From Bacteriovoracaceae bacterium (GTDB taxonomy: Bacteria > Bdellovibrionota > Bacteriovoracia > Bacteriovoracales > Bacteriovoracaceae): 64,000 bases of DNA. The notes beneath the pieces are model-generated. The model worked only from the letters and a program-made list of their open reading frames with translations. It did not search any database and had not been told where the DNA came from. The translations under genes and the position numbers were made by a program. The DNA lies in the NCBI GenBank assembly GCA_965140515.1, contig OZ223251.1:2199977-2263976 (forward strand), in the 5' to 3' direction. Shown here one piece after another: positions 1 to 64,000 of this stretch (the stretch's first letter is position 1; each line of letters opens with the position of its first letter).

Positions 1-557
1 TCAAAGTTTTCGAAAGCGCCTTTTGGCATCATTTCCAGTGATTGATAGATTAGCTGAAGCTCACTCATCGAAAATGATTTTGTATTCTGGATTAGAAGGT
101 CTTCCCCTGAGAGGTCAAGTTCATTGGCGATGTGAGACAGATTGAGATTGTACTCATCCATAAAATAGAGATAGAAAGCTCCTTTCCCTTTTCCAAATGC
201 TTTGTCTGCCATGCAAAACATATCTTTACAGCTACTAATGCCTTTAAACTTTTTCTCGAGTAGTGGGTAAGGAAAATAGGATTCCTTTTTATATCCGTCC
301 ACTTGGAGAAGTGAAATCATATGCTGGACTAGCTCTGATCTAACTCCTTTCATCTCAATTCCAAAAAAGAGAATTTTCTCTTCGTTATCAACGGAGTACT
401 TCTTTTTGAGATGCCTTTCTAGTGCTTTGCCATCTGCATAAGTGCCGCAGTACTTAAGATTACTGTTTATCTCGTAGACCTCGTCTTCGAAAGTAGTGAA
501 TGCAAATGCTCCAGACAACTGTCCAAAAAGTAGACAAAATAGTAACAAGAACCTCAT
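1..557 (-). CDS. Secreted hypothetical protein; N-terminal part only, as the gene runs off the left edge
   Basis: Manual reverse-complement translation from ATG at 557 is open to position 1 (MRFLLLFCLLFGQLSGAFAFTTFEDEVYEINSNLKYCG...). It has a signal-peptide-like N-terminus. It is absent from the ORF track because no stop lies in the window. No family recognised. Confidence 0.5.
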   Translation of the reverse strand, partial: MRFLLLFCLLFGQLSGAFAFTTFEDEVYEINSNLKYCGTYADGKALERHLKKKYSVDNEEKILFFGIEMKGVRSELVQHMISLLQVDGYKKESYFPYPLLEKKFKGISSCKDMFCMADKAFGKGKGAFYLYFMDEYNLNLSHIANELDLSGEDLLIQNTKSFSMSELQLIYQSLEMMPKGAFENF

Positions 558-637
558 ATTATTCTCCATACTTATGCTGTGATAAGTGTCTATAATGCAA
601 TCTAGATGCCGAAATATTGAGAACTTTTAGTCTATAC

Positions 638-666
638 TTGAACCTTTTGGAAATCATTCCTACAAT
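638..666 (+). promoter_or_regulatory. Sigma70-type promoter candidate for the CAT-like gene
   Basis: TTGAAC (638-643), a 17-nt spacer, then TACAAT (661-666). AGGAGGA RBS at 684-690 and ATG at 695. Confidence 0.5.
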
Positions 667-694
667 AAGCTAGTTGCGTTGCTAGGAGGATGTT

Positions 695-1321
695 ATGAAA
701 CTTGTTGATGTCGATAATTGGAAGAGAAAAGAACACTATAATTTCTTTTCAAAATTTGTAAGCCCTTATTTCGGTGTCGTTTCTGAAATCGATTGTACTA
801 ATGCTTATAGCTATGCCAAAGAAAACAACCTTTCATTTTTTGCTTATTACTTGCATCGCTCAATGATGGCAGTAAACTCCATTCCTGAATTCCGTTATCG
901 TATTATTGATGATAAAGTGTATGAGTTTGAAACTATTCATGCTGGGGCGACAGCTGGCCGTGATGATGAAACTTTCGCTTTCATTTTTGTACCTTACTCC
1001 TCTGATTTTTCGACTTTTAATAGAGATTTACAGAGAGAGTTAGACGAGGTTAAGAAATCATCGGGGCTTCGCCTTAACGGTGATGATGAAAAATTTGACT
1101 TAATTCGTCACTCAACACTTCCATGGATTTCCTTTACTGCACTTCTTCATCCCACAAATTTTGTGCAAACCGAATCTGTTCCTAGAATTACCTTTGGGAA
1201 GGTGACTGAACGTGACGGACGGAAGTATCTACCAGTTTCTGTTGAGGCCCATCACGGCTTAATGGATGGACTACATGTTGCTAAATATTTTGAAGAATTC
1301 CAAAGACTCCTAGACCTTTAA
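695..1321 (+). CDS. cat: Chloramphenicol O-acetyltransferase (type A CAT family) homologue
   Basis: 208 aa. The N-terminal WKRKEHYNFF and C-terminal LPVSVEAHHGLMDGLHVAKYF match the classic CAT motifs (REHF...; HHAVCDGFH with catalytic His). Length is typical of CAT. Confidence 0.85.
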   Translation: MKLVDVDNWKRKEHYNFFSKFVSPYFGVVSEIDCTNAYSYAKENNLSFFAYYLHRSMMAVNSIPEFRYRIIDDKVYEFETIHAGATAGRDDETFAFIFVPYSSDFSTFNRDLQRELDEVKKSSGLRLNGDDEKFDLIRHSTLPWISFTALLHPTNFVQTESVPRITFGKVTERDGRKYLPVSVEAHHGLMDGLHVAKYFEEFQRLLDL

Positions 1322-1442
1322 TTACTTTTTGGCACCATAATTGCTCTTTATACTCACAAGTTACTTAATATCTGAATAATTCAGCAATATTTGTCTATTT
1401 AATGGACAGTCTGCTGTTTGATTGTACAACTTGGGAGTTTCT

Positions 1443-3980
1443 ATGCGTGTTTTAGCTGCTTTACTTATTTTCTTCGTAAGTTCTGTGCAGGCCGTTGAAA
1501 TTGAAAGAGTAAGAGAGAATCTTATTGGGAACTACCAGTACCTTGTTCAATCACAGGTTAAGTGCGATGGTGACTTTGAAAAAGGAAACTACATTTGTAA
1601 TAAGGATATTCCCGGTGAGAGAAGAGTTTTAGGAACTTGGGACTCATACATTATTCCTCTTGTTGGCCCAATGAAAAATACTATGAGATGGGTTGATTCA
1701 AATGTTTTTGTAACCGCCCATACCGTATTTCCACTATTCTCATTAAAGTTTGAGGATCCAGAACTTGAGAAGTCAAGACTTGATTCTATTCATAGCGCGA
1801 TGAGTGCCGTAAATCTATTTCGCAGAAAAAATGGTTTCGCTTTTTGGCCAAGAGTCGGTGTTTACAATGAAGGCGATGTTGATCGCGTAGGTGCTCTTAA
1901 CTTATCATTGCCAGTTCTTGCCGGACAAATGGGTATTTTAGATAAAATGCAGGGACTTTTCCATACAAAGCTTCTTCCAAAAAATAAGCAATGGATGATT
2001 GAGAATCTCGATCTTAATAATCGAGACTTCGGTCTTCTTTTCAATATTCCAAATGACGTAGACGACACCTCTTTAGGGGTTATTAGTAATCATTACTACT
2101 ATCAAGATAAAGAAGACAAAGGACAACTTTCTAAATATGTTGCAATGGTTGATCAGTTCGCGGGATACACTGATACATATGAAAATAGAAAGAATCGTCG
2201 TTATAAAAAGTCTACACCAGGTTGTAATGAAATGGTGGAGGATGCAAAAGATCGTGGAGATGATTCTATTTTTAGAAATGAAGAGTTTTTAAAAAAATGT
2301 TCTTTAGATGATCCACGTGAGGCCTGGAGATATAGTGCTTACGAAAATAAACATTCTGGCGCTGTTATGACGTGGTTATACGATGAAAACAAAGGGTTTT
2401 ATGAAAATCCAGAAGAGGGTTTAGCTTTTACGGGGCAAAATTCAATCGATTGTAATGTAATGGCAAATGTTACAAATGCTATGTCGCTTACAGGTAAGAG
2501 AAATGATCCTAAGCTTCGTCGCGGTTATGTTAATACTTGTAATGCAATCGCAAATACAATCTTAAATGAGGATGGCGATTTAAAGGTTGAGATCTCTCCA
2601 CGAAAAATTGATAGTGGGTTAATGCCTACATGGAGAATTTGCGGACTGTTCTATCCTGCACACATGACTTTTCCATATCTTCTTACAAAGGCCATTAATG
2701 AGGCCGATGCTTGTCAGGATCTAAATCAGAAAGATCAAGAGCGATTCGATCGCGCAATTGAGGTTTTGGCAGAAGATATTTTAAAGGAACAGTCTGAGGA
2801 GAGTGAGAATAAATCTTCTGGTACGTGGTATGAGAAAATCGATAATACTACAGGGCTTCCTACGGCCCTTGGGGCGGCATCACTTGTTAATATTTACAAA
2901 GCCTATGGCGATAAAATCTCTGTAGATAAAGATGAACTTGAATCTGCCATCGATAGCGCTGTCGATTATATCTTAGATAATAGTGATCGTAAGATGATCA
3001 ATGGAAAAGAGACAATCTCCCTTGAAGAAGGAACATTCTTTGGAGGTGGGACTATCGATGAGATCGCACACTGGCGATCTAGACCATTTGCAACAGCTGT
3101 TTCTCTTGAGTTGATGAGTAAATACTATTCTGTTTTTGGCAATGGTAAAATGGTAGATCATAATCTTGTTATTAAGAGTGATACTGAGTTGTCAACTGTT
3201 GTGGACATTTATGAAACCCGCTCTCTACCGGAGAATTACAAACAAGATTCTTTATATATGTATGAAAAGAGCTCATTTGATTCTACAATCACAGCTGGGT
3301 TAAAGCTTGGAAAGAATAATGAAGCTATTATTGGAGTCGAACTTTCATATGGGGAGATCTATAAAGGGAATGCTCAAGATAGAAATGAGAAGATTGCTTT
3401 TTATAAGATTAAGGTGTCTTCTGAATTTGGTATTGACGTAATGAGAGGAAACTTTGAGAGCTATAAGTTAGATGCTAAATTTCTTGGAGTTAGCACAAAG
3501 ACTGATTCATTTATTAATTCTGAGTTCGCCTACCTTCCGATCTCATATGTTAAACAAGGGGATCTAGAAAAAGCTAGTGCTCATCTTTTTACTGTTGGAG
3601 GTGAGATCCCGATCGTGAATATTGGAGATAATGCTTATTTGAATGTTGATGCTACTGCGAAAGTACTCGGATACATCAACCGTTCTATGGATGGAGATCG
3701 TACTAATCAGCTACAATCTTATGACATTGCTGATGTAGAAATTGGTATCTCTTATGTAAGAGATCGATTTAGTATTAGAGCAAGTTATGAGATGGATTTA
3801 GGCTACAGTGAAGATGGTTATGGTAACGGTATGTCATCTCATAACAACAATACTTTTAGAGTTGAGGCCAAGTATCAAATTTCTAATAATCAATCTCTCT
3901 CTTTTGGTGTTGAGCATCATCAGGATAATAGATTTGATGAAAATGCCGCTTATATGAAATACGAATATAAATTTAATTAG
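1443..3980 (+). CDS. Large secreted protein: N-terminal terpene-cyclase/prenyltransferase-like (alpha/alpha toroid) region plus a beta-rich C-terminal region
   Basis: The ORF track starts at TTG 1422. ATG 1443 follows GGGAG (1433-1437) and gives the signal peptide MRVLAALLIFFVSSVQA. The motif FNIPNDVDDTSLGV resembles the DxDDTA block of squalene-hopene cyclases. The last ~270 aa are G/Y/S/N-rich with an alternating pattern and end in YEYKFN. Confidence 0.6.
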   Translation: MRVLAALLIFFVSSVQAVEIERVRENLIGNYQYLVQSQVKCDGDFEKGNYICNKDIPGERRVLGTWDSYIIPLVGPMKNTMRWVDSNVFVTAHTVFPLFSLKFEDPELEKSRLDSIHSAMSAVNLFRRKNGFAFWPRVGVYNEGDVDRVGALNLSLPVLAGQMGILDKMQGLFHTKLLPKNKQWMIENLDLNNRDFGLLFNIPNDVDDTSLGVISNHYYYQDKEDKGQLSKYVAMVDQFAGYTDTYENRKNRRYKKSTPGCNEMVEDAKDRGDDSIFRNEEFLKKCSLDDPREAWRYSAYENKHSGAVMTWLYDENKGFYENPEEGLAFTGQNSIDCNVMANVTNAMSLTGKRNDPKLRRGYVNTCNAIANTILNEDGDLKVEISPRKIDSGLMPTWRICGLFYPAHMTFPYLLTKAINEADACQDLNQKDQERFDRAIEVLAEDILKEQSEESENKSSGTWYEKIDNTTGLPTALGAASLVNIYKAYGDKISVDKDELESAIDSAVDYILDNSDRKMINGKETISLEEGTFFGGGTIDEIAHWRSRPFATAVSLELMSKYYSVFGNGKMVDHNLVIKSDTELSTVVDIYETRSLPENYKQDSLYMYEKSSFDSTITAGLKLGKNNEAIIGVELSYGEIYKGNAQDRNEKIAFYKIKVSSEFGIDVMRGNFESYKLDAKFLGVSTKTDSFINSEFAYLPISYVKQGDLEKASAHLFTVGGEIPIVNIGDNAYLNVDATAKVLGYINRSMDGDRTNQLQSYDIADVEIGISYVRDRFSIRASYEMDLGYSEDGYGNGMSSHNNNTFRVEAKYQISNNQSLSFGVEHHQDNRFDENAAYMKYEYKFN

Positions 3981-3988
3981 AATTTATT

Positions 3989-4007
3989 GGCGCAGATCTT
4001 CTGCGCC
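3989..4007. terminator. Hairpin between convergent genes
   Basis: GGCGCAGA-tct-TCTGCGCC forms a perfect 8-bp stem between the stop of 1443..3980 (+) and the stop of blc (-). Confidence 0.55.
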
Positions 4008-4541
4008 TTATTTATGACGTGTTCTCTTTAATTTGTTGATGTCGTAACCTTTTTCTTTTAGAAACTTTAGTATTCCTTGATAGGTTTTTGGCACCATTTC
4101 TTTTGTTCTAGATAAAATCCAAAGTGTCTGCATTGATGGATCACTAACTACAGAGTAGCTGTAATCCTTATCAATTTTAATCACCCAATAATTTCCTGCG
4201 AGAAAGGGGAGCCTTAGCCATTTAAATACAAATTGTACTTTAAGTTTTGCTGGTTTATTTTTATTTGGAATCCAGGCGATCCCCAAGGCCTGTCTTAGGT
4301 CTCCATCGACAGAATTCTGGTTACATTCATTGAGAACATCGATTTCATTATCTTCATTGATCTTATATTTCGCCCTTGTTGCAGTACACCCTTTTTGGAA
4401 CCACTGTGGGAATGATGCGATTTCGTACCATGTTCCAAGGTATTTATTGAGGTCTAAGCTTTTTACCGCTGATATTTTTGTATCAGAAGCAAGTATGGCC
4501 GATGGTAATAGTAGGATAAAAAATATTGCTATTGTTTTCAT
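4008..4541 (-). CDS. blc: Bacterial lipocalin (Blc-like outer-membrane lipocalin)
   Basis: 177 aa with a signal peptide. Carries the lipocalin signature YLGTWYEIASFP and a typical size. Confidence 0.85.
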   Translation of the reverse strand: MKTIAIFFILLLPSAILASDTKISAVKSLDLNKYLGTWYEIASFPQWFQKGCTATRAKYKINEDNEIDVLNECNQNSVDGDLRQALGIAWIPNKNKPAKLKVQFVFKWLRLPFLAGNYWVIKIDKDYSYSVVSDPSMQTLWILSRTKEMVPKTYQGILKFLKEKGYDINKLKRTRHK

Positions 4542-4657
4542 GATTCTACTGTATCGGATGAATGCGTTGCTGTATGCACATATTTGTTTAAAATTATATA
4601 AGTTTAGTTTGATTGAATTTTGATCAATGATAAAATGTTCTTATATTTGAATAAGGA

Positions 4658-5509
4658 GTGAGCGTAGTGAATTCTGAAATTGAGCAACTAATTCTTCATC
4701 GATTTCAACATGAGCTTGTGGATGATTCCTTCCACACAACTTTAATGCAAGATGAGCATTTTGATCTTCTTTTTATTCGCTTCTTAGATACTTCTGATGA
4801 AAACTTAATCGTGAAAGCTAGATGCTTCGTATTCATTGAAGACTCTGTTTTCGAGTTCTCAAGAGAGAGGTCCCATTTTCTAGAGGTTGCTGGCGCTGAG
4901 GGGGGATTTGTTGAAATCATCAAGCATATCCTAAAGAAGAATCGCGCTATTTTGAATCACCTTGTAGATATTATCGAAGATTTAGAAGAGCATATTTATG
5001 AGAGATCTATTCCTACGCATTTCATGGATGCATGGTTTAAGCTTCGTAAGAATCTTTCAAAAGTTGATCGCTATTATACTCGTCTAAACGGTGTATTTAT
5101 GGATCTTGTGGACACTAAAATTGGTGAGGAAAATCAGCTCAGGTACCAAAAGCTTATGGTTTCGTTTGATGGAGAGCATGCACGCACTGACTTACTATTA
5201 AAAAAGCTAGATGGGCTATATAATTACCATGAACTGATTCGTTCAGATAAATTGAATCGAACAGTATATTTATTGACTGTTATCTCAGGAATTTTTCTTC
5301 CATTAAATTTTATAGTTGGTTTATTTGGAATGAATACCACTGATCTTTTCTTTACAACTTCTCCAAATGGAACAACAAAAGTTATATTTTTATTAGGTCT
5401 TGTTCTTTTTTCATTAACTCTAGGTGCTCGTCTTTTGAAAATGATTATAGATCGTCTACGTATTAAAAGAAGTGTCTTTAGGCTTGGAGATTTTTTGTCT
5501 AAATTATAG
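4658..5509 (+). CDS. CorA-family divalent-cation transporter-like protein
   Basis: C-terminal FLPLNFIVGLFGMNT (GMN motif) followed by a second hydrophobic helix. GTG 4658 overlaps the AAGGAG RBS (4653-4658), so GTG 4667 is the more likely start. Confidence 0.7.
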   Translation: MSVVNSEIEQLILHRFQHELVDDSFHTTLMQDEHFDLLFIRFLDTSDENLIVKARCFVFIEDSVFEFSRERSHFLEVAGAEGGFVEIIKHILKKNRAILNHLVDIIEDLEEHIYERSIPTHFMDAWFKLRKNLSKVDRYYTRLNGVFMDLVDTKIGEENQLRYQKLMVSFDGEHARTDLLLKKLDGLYNYHELIRSDKLNRTVYLLTVISGIFLPLNFIVGLFGMNTTDLFFTTSPNGTTKVIFLLGLVLFSLTLGARLLKMIIDRLRIKRSVFRLGDFLSKL

Positions 5510-5587
5510 CTATTAAAATAATCATATTTGTAGATATCTTTTTTTTAGGCCTTATCGCTTGATTGGAACACTCGATTAAGTTATTGT

Positions 5588-5614
5588 AGCGCCTCTAAAT
5601 GAGGCGCTTTTTTT
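5588..5614 (+). terminator. Rho-independent terminator after the CorA-like gene
   Basis: AGCGCCTC-taaat-GAGGCGCT followed by TTTTTT. Confidence 0.65.
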
Positions 5615-6512
5615 AGTATGTACTAAGGTATCGTTCGCCACTATCTGGCAGAATAACAACTACTTTCTTGTTCTCAATCCCATTTGTTTCAATATACTTC
5701 TTTGCTGATGCTATTGCCGCTCCAGAAGACACTCCACAAAAAATGCCCTCTTTAGTTGCTAACTCGCTTGATGCCTCTCTAGCTTCTTCGTATGAAATCG
5801 TTACGATATCATCGAGAACATCTTTAAGGAGTGTATTTGGAATGAATCCAGCTCCAATCCCTTGTATCTTATGAGGTCCAGGAGCTCCTCCGCTTAATAC
5901 TGGTGAGTCTTTCGGCTCTACAGCCACTACTTTTGTGTTTGGACGTCTCTCTTTCAGAAATTTTCCCGCTCCTGAAATTGTTCCTCCCGTTCCTACTCCC
6001 GCGATGAGGTAATCAATTTCACCGAGTTCATTGTATATTTCTGGGCCAGTTGTATTGTAATGCGCTTTCCAGTTCGCTTCATTCTCAAATTGACCGAGAC
6101 CAATGTAGGAGCTATCGGATTCAATGAGTTCATTTGCTTTTTGAATTGCACCTTTCATTCCTTTTTCACCTGGTGTCAGTATAATCTCTGCTCCATATGC
6201 CTGTATAAGCTTTCTACGTTCAATGGTCATTGTTTCTGGCATCGTTATAATCGCCTTATGGCCCTTCATTGCTGCAACCATTGCAATGCCAATTCCCGTA
6301 TTACCACTCGATGGTTCTACAATTGTTTTTCCTGCTGTGAGTATGCCTTTGTCTTCTGCGTCTTCAATTAATGCTTTAGCAAGGCGATCTTTTACACTTG
6401 ACCCAGGATTAAAGCTTTCAAGCTTTACAAAAAATTCGCAATTAAGTTCTTTTGAAAGTGACTGCATTTTTATAAGTGGTGTTTTCCCAATTGTATCTAA
6501 TATTGATTTCAT
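5613..6512 (-). CDS. cysK: Cysteine synthase A (O-acetylserine sulfhydrylase)
   Basis: Motifs KLESFNPGSSVKDR (PLP lysine), SSGNTGIG and GTGGTISG. The ORF-track start 6584 would overlap cysE. ATG 6512 (MKSILDTIGKTPLI) follows GAGGGAG and lies 1 nt after the cysE stop. Confidence 0.9.
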   Translation of the reverse strand: MKSILDTIGKTPLIKMQSLSKELNCEFFVKLESFNPGSSVKDRLAKALIEDAEDKGILTAGKTIVEPSSGNTGIGIAMVAAMKGHKAIITMPETMTIERRKLIQAYGAEIILTPGEKGMKGAIQKANELIESDSSYIGLGQFENEANWKAHYNTTGPEIYNELGEIDYLIAGVGTGGTISGAGKFLKERRPNTKVVAVEPKDSPVLSGGAPGPHKIQGIGAGFIPNTLLKDVLDDIVTISYEEAREASSELATKEGIFCGVSSGAAIASAKKYIETNGIENKKVVVILPDSGERYLSTY

Positions 6513-6513
6513 T

Positions 6514-7377
6514 TTATCTCCCTCTTTGCTGGAAAATCTTTTTCCCTTCCGGAACGTCTTCAGTAAGCCAAACGTTCCCTCCAATTATTGAGTTCATTCC
6601 GATTGTTATTCTTCCTAATATTGTGGCCCCTGCATAAATCGTAACGTTATCTGAGATAATAGGGTGACGTGAGATTCCTTTCATGGGATTCCCCTCTTCA
6701 TCTGTTGGAAAGCTTCTAGCTCCTAGTGTTACTCCCTGATAAATTTTTACGTTATTACCAATTACCGATGTTTCTCCAATCACAACTCCAGTGCCGTGGT
6801 CGATAAATAGCCCATTCCCAATTTTAGCTCCTGGATGAATGTCGATTCCCGTCTTAGAGTGTGCCAGCTCAGATATAATTCTTGGAATTATCGGTGCATC
6901 GAGCTGATAAAGCTTGTGAGCTATTCGGTGATGAACCATTGCGCGAACCCCGGGGTAGGCGAAAACGACTTCATCGATGCATACTGCTGCTGGATCTCCA
7001 CTGTATGCAGCTCTTGCATCATTTTCGAGATCTTCCTGTAGTGCCGGAAGTTCTTTCATAAATTGACGCGCAATTTCTTTTGCTGCTTCTTTACATGTTT
7101 CACAATCAGACCTTTTTTTCTCTTTGCAAATGAAGCAAATGCCACAGTGAACTTGTTCCGCCACAATCCTTTCAATTAGCTCTAAGTGAGCACGTATTGA
7201 ATCGACTTCACTCTCTGGCGTGAAATAGTTTGGGAATGTTAGTGATGTGATTTCTTTTACTAATAAATACAAGCGCTTTCTTGAGGGAAGACCAACTGTT
7301 TTTTGACATTCTGAGTCCTCAGTTATTGTCTTGATTTTAGTAAAATAGTCCACTAGGTCATTCATATAGTCTGTCAT
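6514..7377 (-). CDS. cysE: Serine O-acetyltransferase with a Cys-rich N-terminal insertion
   Basis: Carries DIHPGAKIG..FIDHGTGVVIGET plus hexapeptide repeats, and sits directly upstream of cysK. The N-terminal region contains CGICFIC-x7-CETC. Confidence 0.85.
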   Translation of the reverse strand: MTDYMNDLVDYFTKIKTITEDSECQKTVGLPSRKRLYLLVKEITSLTFPNYFTPESEVDSIRAHLELIERIVAEQVHCGICFICKEKKRSDCETCKEAAKEIARQFMKELPALQEDLENDARAAYSGDPAAVCIDEVVFAYPGVRAMVHHRIAHKLYQLDAPIIPRIISELAHSKTGIDIHPGAKIGNGLFIDHGTGVVIGETSVIGNNVKIYQGVTLGARSFPTDEEGNPMKGISRHPIISDNVTIYAGATILGRITIGMNSIIGGNVWLTEDVPEGKKIFQQRGR

Positions 7378-7590
7378 CCCATCTCCTTTAAGGATTGGTA
7401 ATATAACTCTAAATATTAAAATGACTAATCAAGAATATCTATGTGGTAATCCCATTTTATCTTTATTATTAGTCTTCTTAATAGCTCAGTTAATTTCAAT
7501 TTATATCTCTTTTTTTTCTCCCTTTTGACCAGTTGCTTTAGCAAACTAAACTAAGAGCGTGTTCTTTTGATTTTAAAAGGGAGACCAAGT

Positions 7591-7815
7591 ATGATTCCGG
7601 CAAAAAAAGATCCCAGATGGGCGAGTCTTGTTAAAGGTGAGCAAGAATTTCAACTCTCTGGATTTGCAACAAAGATGTTACTAGGAAAGGTTCGCGTCAA
7701 AATTCAACTCGATCCATCAGATGAAAATATTAAATCTAGTATTGAGGAAGTTTATAGTTTCTTCATTGAAAATGAAGAGCTTGTTGAAACAGATTTGAAA
7801 ATTATTTTTGGATAA
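7591..7815 (+). CDS. Small hypothetical protein (74 aa)
   Basis: ATG 7591 follows GGGAG. The ORF-track TTG 7567 extension has no RBS. It lies 14 nt upstream of the next gene. No family recognised. Confidence 0.4.
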   Translation: MIPAKKDPRWASLVKGEQEFQLSGFATKMLLGKVRVKIQLDPSDENIKSSIEEVYSFFIENEELVETDLKIIFG

Positions 7816-7829
7816 TAGGGAGTATTAAA

Positions 7830-8807
7830 ATGAATAAACTATTAGGTGTCGATACTGTTAGACAAATGGTGAAGGCGGGAAAAGTATTAATGCTCGCTGG
7901 TGATGAAAAGCTACTTCAAGAGTTGCCAAAAGGAAAATGGATTGGTGGTACCATCCCTTATTTCATGGGGGATGATGGTGGGGTTTGCTCTGATCAAAAG
8001 ATATATGTGACAGAGCTTCCAGACTACATTGAAGATATTAAGATTAAGCTATATCGTGCAAATGAATTGCCTGGAATTTCTTCTGATTACCCTGTTAATG
8101 GTGCTTCATTTATTATTATTCCCGCTGGTACAGATGTTCATAAGTCCTTTGCAAGAGATGCAACTACATATAAGAACTATTTCAATTCTCCTGTTGTGGG
8201 TTGGATCTCTGGGGTTAAACTGGAGGATTTAGAAACAGCTCATCCAAAGGTATTTGATGGAAATAGCGGGGTTGTTTCACAAGATCAGGCCGTTGTTATG
8301 CACATATCATTACCAAAAGAGAAAAGAGCAAAGATTGATATTATAAACCTATTCAGACAAGGAGATGGAGACTCTATAACATTTGAAGAGTCAGGCTTTA
8401 CTATCGAGAACTGCCTTATAAATGGAGAAAAAAAGAATTTTGCTGAATATCTAAGAGAGAATAATATTGATACTCAGCTGCCTCTTGTGGCGGATTACTG
8501 TGGTGCAATGGTAAATGTCAGCATTCAATCTGTGAAGGATAAGTCTGTTGATTTATATGCACCTGTCTTTAATGGTGTTCAGTATAAGTTTGCAAAGAGT
8601 GTAGGAGATTACGCCAAAGAGTTTGAAGTTGAAGTTTTAAAGCACAAGGCAAATCCAATCTTCTCTTGTAATTGTATTTTAAATTATCTTTACGCGGGAC
8701 TTGAGGGGCATAAAACAGCAAATATAACTGGCCCGATAACCTTTGGTGAAGTGGCCTATATGCTCTTAAATCAGACTATGGTCTATATTTCTTTTGAAAA
8801 TCATTAA
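7830..8807 (+). CDS. Hypothetical protein, possibly FIST-like sensory fold
   Basis: 325 aa. The C-terminal ...GPITFGEVAYMLLNQT... is reminiscent of the FIST_C ending (GEI...HNQT). The assignment is tentative. Confidence 0.5.
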   Translation: MNKLLGVDTVRQMVKAGKVLMLAGDEKLLQELPKGKWIGGTIPYFMGDDGGVCSDQKIYVTELPDYIEDIKIKLYRANELPGISSDYPVNGASFIIIPAGTDVHKSFARDATTYKNYFNSPVVGWISGVKLEDLETAHPKVFDGNSGVVSQDQAVVMHISLPKEKRAKIDIINLFRQGDGDSITFEESGFTIENCLINGEKKNFAEYLRENNIDTQLPLVADYCGAMVNVSIQSVKDKSVDLYAPVFNGVQYKFAKSVGDYAKEFEVEVLKHKANPIFSCNCILNYLYAGLEGHKTANITGPITFGEVAYMLLNQTMVYISFENH

Positions 8808-8811
8808 CAAT

Positions 8812-8838
8812 TGGGCCCTTCAGAGGCCCATTTATTTT
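8812..8838 (+). terminator. Rho-independent terminator
   Basis: TGGGCC-cttcaga-GGCCCA followed by TTTATTTT. Confidence 0.55.
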
Positions 8839-9167
8839 GCACCTTATTTCCGCAAACTAAATTTATTTTTCACATGGAAATTAGGGTAAGATCTTGGATT
8901 TTAAACAATTGTTTACTTAATTGGTGAACGCAATAATCTTATGTTGTTTTAAATCTGGTGTGGATGGATAATTATTCTCTACCTTTTTTGGATTGAGTTT
9001 ATGAAAAGACGAATTAAAAAGAAAATTTTTAAGAAAAAGTACGATCGCCCTCTTCAAAAATTTGAAACTGACATCCAGACACTAAAAGAGATGGAAAAGA
9101 TCATCGTATTAAATTCAAACCTACAGCATTCTGTAATGACTCACTCTGCATCAGCAGGGAAGTGATT

Positions 9168-9815
9168 CTAGATAAACCCTTTTAAGAAGAAATACTTCTC
9201 TCCAACTCCTAAGGCAAAAAGTAGAAGCCCAAAAATGGAGTGTTCGATTATTACGATGGTGATTGAGCGGTGTCTATCATAAGTAATTGCGAAGTATAGT
9301 CCAGCTACAAATGTAAGAACTAGCGCAACGATATTACTATACGCGAGATGTAACAGTGAAAATAGTAGTGCATTTGTTGTGATTAGAGTTTTTTTAGATA
9401 AGATTGTTTCTAATCTTTTAAAGAAAAATAAACGGAAGATTACCTCCTGCGGAATAACTGATAATAGTGGATAAATTATCAGAGTAATTAGTAATAGGTC
9501 CTTTCTCGATTCAAAATCGAAGATAGCTTCTGGCCCAACAAGATACACTGAGAAGGTGACTACGATTGGAATGATTGCAAGTATTCTTTTGCTTGCTCTT
9601 ATGTACTCTGAAAAATTATCAAGCACTATATTATTCTTTGTACTAGGAAGTTTTCGTATTAAGCAATAGGTAATCACAATTACGAGCATAATCATGGGCG
9701 ATAGAGGAAGTAGCTTTGCAGCAGCAAGAATAGGAAGTAAGAAGTAGATAATTGATATTTCTGCTAAAAGGCCTAGTGGTCTGAGTTGATGGTAAGCACT
9801 CTTCATAATGGACAT
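9168..9815 (-). CDS. CPBP-family (CAAX-like) intramembrane protease-like protein
   Basis: Polytopic membrane protein. QEVIFRLFFF (EExxxR-like), FSLLH (FxxxH) and a C-terminal EHSIFG motif. Confidence 0.6.
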   Translation of the reverse strand: MSIMKSAYHQLRPLGLLAEISIIYFLLPILAAAKLLPLSPMIMLVIVITYCLIRKLPSTKNNIVLDNFSEYIRASKRILAIIPIVVTFSVYLVGPEAIFDFESRKDLLLITLIIYPLLSVIPQEVIFRLFFFKRLETILSKKTLITTNALLFSLLHLAYSNIVALVLTFVAGLYFAITYDRHRSITIVIIEHSIFGLLLFALGVGEKYFFLKGFI

Positions 9816-9955
9816 CCTATCCTAACATGCTAGATTTATTAAATCTTTTCTATTCCATAAAGTTATTACAACCTTTCAAATTAGATATTACCACTCTATT
9901 GAATATCTTGGTATTTTGCTTTTAGTAAAAAATTATTAATTTGCCGGAAATTATT

Positions 9956-10561
9956 GTGAAAAAAATCATTCTACTCTTATCATTCCTTGTTACTCTTTGC
10001 TCTTTTGGGCGGTCTTATGAATTAGATCAAAGCATACATGATAATCAATCACTACCATTTATTTCTCATACTGGAAGTGGGGCATTTGGATCTTATCTGA
10101 CGATGAACATTAACTATCGACCAGTTCGTGATCTCTATATTCAATTATACAAGTCCCTAGATTACAAAATTAAAAATCGTGGAGAGGCGCACATTACTGT
10201 AGTGACACCTGTTGAGTTTAATCAAGTTTTAAGAAAGAAGATTTCAATAGATGAAATTAATATAATAGCAAGTGACTATCATATTCAAGAGTCTCGATTT
10301 GATGTGGTATGCATTGGTGAGGGGAAAGCTAGTATTAAGGGGAGAGTTGAGCGCAACTATTTTGTTGTTGTTGAATCAAGTGATCTGATTGAAATAAGAA
10401 AATCAATTCAAAACTTGTATGTTTCAAGGGGCGGAGATCCCAGTGAGTTCGTAGCAGAGCACTTTTTTCCACATATCACTCTTGGATTTACCAAAAGAGA
10501 TTTGCATGAAAATGATGGGGTTACAAAGGATCGTATGAGTTGTATCTCATATCTTAATTGA
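9956..10561 (+). CDS. Secreted 2H-phosphoesterase-superfamily protein
   Basis: Two HxT/S motifs, EAHITVVTP and FPHITLGFT. GTG 9956 gives the signal peptide (V)KKIILLLSFLVTLCSFG; the ORF track starts at TTG 9941. Confidence 0.55.
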   Translation: MKKIILLLSFLVTLCSFGRSYELDQSIHDNQSLPFISHTGSGAFGSYLTMNINYRPVRDLYIQLYKSLDYKIKNRGEAHITVVTPVEFNQVLRKKISIDEINIIASDYHIQESRFDVVCIGEGKASIKGRVERNYFVVVESSDLIEIRKSIQNLYVSRGGDPSEFVAEHFFPHITLGFTKRDLHENDGVTKDRMSCISYLN

Positions 10562-11458
10562 TCATTCGTTGCTTCTTTGTAGTACCACTAGATAAGCACC
10601 AATTATAATCCCGCAAAAATAAATAAAGCTCTCAAGGTTCTGGCCATTGTTATAAATGAAGTAATCACTTGCTGCAGTTATCATCGGCTGAAAGTAGATA
10701 AAGATGGAAACTTTTGTCGCGCTTAAGATGCTTAATGCCTTGAGGTTCAAAAGATATACGATTGAAGTTGAAACAAGAATTTCAAAGAGCACATTCAACA
10801 ATTCAATTTTTCCTATTATTGCGTAATTGTACATATCTAACATAGAGCTTCCGGCCATAAATGCCATAAGGATTCCTCCTCCAAATAACATCGTTGCGGT
10901 TAAAACTTCATAAGGAAAGTTCTGGGTTAGAAGCTTCTTTCCCAAGACCATTGCGACACAAAAGGCCAGAACATTTAGAAAAATATAGGTGTTGCCAATA
11001 TTATAAAAGTAAATATTTTCAGTGCTACCTTTAAAAATAAAAATACACACAAAGATAAATGAGATTGCTACTCCAATTGATTTTCTTTTAGAAGATTTTT
11101 CAAGACCAAATAAAAATGCAATTACTGAGGTAACTATTGGTATGGTGTTTGTTAGGATTGATGCTGTAAGTGGTGTTGTCAGCGAAAGGCCTTTCATAAA
11201 AAATATCTGATTGATAAAAAAACCGAGAAAGGCCACCGAAGCAAGAACCCACTTGTTTTTTATAAGAATTTCTAGGTTAACTTTTTTGTGAAAAAATAGT
11301 AGAAGAATTCCTCCTCCTAGTAGTCCTCTCCATGAAGATAATGAATATGGAGATACTCCTGCGGAGAGAATTTGCTTTGCAATTAGGTAGTGAAATGAAA
11401 ATATCGAGGTGACAACTAGACAAAGAATTATTGCAAGAGTTTTGCTGCTTATTTTCAT
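10562..11458 (-). CDS. EamA/DMT-family transporter
   Basis: 298 aa with about 10 hydrophobic helices in two repeated halves, typical of the DMT/EamA architecture. Confidence 0.65.
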   Translation of the reverse strand: MKISSKTLAIILCLVVTSIFSFHYLIAKQILSAGVSPYSLSSWRGLLGGGILLLFFHKKVNLEILIKNKWVLASVAFLGFFINQIFFMKGLSLTTPLTASILTNTIPIVTSVIAFLFGLEKSSKRKSIGVAISFIFVCIFIFKGSTENIYFYNIGNTYIFLNVLAFCVAMVLGKKLLTQNFPYEVLTATMLFGGGILMAFMAGSSMLDMYNYAIIGKIELLNVLFEILVSTSIVYLLNLKALSILSATKVSIFIYFQPMITAASDYFIYNNGQNLESFIYFCGIIIGAYLVVLQRSNE

Positions 11459-11498
11459 TTAACCGCCAATAAATAAGTTCAAGAAGCTTATCGGAACT

Positions 11499-12761
11499 CT
11501 AATTATTCTTTTTGAGGGATTTATACAACTTTTCGATTGTGGGGATTAGCTGATCTGCAATCATTTCATGTCCAAGGAATGTGGTATGTCCCCAGCTCCC
11601 TTGGAATCGATCGCTGAAAATCTCTTCGTACTTATGCTTTTTTAAGGCATTTTCAAAATTTTCTTTATTACTAATAAATTGTATTTCTTCAGGAGAGAAT
11701 TCAACCCCAGTAAAGCGATCCATAAGTTGATCTACGGGGAGAGTTGGATACTGCATCGCTATATAGGCCATCTTACGGGACTTTAATTTTTCGAAGAGCT
11801 TTTCATAGCTTTCATCAATTGCCGTTTTTTTCCAAGGCCCAACTTGAATTCCCTTTGCTTCATAGAGGTTGCGCATTTTTATTTTTAGTTCGGGTTTGTC
11901 TAGGCATGGTTCCATTGAAGAGAGAATATTAGAGTCTAGATTTGTTCCAAATTGTTGAATGATATTTAAATTCTTATAGCACCAATAGCGCTCATCAATC
12001 CTTCTCTTTGTTCCAAATGCGTAGTACCAGAAAATATTACGAGCATTTTGTGGGCAGCGCTTTAAGGCACCCTCTATAAGTGTCATGGTGTCTGGCATTT
12101 GATTGTGACCAGCATGGGGCTCTGTTTTCCTAGTAATGTATCTCATTATCTCAGCTGCATCACACTTGGATAATTTTTGATCTACTTTATCAATCAGCTT
12201 ATTTACACCAATTGTTTTATAATCCTTAAGATATTTGTCTTTGAGTTCATCGCTTAAAATAGACTGATAGGTTAGCGACTTATATCTAAGTGACATCACT
12301 CTTCCATAAGTCCAACGGAGCAGTTTTAATATTCTTATTTGATTGATAAAATCGAAAAAAGGATTTTGATTCCCTATATATGAAATATGGCCGGAATCAT
12401 TTATTCCCATCATTGAGATAACAACATGAGGTTGATATTTATCTAGCCATTCATCCAGATTTGAAAGAATAATTTGGGTTTTGTATCCTGCATGTCCTTC
12501 ATTGAAAACTTGAACATCATATCCTTTGGAACGTAGCTTTGTTTCAAGTTGTCTTGGCCATGGCCCTGGGGGCCTTCCTTCCCAAAAGTCATCAGTGGTA
12601 GATTCTCCGATGGTAAGTATTCGTACACTTGTTTGATTTAATCGTTGATTATGAAATGAGTGAGTGCTTTGAAGTATGAAACCGATAAGGCGCATCCCAA
12701 CTTCTATAGTGAAGATTGCAGCGATAATGAGAATGAGAGTTTTGTATTTCTTTTTTGTCAT
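11499..12761 (-). CDS. SGNH/GDSL-like hydrolase with an N-terminal membrane anchor
   Basis: Block I-like ILTIGESTTDD, block III-like MMGINDSG, and C-terminal WGHTTFLGHEMIA. There is a large insert between the blocks. Confidence 0.45.
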   Translation of the reverse strand: MTKKKYKTLILIIAAIFTIEVGMRLIGFILQSTHSFHNQRLNQTSVRILTIGESTTDDFWEGRPPGPWPRQLETKLRSKGYDVQVFNEGHAGYKTQIILSNLDEWLDKYQPHVVISMMGINDSGHISYIGNQNPFFDFINQIRILKLLRWTYGRVMSLRYKSLTYQSILSDELKDKYLKDYKTIGVNKLIDKVDQKLSKCDAAEIMRYITRKTEPHAGHNQMPDTMTLIEGALKRCPQNARNIFWYYAFGTKRRIDERYWCYKNLNIIQQFGTNLDSNILSSMEPCLDKPELKIKMRNLYEAKGIQVGPWKKTAIDESYEKLFEKLKSRKMAYIAMQYPTLPVDQLMDRFTGVEFSPEEIQFISNKENFENALKKHKYEEIFSDRFQGSWGHTTFLGHEMIADQLIPTIEKLYKSLKKNN

Positions 12762-12857
12762 ACTGTCTTATGTCGATTTTATAGACCATGGCATTGATTT
12801 GCAATTTAGCTATTTAATTTCTTTCACTGATCAAGTAACATTTACGTGGAGTTTTAT

Positions 12858-13052
12858 ATGATTTCACGCGCTATCGCCTTTATCTTGTGTTTTATTGGAG
12901 TTCTTCTTCCATGGAGAGCTCGAATTATCTTTAGCGACCTTTTAGGCTGGGGTGTTCAATTTGTTTATTTCTCTTACTACGGCACTCTAAACTTTCTTCT
13001 AAGAGAGTTGAAGACAAATGGTGGTGAGAAGCCGGAGGTAAGTGATGAGTGA
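12858..13052 (+). CDS. Small membrane protein (64 aa)
   Basis: ATG 12858 follows GTGGAG. One or two hydrophobic helices. Its stop overlaps the start of the next gene. Confidence 0.4.
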   Translation: MISRAIAFILCFIGVLLPWRARIIFSDLLGWGVQFVYFSYYGTLNFLLRELKTNGGEKPEVSDE

Positions 13053-13914
13053 TCGCTCTATCGTCGTACTTTATTCTGGGGGAACCGATTCTACTTTAGC
13101 TGCAGCTTTAGCCGCTGAAGAGTTTGATCGTATTCATTTGGTAAGTTACAAGCGTTTTGGAGTCTCGTCTATCGAAAATAGTCGAATCAATGCAAAGATG
13201 CTTGTTGATCGCTATGGTGAAGAAAAAGTCTCCCATTCTATTATTCGTATTGATCGCCTTTTTAAATTTATTTCATATGAGCGGTACTTTTATAATCTCT
13301 TTAAGTTTGGATTCCAAAATCTTTCTACTTGTGGCTTTTGTAAGCTTGCGATGCATATGCGTACGATCAAGTATTGTCTTGATCACAACATTAAGTACGT
13401 TTCTGATGGGGCAAATGAGGGGATGTCAATCTTTCCTGCACAGATGAGGCCTGTTCTTGATGACATTAGGGCAATGTATCGCCATTTCGGTATATCCTTT
13501 TTTAATCCTATATTTGATTATGATGCTCCGGAGGAGCAGACCCTTGTCAATCCTTCAGCTGTTGGCTCAATTTCTCCTGATATACTTCCTCGTATTGTGC
13601 CTGTTTTTGATCATAGAGATGAGTTTTTAAAGCGACCGAAAAAAGGTGAAACTGCTGGTGATGTTTTATTTCGAATGGGACTTGCTCCGGCCGAAAATAT
13701 TAAGGGCTCTTCGTATGATAAAAAGAGACAGGCCCGTTGCTTTCAATTAATCCTCTTTAATGTGTTTGCTATCAAGTACTTTCTCGCAGCTAATTCCTAT
13801 GAGAAATACACAGATGAGACTGTGACCTTTTTTAAAGAAAAGATCGGTACTTGTATCAATGTACTGTCAAATAATGGAGATAAGAGGTTCTCTCGTCTCT
13901 TTTCTGAGCGATAA
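13045..13914 (+). CDS. PP-loop ATP-pyrophosphatase (adenine-nucleotide alpha-hydrolase) superfamily protein
   Basis: N-terminal VVLYSGGTDST (SGGxDS PP-loop) and a CGFC (CxxC) motif. GGAGG lies upstream of ATG 13045. Confidence 0.65.
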   Translation: MSDRSIVVLYSGGTDSTLAAALAAEEFDRIHLVSYKRFGVSSIENSRINAKMLVDRYGEEKVSHSIIRIDRLFKFISYERYFYNLFKFGFQNLSTCGFCKLAMHMRTIKYCLDHNIKYVSDGANEGMSIFPAQMRPVLDDIRAMYRHFGISFFNPIFDYDAPEEQTLVNPSAVGSISPDILPRIVPVFDHRDEFLKRPKKGETAGDVLFRMGLAPAENIKGSSYDKKRQARCFQLILFNVFAIKYFLAANSYEKYTDETVTFFKEKIGTCINVLSNNGDKRFSRLFSER

Positions 13915-14020
13915 GCTACTGATTTTATGTATATTATTGACCTAATGTAAGAACTTGTATGTTGCCATATAGTTCTTAACTATCAGAAAATACATGAAAT
14001 TAATTTCATAAGGATGTGTA

Positions 14021-14899
14021 ATGAAGCGAATTGTAGTTTGTTTGTTCCTACTTAGCTTTAACACCATGGCCATCGACAAGGCCATCTATGGTGTGGATAA
14101 TCGAATGGATCTTTTCGAATCCTATAATCAAGATTGGGTTGAATTAGCGCGTTCAACAGCTGCGATGATTCCTAATCATAAAATATCATTGGGTAACGAT
14201 CCTGATAAAGATTATTATACCTTGAAAGATTACACATTAGAAAAGGCGCGTCGCTTGTGCCCTGGTGAGCGATTTGCAAAACAAATAACTCCTGCTGATT
14301 GTACGGGCTTTCTGGTTACTCCTAATATGATCGTTACAGCTGGTCATTGCGTTAAAACTTCGAGGGATTGTAGCGGATATCGTTGGGCCTTTGGTTTTTC
14401 TGTTGATCGTGAGGGGGATACTGCAAAAACCGTTTTAAAAGAAGATGTGTACCGTTGTGTTTCGATTGTATCGCGAAGAATGGGGGAGGATGCAACAGAC
14501 TACGCTCTGATAAAGTTGGATCGTGAAGTTTCTAATAGAGAACCTCTAAAAGTTCGCACCTCTTGGCGTGTTAGTAATGGAGATCCTTTGGTTCTAATTG
14601 GTTATCCTTCAGGACTACCTGCCAAAATTGCTCCTGGCGCTGAGGTTCTAAGCTCCAACAATCAAGTTTATTTCATGGCAAGTACTGATTCTTTTGGGGG
14701 GAATTCTGGATCTCCTGTATTTAACGCTAATACAGGTGTTGTAGAGGGGATTCTTACGAGAGGTGAAGCAGATTACGTTAAGGATAAAATTAAAAAATGT
14801 TATAGGCTTAACTACTGCGATGACGAAAGTTGTCGCGGAGAGCTTGTTAACCGTATCACAAATGTTAGAAGGTTAATGGAAATTCTAAAAAACCAGTAG
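14021..14899 (+). CDS. Secreted trypsin/V8-like (S1 family) serine endopeptidase
   Basis: Signal peptide. Catalytic triad contexts VTAGHC, DYALIKLD and GGNSGSPVF. Confidence 0.8.
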   Translation: MKRIVVCLFLLSFNTMAIDKAIYGVDNRMDLFESYNQDWVELARSTAAMIPNHKISLGNDPDKDYYTLKDYTLEKARRLCPGERFAKQITPADCTGFLVTPNMIVTAGHCVKTSRDCSGYRWAFGFSVDREGDTAKTVLKEDVYRCVSIVSRRMGEDATDYALIKLDREVSNREPLKVRTSWRVSNGDPLVLIGYPSGLPAKIAPGAEVLSSNNQVYFMASTDSFGGNSGSPVFNANTGVVEGILTRGEADYVKDKIKKCYRLNYCDDESCRGELVNRITNVRRLMEILKNQ

Positions 14900-14906
14900 G
14901 TGGAAT

Positions 14907-15758
14907 GTGAGAACTCTCTTTCTTGTTGTTTCTCTTTTTTGCTCTAGTACCTTTGCATCGCTACTCCCTGAGAATAATTTTAATATTCCTGTTGGAGAAA
15001 AATCTCGCGGAGTTGGCAAAGCTTTTTATGATTTTGTTATTGATCGTCTCGATGAGATGTACCGTCCCGTGATGGATGAGCTTGGAGTTGACTTCGAGGT
15101 CGAGCGATTGTGGGAAGATGGACAAGTCAATGCCGCAGTGATGAAGACACCAAGTGTTTATAAATTGCGAGTCTACGGAGGACTGGCGAGATTTTCACCT
15201 ATGGAAAAAGACCCATTTGTCTTGGTCCTTTGTCATGAAATAGGGCATTTATTTGGAGGGGCTCCCACTTGGAAACCTCATAACTTTGTTAGTTCAGAGG
15301 GGCAGGCAGATTATTATTCAACTTTGAAATGCTTCAGAAAGTTTGTTGCCGATGATGATAACGACGGTATCATTGGAGATCGTCCAATCCACCCCTTGGC
15401 GCTAGATCGTTGTGGGCAATCTTTTGGAGATAACTCTAAAGATTACTCAATTTGCTTGAGGTCCAGTCTCGCAATAGAAGACTTGGCCAACGTTCTTGTC
15501 TCTTTGAGAGAGGGAGAACCATTACCCAAGCTAGATACTCCAGATCCATATGTTCGTCGTGTGATTCTTTTTAATGGTTATCCAAATATTCAATGTAGAA
15601 TCGATACCCTTTTTGCCGGAAGTATTTGTGCGGTAACTAGTGAAACAGATGTATTCTCTAATGATAAGTACAACGAAAATGTTTGCTCTGTTTTCAATGG
15701 CGATCTATTAGGTAAGAGGCCAAAGTGCTGGTATGCTCCCCGCGAGGATAATAATTAG
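14907..15758 (+). CDS. Secreted zinc metalloprotease-like protein
   Basis: Signal peptide (GTG start) and LCHEIGHLFGG (HExxH). Multiple Cys residues. Confidence 0.55.
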   Translation: MRTLFLVVSLFCSSTFASLLPENNFNIPVGEKSRGVGKAFYDFVIDRLDEMYRPVMDELGVDFEVERLWEDGQVNAAVMKTPSVYKLRVYGGLARFSPMEKDPFVLVLCHEIGHLFGGAPTWKPHNFVSSEGQADYYSTLKCFRKFVADDDNDGIIGDRPIHPLALDRCGQSFGDNSKDYSICLRSSLAIEDLANVLVSLREGEPLPKLDTPDPYVRRVILFNGYPNIQCRIDTLFAGSICAVTSETDVFSNDKYNENVCSVFNGDLLGKRPKCWYAPREDNN

Positions 15759-15761
15759 TAA

Positions 15762-16619
15762 ATGAAAATTTTAGTTACCGGTGGTACCGGCTTTATTGGT
15801 AAGGCCCTCTGTCGCGCTTTGGTTGACCAAGGCCATGAAATATTAGTCATTTCTAGAAAAAAAAGAATAAACATTGATGGTATTTCTTTTTTACTGCCAA
15901 GTGATGAAATCCCTCATATTGATGGCGTTATTAATATGGCAGGTGAGAATATCGCTGGTGGACTTTGGTCTAGGCGACGAAAGGAGATGATCTATCACTC
16001 AAGAGTTTCATTTACTGAAGATCTTGTTGAAACTTTAAACGATAGAAAGCTTTCTTTTTTTATCCAATTTTCTGCGACAGGGTTTTATAGTGATTCAGAT
16101 CGAGTCCAAAATGAAACCGGTGATAAGGGGGGGGGATTTCTTTCTAATGTTTGTCAGGCATGGGAAGTATCTTCTCAACCAATAATATCGGATCGGAGGG
16201 TCGTACTAAGGGTCGGTACGGTTCTTGGTAGGAATGGGGGATACCTCGCAAAGATCCTGCCAATGTTTAAGTTTTTTATGGGGGGATTTTGGGGAAGAGC
16301 GAATAGCTATTTTTCGTGGATACATCTCAAGGATCTTATTCAAATAATTTGTCATGCAGTATCTTCTGATATGAATGGCATCTATAATGCCGTTGCACCA
16401 AACCCTGTTACAAAAAAAGAGTTCTCAGATCGACTTGCTCATTCAATACATCGTTTTGCTGTGATCAATTTGCCAAGCTTTCTTCTAATTATGATATTTG
16501 GAGAGCTTGCAACTCTCTTTTTGAAAAGTGAACGTGTTGTTCCTTCGCGCTTAATTGATGAGAAGGATTATGATTTTCTATTTCCCACAATTGATTCGGT
16601 CTTTTCAGATTTACTATAG
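15762..16619 (+). CDS. YfcH-like NAD-dependent epimerase/dehydratase family protein (TIGR01777-like)
   Basis: MKILVTGGTGFIGKAL Rossmann N-terminus, ~285 aa, and the C-terminal region typical of the YfcH/DUF1731 type. Contains a G9 tract at 16127-16135. Confidence 0.7.
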   Translation: MKILVTGGTGFIGKALCRALVDQGHEILVISRKKRINIDGISFLLPSDEIPHIDGVINMAGENIAGGLWSRRRKEMIYHSRVSFTEDLVETLNDRKLSFFIQFSATGFYSDSDRVQNETGDKGGGFLSNVCQAWEVSSQPIISDRRVVLRVGTVLGRNGGYLAKILPMFKFFMGGFWGRANSYFSWIHLKDLIQIICHAVSSDMNGIYNAVAPNPVTKKEFSDRLAHSIHRFAVINLPSFLLIMIFGELATLFLKSERVVPSRLIDEKDYDFLFPTIDSVFSDLL

Positions 16620-17993
16620 TCTTAAGAACTTTTTTAAAGCAAATGTCATGCGCTCATTGTAAGGGGCAAAACGGAAATCGAAAAATGTTCGGACACCTCT
16701 TCGCATAACACTTTTGTAATGGGTGAACGTATCGAAACCGGCCTTCCCATGATACATTCCTATTCCTGAGAGCTTCACACCGCCGAATGGCAGAGTGTGT
16801 TCTGATACCTGCAATAATGTATCGTTAATGCAAGCTCCCCCAAATTGAATGGTGTCTATCATTTTATGAGAGAATGATTTTGATCTTGTAAAAATATACA
16901 GAGCAAGCGGTGTGGGAGATTTACTAATTATTTCTTTAATTTCATTTTCGTTTTTATACTTTAAAATTGGAAGAATGGGACCAAAAATTTCTTCATGCAT
17001 TATTAACGAGTCTTCTTTCGGTGAAGCAATAAGCGTTGGACCAATAAGTAATTCATCTCTTGACGATTCTCCTCCATAGATGATTTCTTCACCTTCTAGA
17101 AGTGATTTTAGTTTGTCGAAATGTTCTTCATCGACGATTCTACAGAAGTCATTTGATGCGATTGGATTCGTGGTATAGAACGTTTTGATAAACTTTACCA
17201 TTGCATCAATCAGCTCATTATATACAGATTCATGAACTAGGATGTAGTCTGGAGCAATACAGGTTTGTCCTGCGTTTATAAATTTCCCCCAAACTATTCT
17301 TTGGGCCGCTATGTGGACTGGAGCATCGTTATTAACAATTGTTGGAGATTTTCCTCCTAACTCGAGAGTTATTGGAGTTAAATGATCTGCAGCAATTCTC
17401 ATGATTCGTTTCCCAACGGCCTTGCTGCCGGTGAAAAAAATATGATCAAAATCTTCTTTTAGTAAGAGTTCTTTTCTTTCTGCTGTCCCCTCAAGTACAT
17501 ACAAGTGATCTTTTGGAAAGTTCGAGTTAACAAGTCTTTTCAGCAGTTTTGACATGTTTTGTGATTTTGATGATGGCGCTATTATCACAGTGTTTCCTGC
17601 GGCTAGCGCAGAAATTGCAGGACGAAGTGTTAGTGCAAGTGGATAGTTCCATGCTCCGATAACTAATACCATTCCCTTGGCCGAGGGATGGATATGACCT
17701 TTGGATGGGAAGTTTATTAGCGATGTCCTAACTTTTTTTATTGCGGCCCACTTGCTCAAATTTCGTACAGTATAATCAATTTCTGATATCAGAGTTGAGA
17801 GCTCGGCAGCGAGTGTTTCAATAAGCGGTCTTCTTAGATCTTGATAGATTGCACTTCCAATTTCTTCGTGATGGTTTTTTATGAGTTTTTTTAGCTTTAA
17901 TAGTACTTCAATCCTCTTTGACACTGGGATTGGGTTTGCTGTGCTAAAGAATGATTTTTGTGCTTTAACCACTTCTTTGATTTCTATCATCAC
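16614..17993 (-). CDS. Aldehyde dehydrogenase (class-3-like, ~460 aa)
   Basis: Motifs FTGS, LELGGKSP, and the catalytic Cys context NAGQTCIAPDY. Confidence 0.85.
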   Translation of the reverse strand: MMIEIKEVVKAQKSFFSTANPIPVSKRIEVLLKLKKLIKNHHEEIGSAIYQDLRRPLIETLAAELSTLISEIDYTVRNLSKWAAIKKVRTSLINFPSKGHIHPSAKGMVLVIGAWNYPLALTLRPAISALAAGNTVIIAPSSKSQNMSKLLKRLVNSNFPKDHLYVLEGTAERKELLLKEDFDHIFFTGSKAVGKRIMRIAADHLTPITLELGGKSPTIVNNDAPVHIAAQRIVWGKFINAGQTCIAPDYILVHESVYNELIDAMVKFIKTFYTTNPIASNDFCRIVDEEHFDKLKSLLEGEEIIYGGESSRDELLIGPTLIASPKEDSLIMHEEIFGPILPILKYKNENEIKEIISKSPTPLALYIFTRSKSFSHKMIDTIQFGGACINDTLLQVSEHTLPFGGVKLSGIGMYHGKAGFDTFTHYKSVMRRGVRTFFDFRFAPYNERMTFALKKFLRL

Positions 17994-18063
17994 GACTCCT
18001 TTACTCGAGAATTATCGGAGTTGGAAGAAGTGAAGATGAATTAAGTTTTATTAAGTAATTGGC

Positions 18064-18089
18064 AAAAAAAGGCCGGTATAAACCCGGCC
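18064..18089 (-). terminator. Rho-independent terminator of the PAP2 gene
   Basis: GGCCGG-7 nt-CCGGCC with a T7 run on the minus strand (A7 at 18064-18070). Confidence 0.55.
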
Positions 18090-18093
18090 AATA

Positions 18094-19245
18094 TTATTTT
18101 GAATTTTCAAATGCTTCTTGAATACAAGCTCTAATCTTAAAAGGTCCATCTGGAAGTGAAGCACATCTAAGCTTCGTTTTTGGTTGCTTTGGAGTGTAAT
18201 GGACATTAATTGACCCTATTCCTGTAACTGGATCGTATGATGGGTAGACGAGGAATCCTCCTTCTGAACCGTCATTTTTGTGTAATCTAATAACTGCCTT
18301 TGTTACGAGGTGAGCTACGATTGCACCGGCCAGAACATCCGTCATCCAGTGTTTTCGGTCATGCATTCTTGCGTATGATGTAACCGCTGCAAGCCCGTAT
18401 GATACGAATGGTACCCATGCATGATCTTCTTTATAAACTTCAGCGATAACTGTTGCAAAAGACCATGCTCCAGAAGAGTGCCCTGAGAAGAATGAGTTAT
18501 TTCCTTCTTGTCCAAAAGCATATGGACCCATATCGCCATTTGGTCTTACTCGTTGGAATGACTTCTTAAAACCTTCTGTAATTGCTTGAGTTGCAAGTCC
18601 AGCTGTAACTGTGAAAAGTCCAAGCTGCTTTAGTTTTCCATTATCTAAAACGGCACCAAGAAAGTATGAACCGATAGCAACAGGTGGAATAATATCTGCA
18701 CCAAACATATTTCCAACAGTGGCAAGCTTTGCAGTTTTTTCTGATTTATGATCTTGGATAAAATTCATGATTTCTTGATCTCTTTGAAAGATTACGAGTC
18801 CCAAACTTGTCGCTGCAGCAAATGCAATAAGTTCACGATTTGATAAACTAAGAGGGATGAAGTAGCCCTTTGATTCAAGGTTTGGATCAAATTTAAACAT
18901 CAGATCACTAAACTCTTTTGCCGAAATTCCTCGTTGTGAAATTTCGTGATGATCAATTGCTGCTTGCTCTTCTTCGCTACAACCGTATGCAGAACTTTGG
19001 CACTCATAGAGGTCATCTAAGTATCTTTCATATGGCCCTTTGAGATAATCTGGAGTTTCATGTTCATTTTGTCCGCAGTCATATCCTGTAAGTGTTTGCT
19101 TGCAGTCTTGGAAAAGGCCAATCTGTCTTGAGTTATCATCGCTATTATTTGATTTCTTTCCACTGAGGAACTCTTCCATGGTTGGGTTCGCAAACGCCAG
19201 TGTGTTTAGGCACAGTGCAGTCATCACAAGTAGTGCTTTCTTCAT
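18094..19245 (-). CDS. PAP2-family (acid phosphatase / lipid phosphatase) protein, secreted or membrane-associated
   Basis: PAP2 motifs KKSFQRVRP, SGHS and RMHDRKHWMTD. ATG 19245 (MKKALLVMTALCLNTLAFA) follows TGGAG; the ORF track starts at 19299. Confidence 0.75.
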   Translation of the reverse strand: MKKALLVMTALCLNTLAFANPTMEEFLSGKKSNNSDDNSRQIGLFQDCKQTLTGYDCGQNEHETPDYLKGPYERYLDDLYECQSSAYGCSEEEQAAIDHHEISQRGISAKEFSDLMFKFDPNLESKGYFIPLSLSNRELIAFAAATSLGLVIFQRDQEIMNFIQDHKSEKTAKLATVGNMFGADIIPPVAIGSYFLGAVLDNGKLKQLGLFTVTAGLATQAITEGFKKSFQRVRPNGDMGPYAFGQEGNNSFFSGHSSGAWSFATVIAEVYKEDHAWVPFVSYGLAAVTSYARMHDRKHWMTDVLAGAIVAHLVTKAVIRLHKNDGSEGGFLVYPSYDPVTGIGSINVHYTPKQPKTKLRCASLPDGPFKIRACIQEAFENSK

Positions 19246-19498
19246 CAATACTCCATATAATTTTATATTATCTATACTTTTACGCATATTATTGGACAAT
19301 TAGTTCGCTGAACAAATTTTTTTGCAAATCATATATTATTTACAGTTATACCTATGATTAGTTGATATTTATTATCATTGCGCTAAGTTACTGATTAGTT
19401 AAGAAAAATTAACTGGACTTGTTACCACGCAGTCATTTGATCTATTGAACTATTGGGTAAAAACAGCGTAAAATTCGATGATTAGAATGTGAGGATAT

Positions 19499-19882
19499 AT
19501 GAAAAATCTTTTGATCTTACTTGTTGCACTTATCTCTTTTTCTGCTTTTTCTTATGATGTATCAGATATTACAGGGACCTTTAGAGTTAATCTCAAAGGA
19601 TCTCCTGTCTACAATTTGGTAACTATTTTGGAGGATGGTCAAATTAAGCTTATCGAATACAGTAATTACGGCGAATTAGAGTGTCGCGGACGTTCTAATG
19701 TTAAAGATGATGTGATGTATTCAGATATGGTTTGCCTCAATGGTCGTCGCTTTTCTCAGGCCATTATGCTTTCTGATATCTATGAGCTAGAAGGGAATAC
19801 CAATACTCTATTCAAGGTTAGAGTTATCTCAACTCTATTTGGAGGGAGAACCAAGCTTCTAACCTTTAAGCGGGTAGACTAA
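19499..19882 (+). CDS. Small secreted hypothetical protein
   Basis: Signal peptide MKNLLILLVALISFSAFS. No family recognised. Confidence 0.45.
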   Translation: MKNLLILLVALISFSAFSYDVSDITGTFRVNLKGSPVYNLVTILEDGQIKLIEYSNYGELECRGRSNVKDDVMYSDMVCLNGRRFSQAIMLSDIYELEGNTNTLFKVRVISTLFGGRTKLLTFKRVD

Positions 19883-19972
19883 AACAAAAACCGAGTAAAA
19901 TTTATCTTTCCATATACTTGTGCTCCTAATTGATGTAGGTTCTCAAAAACATTATAAAGTTAAGGAGCTCTA

Positions 19973-21610
19973 GTGACATTTTCAACATTTAACTTAAGGC
20001 CAGAACTCAATAAAGCAATTGAGAAACTTGGCTACGAGACGCCTACTGATATTCAGCGTGAAGCACTACCAATACTGTTGGGTGAAGATGTTGATTTTAT
20101 CGGACAAGCACAGACTGGTACCGGTAAAACTGCTGCTTTCGTTTTGCCTCTGTTACAGAAGCTCAACTCAAAAAGTAACTCTATTCAAGCTCTCGTGCTT
20201 GCTCCAACACGTGAACTTGCAAACCAGGTTTGCCAAGAAGTTGAGAAGCTTGGAGAGTTCTCTCAAATAAAAAGTTATCCTGTATTTGGTGGTGTTTGTT
20301 ATGATCGTCAAATTAAAGGGATTAAAAAAACCAAACCACAGATTGTAGTAGGAACTCCAGGACGCTTGATCGATTTAATGAATCAAGGTGTTTTAGACTT
20401 TAGCTCTACTGAGTATTTGGTTCTCGATGAGGCCGATGAAATGCTCAATATGGGATTTCTTGATGATGTGAAGAAGATTCTTTCAAGTTTTCAAAATGAA
20501 AGTAAAACGATGTGGATGTTTTCTGCAACAATGCCAGCTCCAATCTTAAATTTAATCAAAAGTGAATTTACAAATCCTAAAGTAGTTAAGGTTGAAAAGA
20601 GTACACTTAGTAATGCTGATGTTACTCAGTTTTACTACCTTGTAAGACAAAAGGAGCGCGAGACTGCGTTATGCCGTTTGATTGATTCAAACCCTGATAT
20701 GTATGGGATTGTATTTTGCAATACTAAGAAAGATACATGGGAATTGGCCGATGGTCTCATGGGGAAGGGGTATAAAGTAGATTCTCTTCATGGAGATATG
20801 GGACAGCTTCAGCGTGATCGGGCAATGGCGCGTTTTAAATCTGGTAAAAGTCGTCTTATGATTTGTACTGATGTTGCAGCTCGTGGAATTGATGTTAATA
20901 ACCTCACTCACGTTATTAACTTTGGACTACCTCGTGATATGGAATCTTATGTTCATCGAATCGGTAGGACTGGTCGTGCTGGGCTTAAAGGTCAGTCGAT
21001 TTCGTTAATCGATCCTCGTGAGCGCGGTTATCTAAAGAGATTGGAAAGGTTTACTGGACAGAGAATGTTTGAAGGTAAGCTACCAACTGCAAAACAAATG
21101 AAAAGTGGTATTCTTCGTAGAGAATTAGAGAAGACAAATAATCTAATTGAAGCTGTTTTAACAAAGGGTGATGATTTTGCGATTGATCCTTTGTTCAAGG
21201 AATTTGCAGCTCATTATGAAGCTCTTGATCGCGAAGAGTTTATGAAAGTAATGTTTTCGTGGCGTTTTAATAAAGAGTTTAAGTCTCTTGGTGAGATGAG
21301 TGAATTTGAGGATGCTCATTCAAAGAAAAAAGAAAGACGTCCAAATGCCAATAAAAATAAAGGACCTCAAAATACATCTCCAAACAATGTTCGCTTTTTT
21401 ATTAATGCTGGGAAAAAAGATGGAGTGCGCTTGCAGCCCTTTTTAAAGGCAGTCTCTGGAATTGCGAAGATAAAAAAGAATGATATTCATAATGTCGAAA
21501 TGATGAAGAAATTTAGTTTCTTTGAGGTTTCAAAGAGATATCAAAATAAGATTGCCGGACTTAAATTTTCCATTGGTGATAAAGACGTTTCAATAGAACT
21601 TTCAAAATAA
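19973..21610 (+). CDS. deaD: DEAD-box ATP-dependent RNA helicase with a DbpA-type C-terminal RNA-binding domain
   Basis: Motifs AQTGTGKT, PTRELA, DEAD, SAT and HRIGRTGRAG. Basic linker and a C-terminal VRFFINAGKKDGV segment. GTG start follows AAGGAG. Confidence 0.85.
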   Translation: MTFSTFNLRPELNKAIEKLGYETPTDIQREALPILLGEDVDFIGQAQTGTGKTAAFVLPLLQKLNSKSNSIQALVLAPTRELANQVCQEVEKLGEFSQIKSYPVFGGVCYDRQIKGIKKTKPQIVVGTPGRLIDLMNQGVLDFSSTEYLVLDEADEMLNMGFLDDVKKILSSFQNESKTMWMFSATMPAPILNLIKSEFTNPKVVKVEKSTLSNADVTQFYYLVRQKERETALCRLIDSNPDMYGIVFCNTKKDTWELADGLMGKGYKVDSLHGDMGQLQRDRAMARFKSGKSRLMICTDVAARGIDVNNLTHVINFGLPRDMESYVHRIGRTGRAGLKGQSISLIDPRERGYLKRLERFTGQRMFEGKLPTAKQMKSGILRRELEKTNNLIEAVLTKGDDFAIDPLFKEFAAHYEALDREEFMKVMFSWRFNKEFKSLGEMSEFEDAHSKKKERRPNANKNKGPQNTSPNNVRFFINAGKKDGVRLQPFLKAVSGIAKIKKNDIHNVEMMKKFSFFEVSKRYQNKIAGLKFSIGDKDVSIELSK

Positions 21611-21638
21611 AAAAAAGCACCTTTAGGTGCTTTTTTTA
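21609..21638. terminator. Bidirectional rho-independent terminator
   Basis: A-run, AAGCACC-ttta-GGTGCTT, T-run, between convergent genes. Confidence 0.65.
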
Positions 21639-22181
21639 TTCGTTCACTTCAACATCAAATACTTTTTTTAGTTGATAGATATTAGTAGAGTTTTCAATAT
21701 TTGAACACGCTACATATTTTATCTTTTCCGGTGTTCTTGAAGTCTTATTCAGTTCGATAAATACAATTGGATACTCCACAGGCATTTTGCACAGAGATCT
21801 GAATCTTTCTTTAAGTTCAAAAGAATTGTATTTATCAATAAAGTTAAATATTGATTTTGAGGTAAGTGTCGCAAAATTGCCTTGAGTAATAAAGTCAAAG
21901 AAGTCATCTTGATCCACTTCTTCAGTACTCTTAATTTTGCCACCAAGTTCTTTAAATGTATATTTGATGAATAAATTATCCCCGGCACAATTTCTACAGT
22001 AGTTTTCTTTAACCGAACACTGAGAGTAATTGTCGCACAGGTTCGCACATTGGTAACTATCATCCTGATTACATTTAATATCAAGAATTTTGATGAAGTC
22101 CTCTGTCCATTTTGACTCAATGGTAAAGGCCAAGCTTGAGATACTCAGGAGTACTGATAGTAGTGCTATTACTATCTTCAT
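21636..22181 (-). CDS. Cys-rich secreted hypothetical protein (181 aa)
   Basis: Signal peptide MKIVIALLSVLLSISSLA and a CNQDDSYQCANLCDNYSQCSVKENYCRNC cluster. Its start overlaps the stop of the upstream gene (22178-22181). Confidence 0.5.
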   Translation of the reverse strand: MKIVIALLSVLLSISSLAFTIESKWTEDFIKILDIKCNQDDSYQCANLCDNYSQCSVKENYCRNCAGDNLFIKYTFKELGGKIKSTEEVDQDDFFDFITQGNFATLTSKSIFNFIDKYNSFELKERFRSLCKMPVEYPIVFIELNKTSRTPEKIKYVACSNIENSTNIYQLKKVFDVEVNE

Positions 22182-25126
22182 CTCTTCTCCTTTGGGAAAT
22201 TACAACTGCTATCTTCCCAGAAGTTATCTTTTGTAAGTTCCCCTCGACAGAACATTCCTGCTACCTTTGTATCAACTACTTTAATTCTATTTTTGCAGTG
22301 TTTCAGTTTTATGGTAGCGCTGTCTCTGTCTTCATCAATATAGGTTACCTGTGTATTAAACAGTTTTCCTGCTGCCTTAGAAATTGCATGTTCACACTTC
22401 GAAGGCATACAGTAAGATCCTTTTACTAATTTTTTCACACAGGACTTTGGGATAGTTCCATACCGTTTATATGTGTCGAGTACATTATTCGGATTTATTT
22501 CCCACCTACGAGGTATCTCTATCGGATCAGAGAATCCTCTGAAAAATCTCATAACACCTCTGATAAGGTAGTAACTGGTGCTTACAACGGGAATATTCGC
22601 AAAAGTTGCGACCCAATTACTCATTGTTTCAAAATTGATGGTGCAGCTCGCACATCCTTGAATTGTTTTCATTGAGTTTACATCAATGTCACTCGCCGAT
22701 TGAACGCGAATTTCGCCACCATTTTTATTCATCAGGCAGCCTTTAAAAGTATAACCTGCGAAATATGCCTTTTTTGAAAGCAAGTCTGCTGAATGATTTC
22801 CTACTGAAACAGTACAAGGAATATTTAATATTTTATTGAGATCTACGCCTAGTTCTCCTGGCCAGTTATGTCCACTCATTTGAGGATCAAATGTTAACTT
22901 TCCATCCTTCATCATCTTGTTAAAAGAGGTCGCGCGTTGAGGGACATAATCGACATTTAAATAAAATGGTGTAGGGTTTACCAAGCTAATCGCTGCTGCA
23001 GTTAAGTCCGAGAAGGTATTAAAGAGTGTCTTTTTAACTTTCCACCAAGGGTCATAGATCTTACACGCTGTTCTCTCAGCATATGGATTAATTAATGATG
23101 GATCATTGATATTCTGATCATTGACATAAAATGTTCTAAAGTAGCGTACTGCTGAATAGATTGAAGTTATTGATTCCAAAATCTTTCTTGAACAGTCTGA
23201 ACCGTTGAAGCAAATGGTGTTGCTAACGGTGTTTGCTCCTCTATTTTTTAGAAGTGGAGTTCCCCAAATTGAAATAGGAGAATCTCCCTTCTTACCGATT
23301 TCATCTTTTATGATTAGTTCTTTATACCAGTCAGAGAATCCAGACCTATCGACTTCAAAATTCTCCCAGATTCCCCTTTCTTCTAATTCATTACAGAAAC
23401 TTAGAACGGCCGGGGCAACTTGTTCAAAGTAATTATAGAACTCTTTGAGCCCTTTTGAAGTCAGTTTTTTAAATGTAGGGTCGAGCTCATTCATCTGCTT
23501 GAGATAATCTAGATCTGAGCGAATAAAACTCAAGGTTTCGTGTGCCGCAACATTGTACTCTGAGCATAGGTAATACAGTTCATTTTTAAGCCCATCAACT
23601 GTGATTTTTGATGCTCCTTGATGAGACCATGCTTCTCTATTGTTTTTCGCTTTATTAAGATTATTAATAATTGAATCTACAGATAGATATTTTGAAGTTA
23701 CTTCTAATGTACTGATAGCATTCATCAGTTTGTTTTTTATATATGATCTAGATTTTCTGATATTTTTTGCAAATGATTGGGCCCACTCGTTCATATCGGG
23801 AAACTTACCGTATTCAAGTATATCATTGTTGTAATCAACAAATGGGTCATCCAAGAGTTCTTTTTCTGCACCATTTGGAATTGATTTCATAAAGTCATGA
23901 TTAAGTGCCATTTTGTTGTATGAACTTTTGGCAAAGTCTCTTATACGTTGTGAACTTAAAAAATCGTTGTCGCACCTTGATGGAGAAGTACCTCTACAGT
24001 TTGTTGAGAAAAACATTACAGATTCTTCTAAGTAAATACTCTTGAAGACTTCTCCAAAAGGATATGACATTTGTTCGATTTGTTGCGAATTCCTAAATGC
24101 CCACGAATAATAAAGTTTAAGGCTATGCCAGAAATCAAATCCAGCTTTGTCCCAATTCTTCTTGTTCGTTCCAAGTATGTCTAGTTGGTATGCTACGGCC
24201 TCTAAAGAGGATTGAGCATCTATATCATCACATGTGGTTATATATTCACTTTGATCTCCTTGAGCGATTGCCAAGGACTCAAGAACTTTTTTGTTTGCAG
24301 CAACTGTCCCAACTTGGGCCATAAATGGAGAATATTTTTTTAGAAAGTGACAGCTTAGATTACTATTTTCTTTTTCATCGATAAGTTTGCTTCCAAAAAA
24401 ATGTTTTGATGAGAAATTATCAATCTCTCCCCAGATTTCTTTTGTTTGCTTGCGGTAGCTATATTTTCGATTATTCCAAATTTTAGCAATATATTGATCA
24501 AGTTCTTCACAGTATTCGTCAAGCTTACAGCCTTCAGAAATTTGCGAGTATTGCTTTAATAAATCTTTACGATAATTGTAATAGTCTGATGTGTCGTGAT
24601 TTGGTCGGGTTTGTTCTTTGAATCGTTTTTCAAGCGCACTTGCTGTTAGATCAGCATGTAGTAGGGGAAGCCTATCTTCAAAAATCTGATTTGCAATATA
24701 TTCGATCAGCTTATAACTTGAGTACCGAAATCTCGATACTCCCATTTTTGTTAATGCTCTGGGTTCTCTTCCTGTTGATAATGCTAATCTGTAGACCGAC
24801 TTGGCCGCATTCATACTATCGATGATCAAGTTAACTTGAGTTGTTGGCCTATTCGAATCATCAGCGCAACTTGAACGATTGGTAAACTGAAGGTTATTGA
24901 TTCGAAGATATTTTGCATCGATATTTGCTCTCTTCCACTGAGGAGATACATCTTTTAGATTTATTGGATCTTCATAAGACTTCTGTTGATCATCTTTTGC
25001 AATCTTTTCAGATTCAAGTTCTGCTTGGTAGTTGTCTCCTAAGATCTCGCTGGGCATAGTTGTCTCACCACTTGCTAGTGGTGTTAACAGATAAGCTAAT
25101 AATGTGAGTAGGGCCCAGTATTTCAT
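22178..25126 (-). CDS. Large secreted hypothetical protein (982 aa)
   Basis: Long uninterrupted ORF with signal peptide MKYWALLTLLAYLLTPLASG. Many Cys. No motif recognised. Confidence 0.6.
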   Translation of the reverse strand: MKYWALLTLLAYLLTPLASGETTMPSEILGDNYQAELESEKIAKDDQQKSYEDPINLKDVSPQWKRANIDAKYLRINNLQFTNRSSCADDSNRPTTQVNLIIDSMNAAKSVYRLALSTGREPRALTKMGVSRFRYSSYKLIEYIANQIFEDRLPLLHADLTASALEKRFKEQTRPNHDTSDYYNYRKDLLKQYSQISEGCKLDEYCEELDQYIAKIWNNRKYSYRKQTKEIWGEIDNFSSKHFFGSKLIDEKENSNLSCHFLKKYSPFMAQVGTVAANKKVLESLAIAQGDQSEYITTCDDIDAQSSLEAVAYQLDILGTNKKNWDKAGFDFWHSLKLYYSWAFRNSQQIEQMSYPFGEVFKSIYLEESVMFFSTNCRGTSPSRCDNDFLSSQRIRDFAKSSYNKMALNHDFMKSIPNGAEKELLDDPFVDYNNDILEYGKFPDMNEWAQSFAKNIRKSRSYIKNKLMNAISTLEVTSKYLSVDSIINNLNKAKNNREAWSHQGASKITVDGLKNELYYLCSEYNVAAHETLSFIRSDLDYLKQMNELDPTFKKLTSKGLKEFYNYFEQVAPAVLSFCNELEERGIWENFEVDRSGFSDWYKELIIKDEIGKKGDSPISIWGTPLLKNRGANTVSNTICFNGSDCSRKILESITSIYSAVRYFRTFYVNDQNINDPSLINPYAERTACKIYDPWWKVKKTLFNTFSDLTAAAISLVNPTPFYLNVDYVPQRATSFNKMMKDGKLTFDPQMSGHNWPGELGVDLNKILNIPCTVSVGNHSADLLSKKAYFAGYTFKGCLMNKNGGEIRVQSASDIDVNSMKTIQGCASCTINFETMSNWVATFANIPVVSTSYYLIRGVMRFFRGFSDPIEIPRRWEINPNNVLDTYKRYGTIPKSCVKKLVKGSYCMPSKCEHAISKAAGKLFNTQVTYIDEDRDSATIKLKHCKNRIKVVDTKVAGMFCRGELTKDNFWEDSSCNFPKEKR

Positions 25127-25212
25127 CTTGTGTCGTATATTGCCTTAGTTTGCTGTTTTAATCACTTGTTTTGAAAAATATTCTCGTTTTTTTTGATGCT
25201 AACTAGTTAGAA

Positions 25213-26115
25213 TTACTCATCAATTTCTAGTGCGGATGAAAAGGTCACAGTGGCCGATCGATTTGGCCTTTTTCCCTCTTTTGTCTCGATAAATCGTTGG
25301 CGCCAGATACAGTGTGAATAAGATGGAAGTGTCACTCCTCGGTAGGATAGTGTTTGGTTTATTCTTTCGTAATTTGAGCTGCTGACTTGTGAAAGATTGT
25401 ATTCGTCATCTCCACATAGTAATTCATATTTTGATACTAGCTCTGAGTGGCCGGTGTAAGCGATATCATTTGGTGCAATCGCTGCTGTTATTGACGTAGT
25501 ATTTGGTATTGTTTGGTGTATGCACCAATCAACAAAATAGTTTGTCCCATAGGTCTCAGAATTGAGAACAAAGCTTAATGAATCTGTATTCAATAGCGTT
25601 GTAAATTGACTGTCTGAAAGTTCAGAATATTGATCTCGCTTTGCTGGCACTGATTGATAGTCATATTTGTACTGATCGTAGCTGTTGTTATCTGGAAATG
25701 ATGATATCGCTGTCGTCTCAGCGTGGATGTAATCATTGTATCCATGGTAGTTTGACGATGAGTTTGATATTACTTCTGATGTGGTAACCGTAACTCTACG
25801 TTTAATTGCAGCATTGCAGGGATAAATTGAAACTTGGTTTTTCTCTGGAGTTGAAAAACACTTACCAAAGTAATCTTCGCCATGGAGCCTTGTGACTCCA
25901 CTCTCAACCGTCAAGTGCCCTCGCTTAAGGGAGTTAATGCTTATACAAATCTCTTGATACTTTTTCCCATTTCCGGAATGACATACAAGTGCCTTATTTC
26001 CATGTGGCCCACACCACACAATTTGGTCCCATATGTCCCAAATGTTGACATGATCGCCAGCTATGAGTTGAAGCGATGATAATAGAAGTAATGTGGAAAA
26101 AAATAATTTTTTCAT
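25213..26115 (-). CDS. Secreted hypothetical protein; paralog of 26158..27045 with an extra N-terminal Cys/His module
   Basis: Signal peptide. Shares blocks with its neighbour: YPCNAAI vs FPCNAGI; SLSFVLNSETYGTNYFVDWC vs SLDFVLSSENYGAKYFVDIC; CGDDEY vs CDGEY. Confidence 0.55.
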   Translation of the reverse strand: MKKLFFSTLLLLSSLQLIAGDHVNIWDIWDQIVWCGPHGNKALVCHSGNGKKYQEICISINSLKRGHLTVESGVTRLHGEDYFGKCFSTPEKNQVSIYPCNAAIKRRVTVTTSEVISNSSSNYHGYNDYIHAETTAISSFPDNNSYDQYKYDYQSVPAKRDQYSELSDSQFTTLLNTDSLSFVLNSETYGTNYFVDWCIHQTIPNTTSITAAIAPNDIAYTGHSELVSKYELLCGDDEYNLSQVSSSNYERINQTLSYRGVTLPSYSHCIWRQRFIETKEGKRPNRSATVTFSSALEIDE

Positions 26116-26126
26116 TAAATTTAAGT

Positions 26127-26146
26127 GCCCCGGGAAGTCCCGGGGC
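26127..26146 (-). terminator. GC-rich hairpin between the two paralogs (terminator or attenuator candidate)
   Basis: GCCCCGGGA..TCCCGGGGC are perfectly complementary arms in an AT-rich context. The minus-strand T-tract is weak. Confidence 0.35.
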
Positions 26147-26157
26147 CATATACTTTA

Positions 26158-27045
26158 TTAGATATTTGCTGGATCAGTAATATCTGTGAAAAGAGTAAAA
26201 ATTCCGCCATGAGCAGCATGATTACGACGATCTTCTGAGTTTTCAGAGAATGTATATCTAACAACACATTTTGCAGGAGCTTCAGAGTGAGTTCCAACAA
26301 GTTGATGGTTGTTGTAGAAAACTTCTTGAGATGCAGCACTTACCGCTTGACCCATTTTTGAAGTTTTGTATTCCCCGTCGCAGTATACTTGAACATCTGC
26401 TGAAACATTTGCTTTGTTTAAGTAGTCTCTACCATTAACCATGTTAGAGAATGATACTTTTGAAGTTAGGTTATAAACTCTGTTTCCAGTTGTTGATGGT
26501 GCAAATTGAGGCCCGTAGTAACAGATGTCTACGAAATATTTTGCTCCATAATTTTCTGAACTAAGAACAAAGTCTAGGCTTGAAACAATGTAGTTTACGT
26601 CATTGATTTTATGATTGTTATAAGAAATGTCTGATGCTTGGTTCAAATTTAAGTAGCTGTTATCTTTAAAGATTGCTTGCCAAGAGTATGAACCTTGAGT
26701 TCCGGCATATTTTGAAAACTCTTTTCCTGAGTGGTCAAGTGTTTGGTTCTCTGTCCACTCATCAAACTCAACAACGTCATAGCTCATGTAGTCCGGTAGG
26801 TATGATCCTGAAACAGAAGTATTTGTTTCACTGTCAACAACTTCTGATCCGTAACCATTGTAGTTAGGATTTGTTGTGTCAACTGTGTAACCTTGCTCTG
26901 CATGTGTTCCTGAGTGAACTATCCCTGCATTACAAGGAAAGATGTCAGCTCCAGAAGAAAAAACTCTAAATTTAAAAGTGTTGTTTGCAGCTTGAGCTCC
27001 GCTTACTAGAGCAAGTGCTGAAAGTGCGATTACCATTTTTTTCAT
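26158..27045 (-). CDS. Secreted hypothetical protein; paralog of 25213..26115
   Basis: Signal peptide MKKMVIALSALALVSGAQA. Shared blocks are listed under the paralog. Confidence 0.55.
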   Translation of the reverse strand: MKKMVIALSALALVSGAQAANNTFKFRVFSSGADIFPCNAGIVHSGTHAEQGYTVDTTNPNYNGYGSEVVDSETNTSVSGSYLPDYMSYDVVEFDEWTENQTLDHSGKEFSKYAGTQGSYSWQAIFKDNSYLNLNQASDISYNNHKINDVNYIVSSLDFVLSSENYGAKYFVDICYYGPQFAPSTTGNRVYNLTSKVSFSNMVNGRDYLNKANVSADVQVYCDGEYKTSKMGQAVSAASQEVFYNNHQLVGTHSEAPAKCVVRYTFSENSEDRRNHAAHGGIFTLFTDITDPANI

Positions 27046-27068
27046 TTTAATATCTCCTTAAGTATCAA

Positions 27069-27623
27069 TTATTTACAGCCAGTGGCCTGTTTAATAATGG
27101 TTGAGTAAAATATAATCATAGCTTCATCCGCAGGGGTGAACGCTCTTCTTGTTGTGCCTTCTTCTGTGATCAATCCATACATGTATGTATTCATCGCAAT
27201 ATAAAGACTTCTTGGAACTTTGATTTCCTGTTCACAAGTCTTGTATGTGTATGAAACTGATAATCCTACAAATGGGTTTGACCCTTGATTTGTTGAATAG
27301 CTATCTCCTGGAACAATTACGATATTTCCACCGTTGTTTGAAGTATTGCCATCTCCAACATTGAACTCAATTTTAAATTCGTCACCAGAGTTTGCGATTG
27401 AAAATAGGGTACACATCCCTTTTTTACACGCCACTTTCATATCTTCGTTAATGCTCATTTGAATGTATTCTGGGGAGTATCTGATAAATTCAAACTCTTC
27501 TTCTCCCCCTGCAATGGTGTCGAATAATTCATCTTCGTTATCATAGTTGTTTTCATAACCTTGATTCGCAAACGCTACATTTAAAAGTAGGGCGCAAATC
27601 ATGAATGATAAAATCTTCTTCAT
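27069..27623 (-). CDS. Secreted hypothetical protein (184 aa)
   Basis: Signal peptide MKKILSFMICALLLNVAFA with an acidic N-terminal region. No family recognised. Confidence 0.5.
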   Translation of the reverse strand: MKKILSFMICALLLNVAFANQGYENNYDNEDELFDTIAGGEEEFEFIRYSPEYIQMSINEDMKVACKKGMCTLFSIANSGDEFKIEFNVGDGNTSNNGGNIVIVPGDSYSTNQGSNPFVGLSVSYTYKTCEQEIKVPRSLYIAMNTYMYGLITEEGTTRRAFTPADEAMIIFYSTIIKQATGCK

Positions 27624-27638
27624 ACGGTCTCCTTAAAA

Positions 27639-29243
27639 CTATTCAAGCCCATCCCAAGGACATACCACCTTGGGAAGCTCTGATATTTTTTTCATTTTGT
27701 TATTTTCGAATCTCGATTTTTTAATTTCAGTTATATCTTTGATTTTGAAGTTTCCTTCGACATCCATACCGCCAAGTGTGAAGTTAAGGGAAAGGGTCAT
27801 ATATGGACGTGAGCTGATAGTAAAACACTTATTATCTGAACACACCTTATCAAAATATTGTGGCCAATATCTAAATTTGCTAATGGTTTGAATTCCATCT
27901 GCTCCATCGCTTCCAGAATACTGTCCAAAATCTCTGATTACTCCATAGTCTGGTAGGATGTCGTGGTCCGTGATTTCTGGAATAGGCTTTGTACTCCCGA
28001 TTGTGGGGATTCCATTGAGAAGACTTGCGGCGAAGTCCATTGTTGGGATACCTGGAAGCGGCATAAATAAAGGAGTTACGCTTTTGTTATACATCGTGAA
28101 GTCAACTTTTGGGTCTCTAAATATAAGGTCTAGTTGGTACGTCTTTTCTTCACCCAGTTGGACTCCTTTAATCACTTGAGCGGGCATATTGAGTAATCCT
28201 TGCCAGTTTGGAATGGCCACGGAGCCGTCATACCATGATTTAAGATACGCTTTTTTTCCATTTATGATTTCAGAGAAGACAACTTCTGCGACCACGGGCT
28301 TTGAGTAGTTGCAGCTTGAAGTACAAATTTCTTCTAGGCAGCTTTTTTGGCAGTGAAAGTTATCAACAAGAAGTGGGAACTTTAAAATTGCAGCATCTCT
28401 GAGATTCTTAAGTTTTATATCTCCAAATGAAACTTCTGGAACCGTGTAATTTGCGGGTAGTTGAGGGACATCTCTCCCCCAGTCATCAGAGATAGTGAAA
28501 TGCTCTGAAGTTGGCTCAAGCATAAAATTGAAAAGCTTTGATGGGAGCAGCTCAAGATCTTGGGACATTCCTGTCGGTTTACTTGCGACCCCAAATGTGG
28601 TCGCGGCATTAATCTCTCTCAGTGAGATTTTTTGAGATTGTAAAAAGTCTCGCTCAAGACAGTTTTCTTTTATTCGATGACTAACAACAAACTCGCTGTC
28701 TTTATAGATTTTAAAAAAGCAGAATCCACCTTCAATAATGGCCTTTTGCTCACTTAGTTTTTTTACAGTACACCCTTGCTGTTGAGCACGATATTTTAAT
28801 GGCCGTGATGAGTTGTGGGATATTGTCGTTTCAACGCAATTCTTAAGAAAATCGGTTTTTGCTTTGTGTTCACTCTGTCGATCATTTTCGTTAATTGGTA
28901 AATTTAAGGTGTTATTCTCGATTTTACATTTTTGGGGATCAAGTGTGTCGGTATAGGCCGTTGTGTAGGTAGATGAATCAATGGAGTATTCGTTAACTCC
29001 AAAGCCTACCATGAGAAATTTTCCAGCGGCCTTTTCACAGCTATTAACGAGAACTCCCAGCTGGTGTGTCTCCGCTTTTTCACCGCGAAGTTCGAAGCGA
29101 TAAGTCTTATTCTTTTCAAGAGATGCTGAATATGAGTAGAGATCTGGACCATGAACTGAGCAGGACGTATCAACGCTTGTGGCAAATAGACTCCCACAGG
29201 CAATAAAAATAGTAATTGTTAGTAGAGCTCGATACATCTTCAT
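27639..29243 (-). CDS. Secreted, possibly lipidated, hypothetical protein (534 aa)
   Basis: Signal peptide MKMYRALLTITIFIACGSLFA with a weak lipobox-like IAC. Cys-rich. No family recognised. Confidence 0.55.
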   Translation of the reverse strand: MKMYRALLTITIFIACGSLFATSVDTSCSVHGPDLYSYSASLEKNKTYRFELRGEKAETHQLGVLVNSCEKAAGKFLMVGFGVNEYSIDSSTYTTAYTDTLDPQKCKIENNTLNLPINENDRQSEHKAKTDFLKNCVETTISHNSSRPLKYRAQQQGCTVKKLSEQKAIIEGGFCFFKIYKDSEFVVSHRIKENCLERDFLQSQKISLREINAATTFGVASKPTGMSQDLELLPSKLFNFMLEPTSEHFTISDDWGRDVPQLPANYTVPEVSFGDIKLKNLRDAAILKFPLLVDNFHCQKSCLEEICTSSCNYSKPVVAEVVFSEIINGKKAYLKSWYDGSVAIPNWQGLLNMPAQVIKGVQLGEEKTYQLDLIFRDPKVDFTMYNKSVTPLFMPLPGIPTMDFAASLLNGIPTIGSTKPIPEITDHDILPDYGVIRDFGQYSGSDGADGIQTISKFRYWPQYFDKVCSDNKCFTISSRPYMTLSLNFTLGGMDVEGNFKIKDITEIKKSRFENNKMKKISELPKVVCPWDGLE

Positions 29244-29393
29244 TAGAATCCTAGTTAAACTTAAACGAGTGTTTATCAGGATACTTTTCAGATGTACATA
29301 AGAAACAATTTATAAGTCGATTGTTTGAAACTATTACACGTTTATTTTGATGTTCTATATGAAAAATATTTATATGGATGTTTGTGAATGACC

Positions 29394-30542
29394 TTACTGA
29401 GGAGTATTTCCCCATCTTTGCTGAGGTAATACACATGGATTATCAGATAATTGGCCCTTTTTGTATCTGATAATATATTGGCGCATATTAATAGGTATGT
29501 TTGAAGAGCAAATATTTTTTAGTTGATATTTGCCTTTACGTGAAATTTCCCTTCCAACCAGAAAATCGAGTCCGCGCTCGATATTTTGGTCACTCATTTC
29601 TCCTTCTTGATCAAAACTTTTTACCTTAAGCCAGAGACCTGCTAATCCCATAATTGATTCGAAAATGATCCTATCTCTTGATGTTGTGGAGTAGTTGTAT
29701 TGAAAATCTGCATCCATGCATTGGGGGGGGGTTACATTTAATGAGAGACTTACTGTACGTACTCTTGATTCAAGGAGCGTGCAAATATTGCTGATGTGTC
29801 TCTCTACTGCCTCTTTAATCGTCTCTTTTCTTTTTCTAATAAGTTTCTTTATCTTCCTCATTGCTTCTGCTTCACCGAACTCTCTTACCAGTTGATACTG
29901 CTCGAAGTTTTCAGATGGAAGTGATAGCTCTTTTCCAATTTGATCTGAGGTTCTTAATCGTAAAAATCCGTAAGGAGATTCTGTAATAGGTCTTGCAGGC
30001 ATCCCAACTCTTTGTAATATTGGCCTTACCACACGTGGTACTGTTGAGTACCACAGCTCAATATTCCCATTATTGCGTATATCTTTAATTAAATAGCTGT
30101 GAAAATTTCCACTGCTTTCTCGATAAATAAAAATATCCCCACTTCTAATCTCTGAAATCGGAATTGGGTAGCTGAAGTCATCTGCTAGTTGATAGCTTCC
30201 GAATGACAATGCAAGGTCTTCTATCAATAGTTTAACTCTTTCAATTTCGGATTCAACTGAGTCATACTCTGAACTGCGATTGCTTAATTTGTTGGGGGCC
30301 TGAAAAGGTAATGAATGTTCATAAGAAAATATCACTCGCTGGGCAAGGATGAAGTCTGCGCAATCCGTTTTCACTCCATAAAATGGGGACTCTTGATTGC
30401 TAAAGATATCGCTTGATAGCGTTTTTTTAACCCACTTGCTATATTTCGCCTCCCATCCTGTGTCCCAAGCATTAGTGTCTTCCCACACCACTGCGAGTGA
30501 GATATTTGAAACTATTAATAGGAATAGAACAGACCATTTCAT
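29394..30542 (-). CDS. Secreted hypothetical protein with a possible NlpC/P60-like Cys/His signature
   Basis: ATG 30542 gives MKWSVLFLLIVSNISLA; the ORF track starts at 30590 and overlaps the upstream gene. TDCADFI ... SGDIFIYRESSGNFHSYLI resembles the DCSGxV ... GDLxF...HVxIY pattern. Contains a C9 tract (29723-29731). Confidence 0.45.
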   Translation of the reverse strand: MKWSVLFLLIVSNISLAVVWEDTNAWDTGWEAKYSKWVKKTLSSDIFSNQESPFYGVKTDCADFILAQRVIFSYEHSLPFQAPNKLSNRSSEYDSVESEIERVKLLIEDLALSFGSYQLADDFSYPIPISEIRSGDIFIYRESSGNFHSYLIKDIRNNGNIELWYSTVPRVVRPILQRVGMPARPITESPYGFLRLRTSDQIGKELSLPSENFEQYQLVREFGEAEAMRKIKKLIRKRKETIKEAVERHISNICTLLESRVRTVSLSLNVTPPQCMDADFQYNYSTTSRDRIIFESIMGLAGLWLKVKSFDQEGEMSDQNIERGLDFLVGREISRKGKYQLKNICSSNIPINMRQYIIRYKKGQLSDNPCVLPQQRWGNTPQ

Positions 30543-30586
30543 GGGCGTTTGATACCATTTCTTTTCTGATGTGGGAAATCGAATTT

Positions 30587-31360
30587 TCAATTGAACTTAA
30601 GTGATGGAAAATACTTTGTCCTTCTACGTTTATTTTCATCATTAACAAGTCTTTCAATCTCACCCGATTTCTTCATTTCCTCAATAACTTTATTGAGCTT
30701 CGTAATAAAATCTTTGGCCACGGGGTTGCTCTTGTTACAAATAACATGTGTTGTGTAGATCTTGATTGGTTGATTTATTACAGTGATACTGCTTTTGTAA
30801 TTGATATATTTCGATGAGATTAGATATTTGATAGTGGATTGTTCTTCTAAGATTGCATCTACTCTTCCTGAACCGAGCATCTTTATCAGTTCATTGACAT
30901 CACCGGCGTTGATATAGCGAATTCCTGGAATGTTGTAGACCTCTTTTGGATATGCATACCCATTTGCGAGACCAATTCGAAGTCCCTGAAGATCGTTAAG
31001 AGTATGAATTGTTTGCTTCACAATCTTATTGATTGCAATGACCATAGTTGTACTTATTACCGGCGATGAGTATAGGAAACGTTTAGAGCGGTCCTCTGTA
31101 TAATACGCCCCTCCCGCGCAGAGAATATGATTTTTTTCTACTTCACGAAGGGCCCTATTCCAAGGATACCATTCGACCTTTAGCTTGTAGTCAAGTTTGC
31201 TCAATGCCTTTTTTAAAATAATGGGGAATATTCCCCCATCTTTCATAAAGCGAGAACTGTAAGGGGGCCAATCTGTTTCAAACGCAATTCTCATCTCATT
31301 GGCAAAAGTCATCTGGGTAAAGAGCAAGAATGTTAGGATTAGAAATCTTTCAAATCTCAT
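30587..31360 (-). CDS. Periplasmic solute-binding protein family-3-like protein (orphan)
   Basis: Signal peptide, ~250 aa. WPPY and GLANGYAYP-type blocks typical of PBPb-type binding proteins. No ABC permease or ATPase nearby. Confidence 0.55.
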   Translation of the reverse strand: MRFERFLILTFLLFTQMTFANEMRIAFETDWPPYSSRFMKDGGIFPIILKKALSKLDYKLKVEWYPWNRALREVEKNHILCAGGAYYTEDRSKRFLYSSPVISTTMVIAINKIVKQTIHTLNDLQGLRIGLANGYAYPKEVYNIPGIRYINAGDVNELIKMLGSGRVDAILEEQSTIKYLISSKYINYKSSITVINQPIKIYTTHVICNKSNPVAKDFITKLNKVIEEMKKSGEIERLVNDENKRRRTKYFPSLKFN

Positions 31361-31493
31361 TTTAATCTATCGGCCTCCTAATATTATGCTAAACAATTCT
31401 AATTTCTTAATAGGCGTATCGACCAGATTTCAATGTAATGGAGTTAATTCAAATTAAATTGGGATTATGCGTTAATCTGATTCTGCCCACCGT

Positions 31494-31522
31494 TTGCCAA
31501 AGTGGAGCTATGTTCATATAAT
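31494..31522 (+). promoter_or_regulatory. Sigma70-type promoter candidate for iorAB
   Basis: TTGCCA (31494-31499), a 17-nt spacer, then TATAAT (31517-31522). Confidence 0.5.
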
Positions 31523-31570
31523 CACAGGGATTTTAATTCAAAATACTAAACCCTAAACTTGAGGTACCAA

Positions 31571-33208
31571 ATGGATCAAAAGCAATTTTTGGCCCTTGGA
31601 AATGAAGCAGCAGCAATGGCAGCAATCGATGCTGGCCTTTTCGGTTTCTTCGGATATCCAGGGACTCCTTCTACTGAAGTCTTTGAAGCAGGTGAAGCTT
31701 TAATTGAAAAAATGAATGATGGACGAATCGCTAAATGGGGACCAAATGAAAAAGTTGGTTACGAAATGGCGCTTGGTTGTTCATACGTTGGAAAGCGTGC
31801 AATCTGTACAATGAAGCACGTAGGTCTTAATGTTGCGATGGACCCATTCATCAGCTCTGCTTTTACTGGAGCAAATGGTGGATTTGTTATTCTAGTTGCT
31901 GACGACCCAAGCATGCACTCTTCTCAAAATGAGCAGGACTCAAGAATGCTATCTCGTTTTGCGATGATGCCTTGCTTTGAGCCTTCAAACCCACAAGAAG
32001 TTTATGACATGACATATGAAGCGTTTGACCTTTCAGAAAAGCTCAATATGCCAATCATGCTTCGAATGACAACACGTACTTCTCACTCAAGAGGTATTGT
32101 TAATAGAAAAGAAACAAGACCTATCGCAGAGCGTGGGCTCCAATCCATTGATTCAAAGAAACAATGGGTTCTAATGCCAATGAACGCAAGAGTTAGAAAC
32201 AGAGACTTACGAGCTCGCCAAGAAGAGTTCGCTGTTCAAAATAATCAATTCAATACACTTACGAACAAACCTTCGAGAAAAGCGATTGTTACAAGTGGTA
32301 TGGGGAAAGCATATTTTGAACAACTTCTTATTGAAGAACCTTCTGTTGCAGAATACTCAAGACTTGATATCAAAGCATATCCAGTTGATGAGAAACTATA
32401 TAATGATCTACTTGCTAATAATGATGAAGTAATTGTTTTCGAAGAAAGTTATCCAATGACTGAAGACAAGCTTATCGATAAAGCATATGGACTTAATGTT
32501 AAGATTAAAGGTCGTCGTGATGAAACTCTTACTATCGATGGAGAGTTAAATCCAAAGAAATTAAGACAAGCACTAGGTCTTTCACTTCCCAAGTCTAAAG
32601 CTGAGTCAGCAATGGACCTCACAATTCGTCCTCCAAAGCTATGTGATGGATGTGGACATGCTGATGCTTTTCTAGCTCTTAAAGAAGCTTACAAACAGAT
32701 CGGTAACGAAGATCAAAGAGTATTCGGAGACATTGGGTGTTACACCCTTGGTTACAATGAGCCATTCAACGGTATTCACGCAACGATCGAAATGGGTGGA
32801 TCATTTGGTATGGCCTATGGTGCTGCGATGTCTGGACATGAGCCATCTGTTGGTGTTCTTGGTGACTCTACCTTCTTCCACTCTGGTATCAATATCATGA
32901 CAGCTGCTGCTGATTGCGGAAAAAATGTTAACTTCGTCGTTATGGATAACAGAATTACAGCAATGACTGGGCAACAAGAAACTGTTGTAATGAACAGAAT
33001 TGAAGATACAGCTCGTGCTGCTGGATTCTCTGATGAGGATATTATTACTCTAACTCCTCTAAAGAAAAACCACGAAGAGAACGTGGCCAAGGTTGTTGAA
33101 GCTCTTAGGAAGCCAACACCGTCTGTTATTATCTTTAGACGTGACTGTATTGAAGCGATGAGAAAAGGTCGCTATAAGCAAATTGCTGCTAGAAAAGAGG
33201 AGAATTAA
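31571..33208 (+). CDS. iorA: Indolepyruvate:ferredoxin oxidoreductase alpha subunit (TPP-binding); no ferredoxin-type Cys cluster seen
   Basis: N-terminal GNEAAAMAAIDAG..GYPGTPSTE. TPP motif GDSTFFHSG...VMDN. ATG 31571 follows GAGG. No CxxCxxCxxxCP motif in the 545 aa. Confidence 0.75.
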   Translation: MDQKQFLALGNEAAAMAAIDAGLFGFFGYPGTPSTEVFEAGEALIEKMNDGRIAKWGPNEKVGYEMALGCSYVGKRAICTMKHVGLNVAMDPFISSAFTGANGGFVILVADDPSMHSSQNEQDSRMLSRFAMMPCFEPSNPQEVYDMTYEAFDLSEKLNMPIMLRMTTRTSHSRGIVNRKETRPIAERGLQSIDSKKQWVLMPMNARVRNRDLRARQEEFAVQNNQFNTLTNKPSRKAIVTSGMGKAYFEQLLIEEPSVAEYSRLDIKAYPVDEKLYNDLLANNDEVIVFEESYPMTEDKLIDKAYGLNVKIKGRRDETLTIDGELNPKKLRQALGLSLPKSKAESAMDLTIRPPKLCDGCGHADAFLALKEAYKQIGNEDQRVFGDIGCYTLGYNEPFNGIHATIEMGGSFGMAYGAAMSGHEPSVGVLGDSTFFHSGINIMTAAADCGKNVNFVVMDNRITAMTGQQETVVMNRIEDTARAAGFSDEDIITLTPLKKNHEENVAKVVEALRKPTPSVIIFRRDCIEAMRKGRYKQIAARKEEN

Positions 33209-33209
33209 G

Positions 33210-33785
33210 ATGAGCGAAAAAGTATTTGGTGTTGTTGTTGCTGGTGTCGGTGGACAAGGTGCAATTACTGTTGCTCAGCTTGTTCTTGGAGCAGCATGGA
33301 AAGCGGGTTACCACACAATCCAATCAGAAGTTCACGGAATGAGTCAACGTGGTGGATCTGTTAATGCGCAGATTCTTTTTTCAAAAGTTCCAGTAACTAG
33401 TCCTATTCTTATGGAAGGAACTGGTGATGTTCTTTTAGGAATTGAACCTCTTGAAACTCTACGTTATTTGAATTTGATGAGTGAAGATGCTCTTGTGGCA
33501 AGCTCGTTAAATCCAGTAATCAATATGTCTCAGTATCCAGATGTGGAAACTGTAATTAGTGAAGTAAAGAAAGTTGACGGTGTCGTTGCTATCGATACAG
33601 AAGCTGTTGCAAAAGAGCTTGAAAATCGTCATGCCGGTAATGTTGTACTTCTCGGAGCTGCTTCAAAGAAAATGCCTTTCTCAGATGATATTTGGGAACA
33701 GGTATTTACTGAGAGATTTAAGTCAAAAGGTGACGCTGTTATTCAGAAAAACCTTGATGCTTTCCGCTACGGACAAAAGCTATAG
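33210..33785 (+). CDS. iorB: Indolepyruvate:ferredoxin oxidoreductase beta subunit
   Basis: VVAGVGGQG N-terminus and ~190 aa. ATG 33210 follows GAGGAG, 1 nt after the iorA stop. Confidence 0.75.
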   Translation: MSEKVFGVVVAGVGGQGAITVAQLVLGAAWKAGYHTIQSEVHGMSQRGGSVNAQILFSKVPVTSPILMEGTGDVLLGIEPLETLRYLNLMSEDALVASSLNPVINMSQYPDVETVISEVKKVDGVVAIDTEAVAKELENRHAGNVVLLGAASKKMPFSDDIWEQVFTERFKSKGDAVIQKNLDAFRYGQKL

Positions 33786-33790
33786 TTTAA

Positions 33791-33811
33791 AAGGCCCCTA
33801 AAAGGGGCCTT
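33791..33811 (+). terminator. Hairpin between iorB and the acyl-CoA synthetase gene (partial terminator or processing-site candidate)
   Basis: AAGGCCCCT-aaa-AGGGGCCTT forms a 9-bp stem. The T-tract is poor. Confidence 0.35.
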
Positions 33812-33831
33812 ATATCATTTGGAGTATACAC

Positions 33832-36003
33832 ATGAGTTTTATTCATGAGTCAAAAGTCTATAACCTTTTAAAAGAAAATGGAGTAGGTACCCCCCTTTTT
33901 GGTACCCTGCCTCCGAACTGTTCTGATGCTGATATTGACGCTCTCCCTTTTAAAGAAGGTGAACGAGTTGTTATTAAGGGGCTCGCAAAAGATCTATGGC
34001 ATAAGTCTGATGAGGGCGCTCTTAAATTTATTGAGTTCTCAAAAACTAATATGCTTGATGCCCACAATGAAATTATGATGAATCTTAAAGGCAAGTACGA
34101 GTACATTGAAACTCTTGTTTGTGCCATGGTTCCTTTTAAAACGACTTCAAATCTTCCAAGTGAAGGATTTGTTAGTATTAATCGCGATGATTCTTCTGGA
34201 ACCATTATTAACTTTGGAATTGGTGGTATTCATACAGAAGCATGGGCCGCAGAGCTTAAATCTAAAATCCTTCAATGGCCAATTTCTGTAATGACTCCAG
34301 AGCGAGCTTTTGAAGAACTCAAAAATCATTGGATTGGACGTGTTTGGCTTGGAACCCTTCGCCAAGGTAAACAACTTGCAACAGAGGATACTCTTTTTAG
34401 CTTTGTTAAGGGACTATGGGAAGTTGCAAAGGTTGTTGAAAAAGAGAATCTAGACCTACTTGAAATGAATCCTGTTGTATTAGATGGCCAAGGTGTTCCT
34501 ATGGCAATTGATGGAGTGGGAGTTCAGGGAAAAGAGAAGCAGATTCCTAAAAAAGGAGCAATCAACCCTGATCAAGTTCTACGTCCTAAAACGGTTGCAA
34601 TTGCAGGTGTATCTGACAAGCCTGGAAATTTTGGTGGGCTTATTTTAAATAACCTTATTAATTCAAAAATTGGTGTTCAGAACCTTACTGTTATTAAGCC
34701 AAAGGCGGATGAGTTTAGAGGTGTTAAAGCTGTAAATGATATCGGTCATCTAAAAGATAATCCTGTTGATGCTCTTATCCTTGCTCTGCCTGCCCCAATC
34801 ACCGTTGCTACACTCGAACAACTATGTGCTCAAGGTTGTGGCGCTGATCTTGTTTATATTGTCGCAGGTGGTATTGGTGATGGTGCTGATAAGGACCACT
34901 TGGTTGATAAGGTTAAGGGGCTTCTTTATGAAAGACGCTCGAAAGGTGAATGGACGCCAACTCTTGTTGGTCCAAACTCACTAGGTATTGTTCTTTCTGA
35001 GCTTGATCTTTCTACTCTTTTTATTTCAAGAGAAAGATTGCCAATTCACTTTAGCCCAAAGGGAAATATTTCATTTGTAAGTCAGTCTGGTGCTTTTTTT
35101 ATTACTAGAATTTCATCAATGCAGTCTCTTCCAATTAAGTATGCCCACTGTATCGGTAATCAAATTGATATGAAGGTTAGTGACTTTGTAGATGTTTATA
35201 AAGAAGATCCAAATATTGATGTTATCGCTACTTATGTTGAAGGCTTTGATACCCACGAATGTGTTCGCCTAGCGGAAAAAGCAAAAGAGGCAATCGCTAA
35301 AGGGAAGCATGTTGTTCTTTATAAAGGTGGTAGAAGTACTGAAGGGCAAGCTGCAGCAGCTGGTCACACCGGTTCGATGGCAGGTAATTACGACCTTCAA
35401 AAGAAAGTTCTTACTGAAGCTGGAATTATTATCACAGAAACTTTTGCAGATTATTCAGCTGTTCTTAAGTGGCTTTCTGCATATCCTCAACATACTAACA
35501 TCAATTCAGTTGGTGTTATGAGTAACGCTGGTTATGAAACAGTTGGTACCGCGGATCACTTAGGTGAAGATAAGATTTCAGGTCGTGCAAATCTATTGAA
35601 GCGCATGACTGAGTCAGATCACGAGAAGTTGTCAGCGATGATTGAAAAGAATGGTCTCAAGGGGCTTGTTGGTTCTGCTAATCCTTTTGATATAACTCCT
35701 TCTGCTGGTAAAGAGATGTACATCGATGGTACGCGCTTTTTTGCCGAAACTGAAGCTGACGCTGTGGTTGCTTCAGTTATTCCACTCACAGAAAAACTGA
35801 ACCCATTCTCTAAAGAGGAAGTTGTTTGGTTCTGTGATGAGTTAAAGTCAATTTCAAAGAACAATGACCATAAGCCAATTGCTGTCGTTGTGGATTGTGG
35901 AACAATCTATGACGAATATTGTAAATGGGTAGAGGCCGAAGGTATTCCGGTCTTTCGGTCAATTGAGCAGCCGTTTAATGCTATCAAAATTATCAAGCGA
36001 TAA
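33832..36003 (+). CDS. ADP-forming (NDP-forming) acyl-CoA synthetase, fused, with the ATP-grasp segment N-terminal
   Basis: N-terminal ATP-grasp-like VVIKGLAKDLWHKSDEGALKF. Then the CoA-binding block KTVAIAGVSDKPGNFGG and the phospho-His loop AAAGHTGSMAG. Confidence 0.75.
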   Translation: MSFIHESKVYNLLKENGVGTPLFGTLPPNCSDADIDALPFKEGERVVIKGLAKDLWHKSDEGALKFIEFSKTNMLDAHNEIMMNLKGKYEYIETLVCAMVPFKTTSNLPSEGFVSINRDDSSGTIINFGIGGIHTEAWAAELKSKILQWPISVMTPERAFEELKNHWIGRVWLGTLRQGKQLATEDTLFSFVKGLWEVAKVVEKENLDLLEMNPVVLDGQGVPMAIDGVGVQGKEKQIPKKGAINPDQVLRPKTVAIAGVSDKPGNFGGLILNNLINSKIGVQNLTVIKPKADEFRGVKAVNDIGHLKDNPVDALILALPAPITVATLEQLCAQGCGADLVYIVAGGIGDGADKDHLVDKVKGLLYERRSKGEWTPTLVGPNSLGIVLSELDLSTLFISRERLPIHFSPKGNISFVSQSGAFFITRISSMQSLPIKYAHCIGNQIDMKVSDFVDVYKEDPNIDVIATYVEGFDTHECVRLAEKAKEAIAKGKHVVLYKGGRSTEGQAAAAGHTGSMAGNYDLQKKVLTEAGIIITETFADYSAVLKWLSAYPQHTNINSVGVMSNAGYETVGTADHLGEDKISGRANLLKRMTESDHEKLSAMIEKNGLKGLVGSANPFDITPSAGKEMYIDGTRFFAETEADAVVASVIPLTEKLNPFSKEEVVWFCDELKSISKNNDHKPIAVVVDCGTIYDEYCKWVEAEGIPVFRSIEQPFNAIKIIKR

Positions 36004-36007
36004 GTTG

Positions 36008-36035
36008 GAGGAGGCGAAAGCCTCCTCTTTTTTTT
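36008..36035 (+). terminator. Rho-independent terminator
   Basis: GAGGAGGC-gaaa-GCCTCCTC followed by T8. Confidence 0.75.
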
Positions 36036-36158
36036 AGATAGATATGATTTAATTTATATATTTGTAATATGACTCCCCCAATCCTATAAAGATTATCAGT
36101 TCCATTGAAGATTCATTTTTATAGTTTTATACAGTTAAAAAACTTTAGGAGATACCAT

Positions 36159-36542
36159 ATGAAACACATCATTACGATTATTGCACTACTAAGCTCACTT
36201 GCTGTTTTTGGACAAGATATTTCTCGTCAATTAGAGGATGATGCTCTACAGGCACTCGATAACATCTGCGGTGATACATGGTGTGAAGGTGATTTTGATT
36301 TTAGCTTTCAATCATTAGAGTGTGATCTCAGTAAGCAAACTTGTGAACTCTCATTCAGTTATATCGAATGGGGTGAAACAAGTGGAGATGAGTGGGAAAT
36401 AGTAAAAGAGATTCCTGCAAAATGTACTCTCGAAGGTATCACTTCCGCTTCTATGCTAGAATCACGCAATTACGGAATGCCACAAGATGATCTTTACTGG
36501 AAAGTTGGTGACTGTATTGATGAAAATTATCCTGAGTACTAA
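36159..36542 (+). CDS. Small secreted Cys-containing hypothetical protein
   Basis: ATG 36159 follows AGGAG and gives the signal peptide MKHIITIIALLSSLAVFG; the ORF track starts at 36105. Confidence 0.45.
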   Translation: MKHIITIIALLSSLAVFGQDISRQLEDDALQALDNICGDTWCEGDFDFSFQSLECDLSKQTCELSFSYIEWGETSGDEWEIVKEIPAKCTLEGITSASMLESRNYGMPQDDLYWKVGDCIDENYPEY

Positions 36543-36565
36543 TTTTTAAATAATTTTTGATATTG

Positions 36566-36593
36566 AGGCCCGCTAAGCGGGCCTTTGTCGTTT
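36566..36593 (+). terminator. Rho-independent terminator
   Basis: AGGCCCGC-taa-GCGGGCCT followed by TTGTCGTTT. Confidence 0.55.
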
Positions 36594-36658
36594 AATAACC
36601 CAATAATAAATAAAATTTACTCCTCTTTTATATCAAATGCTGTTAAACTATCTGATGG

Positions 36659-37606
36659 ATGCAAACAGGAATACTTAAAAAAGTCACATTTAATTTCATC
36701 GATATGATTGAAGAAAAATATCACTTCGATGTATTTATAAAGAATGGAAATCAGAGCTATCAGAAGTTGATCCAAAAGGGTCAGGAGAAAACAGATGCTC
36801 TTATTTGTTCTATCCTATCAGAGGGGTACACAGAGTTTTTCATCGATGGCCCATCTCTCGATCAGTACAATCTCTTTATCAATAAGGTGAGCTCATTATT
36901 AACTAAATCAATTCTAACTGTTGATATCTCACACCTTATGGATTTTGTGGTTAAGTTCGTCCGGTTAAATAAGTATGGACTTGCTATGGACTTAACCGCT
37001 GCTAATGATGAAATTAATCGATGTGCTAGAGTGGTTGAGGGTAGCATCATAAGAATATGTAATGATCGTGAAGGATTATTAAAGATTTTCGGAAGTGTTG
37101 CTAAATTTCCTCATATTACGAGGCATGCTGTTTCTGTGGCCATGCTCTCAGTGCTCACTGCGACTCGTTTGGAGATTGAATCAACGGTGCTTTTAGAGCA
37201 AATTGCCACGGGGGCGCTTCTAGCAGATGCGGGAATGGGGCAGTTGACCTTCAATCCGGAGAATGCGGAGCTTTTGACTCCTGAGCAGAGAAAGGAGTTA
37301 TGGCGTCATCCCGAGCTTGGGAAATTCCTATTAGATCGCCTAAAAGGAGTTCCTTCATCGGTTGTAGCAATTGTAATGCAACACCATGAGAGGCCAAATG
37401 GTCATGGCTATCCAAATGGTCTTCGAAAGAACGATATATCCAGAGCTGCAAAGATTGTCGCAGTGGCCGATAGTTTTACGGCCATGATATCAAAGAGATC
37501 ATACCGTGATGCACTTTATGTGAATGAAACACTAAAGAAGATGAAGGCCGATGTGGGAAAATTTGACCCTGAAGTCTTGTCGGCTTTTATTCAACTTTAT
37601 AGCTAA
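36659..37606 (+). CDS. HD-GYP-domain protein with a degenerate HD dyad (AD)
   Basis: QHHERPNGHGYPNGL (HHE...GYP) and VADSFTAM. The position normally LLHDIGK reads LLADAGM. N-terminal ~145 aa are of unknown function. Confidence 0.75.
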   Translation: MQTGILKKVTFNFIDMIEEKYHFDVFIKNGNQSYQKLIQKGQEKTDALICSILSEGYTEFFIDGPSLDQYNLFINKVSSLLTKSILTVDISHLMDFVVKFVRLNKYGLAMDLTAANDEINRCARVVEGSIIRICNDREGLLKIFGSVAKFPHITRHAVSVAMLSVLTATRLEIESTVLLEQIATGALLADAGMGQLTFNPENAELLTPEQRKELWRHPELGKFLLDRLKGVPSSVVAIVMQHHERPNGHGYPNGLRKNDISRAAKIVAVADSFTAMISKRSYRDALYVNETLKKMKADVGKFDPEVLSAFIQLYS

Positions 37607-37718
37607 TTCTTATACAATTATTTCCAATATCTATTTTATCTATTGTTATGTTTATGTGAGAATATACCCAGACATCTGTGAAAAAAATATCAGAACTTTT
37701 TAATTATAGGAGAAATTC

Positions 37719-39395
37719 ATGAAAGTATTAATTATTGGTGGGGTTGCTGGTGGGGCAACTGCAGCAGCTCGTTTGCGTAGAAATGACGAGAGTGCTGAAA
37801 TTATAGTTTTTGAGAAGGGTCCATACATGAGCTTTGCTAACTGTGGTCTTCCATATTATATCGGTGGTGTTATTGAAGAGCGTGATGAGCTTTTACTCCA
37901 AACTCCTGAAGGGATGAAGAGTCGCTATAATATTGAAGTTCGAGTTAATAGCGAAGTCATCTCAATTGATAGAGATAATAAAATTGTTGAATTTGTTAAT
38001 CACAAAACAAATGAGAAAAACACGGAGAGTTATGACAAACTCATCTTATCTCCCGGTGCTGCTCCAATCGTACCTCCAATCCCTGGAATTAATAACGATA
38101 AGATTTTTACCCTAAGAAATGTTCCTGATACAGATATGATTGTTTCAAAGGTCAAAGGAGATCATGTTAAAACCGCAACCGTTGTCGGTGCTGGTTTTAT
38201 CGGCGTTGAGATGGCGGAAAATCTGAAAGAGCTTGGAATTGAAGTTACATTGATTGAAGCTACTGATCAGATTATGGCACCGTTTGATAAAGATATTGCT
38301 GCATTTGCTCGCGATGAAGTTAGAAAGCATGGTGTAAATCTAATCCTAAATAATTCTGTAAAGCAGTTTATTGACAGTTCTGAGAGAGCTGAGATGATGG
38401 AAGATAAGAAACCGATCATCACTGTTTTGGCAGATGGAACAGAGATTGTAAGCGATATGGTTATCTGGGCAATTGGTGTAAAGCCTGAAACTCGTTTTGC
38501 TGCTGATTCTGGAATTGAAATTACTGATCGTGGCGCTTTTATTGTGAATGACCACATGCAAACCAATGATCCAAATGTATACGCTGTTGGAGACGCTATT
38601 CAAGTTAAGCATTTTGTTGATAAGAAAGAAACGATGATTCCATTGGCTTGGCCTGCGAATCGTCAGGGGCGAATGGTTGCTGATATCATCACTGGAATGA
38701 AGAATCGTCCTTATTCGGGATCTCTTGGAACAGGTATCGTTAAGATTTTTGATTTAACTTTTGCTTCAACTGGACTTAATGAAAAATATCTACAGCGCGC
38801 GGGGAGAGAGTACCTAACAACGACTGTTATTCGTGGGCAGCACGTAGGTTACTACCCTGGTATGAAGGCCATTATCCTAAAACTTGTTTTCAATAAGGCC
38901 GGAGATGTGCTTGGCGCTCAAGCGTTAGGAGAGGATGGAGTCGATAAAAGAATTGATGTCATTGCGATGGCCATTAAAACCGGAGCAAAGGTTTGGGATC
39001 TTCAAGATTTCGAACCATGTTATGCGCCCCCTTTTGGAGCGGCAAAAGATCCTGTTAATATTGCGGGCTACGCTGCTGAAAATATCATCGACGGTATGGT
39101 TTCATCAATATCTGTTATGGAGCTAGATAATCTTGATAAAAATGAATACGTTTTATTGGACGTAAGAAATCAAGACGAGTGGGATGTTGAGCATATCAAT
39201 GGTGCTCGTTTACTTCCTGTTAATGACCTTCGTGCAAAAATTGACGAACTCGATAAATCTAAGACTTATGTTACAATTTGTAAGGTTGGTCAACGCGGAT
39301 ACATTGCTTCTAGAATCTTAGAGGCAAATGGATTTAAATCTATAAATCTTTCCGGTGGGATGACCATGTGGAGTGCATACAATAGAGGAGAATAA
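37719..39395 (+). CDS. CoA-disulfide reductase / NADH-dependent persulfide reductase fused to a C-terminal rhodanese domain
   Basis: GGVAGGATAA FAD motif, redox Cys in SFANCGLPYYIGG, a second GAGFIG dinucleotide motif, and a C-terminal rhodanese with ICKVGQRG. Confidence 0.85.
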   Translation: MKVLIIGGVAGGATAAARLRRNDESAEIIVFEKGPYMSFANCGLPYYIGGVIEERDELLLQTPEGMKSRYNIEVRVNSEVISIDRDNKIVEFVNHKTNEKNTESYDKLILSPGAAPIVPPIPGINNDKIFTLRNVPDTDMIVSKVKGDHVKTATVVGAGFIGVEMAENLKELGIEVTLIEATDQIMAPFDKDIAAFARDEVRKHGVNLILNNSVKQFIDSSERAEMMEDKKPIITVLADGTEIVSDMVIWAIGVKPETRFAADSGIEITDRGAFIVNDHMQTNDPNVYAVGDAIQVKHFVDKKETMIPLAWPANRQGRMVADIITGMKNRPYSGSLGTGIVKIFDLTFASTGLNEKYLQRAGREYLTTTVIRGQHVGYYPGMKAIILKLVFNKAGDVLGAQALGEDGVDKRIDVIAMAIKTGAKVWDLQDFEPCYAPPFGAAKDPVNIAGYAAENIIDGMVSSISVMELDNLDKNEYVLLDVRNQDEWDVEHINGARLLPVNDLRAKIDELDKSKTYVTICKVGQRGYIASRILEANGFKSINLSGGMTMWSAYNRGE

Positions 39396-39397
39396 TT

Positions 39398-39817
39398 GTG
39401 GAGAACTTTACCCCTTGGCAGTCCTTAATCGGCGGATTGTTAATTGGAGCAGCTTCCGCCCTTTTATATATTGGGCAAGGAAGGATTGCTGGAATTAGCG
39501 GTATCTTTGGTGGGATGCTTTCAAAGTTTTGTCGTGATTTTGTTTGGCGATACTTTTTTATCGCGGGACTTATATTTGGTGGAGCGCTTATTTACTGGTT
39601 TAGCCCGGAGAAAACAGCGATCAACTTCCATCATCCACTGCCGCTATTTGCTATTGGTGGACTTCTCGTTGGAATTGGTACACGTGTCGGTAATGGCTGT
39701 ACTAGTGGCCACGGTATTTGTGGGCTAGGGCGACGCTCTTCTCGTTCACTTGTTGCTGTTATTACATTCATGATTACAGGTGCACTGACTGTTTTTATTG
39801 TTGGGAGGTTTGTATGA
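39398..39817 (+). CDS. YeeE/YedE-family sulfur-compound transporter, first half
   Basis: Polytopic, with the NGCTSGHGICG motif. Lies 2 nt after the reductase stop. Confidence 0.75.
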   Translation: MENFTPWQSLIGGLLIGAASALLYIGQGRIAGISGIFGGMLSKFCRDFVWRYFFIAGLIFGGALIYWFSPEKTAINFHHPLPLFAIGGLLVGIGTRVGNGCTSGHGICGLGRRSSRSLVAVITFMITGALTVFIVGRFV

Positions 39818-40245
39818 GAGGAATTTGGAGTTTTATTTGTGGAACTCTCTTCGCTGTGGGCCTTGGTATTTCTGGAATGATGAATCCTGCTAAAGTTCAA
39901 GGTTTCTTGGACTTTACTGGTAATTGGGATCCCTCACTCGCCTTTGTTATGGGGGGAGCAATGGGGGTTTACATCATTGCCTATCCACTTATTTTAAAAT
40001 TTCGTAAAAAACCAATATTGGATTCTCACTTTCACGTTGTGAAGACAAAGCATGTCGATAAGAGACTTATTGTGGGTCAAGTCCTTTTCGGAATTGGATG
40101 GGGACTTACGGGAATTTGCCCTGGTCCTGGGATCGCAAACCTTGCGACCTTAGCTCCAAGTGCTTTGATGTTTGTAGGCTTTATGGGGGTTGGGATGACC
40201 TTTGTTAAAGCATATGAACTAAGAACAAAAGTTTGTGATGTATAA
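39814..40245 (+). CDS. YeeE/YedE-family sulfur-compound transporter, second half
   Basis: ATG 39814 overlaps the upstream stop (ATGA). The ORF-track start 39718 runs inside the previous gene. Carries GWGLTGICPGPG. Confidence 0.7.
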   Translation: MRGIWSFICGTLFAVGLGISGMMNPAKVQGFLDFTGNWDPSLAFVMGGAMGVYIIAYPLILKFRKKPILDSHFHVVKTKHVDKRLIVGQVLFGIGWGLTGICPGPGIANLATLAPSALMFVGFMGVGMTFVKAYELRTKVCDV

Positions 40246-40282
40246 AAAGTAGCATTACTTTTTAGTCCGTGTGTAAAGAATT

Positions 40283-40316
40283 AAGGCCTCGCGTTTGCGA
40301 GGCCTTTTGTTTTTGT
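40283..40316 (+). terminator. Rho-independent terminator
   Basis: AAGGCCTCGC-gttt-GCGAGGCCTT followed by TTGTTTTTG. Confidence 0.7.
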
Positions 40317-40329
40317 ATAGAATAACCTC

Positions 40330-41610
40330 ATGGATAAACAGGAAAAACGAATCTTACTTTATTTTGCAATTGGGGCCATCCTCTTTGTTGTTATTGCCCT
40401 ATATAAAGGGGCCACACCGATGCTTCTTAAAAAAGAGATTAAATCTTCTGCAAAAAAAGTAAGTATAGTTTTTTCTATGGAAAATAAAAAGGGCGCTGGT
40501 CGCGACAATGGCGAGTTAAGTCCTATGCTCATTGTGAATGATGATATCTGCACTCTCGTAAATAAGCTTATTGTTCCCGATTCTATTGATAAACTTAATG
40601 CTTTGTTTTTTGGAGATACCAGAGATATTGATCTATCCACTGAATCTAAAAAAAGGCTGTGGAGCTTCTTTAAAGACTATGTTCATTTTGAAAAGACTGG
40701 TGTTTTGCCTTATCTTGTTGCTTTTGAAGAGGAATTAGAGGCAATAAAGGCAGGTCTATTAGCTGGCCAAACTTTTTCTAAGCGAAAAGGAATGGTGGAT
40801 TTTAAAAAGGCAAAATTGGCAATTGCTGAGCTTATTGAGAAGTATCCCAACAATGGCCTTTATCCCATTATGATGCATCGATTGTTGAAGGATATGGGGA
40901 CTTCTTACGAAGATCGGCGAATCTTTTTGCTTATGGCAATGGTGGCGCCGGAGTTTTATACTCCTGAATACCGCATCCGAAGGGCCTTTGAGCGCGAGTT
41001 TATCTCTTCTGTTTCTCGTTGGTATGCATTTGGAATGATGTATGGACCAAGTGTATTTTACGCCAATGCTAGTGCCATTGAGAAAATGATTAAAGATGAG
41101 AGTAAAGAGTTTGCTGATAAAGCATTGAGTTTTGCCCGCATGCTTCAAAAGAAAATGGATCATCAGGATGGTATTTATACTAGTGAGGCCAAAGCTTTGT
41201 ACGGATTATCTAATCGTATTATTAATGCGATTAATGAGCGTTGGGGAACCACTCACTCTTCTAAGTACAGTTATCTCGATGCATGGACCGTTGAGCCTCC
41301 CGCTCCATTTAAAGCGGAGATGGATGAGATTCATAAAGGGATAGATACATCTTTTAAATCAGGAGATAAAGAGTTGTACAAAGAGTATCTAAGAAAGCAA
41401 CGAGATCTCTACAAGCTGATTGATCAGTATAAAAAGGATCATAAGCTAGATGAAGCGGAACCAGAGGACTGGGAAAATCCATATGAAATGCTTAAGCAAA
41501 AAGAGTGCGATCGCACAGGGGCAGATCGTGAGTTTGAGGAATATATCAATGAGCGAGATCGTCCCTATAACTTCGCCCGCTACCTGAGACGGTATCGTCC
41601 CAATAGATAA
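40330..41610 (+). CDS. Membrane-anchored hypothetical protein (426 aa)
   Basis: One N-terminal hydrophobic helix (ILLYFAIGAILFVVIALY). Charged, helical-looking remainder. No family recognised. Confidence 0.5.
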   Translation: MDKQEKRILLYFAIGAILFVVIALYKGATPMLLKKEIKSSAKKVSIVFSMENKKGAGRDNGELSPMLIVNDDICTLVNKLIVPDSIDKLNALFFGDTRDIDLSTESKKRLWSFFKDYVHFEKTGVLPYLVAFEEELEAIKAGLLAGQTFSKRKGMVDFKKAKLAIAELIEKYPNNGLYPIMMHRLLKDMGTSYEDRRIFLLMAMVAPEFYTPEYRIRRAFEREFISSVSRWYAFGMMYGPSVFYANASAIEKMIKDESKEFADKALSFARMLQKKMDHQDGIYTSEAKALYGLSNRIINAINERWGTTHSSKYSYLDAWTVEPPAPFKAEMDEIHKGIDTSFKSGDKELYKEYLRKQRDLYKLIDQYKKDHKLDEAEPEDWENPYEMLKQKECDRTGADREFEEYINERDRPYNFARYLRRYRPNR

Positions 41611-41701
41611 TTATTTGAACGATTTTCTATACCGCATAAATGTAAAGTGAATTAACTCTGAATCCGATAAGCAATTATCATTTTAAAATTTGGAGTTTCA
41701 T

Positions 41702-42274
41702 TTGAAGATACTGTTACTTGTTTTTTGTATTGTCTCATTTTCTCTTATCGCAGCGGAGAAGTCGGGCGAATCTAAAGATAAGAAATCTAAAAAAGAGAAG
41801 GTCACTTCTAGTAAACCAACTAAAGTTGAACACTTGAGAAATTGGAATATTTTAACAGAGGGAGTTCCTGGAGTTCGTTATGGTATAGATTGTGGTGTTC
41901 TCGATCGATTAACAATTGGGTATCGGTATATGAAAGAGTATTACTCAAAATCTTATTATAGTGGAAATGGAATCGATCTCTCTTACTATCCTTTTACAAA
42001 TCGACTGGAGACTGGGGTTGTCTTTTCTGCTCAGCTTTATCGTGTAAATTTCATTGATAATAGAACAGATGAGGAGATTGAGTTCTACTCTAAGCAAGAA
42101 AATGAACCACGCCACAGTAACGGGGAATATCATTACCTCTCAAATCTAAAAGTTGAAGGGAAGGGATTTATTCCTTGGATCGGATTAAATGCCAGTCTTG
42201 GCCTAAATTATCGACTTTTTGGGCAAGGGAATTCTAGAGTCATACCTACTTTTTCATTTGGGCTTGCTTTCTGA
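41702..42274 (+). CDS. Small putative outer-membrane beta-barrel protein
   Basis: TTG 41702 follows TGGAG and gives the signal peptide (L)KILLLVFCIVSFSLIAA. Lys-rich linker, alternating aromatic pattern, and C-terminal ...FSFGLAF. Confidence 0.45.
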   Translation: MKILLLVFCIVSFSLIAAEKSGESKDKKSKKEKVTSSKPTKVEHLRNWNILTEGVPGVRYGIDCGVLDRLTIGYRYMKEYYSKSYYSGNGIDLSYYPFTNRLETGVVFSAQLYRVNFIDNRTDEEIEFYSKQENEPRHSNGEYHYLSNLKVEGKGFIPWIGLNASLGLNYRLFGQGNSRVIPTFSFGLAF

Positions 42275-42276
42275 CT

Positions 42277-42828
42277 ATGAAAGGAATTTTAGCTGAATTA
42301 CAAATTGGTGTTCTTTCAGATGGACTTGTTCCAACTCTTGCAAATTTGTCTGAGTGCTATCCAGATATTAAAGACTGGTATCAAAGTGTTCTTTCTGGAG
42401 AGTCAATTGCTTCCGCTTTAATGTCATCTTGTATCGACGTTAAGCTTAAAGGTGCTCTATTCTTGGGGATTACAACAGGTCAGCTAGATCTTATCCTAGA
42501 GGATTTGATTGAGGGGATTGATGTTAAAAGCGTTATTGTGAAGTACTCTGATATCGATCAAACACATTTTTGTAATGAATGCTTGAAGCGAGAAATTGAT
42601 TTGATTAAAAAGAGAGCTGAAGTTGAGGGTGCCAAACTTCTCTATTTATCTTTTTGTGAGAATTATTTTATTACTCAGCGCTATCTTGGGCACAGTGTGA
42701 CAGATGTGAAAGTCAATGGGCATAAGCTTATGTTCAATGCCCTTAAAGACTACTTCATAGCTCATAATACAGTTGAGTTGAATGATGGAATGTCACTAGA
42801 GGTGATTTTCTCAGTGGAGAACAATTGA
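42277..42828 (+). CDS. Cytoplasmic hypothetical protein with a T2SS-F/PilC-like repeat
   Basis: No signal peptide or TM helix. N-terminal LSDGLVPTLANL...LSGESIASAL...GITTGQLDLILEDL resembles one GspF/PilC cytoplasmic repeat. Tentative. Confidence 0.4.
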   Translation: MKGILAELQIGVLSDGLVPTLANLSECYPDIKDWYQSVLSGESIASALMSSCIDVKLKGALFLGITTGQLDLILEDLIEGIDVKSVIVKYSDIDQTHFCNECLKREIDLIKKRAEVEGAKLLYLSFCENYFITQRYLGHSVTDVKVNGHKLMFNALKDYFIAHNTVELNDGMSLEVIFSVENN

Positions 42829-42974
42829 GATGACATTACTTCCATTCAGGAAGAGTTGATAGATCTTCATTGACTTATGAATGAAAGATTTAAAATGATT
42901 CAAAACAAAGAGAACCCTGATATAATCGGAGTTTATCAAACAATGAGATTTTACCCAAGGCCAGGTCAAAAAAA

Positions 42975-43844
42975 CTAGTCGATAAATCGCTGTAGATCGA
43001 GCTTTGTAATCCGAGTGATATCTTCTCCAACAGTGCAGTATTCGCTGGCATCACCAGTGGCGCAGATATTTACAGATAGTGTTCCATCTTCATTTTCAAT
43101 CATGTCTTCTCCACCGCGAACTAGAATTCCTTCGACTTCTTTTGTTCTGGCATTGAAAACTGGTGAACCTGAGTTTCCTGAAAATGCATCAAGGTTTGCT
43201 GAGAAAACCCACTCATCATCGGTGTGCCATACTTCAGCGTTTTTGGTAAGTTTCATTGGAAGCCCGCTTGGGTAACCAATCATAACAACAGGAGTACCTT
43301 TTTCTACTTCCCCTTGTTGACGGATTTTAAGAACATTTCTTTCTGGAAATTTTTTCTCGAGGCGAATCACAGCATAATCGATCCAGCCTCCGTCATCGAA
43401 TTTTGTCTCAAGAATTTCCTTACAGGCAGCTGTATTTGATTTTTTAAGTGTCTGCCTTTTTGATGTTTTTAGATCGTAATCAAATACCCATAAGTGATCA
43501 TCACAATCTTTTTGCTCTGTTATGCAGTGACCTGCTGTCACTAGAACATCATCGGAAATAAGAAAACCAGAACAGTCTCCTAGGACAGCTTGGCGCGAGA
43601 AGTTTACAGTGCTTGGCATTCCTAGAGCTTGAAGGGAGAGGTATTCAAAGCGATAGGTGTCGCCTTTTTCCCAGAGGAAGATCTTAGGGGCCATGGTGGC
43701 AACTGCTTTTGTCTGTTCTCTATATTCCATGGCATAGAAGCTATCGACTTCATATCTGTCGTCTGCTCCATAGAGCATTTTCTTTGTACTTGCTTGGGAT
43801 AGAGTGGTGAGAAGTAAAGCCGCTAAAATAATGGTCTTTTTCAT
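42975..43844 (-). CDS. Secreted trypsin/V8-like (S1 family) serine endopeptidase; paralog of 14021..14899
   Basis: ATG 43844 (MKKTIILAALLLTTLSQA) follows GGAG. Triad contexts VTAGHC, DYAVIRLE and SGNSGSPVF. Confidence 0.8.
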   Translation of the reverse strand: MKKTIILAALLLTTLSQASTKKMLYGADDRYEVDSFYAMEYREQTKAVATMAPKIFLWEKGDTYRFEYLSLQALGMPSTVNFSRQAVLGDCSGFLISDDVLVTAGHCITEQKDCDDHLWVFDYDLKTSKRQTLKKSNTAACKEILETKFDDGGWIDYAVIRLEKKFPERNVLKIRQQGEVEKGTPVVMIGYPSGLPMKLTKNAEVWHTDDEWVFSANLDAFSGNSGSPVFNARTKEVEGILVRGGEDMIENEDGTLSVNICATGDASEYCTVGEDITRITKLDLQRFID

Positions 43845-43996
43845 AAGATCTCCAGTTGCAACAAAATATCCCACTGGTATCACCAAGTAAAGAATTTATT
43901 CACTATAGTTGTGTAAGTGCTCAATATTATGGGTTTACATATGGTGGAAGATATTGTTCCCATGAATTCCTTATTGAATACTGATATAATTTATTT

Positions 43997-44299
43997 ATGA
44001 AAGTTCAAAATAGTAGAACCCCATTCTTTCCTAATATTAAACAACCAAAGCAAATGCCTTTGAAAGATCCAAGTTCTATTTTAGCAACTGGAATTGGAAT
44101 TGATATCAGAAGTAAGGGAACACCTGAAAATGTAGTTAAAGAAAACAATCCTGATGACCCAATCGTTTCCAAAAAGATATTAGATGCTCTTAGTTTAGAT
44201 CTCATTTCTTTTAGTCAAAAAGAAAGAGATACTCTTGCCTCAATCTTAGGTGATAAGGCAAAAAAAGTTACTGAAAATAGATTCGCAGGTGATGCTTAA
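43997..44299 (+). CDS. Hypothetical protein (100 aa)
   Basis: ORF only. Its stop overlaps the ATG of the next gene (TAATG). No family recognised. Confidence 0.35.
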   Translation: MKVQNSRTPFFPNIKQPKQMPLKDPSSILATGIGIDIRSKGTPENVVKENNPDDPIVSKKILDALSLDLISFSQKERDTLASILGDKAKKVTENRFAGDA

Positions 44300-45051
44300 T
44301 GAAAATCTTTCTGGCCCTTCTGGCCCTTTCTCTTTCTCTGTCTGTTTTTTCGTATGAAATTACTTACTTCACGATCAAAGATAGTGCTACCCCTCTTCAG
44401 ATCAGTGGAAATTTCAAAGATGGTGGAGGTGTTATTACAGAAATTCTTTGGGAAATATTAAAAAAACGTGAAGACATTTCAGTTGATTCACAACTCTTTC
44501 CATTCGTCCGTATGGATCGAGCTATGAGAAAGGATACTTATAAGAACTGGATCAATTACGGCGCAAAGAATTGGAGAGGGCCACAATCATCGCGGCTTTC
44601 AAAAACTCCAATTTTTAAAGCTAGAAATCAATTCCTTTCGCTAAAGGGGGAGAAGGTCACAAAACTATCAGATCTTTTTGGAAAGCGAATTGTTTTGATT
44701 AGAGGTTTTGATTATCCAGGTCTTCAAAAATATATTGATAAAGGTAAAATACAGGTGGCCTGGGTTGATAATTATTTGAGAGCGATTACTGCTGTTAAGC
44801 TAGGTCGTGGAATTGGTTTTGTGGGGATGGATTTAAGATTGATGTATAACCTTCGAAAGCTTGGATACAACCCTAATAATTTTGAGTTCAATGATTTTTC
44901 AAAAGTCATTCCAAACTATGATATTCACTTTTGTTTTTCTAAGAAATTTCCAAATGAACTCTTTCAATTTATTGATAAAGAACTTATGCAGATGAAAAAG
45001 AGCGGAAAAGTTGATAAGATTTGGCATCGGTATATGTTCGATCAAGTGTAA
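44299..45051 (+). CDS. Periplasmic solute-binding family-3-like protein (orphan)
   Basis: Signal peptide, ~250 aa. Overall pattern resembles 30587..31360. No transporter partners nearby. Confidence 0.5.
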   Translation: MKIFLALLALSLSLSVFSYEITYFTIKDSATPLQISGNFKDGGGVITEILWEILKKREDISVDSQLFPFVRMDRAMRKDTYKNWINYGAKNWRGPQSSRLSKTPIFKARNQFLSLKGEKVTKLSDLFGKRIVLIRGFDYPGLQKYIDKGKIQVAWVDNYLRAITAVKLGRGIGFVGMDLRLMYNLRKLGYNPNNFEFNDFSKVIPNYDIHFCFSKKFPNELFQFIDKELMQMKKSGKVDKIWHRYMFDQV

Positions 45052-45066
45052 TATGCAGGTTGTTTA

Positions 45067-45294
45067 ATGGAAAATTTTGTTCTCGATCCCAATGAGCTTT
45101 ATGCTTTAATCAATACAAAGATGCCCTTCGGTAAGTATGCCGGTATTTCTCTAATCGATCTTCCAGAGGAATACCTTGTTTGGTTTGAGAGTAAAGGATT
45201 TCCAGAAGGTCGTATTGGTGGCCTTCTTGCTCAGGTTTATGAAATCAAAGTTAATGGCCTTGAATATCTATTTGAGCCTCTTAGAAATAAGTAG
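45067..45294 (+). CDS. DUF3820-family small protein
   Basis: MPFGKYAGISLIDLPEEYLVWFESKGFPEGRIGGLL..YEIKVNGLE matches the conserved DUF3820 pattern as I remember it. Confidence 0.65.
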   Translation: MENFVLDPNELYALINTKMPFGKYAGISLIDLPEEYLVWFESKGFPEGRIGGLLAQVYEIKVNGLEYLFEPLRNK

Positions 45295-46126
45295 TTTGAT
45301 ACTTCATTATCCCAATGATCGTTGAATAGACCGCTTCTTTCATTCTTTTCATTTTATATTCTTTATAGACATCCATTGGGATTGCCGAGTTGGTTCCATA
45401 AGTGTTCCCCAGTTCTCCATATTTGCCGAACCCTTTAATTTTGAAAATCGATCTTAAGTTGTTATCATACGGCATCCAGAATGATTCCCATGTGTACTCT
45501 GTATTCGGTATTGTTTCTTTTGTTGAAGCGATTGTTCTTTCTGCGGTTCTTGTGAGCAATTCGTACCATTCAATATTTTCACTAAAAAGCTCTTCACATT
45601 TTTCTGTAGTTATTTGAAAGCTATCAAAGAACTCTTGATCAATATCGTATAACTCAAATGAGTCTTGCTTTCCAAAAGGGGGATTTGAGTGATAGATAGC
45701 GGCCGTGTGTGCTGGAACCGTCATATCTTGCAGGTGATGGAGTAGGCGTCCTAGATAGTAGTACCTGATTCGATAGTTTAGCCCCATTTGAGTGAATCGC
45801 TCTACTTGAGTAATTCTTCTGTGAAAGATTGTTTTATTTGTGGAGTCAAAGAAGCTATTCTTCGGCAAGTATTCGTTGGCGCGGTATAGATGCCAGTTAA
45901 GTGCTCTCGAAATTGGTGAAGAGGTATCTTCATGCTCTGCTCCCAAAGCAAAGTATTTTGTTTCAAGCGTTGTTAACTTTGTGATTCCGTCACCAGCTCC
46001 AATGTGGTTTACACATCTGTTGTATTGAGTAGAAATAAACTTACTTAGTAGTTGATGATTATTTGGATTATAACCATAACTTGTCGAAACCATTGAGATA
46101 AAAAGTAAACTTAGTACAAGCTTCAT
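45281..46126 (-). CDS. Secreted zinc-dependent phospholipase C-like protein
   Basis: Signal peptide. LLHHLQDMTVPAHTA resembles the HYLGDxxxPMHA zinc-ligand block of zinc PLCs. Confidence 0.5.
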   Translation of the reverse strand: MKLVLSLLFISMVSTSYGYNPNNHQLLSKFISTQYNRCVNHIGAGDGITKLTTLETKYFALGAEHEDTSSPISRALNWHLYRANEYLPKNSFFDSTNKTIFHRRITQVERFTQMGLNYRIRYYYLGRLLHHLQDMTVPAHTAAIYHSNPPFGKQDSFELYDIDQEFFDSFQITTEKCEELFSENIEWYELLTRTAERTIASTKETIPNTEYTWESFWMPYDNNLRSIFKIKGFGKYGELGNTYGTNSAIPMDVYKEYKMKRMKEAVYSTIIGIMKYQTTYF

Positions 46127-46286
46127 ATGTTTCCTTTGATTTAAAATACATGTATGATTCCCTTTCGGGATAAATTGGCATAACTTGAGTAAAATTGTTT
46201 GGTATCGTCTCAGTTATGATTTGATAGGTATTGATGATTATCTTTTTAAGAAGTTAGAACGTATTAAGGTAGTTGAAGGAGATATT

Positions 46287-47222
46287 TTGGAAACTTTTTA
46301 TTCAACTTTCGAGGCCGTTGCTATTCTTTTTGTTATTGGAGTTTTGGGATTTTCTTTGATCTCGAAAAAAGTTCTACCTCTGGCGGTCTTGTCTGCATTA
46401 TCTCCGCTGCTATTAGAGGTCTCACTTCCAGCGCTTTCATTTGTTAAGGTCGTTCAAAATTTTAATCTAGATCAGGTTGATAAGATTGTTTTGTATCCAG
46501 TCTCTTGGGCCTTATTTACCTTTATTGCTTTTCTGCTTTCACACCTTTTTAAATTGATTGCAAAAAGACAAATCCGCGGAGAGTTTGCAATGTCTCTCTT
46601 TTTTCAAAATGCTGCATTTATCCCATTGATCTTAATCGATCGCCTTTATGGTAAAGATGGTTCTCATCTCGTGAATCTTTTTCTTTTCACAGTGCTCTAT
46701 TCACCTTTTTTCTTTAATTTTTATCACATCTTTTTTGAGGAGAAAGGTGAAGGAATACGTTGGAAAAAAGTATTTCATCCCGTAGTTGTAGCGACCCTAT
46801 TGGCCGTCCTTCTTGTTGTGACAGGACTTAAGAGTTTAACTCCTTCATTTGTCATTGGTGCTCTTGCAATGGTTGGTGGTATGGCAATTCCACTTTTGAT
46901 GATTATTGTTGGTGGAAATATTTATGTAGATTTTCAAAACTCAAAGAAATTTAATTATTTTGAGGTGGCGAAATTCGTATTAGTGAAGAATTTTATCTTT
47001 CCACTTATTGCTATTGGTTTCCTATATCTTTTAAAGTTTGATTATGAGCTCTCACTCATAATATTTTTACAGGCCGCGGTTCCCCCATTGATGGCAATTC
47101 CAATTTTTGCTATTCGAATGAAAAAGAATGTGGCCATTGTTAACCAATACATTCTTGGAAGCTTGGCATTTTCTATTATCTCTATTCCAACAATGTTTGG
47201 ATTATTCGAGCGCTTGTTCTAG
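46287..47222 (+). CDS. AEC-family (auxin-efflux-carrier-like) membrane transporter
   Basis: TTG 46287 follows AAGGAG (5-nt spacer); the ORF track starts at 46185. Polytopic, with a typical AEC N-terminus ...AILFVIGVLGF. Confidence 0.65.
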   Translation: METFYSTFEAVAILFVIGVLGFSLISKKVLPLAVLSALSPLLLEVSLPALSFVKVVQNFNLDQVDKIVLYPVSWALFTFIAFLLSHLFKLIAKRQIRGEFAMSLFFQNAAFIPLILIDRLYGKDGSHLVNLFLFTVLYSPFFFNFYHIFFEEKGEGIRWKKVFHPVVVATLLAVLLVVTGLKSLTPSFVIGALAMVGGMAIPLLMIIVGGNIYVDFQNSKKFNYFEVAKFVLVKNFIFPLIAIGFLYLLKFDYELSLIIFLQAAVPPLMAIPIFAIRMKKNVAIVNQYILGSLAFSIISIPTMFGLFERLF

Positions 47223-47302
47223 ACTAAATAATTTTTGACTGGTTAAATCTTATAAATAATACTACTCTATCTGTGAATACTTTTACGCAGTTGGAGTAAT
47301 TT

Positions 47303-47848
47303 ATGGTTTCTTCTAAGTTCTTCTCTGTTTTCGGTCAAATTGAGCTTGTTGCTCTCATTGTTGTGATTCTCTTTGATGTTCTATCTATATATTTTTTTGC
47401 CAAAAGATATATGCTTGGCTTTGTATTGGTGAGTATGAAGAATATCGATCGTGTTAGGTTACCTATGACGTTTCCTAAAAACGACACTATTATCTCCCAA
47501 GATCTCAAAATTTTTTGGGATCATCATAGCAATAAGATTTGGTTTCGATTGAGATGGCCGTTATTTCTAGTGGCGCCATTTGTTATTGGTAATTGGCACT
47601 TATCAAATGATAGAAGGACAATTATCAAAGAAAATATCAGACTTTCTTATTTTATTCCCGTGGTTATCGCATCTTGTGTTGCTGCAATTTGTTCTTTTTA
47701 CCTGCTAGATAGTATCCTTTACAATGGCCATATCCTGCCGCTGATCATTGCGATGATTTTTTTTGCTTCAAATATTGTATTTATGATTTCTCGCTTAAGA
47801 ATTGCTTCTAGTTTTTGCTTAGAAGAGTTTTCCGAGCTTACGGATTAA
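47303..47848 (+). CDS. Membrane hypothetical protein (181 aa)
   Basis: About 4 hydrophobic helices. No family recognised. Its 3' end overlaps the oleD 3' end by 11 nt. Confidence 0.4.
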   Translation: MVSSKFFSVFGQIELVALIVVILFDVLSIYFFAKRYMLGFVLVSMKNIDRVRLPMTFPKNDTIISQDLKIFWDHHSNKIWFRLRWPLFLVAPFVIGNWHLSNDRRTIIKENIRLSYFIPVVIASCVAAICSFYLLDSILYNGHILPLIIAMIFFASNIVFMISRLRIASSFCLEEFSELTD

Positions 47849-48842
47849 TTGTAGTAAGCTTCTCTTTCATTCTTATGAGTGACTCCTCTATTGATATTTT
47901 AGGATTATGGCCGAAATCATTTTTGGCGTTGGCCAGATTGAAAAAATGGGAAGTGCCAAGCTGAAGTGCAATGAAGCGAGTCATCGGTGGCTCAAATCTC
48001 TTGATCCTAAATATACTGAAGATCACTTCAATCACCGCTCCAACAGAGTATGCGAGCGCCATCGGAACACTTCTTTTGACCATTGGAGCACCAGAAATCT
48101 CTAAAAGTTGATTAATGAACTCCCAACAGTTCACAGGTCTTTCTTGTGCAATAAAGTAGGCCTTCCCCTCATTTTTAGATCCATGAGAAAGAACTTCATA
48201 GGCCTTAATGTGGGAATCAGCTGCGTTATCAACGTAGATAACATCTACTAGGTTCGTTCCTTGGCCAATCATTTTTAATCTTTTCTTTTTTGCTGCAAGT
48301 GTCAATCTCGGAAGTAGGTTTGGATCTTCCTCTCCATAGATTAAATGGGGACGGAGGGAAGTTGTTACAAGTTCTCCCTGTCCATTTGCTTTCATAATTA
48401 GCTTTTCCGCTTCCGCCTTGGTTTCAGCATAAAAAGTTAAAAAATGATCAGGGTACGGAGTAGACTCGTCCACACCTTTAAGGTCTTCTTTACCAAAAAC
48501 AACACTAGGGGTTGAGGTGTAGACTATCTTTTTCACTTTACGATTAATACATGCCTTAATTAGTTGCTCTGTACCTAGAACATTGGTCTTATAGAAGTCT
48601 TCTCTCTTCCCCCACATTCCAACTTTTGAAGCGACGTGAAAGACACCGTCTATCCCTTTTAGCGCATCATAGATTTGCTCGTAGTTAGTGATGTCTCCAC
48701 TAATCGTTTTAATTGGAAGATCTTTGAGTTCTTGATCGATCGTTCTAGAAAATGCAACGACGTAGTAATTTTTCTCTAACAGTTTTTTTACAATTTTTTT
48801 CCCGAGGAAACCTCTTGCCCCAGTTACAAGTACCTTTTCCAT
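47838..48842 (-). CDS. oleD: OleD-type NAD(P)H-dependent reductase (3beta-HSD / extended SDR family)
   Basis: VLVTGARGFLGKK Rossmann motif and 334 aa. Last gene of the A-B-C-D order; its start overlaps the oleC stop by 1 nt. Confidence 0.75.
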   Translation of the reverse strand: MEKVLVTGARGFLGKKIVKKLLEKNYYVVAFSRTIDQELKDLPIKTISGDITNYEQIYDALKGIDGVFHVASKVGMWGKREDFYKTNVLGTEQLIKACINRKVKKIVYTSTPSVVFGKEDLKGVDESTPYPDHFLTFYAETKAEAEKLIMKANGQGELVTTSLRPHLIYGEEDPNLLPRLTLAAKKKRLKMIGQGTNLVDVIYVDNAADSHIKAYEVLSHGSKNEGKAYFIAQERPVNCWEFINQLLEISGAPMVKRSVPMALAYSVGAVIEVIFSIFRIKRFEPPMTRFIALQLGTSHFFNLANAKNDFGHNPKISIEESLIRMKEKLTTINP

Positions 48843-50470
48843 TAGACCTCATTAAAAAAGTCTCTTAGCTTTATTCTATCAATTTTAATATTGTGTCTTA
48901 TATCGACGGGGAAATTTTGATAGTACAAAAAAGTAGAAATCTCTTTGGTATTCTCAGCTTTTGAGCCAAGGGAGAGAAGCTCTTTCTCAAGAGCTTTCTT
49001 TTCTTCTGAAGATATTTTCTTTGTCTTCACCTCGATTACTAGCGTTGGTGCGCCTTTATAATCGATAAGTGCTGTTCGCTTCACTTTTGGGTGTTGGTTA
49101 AAAACTGCTTCGCAACATACTGGGCATAATAATTTTTTACCAATCTCAATTCTATGAGTTTTTCTTCCGCAGAACCAAATACTTCCCTTAGAGTCAAGAT
49201 ACCCTAAGTCTCCAATCCTATGCCAAACTCTTTGACCATCAGCTGTTGTTTCATAAATTTTTGCCAACGCTGTATGTTCTGGTCTCTTATAATACTTATG
49301 AGTGACCACATCACCACTTACTATAATTTCTCCTATTTCCCCCTGTGGAAGCTCTTCTACGTCCCTAAGATCAATAATAACATCATCTGAAATCTTGATG
49401 ATTTTAACTGAGATACTATCTAATGGAGTTCCAACACATGTTCCAAGTCCTTCTAATGTTTTAGGCAGAGTTTCATTTAAAACCTCTGTTCCACTGATGC
49501 AGGAGACTGGAAGAGACTCTGTCGCACCGTATGGCGTATACGTATCTCCGTTGGGTAAAATCTTTCTAAATTTATTGTGAAGAACTCCTGACACGGGCGC
49601 TCCAAACATAACCAGATACTTAATGGTATCGAGGGTCAGATTGTTCTTAATGGCATAGTCTGCGACTCTTTCCCAAATGGCAGGAGAGCCTGCAACAAAT
49701 GTGCCTTTGTTATCTGTAATATTTTTGATGAGGTTTGCGGGATTACATTTACTCGGTTTCGAAGGGTTCATATCTGGAGGACAACTCGTCATTCCCATTG
49801 CTATTGCAAAGAGTGAGAATAGTGGAAATCCTGGGATGTCGACGTCAGCAGGAGTTAGGTTTAAAAGCTTCTGCAAAAGTTCAGTCTGCTCATTAAAAAT
49901 TCGATGAGTGTATACAACTCCTTTTGGTACGCCGGTACCTCCAGAAGTAAATAAAATTGCAGCGGTTTGATCGAGTCCAATTCGCTCAGTCTTGAATGTC
50001 GCATTTTTCTTCTTTGCAATTCCCTTTAATGACTTTGCTTTGCCGAAAGCAAGGTTGCCTGCTGTAATTGATACTTTGATGGTTTTAAAGGGGGCCGATG
50101 ACAGTGTTTTGAATACGAAAACCTCAGGCTCTGCGATCATTGCCTCTGGCCCAACTTCTCTTACCGCACCTAAAAGATTTTTCTTTCCCATCCCTGGGTC
50201 GATCATGATTGGAATTGCACCAAGTTTAAATAGTGCGAAAACTACTGCAGGAAAATTTAGCGAAGGGCGAATAAAGAGTAGGGTTTTCATCCCTTTCTTT
50301 ATGCCGTATTGATTGAAGTAAAACGCGTATTTGTTGGCAAGTAGATCTAGCTCTTCAAAAGATTTCCTTTTGTATTTGTATGAACCATCAAGTTGCTTGT
50401 TGTAAAACCTTATCGCATCTTTTGTAGGAGTTTTGTTTGCCCAATAGGAAAGGCGATCAGCAATATTCAC
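48842..50470 (-). CDS. oleC: OleC-type AMP-dependent ligase (beta-lactone synthetase)
   Basis: TSGGTGVPKG AMP-binding motif and 542 aa. Positioned between the oleB-like and oleD-like genes. Confidence 0.8.
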   Translation of the reverse strand: MNIADRLSYWANKTPTKDAIRFYNKQLDGSYKYKRKSFEELDLLANKYAFYFNQYGIKKGMKTLLFIRPSLNFPAVVFALFKLGAIPIMIDPGMGKKNLLGAVREVGPEAMIAEPEVFVFKTLSSAPFKTIKVSITAGNLAFGKAKSLKGIAKKKNATFKTERIGLDQTAAILFTSGGTGVPKGVVYTHRIFNEQTELLQKLLNLTPADVDIPGFPLFSLFAIAMGMTSCPPDMNPSKPSKCNPANLIKNITDNKGTFVAGSPAIWERVADYAIKNNLTLDTIKYLVMFGAPVSGVLHNKFRKILPNGDTYTPYGATESLPVSCISGTEVLNETLPKTLEGLGTCVGTPLDSISVKIIKISDDVIIDLRDVEELPQGEIGEIIVSGDVVTHKYYKRPEHTALAKIYETTADGQRVWHRIGDLGYLDSKGSIWFCGRKTHRIEIGKKLLCPVCCEAVFNQHPKVKRTALIDYKGAPTLVIEVKTKKISSEEKKALEKELLSLGSKAENTKEISTFLYYQNFPVDIRHNIKIDRIKLRDFFNEV

Positions 50471-51332
50471 GTATTTCTTCTCCTATTACTTCAATTACTT
50501 TTTCTAACTTGTCTTCAATTACGTAGTGTCCTGCATCTTTGAATGACACATTTCTTGCATTTGGGAAAAAATCAAGGAATCGATCTCTAAATTTTGTCGT
50601 AAAACAAAAGTCTTTTTCACCCCAGATTAGAGTCACATCTTTATCATTGATACTTGTAAGACTCTTTTCAACTTCCGCAAGTGTTTTGTATGTTGGATGT
50701 TTTAGTGAAAGTGGAATGTCTTTTACAAAACGAGCAACAGAAATTCTGTCGTTATAATTTTGGTAAGGGAGAAGGTATCCCCTTTTTACCGTCGTTGATA
50801 ATTTCTTAACCGTAGTCATAAAAGTTGCGGGCCATGCAAAAGCATTAAAGGCACGAACTATAAATTCACCAATAATAGGCAGCTTACAGATTGAAATCCT
50901 AAAAGGAATGTCAGTAGAATTAAATGCTGCGGTATTGAGCACAATGATGTTAGACATCAAATCTTTTTTTCTTGCGGCCACTCCAAAACCAATCGCTCCT
51001 CCCCAGTCGTGAACAATAAAAGTCGCCTTATCGATCTTAAGTGAGGCAAGAAGTTCTAATAGGTTCTGGATATGATTTTCAAGAGTATAGTTGTAATCCT
51101 GTGGTTTGTCCGAAAGACCCATACCTATATTATCTGGAGCGACAACTCGATTAGATTTCATAAAGTGCTTGATCAAATTGCGGTAATAAAATGACCATGT
51201 CGGGTTTCCATGGATCATTACGATGGGATGTCCATTCCCTTCATCAACATAGCTCATAGAGTGTCCTGAGCTAAGTTTCATTTTTTTAGGACTAAACGGG
51301 TATTCCTCTTTAATGTCTTCTAGATCTACCAT
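50457..51332 (-). CDS. oleB: OleB-type alpha/beta hydrolase (haloalkane-dehalogenase-like beta-lactone decarboxylase)
   Basis: HGNPTWSFYYRN and VHDWGG (Asp nucleophile), 291 aa. Overlaps oleA by 7 nt and oleC by 14 nt. Confidence 0.8.
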   Translation of the reverse strand: MVDLEDIKEEYPFSPKKMKLSSGHSMSYVDEGNGHPIVMIHGNPTWSFYYRNLIKHFMKSNRVVAPDNIGMGLSDKPQDYNYTLENHIQNLLELLASLKIDKATFIVHDWGGAIGFGVAARKKDLMSNIIVLNTAAFNSTDIPFRISICKLPIIGEFIVRAFNAFAWPATFMTTVKKLSTTVKRGYLLPYQNYNDRISVARFVKDIPLSLKHPTYKTLAEVEKSLTSINDKDVTLIWGEKDFCFTTKFRDRFLDFFPNARNVSFKDAGHYVIEDKLEKVIEVIGEEIREYC

Positions 51333-52357
51333 TTTACCCCCATCATAATTGAACTAAGACCACTACCGATTCCCAAGAGACCAATCAGTTCTCCTTTTTT
51401 CACCTCATTCTTCTCTGCTAAGTCGACAAGGGTTAGTGGAAGTGCAGCGGATCCTGTATTGCCTAGGAATGGGTAGGTATTATGGATCTTATTGGTGTGC
51501 ACCCCAAGGGATTCCATGATGAGCTTCTCGTGGGCCACTCCAACTTGATGTCCTATTATCCAGTCTGGTGTATTATTTTCCCATGAGAGAATTCTCTTAG
51601 TTTTCTCCCATGTTTCTTTCGCTAGCTCTAGCCCTTGGTGCATTAATTCTTCTGAGTCTGTTTCCATCATTAATGCATTTGGATTTCCATCTCCTTGACA
51701 CAATTTTGACGCTTCTGATTTACTCATCGCTCCCGCGCCAATGATTTGAGGTGCATTGGGAGCAAGGTCTTTTTTTGATATCACAAATGCAACGGCACCA
51801 GATCCAATTGTTAAGTTGGCAAAAAACTTCTTTACTGATTTTCTTGTGATTGTTAGATCGGTGAGTAGGTGATTAATCGTTTGGTCAAGAAGAGGCCCCC
51901 CATTTTCTCCAGAAACAATGAGAGCTCTCTCGATTTGACCATTTTCGATCATGTTTGCCGCAACGGTGACAGCGCTTAGAACTCCGAGGCAAGCGTTTGA
52001 TAGGTCGAAAAAAGTGCAGTGAGGAGAGAGCCCAAGATCAGCGTGTACGATGCTCGCTGTGGCCGGCTCGAGAAAGTTGCGACACACAGATGCATGAATC
52101 AGAAGATCAATTTTCTCTGGTGCAATGTTTGCCTTTTTTAGTGCATTTGCGCCAGCGTGAGCTGATAGGGTACTTGGTAGTACACCGCTATCCCAGTGTC
52201 TTCTTTCATTTATACCTGTCATAAGCTCCAATCTTCCGTGGGGAAGCCTGAGCCTTTCGTATAGGTCGTTGAGCCTCTCTTCAATCTGAGAGGACGAAAC
52301 CACTTCATCTGGTAAATATTTTCCAAATGATTCAATTACAACATTAGAAAAATTCAT
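51326..52357 (-). CDS. oleA: OleA-type thiolase (FabH-like head-to-head acyl condensing enzyme)
   Basis: 343 aa. Active-site Cys context DLSNACLGVL, with downstream HQVG and GNTGSAALP. The assignment as OleA rather than FabH rests mainly on the gene order. Confidence 0.8.
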   Translation of the reverse strand: MNFSNVVIESFGKYLPDEVVSSSQIEERLNDLYERLRLPHGRLELMTGINERRHWDSGVLPSTLSAHAGANALKKANIAPEKIDLLIHASVCRNFLEPATASIVHADLGLSPHCTFFDLSNACLGVLSAVTVAANMIENGQIERALIVSGENGGPLLDQTINHLLTDLTITRKSVKKFFANLTIGSGAVAFVISKKDLAPNAPQIIGAGAMSKSEASKLCQGDGNPNALMMETDSEELMHQGLELAKETWEKTKRILSWENNTPDWIIGHQVGVAHEKLIMESLGVHTNKIHNTYPFLGNTGSAALPLTLVDLAEKNEVKKGELIGLLGIGSGLSSIMMGVKW

Positions 52358-53742
52358 TTTAAACCTTTTAGACCATACAGGTTTGAGATTGAAATTCCGC
52401 TGAGCATTGATCCGACAATACCTAGGAACCCTTGGTCAGTACCAATAATGTGCAGCCCTTCTACTTCAGTCCTTCCATCCCTCGCCTTAATTGGTGAGCC
52501 ATAAACTGTTCCACTGAAGTGCCCAGTGTATCGCTTAATTGTCGTAGGGGTGAATACGTCTTTCTGTATCAATTCTGATTTATAGTGAGGATAAATTTTT
52601 TTGAATATATCCATCCCGCTTTCGATTATCTCTTCTTTCTTTGCGCGGTACATTTGCTTGTCTACTGCACGAAGTTCACTGAACCTTTCGAAGTTTGAGA
52701 TAAAAGTGAAACGTATGATTCCTTCAGGATAGTCATCATTGCCATAGTTGTTTGGCATACAGATAACTGCTGAGTTTGGATCATAGAAATCAATTGGCTT
52801 CTGATAGCGGTACTTTGGACCATTGTTATAAAAAACAATAGTGTCATCAATTTCAAAATCTTTTGGCCTATCTTTAAAGCAGAGTATTGTTTCTGAAAAT
52901 GACATCTCTCCAATCTGGTGATCTCTTGCATGTCCCCCTTCAACCATTGTTAAAGTTTCTGGGAGTCCTGCAGAAGAAAATATCATTGGTGCCTCATAAG
53001 TTTCACCAATTGACGTTTTGACTCCGTATGCAGCCCCATCTTTTGTCAATATTTGCTCAACTGTAGAGTTGTATTTTAGAGTTCCACCAAGTTTTGCAAA
53101 TCTTGCCAGTAGGATATCAATTATTTTCCTTACTCCACCTTTGGGTCTAGAGAATCCTTCAAGGTAGATACTTTTAAACATAATCACAAATTGTGATAAA
53201 TCCATGTCATTTGGAAGGGCACTACCATAGATGAGTAGGGGGCATAAAATCATTTCTATGAGATATGGGTCTGATATATATTCTGCAACAACTGGCCTTG
53301 CAGGGGTAAACTTATTTGTTAGGTTCGTTTCATCAAATGTATTGATAAAATTAATTAGGCGATTGAAGCCGTCAACCTCACTTGGGAATTTAACTTCAAT
53401 CTCATTGATTAAAAAATCAATCTCATTTGTGAATTCAAGCGTGTGGTCAGGGAAGTAGATCTTAGATCTATTCTGTGGTGATAATTCTAGTGCATCATAT
53501 GGGATTCTAAGCTGCTTTAAGAGCTTGTTTAGAGGTTTTCCTTTCTCTCCCTTTGCAATGTAATTTGTCATCGCATGGAGTCCCACATCAAAGATTTGGT
53601 TGCCTCTTGTGTAATATGAGTTTAACCCGCCTGGTGCAAAATGCGACTCCAAAATTAAGACCTTCTTGTCATACATTTGGAGTCGGATGCCGGCGGCGAG
53701 TCCACTCATGCCGGCACCAATAATAATAGCATCAAAACTCAT
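52354..53742 (-). CDS. FAD-dependent oxidoreductase of the phytoene-desaturase (CrtI-like) family
   Basis: N-terminal FDAIIIGAGMSGLAAG...ILESHFAPGG and 462 aa. Its stop overlaps the oleA start (4 nt) and its start overlaps the ACP stop (1 nt). Confidence 0.7.
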   Translation of the reverse strand: MSFDAIIIGAGMSGLAAGIRLQMYDKKVLILESHFAPGGLNSYYTRGNQIFDVGLHAMTNYIAKGEKGKPLNKLLKQLRIPYDALELSPQNRSKIYFPDHTLEFTNEIDFLINEIEVKFPSEVDGFNRLINFINTFDETNLTNKFTPARPVVAEYISDPYLIEMILCPLLIYGSALPNDMDLSQFVIMFKSIYLEGFSRPKGGVRKIIDILLARFAKLGGTLKYNSTVEQILTKDGAAYGVKTSIGETYEAPMIFSSAGLPETLTMVEGGHARDHQIGEMSFSETILCFKDRPKDFEIDDTIVFYNNGPKYRYQKPIDFYDPNSAVICMPNNYGNDDYPEGIIRFTFISNFERFSELRAVDKQMYRAKKEEIIESGMDIFKKIYPHYKSELIQKDVFTPTTIKRYTGHFSGTVYGSPIKARDGRTEVEGLHIIGTDQGFLGIVGSMLSGISISNLYGLKGLK

Positions 53743-53993
53743 TAGTTAAACTTAGGAGCTAGATACTCTACACAGCTTTGAAGTGTTGCTAGGTGTGGGT
53801 AATCATCTTGTGGAACTTCTATTTGATGTCTCTTTTTAAGCTCCATAACGATGTCGAGGAAATCCATTGAGTCTAAGTCTAATTGATCTCTTAGTGTAAC
53901 TTCATCTTTAATATCGTCTAGGTCTTCGTCAAGCGCAACATCCGCAATAATATCTAATACGTGTTGTCTTACTTGTTCATTAGTTAGTGCCAT
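53742..53993 (-). CDS. Acyl carrier protein (dedicated)
   Basis: 83 aa, acidic, with the LDLDSMDFLDIV phosphopantetheine-Ser motif. Confidence 0.85.
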   Translation of the reverse strand: MALTNEQVRQHVLDIIADVALDEDLDDIKDEVTLRDQLDLDSMDFLDIVMELKKRHQIEVPQDDYPHLATLQSCVEYLAPKFN

Positions 53994-54017
53994 AATTTTC
54001 TCCTTATAGGTCTTACT

Positions 54018-55250
54018 TTATTCTTCGAATTTTTTTACGATAACAGCAGAGTTAATCCCCAGCATTCCAAATGAATTGTTGAGAATGTATTTAACATCAT
54101 GTTTTTTAGGTTCCTGATATACCAGATTCATCAAATTACATCTCTCATCAATTTCTCCCATTTTTTGGGTAGGGTGAATGAAACCATCTTCAAAACTTGG
54201 AATGTTACCTGCAAGCTCAAGAGCTCCTGCCGCTCCCATGCAATGACCAATTAGGCCTTTTGTTGTATTGATGAATGTATTTTTTGAGTGACCGAAAACA
54301 CTACTTACTGCTTCACACTCAATCACATCTCCTGAAGGTGTTCCTGTTGCATGCATGCTTACAAGGTCAATGTCATCGGCACTTAGTCCTGCTTTAGTAA
54401 GTGCTTTATTCATACACTCGATTTGGCGTTCTGCATTTGGGAGAACAAAGTCAGAAGCATCAGAGTTGATGTGGTACCCCACAATCTCTCCATAAATCTT
54501 TGCTCCACGTTTTTTTGCGTCTTCGTATCTTTCAAGGGTATAAACCGCTCCGCCTTCTGAAACAACAATTCCGTTTCTTTCTTTATCAAGAGGTCTTGAT
54601 GCTAGGAGTGCATCATCATGTGCTCCTAGGGCCCCTTGAGAGCGGAATGCCGCGAAGATCCCGAATGTATGTGCTGATTCAGAAACTCCACCGGCAAGAG
54701 CGATATCAACCTCTCCAAGAGTAAGCATTTGGAGTCCATGGATTAATCCCATATTTCCAGCAGCGCATGCAGCACCAACTGTCATATGTGGACCTGTGAT
54801 TTTTAGGTTGAGTGTAACTTCTCCTGCTGGAGAGTTTGCTACAGTTCTTGGATTGTGATGATGTGACCAAAGTCCAGCATCAAGATTATGAACATTATAA
54901 AGATCATGAATTTCATGTTCTGTTTCAACATTGCCATGCTCTGTAATTCCGAGGTAAACGCCAATTCTTGAACGATCCAGTTCTTCGATATTCAGTCCTG
55001 CAGAGTTGAGGGCCTCATTTGCGCAATAAATTGAAATTGCTCCGGCACGGGTTCCTCTCTTTCTCATCTTTTTCTTTTGGTATTTACTTTCATCAAAGTC
55101 ACAAAGCCCTGCGGCAACCTTTCCTACGTGTCTCATTTCTACGTGAGAAATCCCCGACTTTTGTTCGAGTAATGAATTACGGAATTCCTCAATAGAGTTT
55201 CCGTTTGGAGCAGTAAGCCCAATACCTGTTATTACAATTCTTTGTCTCAT
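54018..55250 (-). CDS. fabF: Beta-ketoacyl-ACP synthase I/II (elongating KAS)
   Basis: IVITGIGLTAPNG, active-site Cys in VGAACAAG, and His contexts HATGTPSGD and GHCMGAAG. Confidence 0.85.
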   Translation of the reverse strand: MRQRIVITGIGLTAPNGNSIEEFRNSLLEQKSGISHVEMRHVGKVAAGLCDFDESKYQKKKMRKRGTRAGAISIYCANEALNSAGLNIEELDRSRIGVYLGITEHGNVETEHEIHDLYNVHNLDAGLWSHHHNPRTVANSPAGEVTLNLKITGPHMTVGAACAAGNMGLIHGLQMLTLGEVDIALAGGVSESAHTFGIFAAFRSQGALGAHDDALLASRPLDKERNGIVVSEGGAVYTLERYEDAKKRGAKIYGEIVGYHINSDASDFVLPNAERQIECMNKALTKAGLSADDIDLVSMHATGTPSGDVIECEAVSSVFGHSKNTFINTTKGLIGHCMGAAGALELAGNIPSFEDGFIHPTQKMGEIDERCNLMNLVYQEPKKHDVKYILNNSFGMLGINSAVIVKKFEE

Positions 55251-55885
55251 TTTGTTTCCCCAGTAAATTTCAAAATACCATCTTTAATTCTTCCTGCAAT
55301 ATTTGTTGCAATTGCATGAGGTAGATTGGTATCTTTGCTGTCGGCCAAGAAGCCAAGCATATCTTTAAAACGTTTACTAATTTTTTTATAGCTGTAATTG
55401 TCGCCATAGGATGTGATGTGGATGAGGAAATTAATCATAGATTCCCCAAGCTCTGTGGCCAACATTATAGACTCTAATCTTTTACTTCTCGTTGAGCCTT
55501 GTTCTGATTCCTTTTCTTTTAAAACTCGTTCGGCCATGAGGTGGATTTCTTCAATGTGTTGTAACTCTCGTTTTCTAAAAACAGATGCCACAATAGCAAG
55601 ACCGTCATCCTTTGCTTTATGAAGCTTTGTTCTTGTTCCTCTTTGCTCAACAGATTCTACAGCACCATACATATCTAGTTTTTTAATTGATTGACTGACG
55701 GCACTTTGAGAAATTTCGAGAATGCTTTGAATCTCTTCTGAGGAGACCGGTCTCTTTGAGAGAACAAGCAGTCCAAAAATAGCGCCATCAATTTTCTTAA
55801 AACCAAAACGGCTTAGAAAATTCTCAAAGACGGTGAGTTCACCAAGAAGCTCGGGCTCTATGGGTGAGTCATTTGTGTTAGTCAT
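55247..55885 (-). CDS. Winged-helix transcriptional regulator (MarR/GbsR-like)
   Basis: GAIFGLLVLSKRPVSSEEIQSILEISQSAVSQSIKKLDMYGAVESV... looks like a wHTH. First gene of the operon; its stop overlaps the KAS start (ATGA). Confidence 0.55.
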   Translation of the reverse strand: MTNTNDSPIEPELLGELTVFENFLSRFGFKKIDGAIFGLLVLSKRPVSSEEIQSILEISQSAVSQSIKKLDMYGAVESVEQRGTRTKLHKAKDDGLAIVASVFRKRELQHIEEIHLMAERVLKEKESEQGSTRSKRLESIMLATELGESMINFLIHITSYGDNYSYKKISKRFKDMLGFLADSKDTNLPHAIATNIAGRIKDGILKFTGETK

Positions 55886-55907
55886 ATTTCAATCGGTTAA
55901 CCTCTAT

Positions 55908-55923
55908 ATTACAAAATTGTAAT
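55908..55923. promoter_or_regulatory. Inverted repeat; candidate operator
   Basis: ATTACAA-aa-TTGTAAT lies 23 nt upstream of the regulator start codon. It is followed by a second AT-only inverted repeat, AATATATA-aaa-TATATATT (55921-55939). Confidence 0.35.
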
Positions 55924-55952
55924 ATATAAAATATATATTCAAAGTGTTTAAT

Positions 55953-55981
55953 ATTTAAAATTTTTAAATATCTATTGTCAA
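55953..55981 (-). promoter_or_regulatory. Sigma70-type promoter candidate for the regulator-KAS-ACP-ole operon
   Basis: On the minus strand: TTGACA (55981-55976), a 17-nt spacer, then TTAAAT (55958-55953). Confidence 0.4.
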
Positions 55982-56042
55982 AGACTAAAGCGAAAAAATT
56001 TTAATGTCGATAACTCATTGAGAATTAATAAAAGGATTGCCC

Positions 56043-56357
56043 GTGGGACTTGTAAAAAAACATAGCTCAAAAAGGCGCTACTTGCGCTATAAGTCCGCAC
56101 ACAATTTGCTGTGTGGATTATATTTTGGTGATGATCTTGAGATGTATTCCCCCGAAATTGTTGGGATTGTTTGTAATGAGAGCTATAAGGGATGTTCTTT
56201 TGCCACGGTTGCTTCCGAGAAGATCAAAAAGGGTCTTCATATTTGTATCCAGGTTGGAGAGTTGTCTCCAGTTGTAGGGGTTATTCGCTGGGTTAATGAG
56301 GTAGATGAGGATCTTTTTAAGGTTGGGGTCGAGTATTTGATCGACCATATTAAATAG
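56043..56357 (+). CDS. Single-domain PilZ protein (c-di-GMP receptor candidate)
   Basis: RRYLR (RxxxR) and NESYKG (D/NxSxxG) about 30 aa apart. GTG 56043 lies 6 nt after AAAGGA; the ORF track starts at TTG 56037. Confidence 0.6.
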   Translation: MGLVKKHSSKRRYLRYKSAHNLLCGLYFGDDLEMYSPEIVGIVCNESYKGCSFATVASEKIKKGLHICIQVGELSPVVGVIRWVNEVDEDLFKVGVEYLIDHIK

Positions 56358-56370
56358 GATTGGTTTTAAG

Positions 56371-56691
56371 ATGAATGATATGAAGAAAAGGCGTTACTAT
56401 CGTTTCGCTCCAGAGAAGAACACCTTAGCTAGTATTAGTTTTGGTGATGACCCATCCTTACATCGCCCAGAAATCGTTGGCCTTGTTTATGAAGAGGCCT
56501 ATAAAGGTTGTGGTCTCGTCTGTATTTATGATGAGCGACTCGCGATTGATTCAAAGTGTATTGTTGAGTGTGGAGATCTTAGTCCAACCACCTCTACTAT
56601 AAGGTGGGTTAAAAAGCTCGATGAGACTACTATTAAAATTGGGGTCGAGTACGATATTAAAGATGTGAGAACTGCAAAAGGAAATAAATAG
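56371..56691 (+). CDS. PilZ-like paralog with a degenerate second motif
   Basis: Clear paralog of 56043..56357 (FGDD, PEIVG, YKGC, GELSP/GDLSP, IRWV, GVEY). It keeps RRYYR, but the second motif reads EEAYKG. Confidence 0.55.
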   Translation: MNDMKKRRYYRFAPEKNTLASISFGDDPSLHRPEIVGLVYEEAYKGCGLVCIYDERLAIDSKCIVECGDLSPTTSTIRWVKKLDETTIKIGVEYDIKDVRTAKGNK

Positions 56692-56716
56692 GGCCTCATT
56701 AGAGGCCCATTTTTTT
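56691..56716. terminator. Bidirectional rho-independent terminator
   Basis: GGGCCTC-atta-GAGGCCC followed by ATTTTTTT, between convergent genes. Confidence 0.7.
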
Positions 56717-57452
56717 ATCCAATGATCTTATTTAGAAAATTTACTGGAAGTGGGAAGAATGTAGTGCTTTTGCCTTCTCCTGTTGAAATCTCTTTCATTG
56801 TATCGAGGTATCTAAGGACAATTGCATTTTCTTGTTTATTAAGAATCTCTGCCGCTTCAGCTAGTTTAATTGCTGCCGCATATTCACCTTCAGCAGAAAT
56901 CACTTTTGCTCTTTTTTGTCTTTCAGCTTGTGCTTGCTTGGCCATTGCACTTTGCATATCCATTGGAAGGTCAATAGCTTTTACTTCTACAGATGATACC
57001 TTTACTCCCCATGGTTCAGTTTGCTCATCAATGATTTGTTGAAGTTTTCCATTGATCGCTTCGCGCTGTGAGAGGATTTCATCTAGCTCAAACTGCCCAA
57101 TTACGGAACGAAGTGTTGTTTGCGCAATTTGTCCTGTTGCCATAATACAGTCTTCAACAGCAATGATTGCAAGCTCCGGATTTTCTACTCTGAAGTAAAC
57201 AACGCCATTAACCTTTAGGGTAACATTGTCCTTTGAGATAATATCCTGAGATGGGATATCCATTGTTACTGTTCTTAGGTCTACTCTTCGCATTTTTTGA
57301 ATTCCAGGGATCAAAACAATAAGTCCTGGGCCTTTAACTCCTGTAAAACGACCAAGAGTAAAAACAACAGCTCTTTCATATTCATTTAAAATTTTGATCG
57401 TCTGAAATAGTAAAATGAGTAAGATGACTAGAAATGGTATCCAAGCGTACAT
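56715..57452 (-). CDS. SPFH/band-7 (stomatin-like) membrane protein
   Basis: N-terminal TM helix, then the typical [18 protein letters not shown]...DLRT... SPFH pattern. Sits downstream of the NfeD gene. Confidence 0.85.
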
Positions 57453-57462
57453 AGTGGTCTCC

Positions 57463-58776
57463 TTATTTAATTATTAGTGTGATTGTTTCTTTGCTTTGTC
57501 CGGTGATCGTGCACTTATTTCCTATTTTTTGCTCTGAGCTGGAGGTTGCTTTCCAGCGCTCACCAGTTACTTTAACCAGGTAAGTATAGGTGTCTCCAGT
57601 ATGAGAAATTAGTTCAAGGACCTCTGCCTCTTTGCCTATCAGGCTAAAAAATTCTTTTTTCTCTTGAGAAAACTCTTTGATGAAAAAATAGGCAACGAAG
57701 CCGATGAAGGCGAGAACTCCTGCAATTGCAGACCAGATCGCAACCTCATTGATGGCCATAAAGGCATTATCGGTCTTAAAAAGTAGCATTGAACCTGTGA
57801 TGAGGGCCGCAATACCTGCAATTGAGAGTATTCCGTAACTAGTTATATAGATCTCAAGTATAAAGAGAATCATTGAGACCGCAACTAGGAGTAGTGCTCC
57901 TACATTCAGAGGTAAAACCTGAAAACCAATTCCTGCAATTACAAGAAAAAGAGCTCCGATGCTTCCGGCAATATAACCCCCCGGGGCCTGAAACTCGAGA
58001 TAGATCAGAGCTGCGCCTATAAGGAACAGAATATAGGCCATGGCAGGATTAGCAAAAAAGGCCAGAATTTGCTGAGATACTTTCATTTTGTATTCAATAA
58101 TAGAAGCAGAAGGAGAATTTAGCTTTAATTTCTCCCCTTTGATAAGAATGCTCTTGCCGTTCAATTCTTTAAGTATATCTGCTTCTGTATTGGCGATTCC
58201 ATCAATTACATTACCTTTTAGCGCTTCTCTTGCTGTAAATGATTTTCCTTCTGAGATCATTTCTCCAAATAGCTTCCCATTTCTTCCTCTTACATCGGAA
58301 AGACCTTTTACTAGGGCAACAAGGTCATTAATGGCCTTGGTTCTAGCATCACTCTCTTTGATATCCCCGCTCATTTGGATTGGAGTTGCTGCACCGATAT
58401 TTGTTCCGTCTGACATATAAAGAAGGTGTGCCCCACATGAAATAATTGAGCCCGCACTTGTAGCAGACGCTCCCTCTGGAGTAACCCAAACGATAACTGG
58501 ATAAGGGCTTGAACCAAACATGGTTAAAATGTCTTTTGTTGTTGTAACGAGGCCGCCAGGAGTGTTCATAGTGATGAGAGCAGCTTCAGCTCCAGATTCT
58601 GGACCAAGTCGATCAATTCCGCTTTTTAAATAGTCATAAGTCGCAGGCGTAATTGGCGAATTAATCTCCATCTTTAAGATTTTTGTTACCTTCAATTCTT
58701 TTGTCTTCTCAGCGGAATATGCGGAAGACATTAGTAAGAATGATAGAAGAGTTGTAAGCAAAACCTTGAAATACAT
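57463..58776 (-). CDS. NfeD-family membrane-bound ClpP-class serine protease
   Basis: Signal peptide, ClpP-like domain (INSPITPAT.., MNTPGGLV), central polytopic region and a C-terminal OB-like NfeD tail. Classic NfeD-stomatin gene pair. Confidence 0.8.
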
Positions 58777-58831
58777 GTTCTTTTCCTTTATTTTTAGTAA
58801 GTATTTATATTTTCGTTACAAGGAGCCCTTT

Positions 58832-60166
58832 TTGCAACAACCACTTTATAAAATTTTTCTTTGCGATATCTTAAACCCTATCTCTGATAAAAAATGTCAG
58901 TTAATCCGAAATGGTGCGATTGTTACAAAATTATCTGTTAGTAAGGCAAATAATGAACCTACATACAAATTCGTTGAACTAGGTAAAGAGAGCAAAGTTC
59001 TAAAGAACTATATTACTAAAAAATCGATTGAAGTTGTAGACATGGTTGGTCAGATTGCGATGCCTTCATTTTTTGATACTCATTTTCACTGGGTTCAAGA
59101 TGATGTTCGTGAGATGCCAAAAGCAAACCTACTAAAGTGGCTAGAGAACTACACGTGGCCATATGAGTCAAAATTTAGGGAAAAAGGCTACTCCAAAGCT
59201 AAGGCAAAAGAGTTTTCACAAAAACTTTTAAGAGTAGGGACTCTTGGTGGGGCCTGTTACGCTTCTCTTCACGGACACAGCGCTGATGATGCCATTAAAG
59301 AGTTTGTAGGAGATTTTACCGTTGGTAATGTTTTGATGGATATTAATTCTCCTGATTACCTCACTCACACTGCTAAGCAAGCGATGAAACTTGTGGACAA
59401 GCAGACTGAAAAATTTGGACCGAAGTACGCCGTTACTCCACGCTTTGCGATTACCACTTCACCAGAAGTTATGATTCATGGTGCGAAAATGGCCAAGAAG
59501 AATAAGTCTTTTATTCAGACCCATCTTTGTGAAACAAAGAATGAGATTGACTTTGTTCTTTCAATTTATAGAAACATTAAAGGATTTGAGAAGGTTAAGA
59601 GTTATACTGAGATCTATAAGAAGTGTAAGGTTCTTGGACCAAAAACAATTATGGGACACTGTATCCATATGACTCAAGAAGAATTAGATATGATGAGCAA
59701 ATCAAAAACTGCAGTTGCTCACTGTCCAACTTCTAATGGACCGATTAAAGAGCTTGGACTTGGTTCTGGCCTCTTTGATTTTAAAAAAGCTGAGAAGAAT
59801 AAGATTAGATGGTCATTGGCATCTGATATCGGTGGTGGCCCATTTCTATCAATGTTTGATGTTATGCGATCATTTGTTTCTCAAAATAAGAGTAAGAAAG
59901 TTACGGGAGCTACATTTGTTAAAGCATTATACCGCGCAACTGTTGCTGGAGCTGAGCTTTTAGGAATTGAGAAATCTAATGGAAATTTCGAAAAAGGAAA
60001 AAAGGCCAATATGATTTTTGTCGACACTCCTAAAGTTATAACTGGGGAGAGTGCAGAATCTGTTCTTGAAAAAATCGTGATGAGTAAGGCCAAGAAGAGA
60101 GATCAATATATTGATCTAGTGAATTTTACTTACTTTGAAGGAAAAGAAGTTTTCTCTAGAAATTAA
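58832..60166 (+). CDS. guaD: Guanine-deaminase-like amidohydrolase
   Basis: FFDTHFHWVQ (HxH), THLCETKNE, GHCIHM and ASDIGGG. TTG 58832 lies 6 nt after AGGAG. The ORF-track start 58766 overlaps the NfeD start. Confidence 0.7.
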   Translation: MQQPLYKIFLCDILNPISDKKCQLIRNGAIVTKLSVSKANNEPTYKFVELGKESKVLKNYITKKSIEVVDMVGQIAMPSFFDTHFHWVQDDVREMPKANLLKWLENYTWPYESKFREKGYSKAKAKEFSQKLLRVGTLGGACYASLHGHSADDAIKEFVGDFTVGNVLMDINSPDYLTHTAKQAMKLVDKQTEKFGPKYAVTPRFAITTSPEVMIHGAKMAKKNKSFIQTHLCETKNEIDFVLSIYRNIKGFEKVKSYTEIYKKCKVLGPKTIMGHCIHMTQEELDMMSKSKTAVAHCPTSNGPIKELGLGSGLFDFKKAEKNKIRWSLASDIGGGPFLSMFDVMRSFVSQNKSKKVTGATFVKALYRATVAGAELLGIEKSNGNFEKGKKANMIFVDTPKVITGESAESVLEKIVMSKAKKRDQYIDLVNFTYFEGKEVFSRN

Positions 60167-60181
60167 TCATAAGTAGGGGGC

Positions 60182-60769
60182 CTAATGTAGGGCCCCTATC
60201 CATTTCCAGCCTTTGTCCATATCCACTTCAATTTCAAAAATTTTACAGTTTCCAATATTGAGCGTTTTCGGATCAACATCCGAGATATCGCAAAGAATTC
60301 TAAAAATTAGGTATCCATGGGTTGAAACTGCAATTCTATCTACAGGGTGTTTATCTAAAAAGTCTTGGATATATTTTCTTGCTCTTGCAGATGCAATGCG
60401 CTTTGGCTCACCTCCCGGGAACTTGAAGTCGGGTCCACCTCTGAACCATTCTCTTAGAACGTCCTCTCCCCAAATTTCTTTGACTTCATCTTGAGTCTTC
60501 CCCTGCGCTTCGCCTAAATTGGCCTCTCTTAGCTGGTCTGAGTAGTAAATTGGGATATCTAGTTCTTCCAAAGATAGTGTTGTAGTCATCACAGCTCTTT
60601 TTAAGTCGCTGGAGAGTACTGCTTGTGGAGCTAGCTTCTCAAGTTGGTCCTTAAGCCCTATTGCTTGTTTCTTTCCCTCTTCATTTAGAGGGATGTCGAG
60701 ATGTCCTTGAAATCTTTTTTCTTTATTCCACTCAGTTTCGCCGTGGCGAAAAATATAAATTGTTGTCAT
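60182..60769 (-). CDS. Histidine-phosphatase (phosphoglycerate-mutase-like) family protein
   Basis: IFRHGETEWN (RHG motif) and a later STHG. ATG 60769 follows GAGG; the ORF track starts at 60781. Confidence 0.8.
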   Translation of the reverse strand: MTTIYIFRHGETEWNKEKRFQGHLDIPLNEEGKKQAIGLKDQLEKLAPQAVLSSDLKRAVMTTTLSLEELDIPIYYSDQLREANLGEAQGKTQDEVKEIWGEDVLREWFRGGPDFKFPGGEPKRIASARARKYIQDFLDKHPVDRIAVSTHGYLIFRILCDISDVDPKTLNIGNCKIFEIEVDMDKGWKWIGALH

Positions 60770-60951
60770 TAGAAACCTCATCGATATCTTTGTTTGCTAG
60801 TTTAACTTATTAGTCCCACATATCAACTGACAATGTGCTTTTTTTGACACTTAAGTGCTCGAAAATTCGTAATTGTGAAGCATGGCGTGTTGAGGTTTTA
60901 GCTAATTTTAGTTATAAATTTTGGACGCACATTTATCAAAAGGACGCCACA

Positions 60952-62166
60952 TTGACCTACTCACTAGAATTCCTTAAAGAGATCCCTAAAACCGACCTGC
61001 ACCTTCATTTAGATGGCTCAATCCGCCTTAATACTTTGATTGAAATAGCGCAGAGGGAGGGATTAGAACTTCCTTCTTATACTGAAGAAGGGCTTCGAGA
61101 GCTAGTCTTTAAATCAAACTACAACTCTCTTGTGGACTATCTCAAAGGTTTTATCTATACAACTAGTGTTTTTACTAGCGCTGAAAATATTGAGCGGATT
61201 GGATATGAGCTTGCTATTGATAATCAGCAAGAAGGTGTTCGCTATATTGAGGTACGATTCGCACCTCAACTTTTCATGAACAAAGACATGTCGATGAAAG
61301 ATATCTTTGTTGCTCTTGATAATGGACTGAGAAGGGCCGCGAAGGAGTTTAATCAAAGATCTGAAGTGCTTTATGGCAGTGAGCCTCCATTTAGATATGG
61401 GATCATTGGCTGTGCAATGAGAATGTTTGGACCTCATCAGTCTCCATATTATTCACAGTTATTTGAGCTATTTCCTTTTCATCGCTCAAAGGAAGTTTAT
61501 CGTTTGGCCGCAATGGAGCTGGCCAAAGGAATGATAAAGATAAGAGATGAGCTGGGTATTCCTATCGTTGGCTACGATCTGGCGGGACCGGAATCAGGCT
61601 TCCCAGCTGAGGACTACAATGAAGTCTACAGTTATGTTCATAAGAATTTTATGCAAAAGACTGTACACTCTGGTGAAGCCTATGGGGCAGAAAGTATTTT
61701 CCAGGCAATCACTGATTTAAATGCGGATAGAATTGGTCATGGCTTCTATCTTTTTGACGAATCAAAAGTTGTTCATCCAGATATCAAAGATAAAAAGAGC
61801 TATATTGAGAACTTGTCATCTTTTGTTGCTGATAGACAGATCGCTGTTGAGGTTTGTTTAACAAGCAATATTCAAACTAATCCAGAGCTATTTAATATCA
61901 AAGACCACTCTTTGAAGTATATGCTAGAGAGAAGAATTGCCACTACCATCTGTACTGATAACAGATTGGTATCAAATACGACTGTGACTAATGAATATCG
62001 TTTGGCCGTTGAAAACTTTGATATTCCACCAAGAATCCTGAAGGATATTGTCGCTTACGGCTTTGAGAAGAGTTTTAGTCGCGTTCCTTATGTCGAAAAA
62101 AGAAAGTATTCTCGTCAGGTAATGCAGTATTACGATAAGATCGCTGAAAAGCATAATATTGGTTAA
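60952..62166 (+). CDS. add: Adenosine deaminase
   Basis: PKTDLHLHLDGS, VHSGEA, RIGHG and CTDN. TTG 60952 lies 7 nt after AAGGA. The ORF-track extension from 60835 has no ADA-like sequence. Confidence 0.8.
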   Translation: MTYSLEFLKEIPKTDLHLHLDGSIRLNTLIEIAQREGLELPSYTEEGLRELVFKSNYNSLVDYLKGFIYTTSVFTSAENIERIGYELAIDNQQEGVRYIEVRFAPQLFMNKDMSMKDIFVALDNGLRRAAKEFNQRSEVLYGSEPPFRYGIIGCAMRMFGPHQSPYYSQLFELFPFHRSKEVYRLAAMELAKGMIKIRDELGIPIVGYDLAGPESGFPAEDYNEVYSYVHKNFMQKTVHSGEAYGAESIFQAITDLNADRIGHGFYLFDESKVVHPDIKDKKSYIENLSSFVADRQIAVEVCLTSNIQTNPELFNIKDHSLKYMLERRIATTICTDNRLVSNTTVTNEYRLAVENFDIPPRILKDIVAYGFEKSFSRVPYVEKRKYSRQVMQYYDKIAEKHNIG

Positions 62167-62211
62167 GCTTTTTTTTCTTGTATCTTGAGCAGGGCATAAT
62201 AAAATTATTCA

Positions 62212-62781
62212 ATGGCAGGTAGAACTAAGTTTCTTCTGATTCTCGGAGCTCTTTTCGTTCTATTGATTTTCAATAGTCGATTTTTTGTATTAGGTCATGA
62301 TTTTAAGATTATTGCCGCGGGAAATGTCGAGGGGATAGATGGTGATATCTATGTCATCTATTCTCCCAATCTTACAAGTGAGTCCGCACGTATCAATACA
62401 ATACGCAAAGCCGCCTATCGTATCTATAGAAGATACTTCAAGTCACCCGTTACCATTTACCTAAGTCCTTACAAAAAGAACTACGGCGTCTTTCTCGCTA
62501 AAGTTAAAGCGAGTTGCGCAGGCGGGCTTTGTTTTAGTTACGGACTAGCTTCTACTGGTGTAGATATTGGTTCAAAAGAGCAGAAGTACATTTCTCGCTA
62601 TCATGAGCTCGCCAAGAGTAGGCAAAGCTTTGATGAGAAAGGAATACTACCTCGGCTTTACAAAGAAATGGGGAGAAGTGAGGTGGACAGGATTCACTCC
62701 AAGCTCGGGGATGAGCTAATCTTTGGGCCTTTCTTTCTCACTAATGAATTTCATGAGCGAGAAATTGAAAGTATTTTTTAA
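62212..62781 (+). CDS. Membrane-anchored hypothetical protein (189 aa)
   Basis: N-terminal hydrophobic helix FLLILGALFVLLIF. No family recognised. Confidence 0.45.
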   Translation: MAGRTKFLLILGALFVLLIFNSRFFVLGHDFKIIAAGNVEGIDGDIYVIYSPNLTSESARINTIRKAAYRIYRRYFKSPVTIYLSPYKKNYGVFLAKVKASCAGGLCFSYGLASTGVDIGSKEQKYISRYHELAKSRQSFDEKGILPRLYKEMGRSEVDRIHSKLGDELIFGPFFLTNEFHEREIESIF

Positions 62782-63002
62782 TCTCTTTTGGTTCCTCTAA
62801 TTTTACACTCAATCTTTGAGAAGGTTTCAGTCGTAATCCTTTTTTTTCCATTAAAGAGTTTTGAAAGGTAACCAGGAGAAATTTCTAGGTATCTCGCAAA
62901 TGCTCTCAATGAAAAGTTTGGATTTCTCTGCTTCTTTTCTTCAAAAATCCGTCTAATCCAAGTTATTTTTTCACATTCTTGTTCCATGAAACAATTGTAC
63001 AA
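62778..63002 (-). CDS. Short HTH protein resembling the N-terminus of the TIGR02147 family
   Basis: KKQRNPNFSLRAFARYLEISPGYLSKLFNGKKRIT matches the conserved N-terminal HTH of that family as I remember it. It is only 74 aa, so the C-terminal domain is absent. Confidence 0.5.
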   Translation of the reverse strand: MYNCFMEQECEKITWIRRIFEEKKQRNPNFSLRAFARYLEISPGYLSKLFNGKKRITTETFSKIECKIRGTKRD

Positions 63003-63089
63003 TAGGATCTATTCAATATAAGTAAGTGCAGTGACATAAACAGCGCTTTTATTTCACCGAAAGTGTTTCTTTGTTTCCAGGATTGTGAT

Positions 63090-63128
63090 CAAAAAATGAA
63101 AAGGCCAGCAATTTTGAATTACTGGCCT
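63090..63128 (-). terminator. Rho-independent terminator candidate
   Basis: On the minus strand: AGGCCAG-13 nt-CTGGCCT followed by TTTTCATTTTTT, downstream of the 63149 stop. Confidence 0.45.
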
Positions 63129-63148
63129 ATTGATTTGTCGTATATTTA

Positions 63149-64000
63149 TTATTGCGCGCTATCGATTAGCTTATTGAGGTCTTGCACCTTGGTTCTCTTT
63201 CTGCGCTTATCTTCTTTTTTCTTTTTAACAGTTGAGTCCTTTTTCATTTCCTGCTTTGCCGCATCGTCTTTATCGGTCTTTTTGATTTTATATTCGATCA
63301 GGTTTCCGTTTTTATCTACTACTGGTTCATAGATGACAACAATTTCTTCACCAGTTGCTGAGATCTCAGTTGTATAGATTGGAGCGCCATTACTTTCTTT
63401 AAAAATTTGATTGAGCTGTTGCTTGTCACTAAAGTTTAACTGCTCTTTTGAAACATAGACTGCATTCTTTACACCTACCGAATCAAGGTAAGTCGAGAAT
63501 GAACCCTTAATAGAGCTGTCTCTCATTGGCGTTGCGTTCATTGAGTTTGCACCACTCATCTGTCCTGAGTTTGATTGTGCTGATGGTGCCGTGGCCGATC
63601 TTGTCATTGCTGAATCACTTGAAGGACTCGATGGGACGCCACGTCCTCCCGTGGTGTTGCTGAAAAGTGATGGTCTTGCTTGTGTTTGGGGCTTCTCTGA
63701 GGCACTTGTAGTTGCTTGTGGGCGTTGTTCTCTCTTGAGCTCTTTTAGTTTCTTTTTGAGATCATTGGCCTTGGCAATGAGTTCTTTGTTATCGCTTTTA
63801 ACTTCATCAGGGTCTTCACCAGTTGTGCCTTTCATATTGGCCTCAATCTGGTCTTCTAGTTGCTTCAGAAGCATCTCATATTTTTTTGCCTCTGGTGATA
63901 CTGTTGGTGCTTGTTGAGCGCTTTGTGATGTCACCTCTTCTGGAGCAGAGCTTTCCTTTTCTGAGGGGTCTGTGCTTTTTCCAATTATGGTGTTGGTTAT
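63149..64000 (-). CDS. Low-complexity S/T/Q/P-rich protein with a basic C-terminal tail; probably continues beyond the right edge
   Basis: The ORF track gives GTG 63934. The frame stays open to 64000 (my translation: ITNTIIGKSTDPSEKESSAPEE-VTSQS...), so the real N-terminus may lie outside the window. Confidence 0.45.
   Translation of the reverse strand: MTNTIIGKSTDPSEKESSAPEEVTSQSAQQAPTVSPEAKKYEMLLKQLEDQIEANMKGTTGEDPDEVKSDNKELIAKANDLKKKLKELKREQRPQATTSASEKPQTQARPSLFSNTTGGRGVPSSPSSDSAMTRSATAPSAQSNSGQMSGANSMNATPMRDSSIKGSFSTYLDSVGVKNAVYVSKEQLNFSDKQQLNQIFKESNGAPIYTTEISATGEEIVVIYEPVVDKNGNLIEYKIKKTDKDDAAKQEMKKDSTVKKKKEDKRRKRTKVQDLNKLIDSAQ

What the first reader, a model, noticed from the sequence alone, without database searches (positions are those of the whole stretch)
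21636..30590. Seven consecutive signal-peptide ORFs, mostly without recognisable families: candidate undescribed secreted or surface system
All seven minus-strand genes begin with a classic Sec-type signal peptide (MKK..., hydrophobic core, A-x-A-like end). Their sizes are 398, 534, 184, 295, 300, 982 and 181 aa.

Most are Cys-rich, consistent with oxidised periplasmic or extracellular proteins. None shows a catalytic or structural motif I can name, apart from a weak NlpC/P60-like Cys...His pattern in the first (TDCADFI ... GDIFIY...GNFHSYLI).

Spacing is operon-like: 15, 23 and 42 nt gaps and one ATGA overlap at 22178-22181. Two larger gaps, 29244-29393 and 25127-25212, could hold internal promoters.

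A 982-aa secreted giant, a duplicated ~300-aa module, small Cys-knot-like proteins and a possible cell-wall hydrolase sit together in a genome rich in secreted hydrolases. That combination is what I would expect of a lineage-specific prey-attack, adhesion or envelope-remodelling apparatus. There is no secretion ATPase, usher or known toxin domain, so it does not match any named system.
Basis: inference. Interest (0 to 1): 0.7.

Follow-up and report, generated by a model that had tools for sequence, protein, structure and literature searches.

The report
Predator-specific cluster of secreted proteins
Seven neighbouring genes for exported, cysteine-rich proteins are real and are inherited together across the predatory-bacteria phylum Bdellovibrionota, but five of the six protein families match nothing known, so this is a genuine uncharacterised system whose function is still open.

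Summary
Seven minus-strand genes at 21636-30590 all encode Sec-type exported proteins that are cysteine-rich and have no further membrane segments.

They fall into six unrelated families; D and E are old paralogues. These families travel together in 43 related loci, all from Bdellovibrionota, including cultured Bdellovibrio, Bacteriovorax and Halobacteriovorax. Nothing else is co-conserved with them: no ATPase, usher or outer-membrane channel.

Families B, C, D/E, F and G have no hit in Pfam, NCBIfam, PHROGs, PADLOC or PDB sequences. The model of F matches no PDB fold.

Protein A gave a confident model (pLDDT 94.5). It has the core layout of a papain-like NlpC/P60/CHAP enzyme, with invariant Cys, "GD" and His, and is a distant relative of Pfam DUF4846.

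F and G are translationally coupled. Gene D is followed by a conserved stem-loop.

The inferred Bdellovibrio HD100 equivalents (Bd0748-Bd0754) are silent in attack phase, unchanged at prey entry and weakly expressed during growth. This does not support a "prey-attack weapon".

Best reading: a new extracytoplasmic multiprotein assembly with its own cell-wall or maturation enzyme. Function is unproven.

The parts
29394..30542 (-). Gene A: exported 382-aa protein. It has an N-terminal papain-like (NlpC/P60/CHAP/DUF4846-like) Cys-His domain and a C-terminal all-helical domain. The long TTG ORF runs to 30590.
   Evidence: ORF. True start at Met17, from P0012. Invariant D76-C77, G151 (the G of the 'GD' motif, GD in the consensus) and H164. 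AF2 model with pLDDT 94.5 and pTM 0.91: Cys at a helix N-terminus, GD then strand, His at the start of the next strand. Weak Foldseek hits to CHAP domains and endolysins. 7 of 70 homologues hit Pfam DUF4846, which PMC10318531 classes as papain-like and NlpC/P60-like.
27639..29243 (-). Gene B: exported 534-aa protein with 15 Cys; family of unknown fold.
   Evidence: Found in 35 loci. About 12 conserved Cys. No Pfam hit in 32 homologues. No PDB-sequence hit. It follows gene D directly in 31 loci.
27069..27623 (-). Gene C: exported 184-aa protein and one of the best conserved families of the six. It has 4 invariant Cys and the C-terminal motif FTPADEAMIMFYTTIMKQAxGC.
   Evidence: mean column identity 42% over 35 sequences. 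Found in 37 loci. No Pfam or PDB hit. Usually sits directly upstream of F (26 loci).
26158..27045 (-). Gene D: exported 295-aa protein rich in Ser/Asn/Tyr, the fastest-evolving family. Candidate abundant subunit.
   Evidence: mean column identity 15%; invariant C38, C175, C222, C260, E268, R274. 66 members in 37 loci, with up to 6 copies in L041. Followed by a stable stem-loop in most loci. Highest transcript level of the block in HD100.
26127..26146 (-). GC-rich stem-loop (8 G-C pairs) directly after gene D. Candidate attenuator or mRNA stabiliser.
   Evidence: A stable hairpin (<= -15 kcal/mol) follows D at 23 of 32 D->B junctions, against 0 of 31 F->G and 0 of 17 B->C junctions. Fisher test for junctions after D or C versus all others: p=1.4e-9.
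25213..26115 (-). Gene E: exported 300-aa paralogue of D (the 'second copy' lineage).
   Evidence: E=3e-11. tblastn places it with the second D-type gene of other loci. In other genomes this copy sits just upstream of A, with a median gap of 4 nt in 9 loci.
22178..25126 (-). Gene F: exported 982-aa protein with 22 Cys, mostly alpha-helical. It is the anchor of the cluster.
   Evidence: 18 invariant Cys; motif NPYAERTACKxYDPWW. Found in 42 loci. AF2 model with pLDDT 60.7; residues 73-385 score 70-93. No PDB fold match, best E 0.49. No Pfam hit in 33 homologues.
21636..22181 (-). Gene G: exported 181-aa protein with 8 conserved Cys (C-x7-C-x3-C-x5-C-x6-C-x2-C). Translationally coupled to F.
   Evidence: F->G adjacency in 37 loci with a median gap of -4 nt. 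No Pfam or PDB hit.
21610..21637 (-). Intrinsic-terminator-like hairpin (12-bp stem plus T-run) ending the block, shared with the convergent DEAD-box helicase gene.

Best explanation
The block is a Bdellovibrionota-specific functional module. Six unrelated families of Sec-exported, disulfide-stabilised proteins act together outside the cytoplasm, in the periplasm or on the cell surface, as a multiprotein assembly.

Proposed roles (inference):
- D is the abundant, fast-evolving subunit. Its gene is followed by a stem-loop that lets it be expressed in excess.
- E is its low-copy paralogue.
- C is a small, highly conserved partner.
- F and G are made in a 1:1 ratio by translational coupling and form the large core.
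- B accompanies D.
- A is a dedicated papain-like (NlpC/P60/CHAP/DUF4846-type) cysteine enzyme. It either opens or modifies peptidoglycan locally, or processes or attaches a subunit.

No ATPase, usher or channel belongs to the module. Assembly would therefore have to be spontaneous or use general envelope machinery.

In Bdellovibrio the genes are transcribed during intraperiplasmic or axenic growth, not in attack phase. The assembly would then be built while new cells are made.

Shown here: export signals, conserved cysteines, co-inheritance, coupling, the hairpin, and the fold class of A. Inferred: that the products form one physical assembly, the role of each part, and the function.
For: Co-inheritance:
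- 43 loci, all Bdellovibrionota, carry F. B, C, D/E and G lie within 10 kb in 35-37 of them. No other family is shared by more than 6 loci.
- Linkage survives repeated reshuffling of gene order: DB(D)CFG, CFGDBDA, FG-ad-DBC and ABCDDFG.

Coupling:
- F->G has a median gap of -4 nt in 37 loci.
- Second D copy->A has a median gap of 4 nt.

Stoichiometry hints:
- Hairpins occur after D (23/32) and after C (9/25), against 0/31, 0/17 and 0/10 at other junctions; p=1.4e-9.
- D and C homologues have the highest RPKM of the block in HD100 (37 and 28, against 0-10). They are the only ones up in HI growth.

Export and disulfides:
- Signal peptides are present in 83-100% of homologues of each family, with no later TM segment in the window proteins.
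- Invariant Cys: 18 in F, about 12 in B, 8 in G, 4 in C, 4 in D/E.

Other:
- D/E is hypervariable and expands to 6 copies in L041.
- Enzyme A.
Against: - No physical interaction has been shown or modelled.
- Only two of the seven proteins could be modelled, and F only at low confidence.
- No outer-membrane or anchoring component was identified, so the location is unknown.
- Expression in HD100 is very low (all called 'silent', RPKM<50).
- None of Bd0747-Bd0754 appears in the held, truncated part of a 2025 proteome table, while 5 of 9 neighbouring genes do.
- A is within 10 kb in only 15 of 44 loci, and its family also occurs elsewhere.
- Microarray changes differ between genes of the block.
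- The HD100 mapping rests on synteny and gene sizes in other B. bacteriovorus strains, not on direct alignment with HD100.
Confidence: 0.4

Rival explanations
1. A periplasmic envelope-remodelling pathway rather than a structure. The proteins are soluble periplasmic factors, with A as the hydrolase. They would act on the predator's own cell wall or outer membrane during filamentous growth and division.
For: Growth-phase rather than attack-phase transcription in HD100. A is NlpC/P60-like. No outer-membrane component was found. The module is restricted to a phylum with an unusual growth mode.
Against: Only A has any enzyme-like signature. The hypervariable, multi-copy D/E family and the hairpin-boosted D gene look more like a structural or exposed subunit. 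Expression is far below that of typical growth genes.
Confidence: 0.2
2. A cocktail of prey-directed secreted effectors. The proteins would be exported into the prey and damage or bind prey envelope components.
For: The module is restricted to predatory lineages. All products are secreted. A resembles cell-wall hydrolases and endolysin domains. D/E diversification could reflect prey diversity.
Against: The genes are silent in attack phase and unchanged 30 min after entry. They are not among the Tn-seq predation-defective genes listed. Strict co-linkage and F-G coupling suggest a complex rather than independent effectors. No toxin or hydrolase domain in B-G.
Confidence: 0.15
3. A periplasmic thiol-redox or metal-handling system. 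The conserved CxxC-type motifs would bind metals or shuttle disulfides: G has C-x2-C, F has C825-x2-C828, and B has C-x3-C-x4-C-x3-C.
For: Invariant CxxC-like spacings in G, F and B.
Against: No thioredoxin, cupredoxin, cytochrome or other redox or metal domain was detected in about 240 homologues. Many other conserved Cys fit structural disulfides. There are no linked transporters or oxidoreductases.
Confidence: 0.07
4. There is no functional unit: unrelated secreted-protein genes lie side by side by chance or by shared regulation only.
For: Signal-peptide ORFs are common in this window (27 of 60 by a crude test). A also occurs outside the cluster.
Against: Five families stay linked in 35-42 of 44 loci across both major predatory classes despite rearrangements. 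Overlapping start/stop codons are conserved.
Confidence: 0.03

Closest known systems
NlpC/P60, CHAP and DUF4846 papain-like cysteine hydrolases (applies to protein A only)
   Same: Invariant Cys at the N-terminus of a helix, a 'GD' motif leading into a strand, and an invariant His at the start of the next strand. 7 of 70 homologues hit DUF4846, and one has a sub-threshold CHAP hit. The best, though weak, fold hits are CHAP domains and phage peptidoglycan hydrolases. PMC10318531 describes DUF4846 as probably NlpC/P60-like.
   Different: The window protein itself hits no Pfam or NCBIfam model. No Foldseek hit reaches E<=1e-3. No conserved third catalytic residue was identified. It carries a roughly 170-residue all-helical, Cys-containing C-terminal domain with no match.
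Curli (type VIII secretion) and Fap functional-amyloid operons (comparison from my own knowledge of these systems)
   Same: All components are Sec-exported. No ATPase is present. There is a major subunit plus a divergent paralogue (CsgA/CsgB, FapC/FapB; here D/E), and several small accessory proteins. Fap includes a papain-fold cysteine peptidase (FapD), as this block includes A.
   Different: No CsgG- or FapF-like outer-membrane channel was detected. D/E have no internal repeats. The proteins are Cys-rich. There is no sequence or profile similarity.
Chaperone-usher pili and type IV minor-pilin/PilY1 operons (comparison from my own knowledge)
   Same: Size pattern: several proteins of 180-300 aa plus one of about 1000 aa. 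A presumed major-subunit gene is followed by a hairpin. HD100 Bd0749 was once labelled 'pilus assembly protein'.
   Different: No usher, PapD-like chaperone, secretin, ATPase or prepilin (N-methylation) leader. The leaders are ordinary Sec type.
Cys-rich periplasmic proteins of F-type conjugation systems: TraN, TraU, TraH (comparison from my own knowledge)
   Same: A set of Sec-exported, cysteine-rich proteins without enzymatic motifs that act in the envelope. One large member has about 22 Cys.
   Different: No Pfam hit to any Tra family in about 240 homologues. No T4SS genes are nearby. No homologues on plasmids.

Membership tests
NlpC/P60 / CHAP / DUF4846 (papain-like clan), protein A | Family HMM match above the curated threshold on the window protein | tested here: not met
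   No Pfam or NCBIfam hit at E<=1 to any of these families.
NlpC/P60 / CHAP / DUF4846 (papain-like clan), protein A | Homologues bridge to a family of the clan | tested here: inconclusive
   7 of 70 homologues hit PF16138 DUF4846 (best E 5e-6). One homologue has a sub-threshold CHAP hit (E 0.005).
NlpC/P60 / CHAP / DUF4846 (papain-like clan), protein A | Catalytic Cys at a helix N-terminus and His on a following beta-strand, both invariant; 'GD' motif before the first strand | tested here: met
   C77, H164 and G151 are invariant (GD in the consensus) in 14 and in 70 sequences. The AF2 model (pLDDT 94.5) has a helix at 61-75 starting at C61, GD135-136 leading into strand 137-141, and H148 in strand 147-155, in 382-aa numbering. 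The GD criterion is from PMC10318531.
NlpC/P60 / CHAP / DUF4846 (papain-like clan), protein A | Third catalytic polar residue on the next strand | tested here: inconclusive
   No conserved His/Asp/Glu/Asn in strand 161-165. Only the Ser-Thr just after it is conserved.
NlpC/P60 / CHAP / DUF4846 (papain-like clan), protein A | Significant structural superposition on a solved member | tested here: not met
   No Foldseek hit with E<=1e-3 in PDB or BFVD. The best local hits are CHAP domains with probability 0.23-0.44 and a phage protein with probability 0.94 and E 0.016.
NlpC/P60 / CHAP / DUF4846 (papain-like clan), protein A | Hydrolytic activity on peptidoglycan or peptide substrates | not testable with these tools
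   Needs biochemistry.
Curli (T8SS) / Fap amyloid systems | Dedicated outer-membrane channel (CsgG or FapF) | tested here: not met
   No such Pfam or NCBIfam hit in the seven proteins. No further co-conserved gene in 44 loci.
Curli (T8SS) / Fap amyloid systems | Subunit built of imperfect sequence repeats | tested here: not met
   Self-BLAST of each of the seven proteins finds no internal repeat.
Chaperone-usher pili | Usher and PapD-like periplasmic chaperone | tested here: not met
Type IV pili / T2SS pseudopili (minor pilin + PilY1 operon) | Prepilin leader with N-methylation motif; assembly ATPase and secretin | tested here: not met
   The leaders are Sec type with a hydrophobic core and an A-x-A-like end. 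No N_methyl hit. No ATPase or secretin nearby.
F-type T4SS periplasmic Cys-rich proteins (TraN/U/H) | Match to Tra family models; linkage to T4SS genes | tested here: not met
Anti-phage defence or phage-derived module | Match to PADLOC or PHROGs models | tested here: not met
   Only two isolated chance-level hits (E 0.0009 and 0.007).

The most novel reading that the evidence does not exclude
The block encodes a previously unseen kind of envelope or surface organelle, unique to predatory Bdellovibrionota. It would be assembled from Sec-exported, disulfide-locked subunits without any ATPase, usher or dedicated channel, using a hypervariable major subunit (D) and a giant F-G core. It would be built into progeny cells during growth and used in the next encounter with prey or for envelope integrity. 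If so, five new protein folds or families and a new assembly principle would be involved.
Probability: 0.25. Interest if true: 0.85.

Novelty: categorically new. Interest (0 to 1): 0.66.

Why it matters
Predatory Bdellovibrionota are studied as 'living antibiotics', yet much of their lineage-specific gene content has no known function.

This module is one of the few multi-gene blocks shared by both major predatory classes: Bdellovibrio on one side, Bacteriovorax and Halobacteriovorax on the other. It is absent from everything else searched here. Five of its six families appear in no domain or structure library. The searchable literature says nothing about the apparent HD100 equivalents (Bd0748-Bd0754), whose old annotations ('pilus assembly protein', 'putative protease', 'cation-transporting ATPase') look spurious.

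It gives a concrete, genetically tractable target in HD100. Deleting or tagging seven adjacent genes could reveal a new envelope structure or process tied to the predatory lifestyle, and several new protein folds.

Tried and rejected
**Searches that led nowhere**
- The look-up of encoding contigs with the window's F and with P0001 found no exact record.
- A profile of 33 F homologues in the search for homologous proteins added only one fragment.
As a result no alignments usable by structure prediction could be made for B, C, D, E or G.
- Profile searches of all six families against PDB sequences found nothing credible.
- hhalign of B vs D/E and of C vs G aligned only the signal peptides.
- Foldseek of the F model against PDB found nothing.
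- PHROGs and PADLOC found nothing.
- tblastn of F and B against plasmids found nothing.
- Unusually long homologues, scanned for informative fused domains, had none.
- Rfam and tRNA scans of the window found nothing.

**Ideas considered and dropped**
- Link to the hit locus (Bd0108): the Bdellovibrio copy lies next to Bd0742/Bd0743 instead.
- B as a lipoprotein: many homologues have Cys right after an A-x-A site, but several lineages, including the window's, have the Cys 3-6 residues further on.
- SBP_bac_3 as part of the module: it is absent in the closest relative.
- Amyloid-type subunits: no repeats.

**Literature**
- No main-text mention of Bd0747-Bd0756 in the searchable library.
- Two comparative-genomics papers had no held supplements.

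Full report
**1. Observation**

The region 21636-30590 holds seven consecutive minus-strand ORFs of 398, 534, 184, 295, 300, 982 and 181 aa, called A to G here. A-B is 150 nt, B-C 15, C-D 23, D-E 42 and E-F 86, and F and G overlap by ATGA.

Every product has an N-terminal hydrophobic, signal-peptide-like segment and no later TM-like segment. Cys counts are 5, 15, 5, 4, 8, 22 and 8.

A needs one correction. Its signal peptide begins at Met17, and the identical database protein (P0012, 382 aa) starts there. A is therefore 29394-30542.

The upstream gene 30587-31360 is an ordinary family-3 solute-binding protein (Pfam SBP_bac_3, E=1.5e-13).

A run of exported proteins is not rare in this window. 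A crude hydropathy test, which over-calls, flags 27 of 60 ORFs. The run alone proves little.

**2. The genes are inherited together**

F has only 10-11 clusters in the word-indexed protein database, none with a Pfam domain. A pattern scan of one genome per species found 43 loci encoding F relatives. The titled organisms include:
- Bacteriovoracaceae
- Halobacteriovorax marinus
- Bacteriovorax stolpii
- Bacteriovorax sp. DB6_IX
- three Bdellovibrio bacteriovorus strains
- Pseudobdellovibrionaceae
- unclassified Bdellovibrionota or 'Oligoflexia' MAGs

One record is titled Sulfitobacter but has 39% GC and the same gene order as a Halobacteriovorax locus, so it is probably mislabelled.

tblastn of the window proteins against these loci shows B, C, D, G and often E and A next to F almost everywhere. 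I clustered all ORFs of the 44 loci, plus the window, without supervision. This gave F in 42 loci, D/E in 37 (66 members), G in 37, C in 37, B in 35 and A in 15. No other family occurs in more than 6 loci. The module is therefore self-contained. It has no ATPase, usher, secretin or outer-membrane barrel partner.

Gene order is reshuffled between lineages but linkage persists:
- DB(D)CFG in most Bacteriovoracaceae
- CFGDBDA in Bdellovibrio
- FG with A and a D copy on the other strand, then DBC, in a third group
- ABCDDFG in the window and its closest relative

Conserved pairs:
- F->G, 37 loci, median gap -4 nt; 34 have 10 nt or less
- D->B, 31 loci
- C->F, 26 loci
- B->second D copy, median gap -1 nt
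- second D copy->A, 9 loci, median gap 4 nt

**3. What the proteins are**

None of the seven hits Pfam or NCBIfam, PHROGs or PADLOC.

I scanned homologues one by one against Pfam. There were no consistent hits for F (0/33), B (0/32), D/E (0/42), C (0/35) or G (0/30). Family profiles find nothing credible among PDB sequences. Profile-profile comparison shows the families are unrelated to one another apart from their signal peptides. D and E are the exception: they are paralogues (E=3e-11).

Conserved cysteines dominate the alignments:
- F: 18 invariant Cys in the first alignment, plus motifs such as NPYAERTACKxYDPWW
- B: about 12
- G: 8, spaced C-x7-C-x3-C-x5-C-x6-C-x2-C
- C: 4, plus the C-terminal motif FTPADEAMIMFYTTIMKQAxGC
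- D/E: 4, plus motifs IYACNAGI, SExYGAEYFVDxC and PRFCxVRYxFxE

C is among the most conserved families (42% mean column identity). D/E is by far the least conserved (15%), varies from 248 to 474 aa, and reaches six copies in one genome. None of the proteins has internal repeats.

The AF2 model of F was built from 11 sequences and has low overall confidence (pLDDT 60.7). Its block at residues 73-385 is confident and mostly helical. It matches no PDB fold (best E 0.49).

**4.

An exhaustive phmmer search found 563 cluster representatives at E<=1e-3. A 70-sequence alignment keeps D-C (C77 in ORF numbering), G151 (of the 'GD' motif) and H164 invariant.

The AF2 model is confident (pLDDT 94.5, pTM 0.91). 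The Cys opens a helix. 'GD' leads into a strand. The His opens the next strand, and three more strands follow. An all-helical C-terminal domain completes the protein. This order of elements is the core signature of NlpC/P60 and CHAP enzymes (established knowledge).

Foldseek gives no significant hit. Its highest-probability local hits are CHAP domains (2k3a, 5t1q, 2lrj), the C39 domain of PCAT1, and phage peptidoglycan hydrolases, CHAP proteins and a DUF6950 protein.

Seven of 70 homologues hit Pfam DUF4846 (best E 5e-6). One has a sub-threshold CHAP hit. [quoted passage not shown]

I could not identify a conserved third catalytic residue.

A family members also occur away from the module. A is therefore a frequent companion rather than a core part.

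**5. Regulatory anatomy**

A GC-rich stem-loop (26127-26146) follows D in the window, and a terminator-like hairpin (21610-21637) ends the block. Across loci, stable hairpins (<= -15 kcal/mol within 70 nt) occur at:
- D->B junctions: 23 of 32
- C->F junctions: 9 of 25
- F->G junctions: 0 of 31
- B->C junctions: 0 of 17
- G->D junctions: 0 of 10

Fisher's test gives p=1.4e-9. I read this as a device for making D, and sometimes C, in excess over the downstream genes. This is an inference.

**6. Evidence from Bdellovibrio bacteriovorus**

In strains kdesi, Bd5 and YOA24 the operon is C-F-G-D-B-D'-A. It lies beside a 206-aa ECF sigma factor and a GGDEF-FHA protein on one side, and a PF10023 aminopeptidase on the other.

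I compared these markers and the gene sizes with the coordinates in Table S1 of Karunker et al. 2013 (PMC3627812) and with Lambert et al. 2012 (PMC3464611; bd0743 = 206 aa). The block maps to HD100 as follows:

| HD100 gene | Family | Old annotation |
|---|---|---|
| Bd0748 | A | - |
| Bd0749 | D' | 'pilus assembly protein' |
| Bd0750 | B | - |
| Bd0751 | D | 'putative protease' |
| Bd0752 | G | 'putative cation-transporting ATPase' |
| Bd0753 | F | - |
| Bd0754 | C | 'putative protease' |

This mapping is by synteny, not by direct alignment with HD100.

RNA-seq RPKM:

| Gene | Attack phase | 3-h growth phase |
|---|---|---|
| Bd0748 | 0.25 | 0.85 |
| Bd0749 | 0 | 0 |
| Bd0750 | 0 | 10.3 |
| Bd0751 | 0.9 | 37.4 |
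| Bd0752 | 0 | 5.1 |
| Bd0753 | 0.2 | 8.3 |
| Bd0754 | 0.6 | 28.4 |

The microarray of Lambert et al. 2010 (PMC2797640) shows no change 30 min after prey entry (1.0-1.3-fold, not significant). In host-independent growth only Bd0751 (2.7x) and Bd0754 (5.3x) rise.

None of these genes appears in the predation-defective lists of the Tn-seq study PMC6561027.

None appears in the held, truncated part of a 2025 proteome table, while 5 of 9 neighbouring genes do.

No paper in the searchable library mentions Bd0747-Bd0756 in its text.

**7. Interpretation**

The best-supported reading is that these six families work together outside the cytoplasm as one multiprotein assembly. The grounds are persistent linkage despite rearrangement, translational coupling, stoichiometry signals, export and conserved disulfides.

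D is the likely abundant and exposed subunit. F-G is the large core. A is a dedicated NlpC/P60-like enzyme for local wall remodelling or subunit processing.

The module works without any energy-coupling or channel component of its own. In that one respect it resembles curli and Fap systems (my own knowledge), but it fails their defining tests.

Transcription timing in Bdellovibrio argues against a weapon deployed at attack. It fits something built while new cells are made.

The rivals cannot be excluded without structures, localisation and mutants. They are a soluble envelope-remodelling pathway, prey-directed effectors, and a redox or metal system.

**8. Novelty and verdict**

The feature is real and lineage-specific. 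Apart from the superfamily of A, it is unrelated to anything in the libraries searched, and I found no description of it in the searchable literature. I rate it categorically new as a gene module, with function unproven. Interest is 0.66.

Noticed in passing
window 30587-31360 (-): A family-3 solute-binding protein gene (Pfam SBP_bac_3) with its own signal peptide sits directly upstream of A. It overlaps only A's over-long TTG ORF. It is absent from the closest relative's locus (L005), where the IOR gene abuts A.
   Followed up: partly
window 22178-25126 (-); P0001: The public annotation of this very protein (P0001, 959 aa, 100% identical) starts 23 residues later and so lacks the signal peptide. 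All homologues keep an N-terminal hydrophobic leader, so the longer ORF is probably correct.
   Followed up: partly
L004 (JBLHVN010000002.1, titled Sulfitobacter sp. MAG, 1.27-Mb contig): This locus has 39% GC and the same D-B-D-C-F-G order as a Halobacteriovorax MAG (L006). The organism label is almost certainly wrong.
   Followed up: partly
L025 (B. bacteriovorus kdesi, NZ_CP102930 about 1.10 Mb): A second, solitary paralogue of F lies far from the cluster with none of the partner genes nearby. It is 43% identical to the clustered copy.
   Followed up: partly
L041 13210-17386 and 6545-7420: One Bdellovibrionota MAG carries six D-family genes, five of them in a tight tandem array. This suggests diversification of that subunit.
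   Followed up: no
L037 (uncultured Bacteriovoracaceae MAG): This locus has 64% GC, far above the 33-50% of all other loci, yet carries C, F, G, D and B homologues.
   Followed up: no
L045 2490-4623: An A-family gene outside the module lies immediately after an HTTM-domain gene (PF05090, vitamin-K-dependent carboxylase-like) and near a PKD-domain protein. In L046 another lies before an Lnb_N-domain gene. The A family therefore has other, unexplored contexts.
   Followed up: no
window 18094-19299 (-) and 19499-19882 (+): Just beyond the block lie a PAP2-superfamily phosphatase with an N-terminal leader and a small 127-aa exported ORF. Neither is conserved with the module.
   Followed up: no
B. 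bacteriovorus loci L030/L031 18398-20017; HD100 Bd0743-Bd0746: In Bdellovibrio the module converges on two small genes described as unique to Bdellovibrio (Bd0745, Bd0746) and the ECF sigma factor Bd0743, next to dgcB (Bd0742), which is required for prey invasion. Whether Bd0743 controls the module is unknown. The sigma factor is not linked in other lineages.
   Followed up: partly

Follow-up and report, generated by a model that had tools for sequence, protein, structure and literature searches.

The eight genes described here form a translationally coupled operon in the genome of a predatory bacterium of the Bacteriovoracaceae. In the ORF list of the window, i.e., the whole 64-kb stretch of DNA that was analysed, they appear as eight minus-strand ORFs running from 55885 down to 47838. 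The features of the locus are as follows:

56691..56708, unstranded: G+C-rich hairpin, upstream limit of the locus (stem and T runs)
55921..55959, minus strand: weak candidate promoter 5' of the Reg gene (sigma-70-like matches)
55247..55885, minus strand: Reg, winged-helix transcriptional regulator, operon gene 1 (212 aa)
54018..55250, minus strand: KAS, putative dedicated FabF-like beta-ketoacyl-ACP synthase of a distinct subfamily (410 aa)
53742..53993, minus strand: ACP, putative dedicated acyl carrier protein (83 aa)
52354..53742, minus strand: FLV, putative CrtI/CrtISO-family FAD flavoenzyme (462 aa)
51326..52357, minus strand: OleA, predicted head-to-head Claisen-condensing thiolase (343 aa)
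50457..51332, minus strand: OleB, haloalkane-dehalogenase-like alpha/beta hydrolase, predicted beta-lactone decarboxylase (291 aa)
48842..50470, minus strand: OleC, predicted ANL-family beta-lactone synthetase (542 aa, GTG start)
47838..48842, minus strand: OleD, predicted 3beta-HSD-type 2-alkyl-3-oxoalkanoate reductase (334 aa)

Adjacent reading frames overlap by 1 nt (ACP/FLV, oleC/oleD), 4 nt (Reg/KAS, FLV/oleA), 7 nt (oleA/oleB) or 14 nt (oleB/oleC), and a spacer of 24 nt between the KAS and ACP genes is the sole gap. The coordinates and the overlaps of 1-14 nt that a first-pass annotation had given agree exactly with the ORF list, and all motifs it had quoted are present in the translations (FFDLSNACLGV, HGNPTWSFYYRN, VHDWGG, TSGGTGVPKG, VTGARGFLG, and LDSMDF). 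Since every ORF has a strong family match and the identical eight-gene set recurs with identical flanks in an 81%-identical relative, the eight genes are not due to chance. A scan of the operon for internal terminators gave none that was convincing; the single weak minus-strand match, within oleB, does not go beyond chance (10 matches found versus 8.6 expected from shuffles). The cluster is bounded by unrelated housekeeping genes and by the strong hairpin, which has a stem of 7 bp, six of them G-C, as well as T runs on either strand, and sits between small divergent ORFs and an SPFH gene. Two overlapping sigma-70-like matches (9/12 positions) lie 36-74 nt 5' of the Reg start, but as the whole scan gave no more sites than chance, this promoter is a suggestion only.

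The last four genes, contiguous on one strand, are predicted to encode genuine OleA-B-C-D homologs, and the profile and PDB matches, the catalytic residues and the gene order all bear out the first-pass annotation in this respect. OleA exceeds the cut-off of the NCBIfam model PRK09258 (415 bits, cut-off 285) and matches the solved OleA of Xanthomonas campestris (3ROW, E=1.7e-67), with an identity of about 45% across the full length as read from the alignment. The equivalents of Glu117, Cys143, His285, and Asn315 (X. campestris numbering) are all conserved, a set that is common to both enzymes. A housekeeping FabH was considered for this thiolase and rejected, because the matches to FabH proteins are far weaker (7e-22 or worse). 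Furthermore, the protein is 60% identical to OleA of a Halobacteriovorax marinus locus, and the H. marinus enzyme is active in vivo in a p-nitrophenyl ester assay, its gene context not being discussed in that study (PMC7064751). OleB belongs to Pfam Abhydrolase_1 and carries the HDWGG nucleophile motif with its Asp as well as a C-terminal GH; it matches haloalkane dehalogenase models with 161 bits, below the cut-off of 241, and dehalogenases in the PDB with E about 1e-31. Since the libraries searched hold no OleB-specific model, this assignment rests on family, motifs and the position between oleA and oleC, which is kept in related loci. OleC reaches 581 bits with PRK09274 (cut-off 478), and its full-length matches to the two olefin beta-lactone synthetase equivalogs (467 and 458 bits, cut-offs 900 and 850) exceed those to all other ANL families except PRK09274, the next family scoring 180 bits. 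OleD matches the NCBIfam oxyalk_red models over full length with 370 and 347 bits (cut-off 580; next family 139 bits) and Pfam 3Beta_HSD with 1.5e-57, and contains the GxxGxxG and YxxxK motifs. Both proteins therefore match Ole-specific models best and yet score below the equivalog cut-offs, which indicates that they are divergent.

The regulator had been labeled "MarR/GbsR", which is loosely supported: a TrmB-type winged helix is found (Pfam TrmB 28.2 bits, cut-off 25.6; also HTH_11 and HTH_27), whereas the match to the GbsR-family model CudC reaches 28 bits versus a cut-off of 218. Homologs of Reg with 31-49% identity are encoded directly 5' of the KAS gene in Bdellovibrionota and Planctomycetota loci.

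KAS has both the N- and C-terminal Pfam ketoacyl-synt domains, and among solved structures it is nearest to E. coli FabF (E=8e-64), with which the Cys-His-His triad and the Lys align; these residues are conserved in 71 orthologs. However, it is not a housekeeping FabF, since it scores 306 bits with the fabF equivalog TIGR03150 (cut-off 494) and has GMLG in place of the gating loop GFGG of FabF and SHHHNP in place of its hydrophobic pocket segment SPFFVP. Within the subfamily, each of the two exchanges shows a conservation of at least 90%. The same level is reached in the 71 orthologs by the motifs GITEHGNVETE, W[ST]HHHNPRTVAN, and NSFGMLGIN, all three of which differ from FabF, and KAS identity across phyla is 58-73%. 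KAS thus belongs to a FabF-like subfamily of its own, in which the pocket is remodelled. The ACP contains a Pfam PP-binding domain, and the Ser of its LDSMDF motif takes the place of the serine in the DSL motif of solved ACPs, but it scores below every housekeeping ACP cut-off (best 51.7 versus 66 bits); in related loci its gene always lies between those of KAS and FLV. The scores below the housekeeping cut-offs, together with the conserved subfamily-specific pocket motifs of KAS, suggest that both proteins are specialised.

FLV contains the Pfam domains Amino_oxidase and NAD_binding_8, and has at least 7390 homologs at E<=1e-10. Its AlphaFold model (pLDDT 83.8, pTM 0.86) has the three-domain FAD-dependent CrtI fold with the N-terminal GxGxxG motif IIGAGMSGLAAG, and the best Foldseek matches are the CrtD-type desaturase 4REP (TM 0.74), 3KA7, and the CrtI structure 4DGK, at about 16% identity. 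The best NCBIfam match is carotenoid isomerase (carot_isom, 112 bits versus a cut-off of 587), and crtI_fam gives 59.5 bits versus 238. These scores speak against a CrtI of a carotenoid pathway, as does the gene context, which in 65 of 69 loci consists of KAS, ACP and ole genes instead of phytoene synthase and the like. Among the subset of window ORFs that was scanned, no carotenoid-family gene was found.

The gene neighbourhood was compared across the 80 loci that best match FLV of the window, out of at least 578 genomic places; as these loci are the ones most similar to it, the frequencies of linkage may be different in the family at large. They span Bdellovibrionota, Syntrophia, Planctomycetota, Chloroflexota, Nitrospinota, Verrucomicrobiota, and Lentisphaerota. 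KAS and ACP are encoded directly 5' of FLV in 65 of the 69 assessable loci, and oleA directly 3' of it in 43 of 74. OleA is found within 10 kb in 33 of 41 loci, and 26 of the 41 have all four ole genes, with the order oleA-B-C-D kept. Elsewhere the module is fuller and additionally comprises a second flavoprotein paralog, FLV2, as well as FabG, FabZ, and FabI. Smithella has oleABCD inserted between FLV and FLV2-FabG-FabZ-FabI, all on one strand, while in Dehalococcoidia it is oleA alone that is fused to the module, at its front. In Chloroflexota, FLV and FLV2 occur with the KAS, ACP and FabGZI genes and oleBCD is absent within 10 kb, whereas the Nitrospinota loci and some of Planctomycetota and Verrucomicrobiota harbor the module including FLV2-FabG-FabZ-FabI and have no ole gene within this distance. 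The gene arrangement thus differs between phyla and the link between module and ole genes persists. Neither FLV2 nor FabG, FabZ, or FabI is encoded anywhere in the 64-kb window, so that the local module is incomplete and the operon is a reduced form of the larger one. The cross-phylum synteny supports the notion that KAS, ACP and the CrtI-family flavoprotein are genuine components of the operon with a functional tie to ole, and the neighbourhood survey that had been proposed returned the module in at least seven phyla. The extended architecture had been considered unusual, but with FLV at no fewer than 578 places and KAS and ACP adjoining it so regularly in the best-matching 80, it is not rare.

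It is therefore probable that the operon combines the OleABCD pathway of head-to-head olefin synthesis with a module that supplies the substrate. This module most likely serves to make or modify a special acyl-ACP, probably an unsaturated one, which OleA condenses to a long-chain olefin. The FabF-like KAS would extend the acyl chain on the dedicated ACP, FLV would introduce or reposition a double bond on the ACP-bound chain, and OleA would condense two such acyl thioesters. Subsequently, OleD would reduce the 3-keto group, OleC would close the beta-lactone, and OleB would decarboxylate it. The end product would be a long-chain, probably (poly)unsaturated, internal olefin destined for the membrane, and the winged-helix regulator would govern the whole set. 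Ketoreduction, dehydration and enoyl reduction must here be contributed by housekeeping FAS-II or by genes outside the window. The action of FLV on a double bond is speculative, and so is the degree of unsaturation. That the module feeds OleA is what we infer; a dedicated, modified acyl-ACP for OleA, as put forward in the first-pass annotation, is the best-supported reading, and there is a precedent in vivo, where acyl-ACP of the Pfa synthase is used by OleA (PMC6463001).

Since Nitrospinota and some of the Planctomycetota and Verrucomicrobiota loci have the module but no ole genes within 10 kb of it, a product independent of Ole is possible. KAS, ACP and FLV would then make a special fatty acid for membrane lipids and neighbour the ole genes only because of a common role in membrane-lipid homeostasis and a shared regulation, with OleA using bulk acyl-CoA or acyl-ACP. 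The products of the Pfa synthase likewise go to both phospholipids and Ole (PMC6463001). Nevertheless, we regard this as rather unlikely, as FLV and oleA overlap by 4 nt, oleA follows FLV directly in more than half of the loci, and the linkage has outlasted several independent rearrangements, with oleABCD embedded in the module in Smithella and oleA fused to it in Dehalococcoidia. It is also conceivable, with a somewhat smaller probability, that FLV acts after the condensation and desaturates, isomerises or saturates an Ole intermediate or the final olefin, in the way that long hydrocarbon chains are acted upon by CrtI, CrtISO and RetSat, KAS and ACP only boosting the precursors. Its fold is nearest to carotenoid desaturases, enzymes of long apolar chains, its best family match is the carotenoid isomerase, and its gene lies immediately 5' of oleA. 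However, FLV and FLV2 stay with KAS, ACP and FabGZI where oleBCD (Chloroflexota) or all ole genes (Nitrospinota) are absent within 10 kb, which fits better with a role of FLV at the acyl-ACP level.

The product had been left as a hydrocarbon or a beta-lactone lipid, and of the two the olefin is likelier as oleB is present. OleA, OleD and OleC do make beta-lactones and some clusters end there, but those clusters are without oleB (PMC7064751), whereas oleB of the window is intact with its Asp nucleophile motif, has the canonical position and overlaps both neighbours, so that a beta-lactone lipid as end product appears very improbable. It is hardly credible that an ordinary ole locus merely has three biosynthetic genes as chance upstream neighbours: characterised ole loci such as those of Xanthomonas and Shewanella need no such genes, but the reading frames overlap here and the linkage is conserved in seven phyla, so the synteny contradicts it.

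The preferred reading, OleABCD with its own acyl-ACP supply, can be compared with several known systems. OleABCD of X. campestris and Stenotrophomonas maltophilia comprise the same four enzyme families in the same order. However, these loci depend on the bulk products of FAS-II and lack a KAS, an ACP and a flavoenzyme of their own, all three of which are present in the window. In the FabA/FabB, FabM/FabF, and FabX systems of anaerobic unsaturated fatty acid synthesis, the enzyme that forms or shifts a double bond on acyl-ACP works together with a condensing enzyme that extends the unsaturated intermediate. The operon would follow the same logic, but its putative double-bond enzyme belongs to a different protein family than the FabA-, FabM- and FabX-type enzymes, which are a hotdog dehydratase, a crotonase and an FMN/Fe-S flavoenzyme, respectively. 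None of these systems is known to be linked to ole. In Shewanella and Photobacterium, which make C31:9 with Pfa and OleABCD, a dedicated ACP-based synthase, in many cases encoded by an adjoining gene cluster, provides OleA with a special unsaturated acyl chain, as is proposed here for the KAS-ACP-FLV module (PMC6463001, PMC3098273). Pfa is a multidomain type-I megasynthase in which FabA-like dehydratase domains form the double bonds, whereas the window encodes discrete type-II proteins and a CrtI-family flavoenzyme; no PfaA-D or KS-AT-ACP megasynthase is present in the 64 kb, the largest ORF of which has 982 aa and no Pfam family. Another phytoene-dehydrogenase-related enzyme, UfaD of Rhodobacter furan fatty acid synthesis, desaturates fatty acyl chains and is comparable to FLV by description, as it binds FAD and introduces a new double bond next to an existing one (PMC7380195). 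However, UfaD acts on phospholipid-bound methyl-branched substrates, appears to need O2, and is not encoded with KAS, ACP or ole genes.

The first-pass annotation knew of no characterised ole locus with this architecture. However, Desulfotalea psychrophila produces C31:8 and C31:9 in the absence of a Pfa synthase, and its FAS-II clusters include phytoene-dehydrogenase-like genes in tandem, and already in 2009 Rattray and coworkers proposed that FAS-II and such genes make polyunsaturated chains anaerobically (PMC2649909); moreover, the active OleA of H. marinus, which comes from a locus of the extended type, had been described (PMC7064751). The KAS-ACP-FLV add-on, found in at least seven phyla, may represent an unrecognised way of making unsaturated lipid chains. 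More doubtful, but possible, is that the full module with FLV2-FabG-FabZ-FabI makes polyunsaturated acyl-ACP by a type-II route that relies on flavoenzymes and needs no oxygen. If true, this would be the missing pathway to C31:9-type hydrocarbons in bacteria without Pfa, namely Desulfotalea, planctomycetes, Opitutaceae, and perhaps these predators, and the module would be related to the unexplained phytoene-dehydrogenase-like enzymes of the anammox ladderane clusters.

The clusters of Desulfotalea and of anammox bacteria ("cluster I" of the latter) also have a variant FabF and an ACP beside amine-oxidase/phytoene-dehydrogenase-like genes, which can be likened to FLV by description. However, these clusters additionally contain radical-SAM enzymes and a pair of FabF and inactive FabF, and no link to ole is described there. 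With the composition amxACP-amxFabZ-FabF2-FabFmut-PDH-radical SAM in anammox bacteria, "cluster I" differs from the operon, which has a single KAS and neither a FabZ nor a radical-SAM gene. Membership in "cluster I" was thus rejected, the KS/CLF-like FabF pair, the variant FabZ and the B12 radical-SAM enzyme being absent from the operon. Expression of the anammox homologs in E. coli did not lead to polyunsaturated fatty acids (PMC4790861, PMC10139942). In the 81%-identical relative, a B12 radical-SAM gene is located 9 kb from the operon, with housekeeping genes in between.

The eight ORFs of the operon were reproduced from the ORF list exactly as the first-pass annotation had placed them, from 55885 down to 47838 on the minus strand. 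They encode, in order, a regulator, a KAS, an ACP, a CrtI-family flavoprotein (FLV), OleA, OleB, OleC, and OleD; KAS-ACP-FLV is referred to here as the module. The successive start/stop overlaps are 4, 1, 4, 7, 14, and 1 nt, the sole gap of 24 nt lies between the KAS and ACP genes, and every motif quoted in that annotation was found in the translations. The operon is flanked on one side by genes for SPFH/NfeD, amidohydrolase, histidine phosphatase, and adenosine deaminase proteins and on the other by one for a membrane transporter, all unrelated to it. The arrangement is conserved, since an 81%-identical relative from a Bacteriovoracaceae metagenome bin shares all eight genes together with their overlaps and flanks. 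Relatives of the flavoprotein carry the names Bacteriovoracaceae, Halobacteriovorax, and Bacteriovorax, and the host is a predatory member of the Bdellovibrionota. Promoter and terminator scans of the window gave, apart from one hairpin, nothing better than chance, and the Rfam scan found no RNA elements in it.

Features of the operon region
47838-55885, minus strand, eight-gene operon
56691-56708, strong hairpin upstream of the operon

The assignment of the last four genes to OleA-B-C-D was borne out by family scores, structures, and motifs. OleA reaches 415 bits on NCBIfam PRK09258 and so exceeds the cut-off of 285. It matches the OleA structure of Xanthomonas campestris with E=1.7e-67, the best FabH with only 7e-22. 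The residues corresponding to the catalytic Glu117, Cys143, His285, and Asn315 are all kept. OleC scores 581 bits on PRK09274 (cut-off 478) and, over its full length, 467 and 458 bits on two olefin beta-lactone synthetase equivalogs (next ANL family 180), and the SDR protein OleD scores 370 and 347 bits on two 2-alkyl-3-oxoalkanoate reductase models (next family 139). Both remain under the equivalog cut-offs and are therefore divergent members, with no competing family scoring anywhere close. OleB is, like known OleB, a haloalkane-dehalogenase-like hydrolase, with HDWGG as its nucleophile motif. In clusters whose pathway ends with the beta-lactone, oleB is missing (PMC7064751); as oleB is intact here, an olefin would be the more likely end product than a beta-lactone. 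Moreover, the window OleA is 60% identical to OleA of a Halobacteriovorax marinus locus, and H. marinus OleA was active in the in vivo assay of Smith et al. (PMC7064751).

The KAS resembles FabF (E. coli FabF at E=8e-64) and retains Cys-His-His-Lys; its score for the fabF equivalog, 306 bits, is below the cut-off of 494. In an alignment of 71 orthologs, three motifs are at least 90% conserved and unlike FabF.

KAS motifs and their FabF counterparts
Motif 1: GITEHGNVETE; in FabF GSGIGGLGLIE
Motif 2: W[ST]HHHNPRTVAN; in FabF ISPFFVPSTIVN
Motif 3: NSFGMLGIN; in FabF NSFGFGGTN, which holds the GFGG gating loop

These motifs indicate that the KAS belongs to a subfamily of its own, under strong constraint and with a predicted remodelled pocket; its identity across phyla is 58-73%. 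The ACP has the phosphopantetheine serine (LDSMDF), scores under all housekeeping ACP cut-offs, and showed no special similarity to any of the solved specialised ACPs. The first gene, previously called a MarR/GbsR-type regulator, does encode a winged-helix protein, which is of the TrmB type; its resemblance to the GbsR family is weak.

The decisive evidence is the synteny across phyla. Relatives of FLV were scanned in one genome per species, which gave 578 genomic places, and the eight window proteins were mapped onto the best 80 of these, counting only loci with enough flank. The annotation had proposed a survey for KAS-ACP-CrtI-like genes joined to oleABCD. These 80 loci come from Bdellovibrionota, Syntrophia (Smithella), Planctomycetota, Chloroflexota (Dehalococcoidia), Nitrospinota, Verrucomicrobiota (Opitutia, Puniceicoccaceae), and Lentisphaerota. 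KAS and ACP lie directly upstream of FLV in 65/69 assessable loci, and OleA follows FLV directly in 43/74 (Bdellovibrionota 36/36, Syntrophia 7/8). OleA is within 10 kb in 33/41 loci and all four ole genes are within 10 kb in 26/41, frequencies which hold for the loci most similar to the window FLV and may not generalise family-wide. When all ORFs of the loci were clustered without supervision, four further companions emerged: FLV2, an FLV paralog with 22-25% identity that is likewise carotenoid-isomerase-like, FabG, a FabZ/FabA-like dehydratase, and a FabI-like reductase.

Gene arrangements in related loci
Smithella: KAS-ACP-FLV-oleA-oleB-oleC-oleD-FLV2-FabG-FabZ-FabI, on one strand
Dehalococcoidia: oleA-KAS-ACP-FLV-FLV2-FabG-FabZ-FabI-PPTase
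Nitrospinota: module, ole genes absent
Planctomycetota: oleABCD or oleA upstream of (Reg-)KAS-ACP-FLV-FLV2, Reg being the regulator
Freshwater Bacteriovorax and H. marinus: window arrangement, with convergent FLV2-FabG-FabZ-FabI a few kb beyond oleD

In Smithella the ole genes lie inside the full module (KAS-ACP-FLV with FLV2-FabG-FabZ-FabI), and in Dehalococcoidia the fusion involves only oleA. The linkage has outlasted several independent rearrangements in different phyla, which speaks for a functional tie between module and ole genes and against neighbourhood by chance. Furthermore, FLV2 of the Smithella type (L006 13056-14471; L-numbers denote related loci) is 63-72% identical to FLV2 of Halobacteriovorax/Bdellovibrionales, and the order KAS-ACP-FLV-oleABCD is collinear in Smithella-type loci and Bdellovibrionota, which together suggests that the cluster moved between phyla as a whole by horizontal transfer. 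None of the four companions is found within the 64-kb window or nearby in the 81% relative. The window thus holds a cut-down form of a more extensive system, and its module must use housekeeping FabG/FabZ/FabI or genes elsewhere in the genome. Among the 120 FLV2-type matches listed, none came from the window's own genome.

Several loci show variations of their own. In five Dehalococcoidia loci (L056, L057, L065, L067, L073) oleA alone precedes the module, no oleBCD was found within 10 kb, and the locus ends in a Sfp-type phosphopantetheinyl transferase gene; condensation-domain, DUF362, and SRPBCC genes are close by, and in L065 oleA-KAS is duplicated. These loci may belong to a ketone or other non-olefin product line. 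Three Smithella loci (L005 1784-4148, L014 3620-6002, L019 4978-7291) have, upstream of the cluster and on the other strand, a tandem extra KAS pair, 28-31% identical to the window KAS and recalling ketosynthase/chain-length-factor pairs. In freshwater Bacteriovorax-type loci (L021, L040, L042, L044) a gene for an AI-2E family transporter lies between oleC and oleD. A histone-fold doublet gene, absent from the window, is located directly upstream of and divergent from KAS in 14 Bacteriovoracaceae loci (including L074 7845-8291). None of the syntenic neighbours in Bdellovibrionota loci (LysM/SLT transglycosylase, gamma-glutamyltranspeptidase, sodium:solute symporter, MobB, exonuclease) is tied to lipid synthesis. 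A link to anammox clusters via a B12 radical-SAM gene was rejected, as this gene is not in the window and lies 9 kb off, past housekeeping genes, in the 81% relative.

FLV (462 aa, N-terminal FAD motif) is a member of the CrtI superfamily outside every characterised subfamily. Of all families, carotenoid isomerase matches it best (112 bits, cut-off 587), and the nearest folds to its confident predicted structure (pLDDT 83.8, pTM 0.86) are the CrtD-type desaturase 4REP (TM 0.74) and CrtI, at ~16% identity; an exact-sequence lookup of the window FLV returned no record. FLV may accordingly be a desaturase, a redox-neutral isomerase, as the best family match has it, or something else. For the substrate, the choice between ACP-bound acyl chains and the finished hydrocarbon is informed by loci in which oleBCD or all ole genes are missing. 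Since FLV and FLV2 remain beside KAS/ACP/FabGZI there, it is most likely that both act on ACP-bound acyl chains.

From the linkage data and three precedents we propose that the module supplies OleABCD with a special acyl-ACP, probably an unsaturated one, which it either builds or modifies, and that OleABCD would convert this to a long-chain olefin. The dedicated KAS would extend an unusual unsaturated intermediate, as FabB does beside FabA. Dedicated ACP-based supply of OleA has an established precedent in Allemann et al., where OleA draws acyl-ACP from a Pfa synthase (PMC6463001). The FAD enzyme UfaD, which is related to phytoene dehydrogenases, is able to insert a double bond into a fatty acyl chain next to one already present (PMC7380195). 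Desulfotalea psychrophila makes C31:8 and C31:9 hydrocarbons without a Pfa synthase, its FAS-II clusters contain tandem phytoene-dehydrogenase-like genes, and Rattray et al. (2009) proposed an anaerobic, desaturase-based extension of FAS-II (PMC2649909). Candidate orthologs of FLV/FLV2 are Desulfotalea DP2405/DP2406 and anammox kuste3607/3336; a search with a deltaproteobacterial FLV2 gave only Syntrophales and Bdellovibrionota proteins among the matches listed. To our knowledge, the Ole genes were not yet known at the time of the 2009 proposal, and the literature searched held no follow-up of it. Planctomyces maris and Opitutaceae TAV2 reportedly make C31:9, a point not used as evidence here.

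Already known are thus the Ole pathway, the 2009 idea that FAS-II and phytoene-dehydrogenase-like genes make polyunsaturated hydrocarbons, and the assayed OleA from H. marinus, a species carrying such a locus. A literature search for ole genes linked with phytoene-type genes gave nothing beyond that 2009 work, and no description was found there of the conserved cross-phylum genetic fusion of oleABCD with the KAS subfamily, ACP, and one or two flavoenzymes of the CrtI family, of the full seven-gene module, or of the KAS signature. The only established routes to polyunsaturated acyl chains we know of are O2-dependent desaturases and Pfa megasynthases. A discrete-protein route based on CrtI-family flavoenzymes, if it exists, would be a third one, and it would explain the C31:8/C31:9 hydrocarbons in a strict anaerobe without Pfa synthase. 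It would also give a function to a large family (>7000 homologs) labelled "phytoene dehydrogenase", including in carotenoid-free organisms, and bear on what role the homologous enzyme plays in the ladderane clusters of anammox bacteria. The enzymes of these clusters, candidate FLV homologs, made no lycopene and have no assigned function (PMC4790861, PMC10139942). For a lipid biochemist the surprise is moderate; an old open question becomes directly testable in cultured carriers (H. marinus, Bacteriovorax stolpii), and the window operon, compact at 7-8 genes, lends itself to heterologous expression as a minimal construct. There is also interest in tailored long-chain olefins for use as fuels or speciality chemicals.

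Further ORFs were noted in the window.

Additional ORFs
1422-3980, 22178-25126, 27639-29243, and 40330-41610, of 852, 982, 534, and 426 aa, respectively
56037-56357 and 56371-56691, plus strand, two tandem paralogous 106-aa ORFs, divergent from the operon
47303-47848, plus strand, 181-aa hydrophobic ORF overlapping the oleD 3' end by 11 nt

The first four have no Pfam family at E<=1e-5. Both 106-aa ORFs, which match no Pfam family even at E<=0.01, contain RRxxxR and [DN]xSxxG motifs that recall c-di-GMP receptors of the PilZ type and are kept in the 81% relative (L081 7056-7706). The 181-aa ORF has no family match. In the relative, oleD and the transporter gene are spaced by only 38 nt, so the window has ~600 bp of extra A+T-rich DNA at this site.
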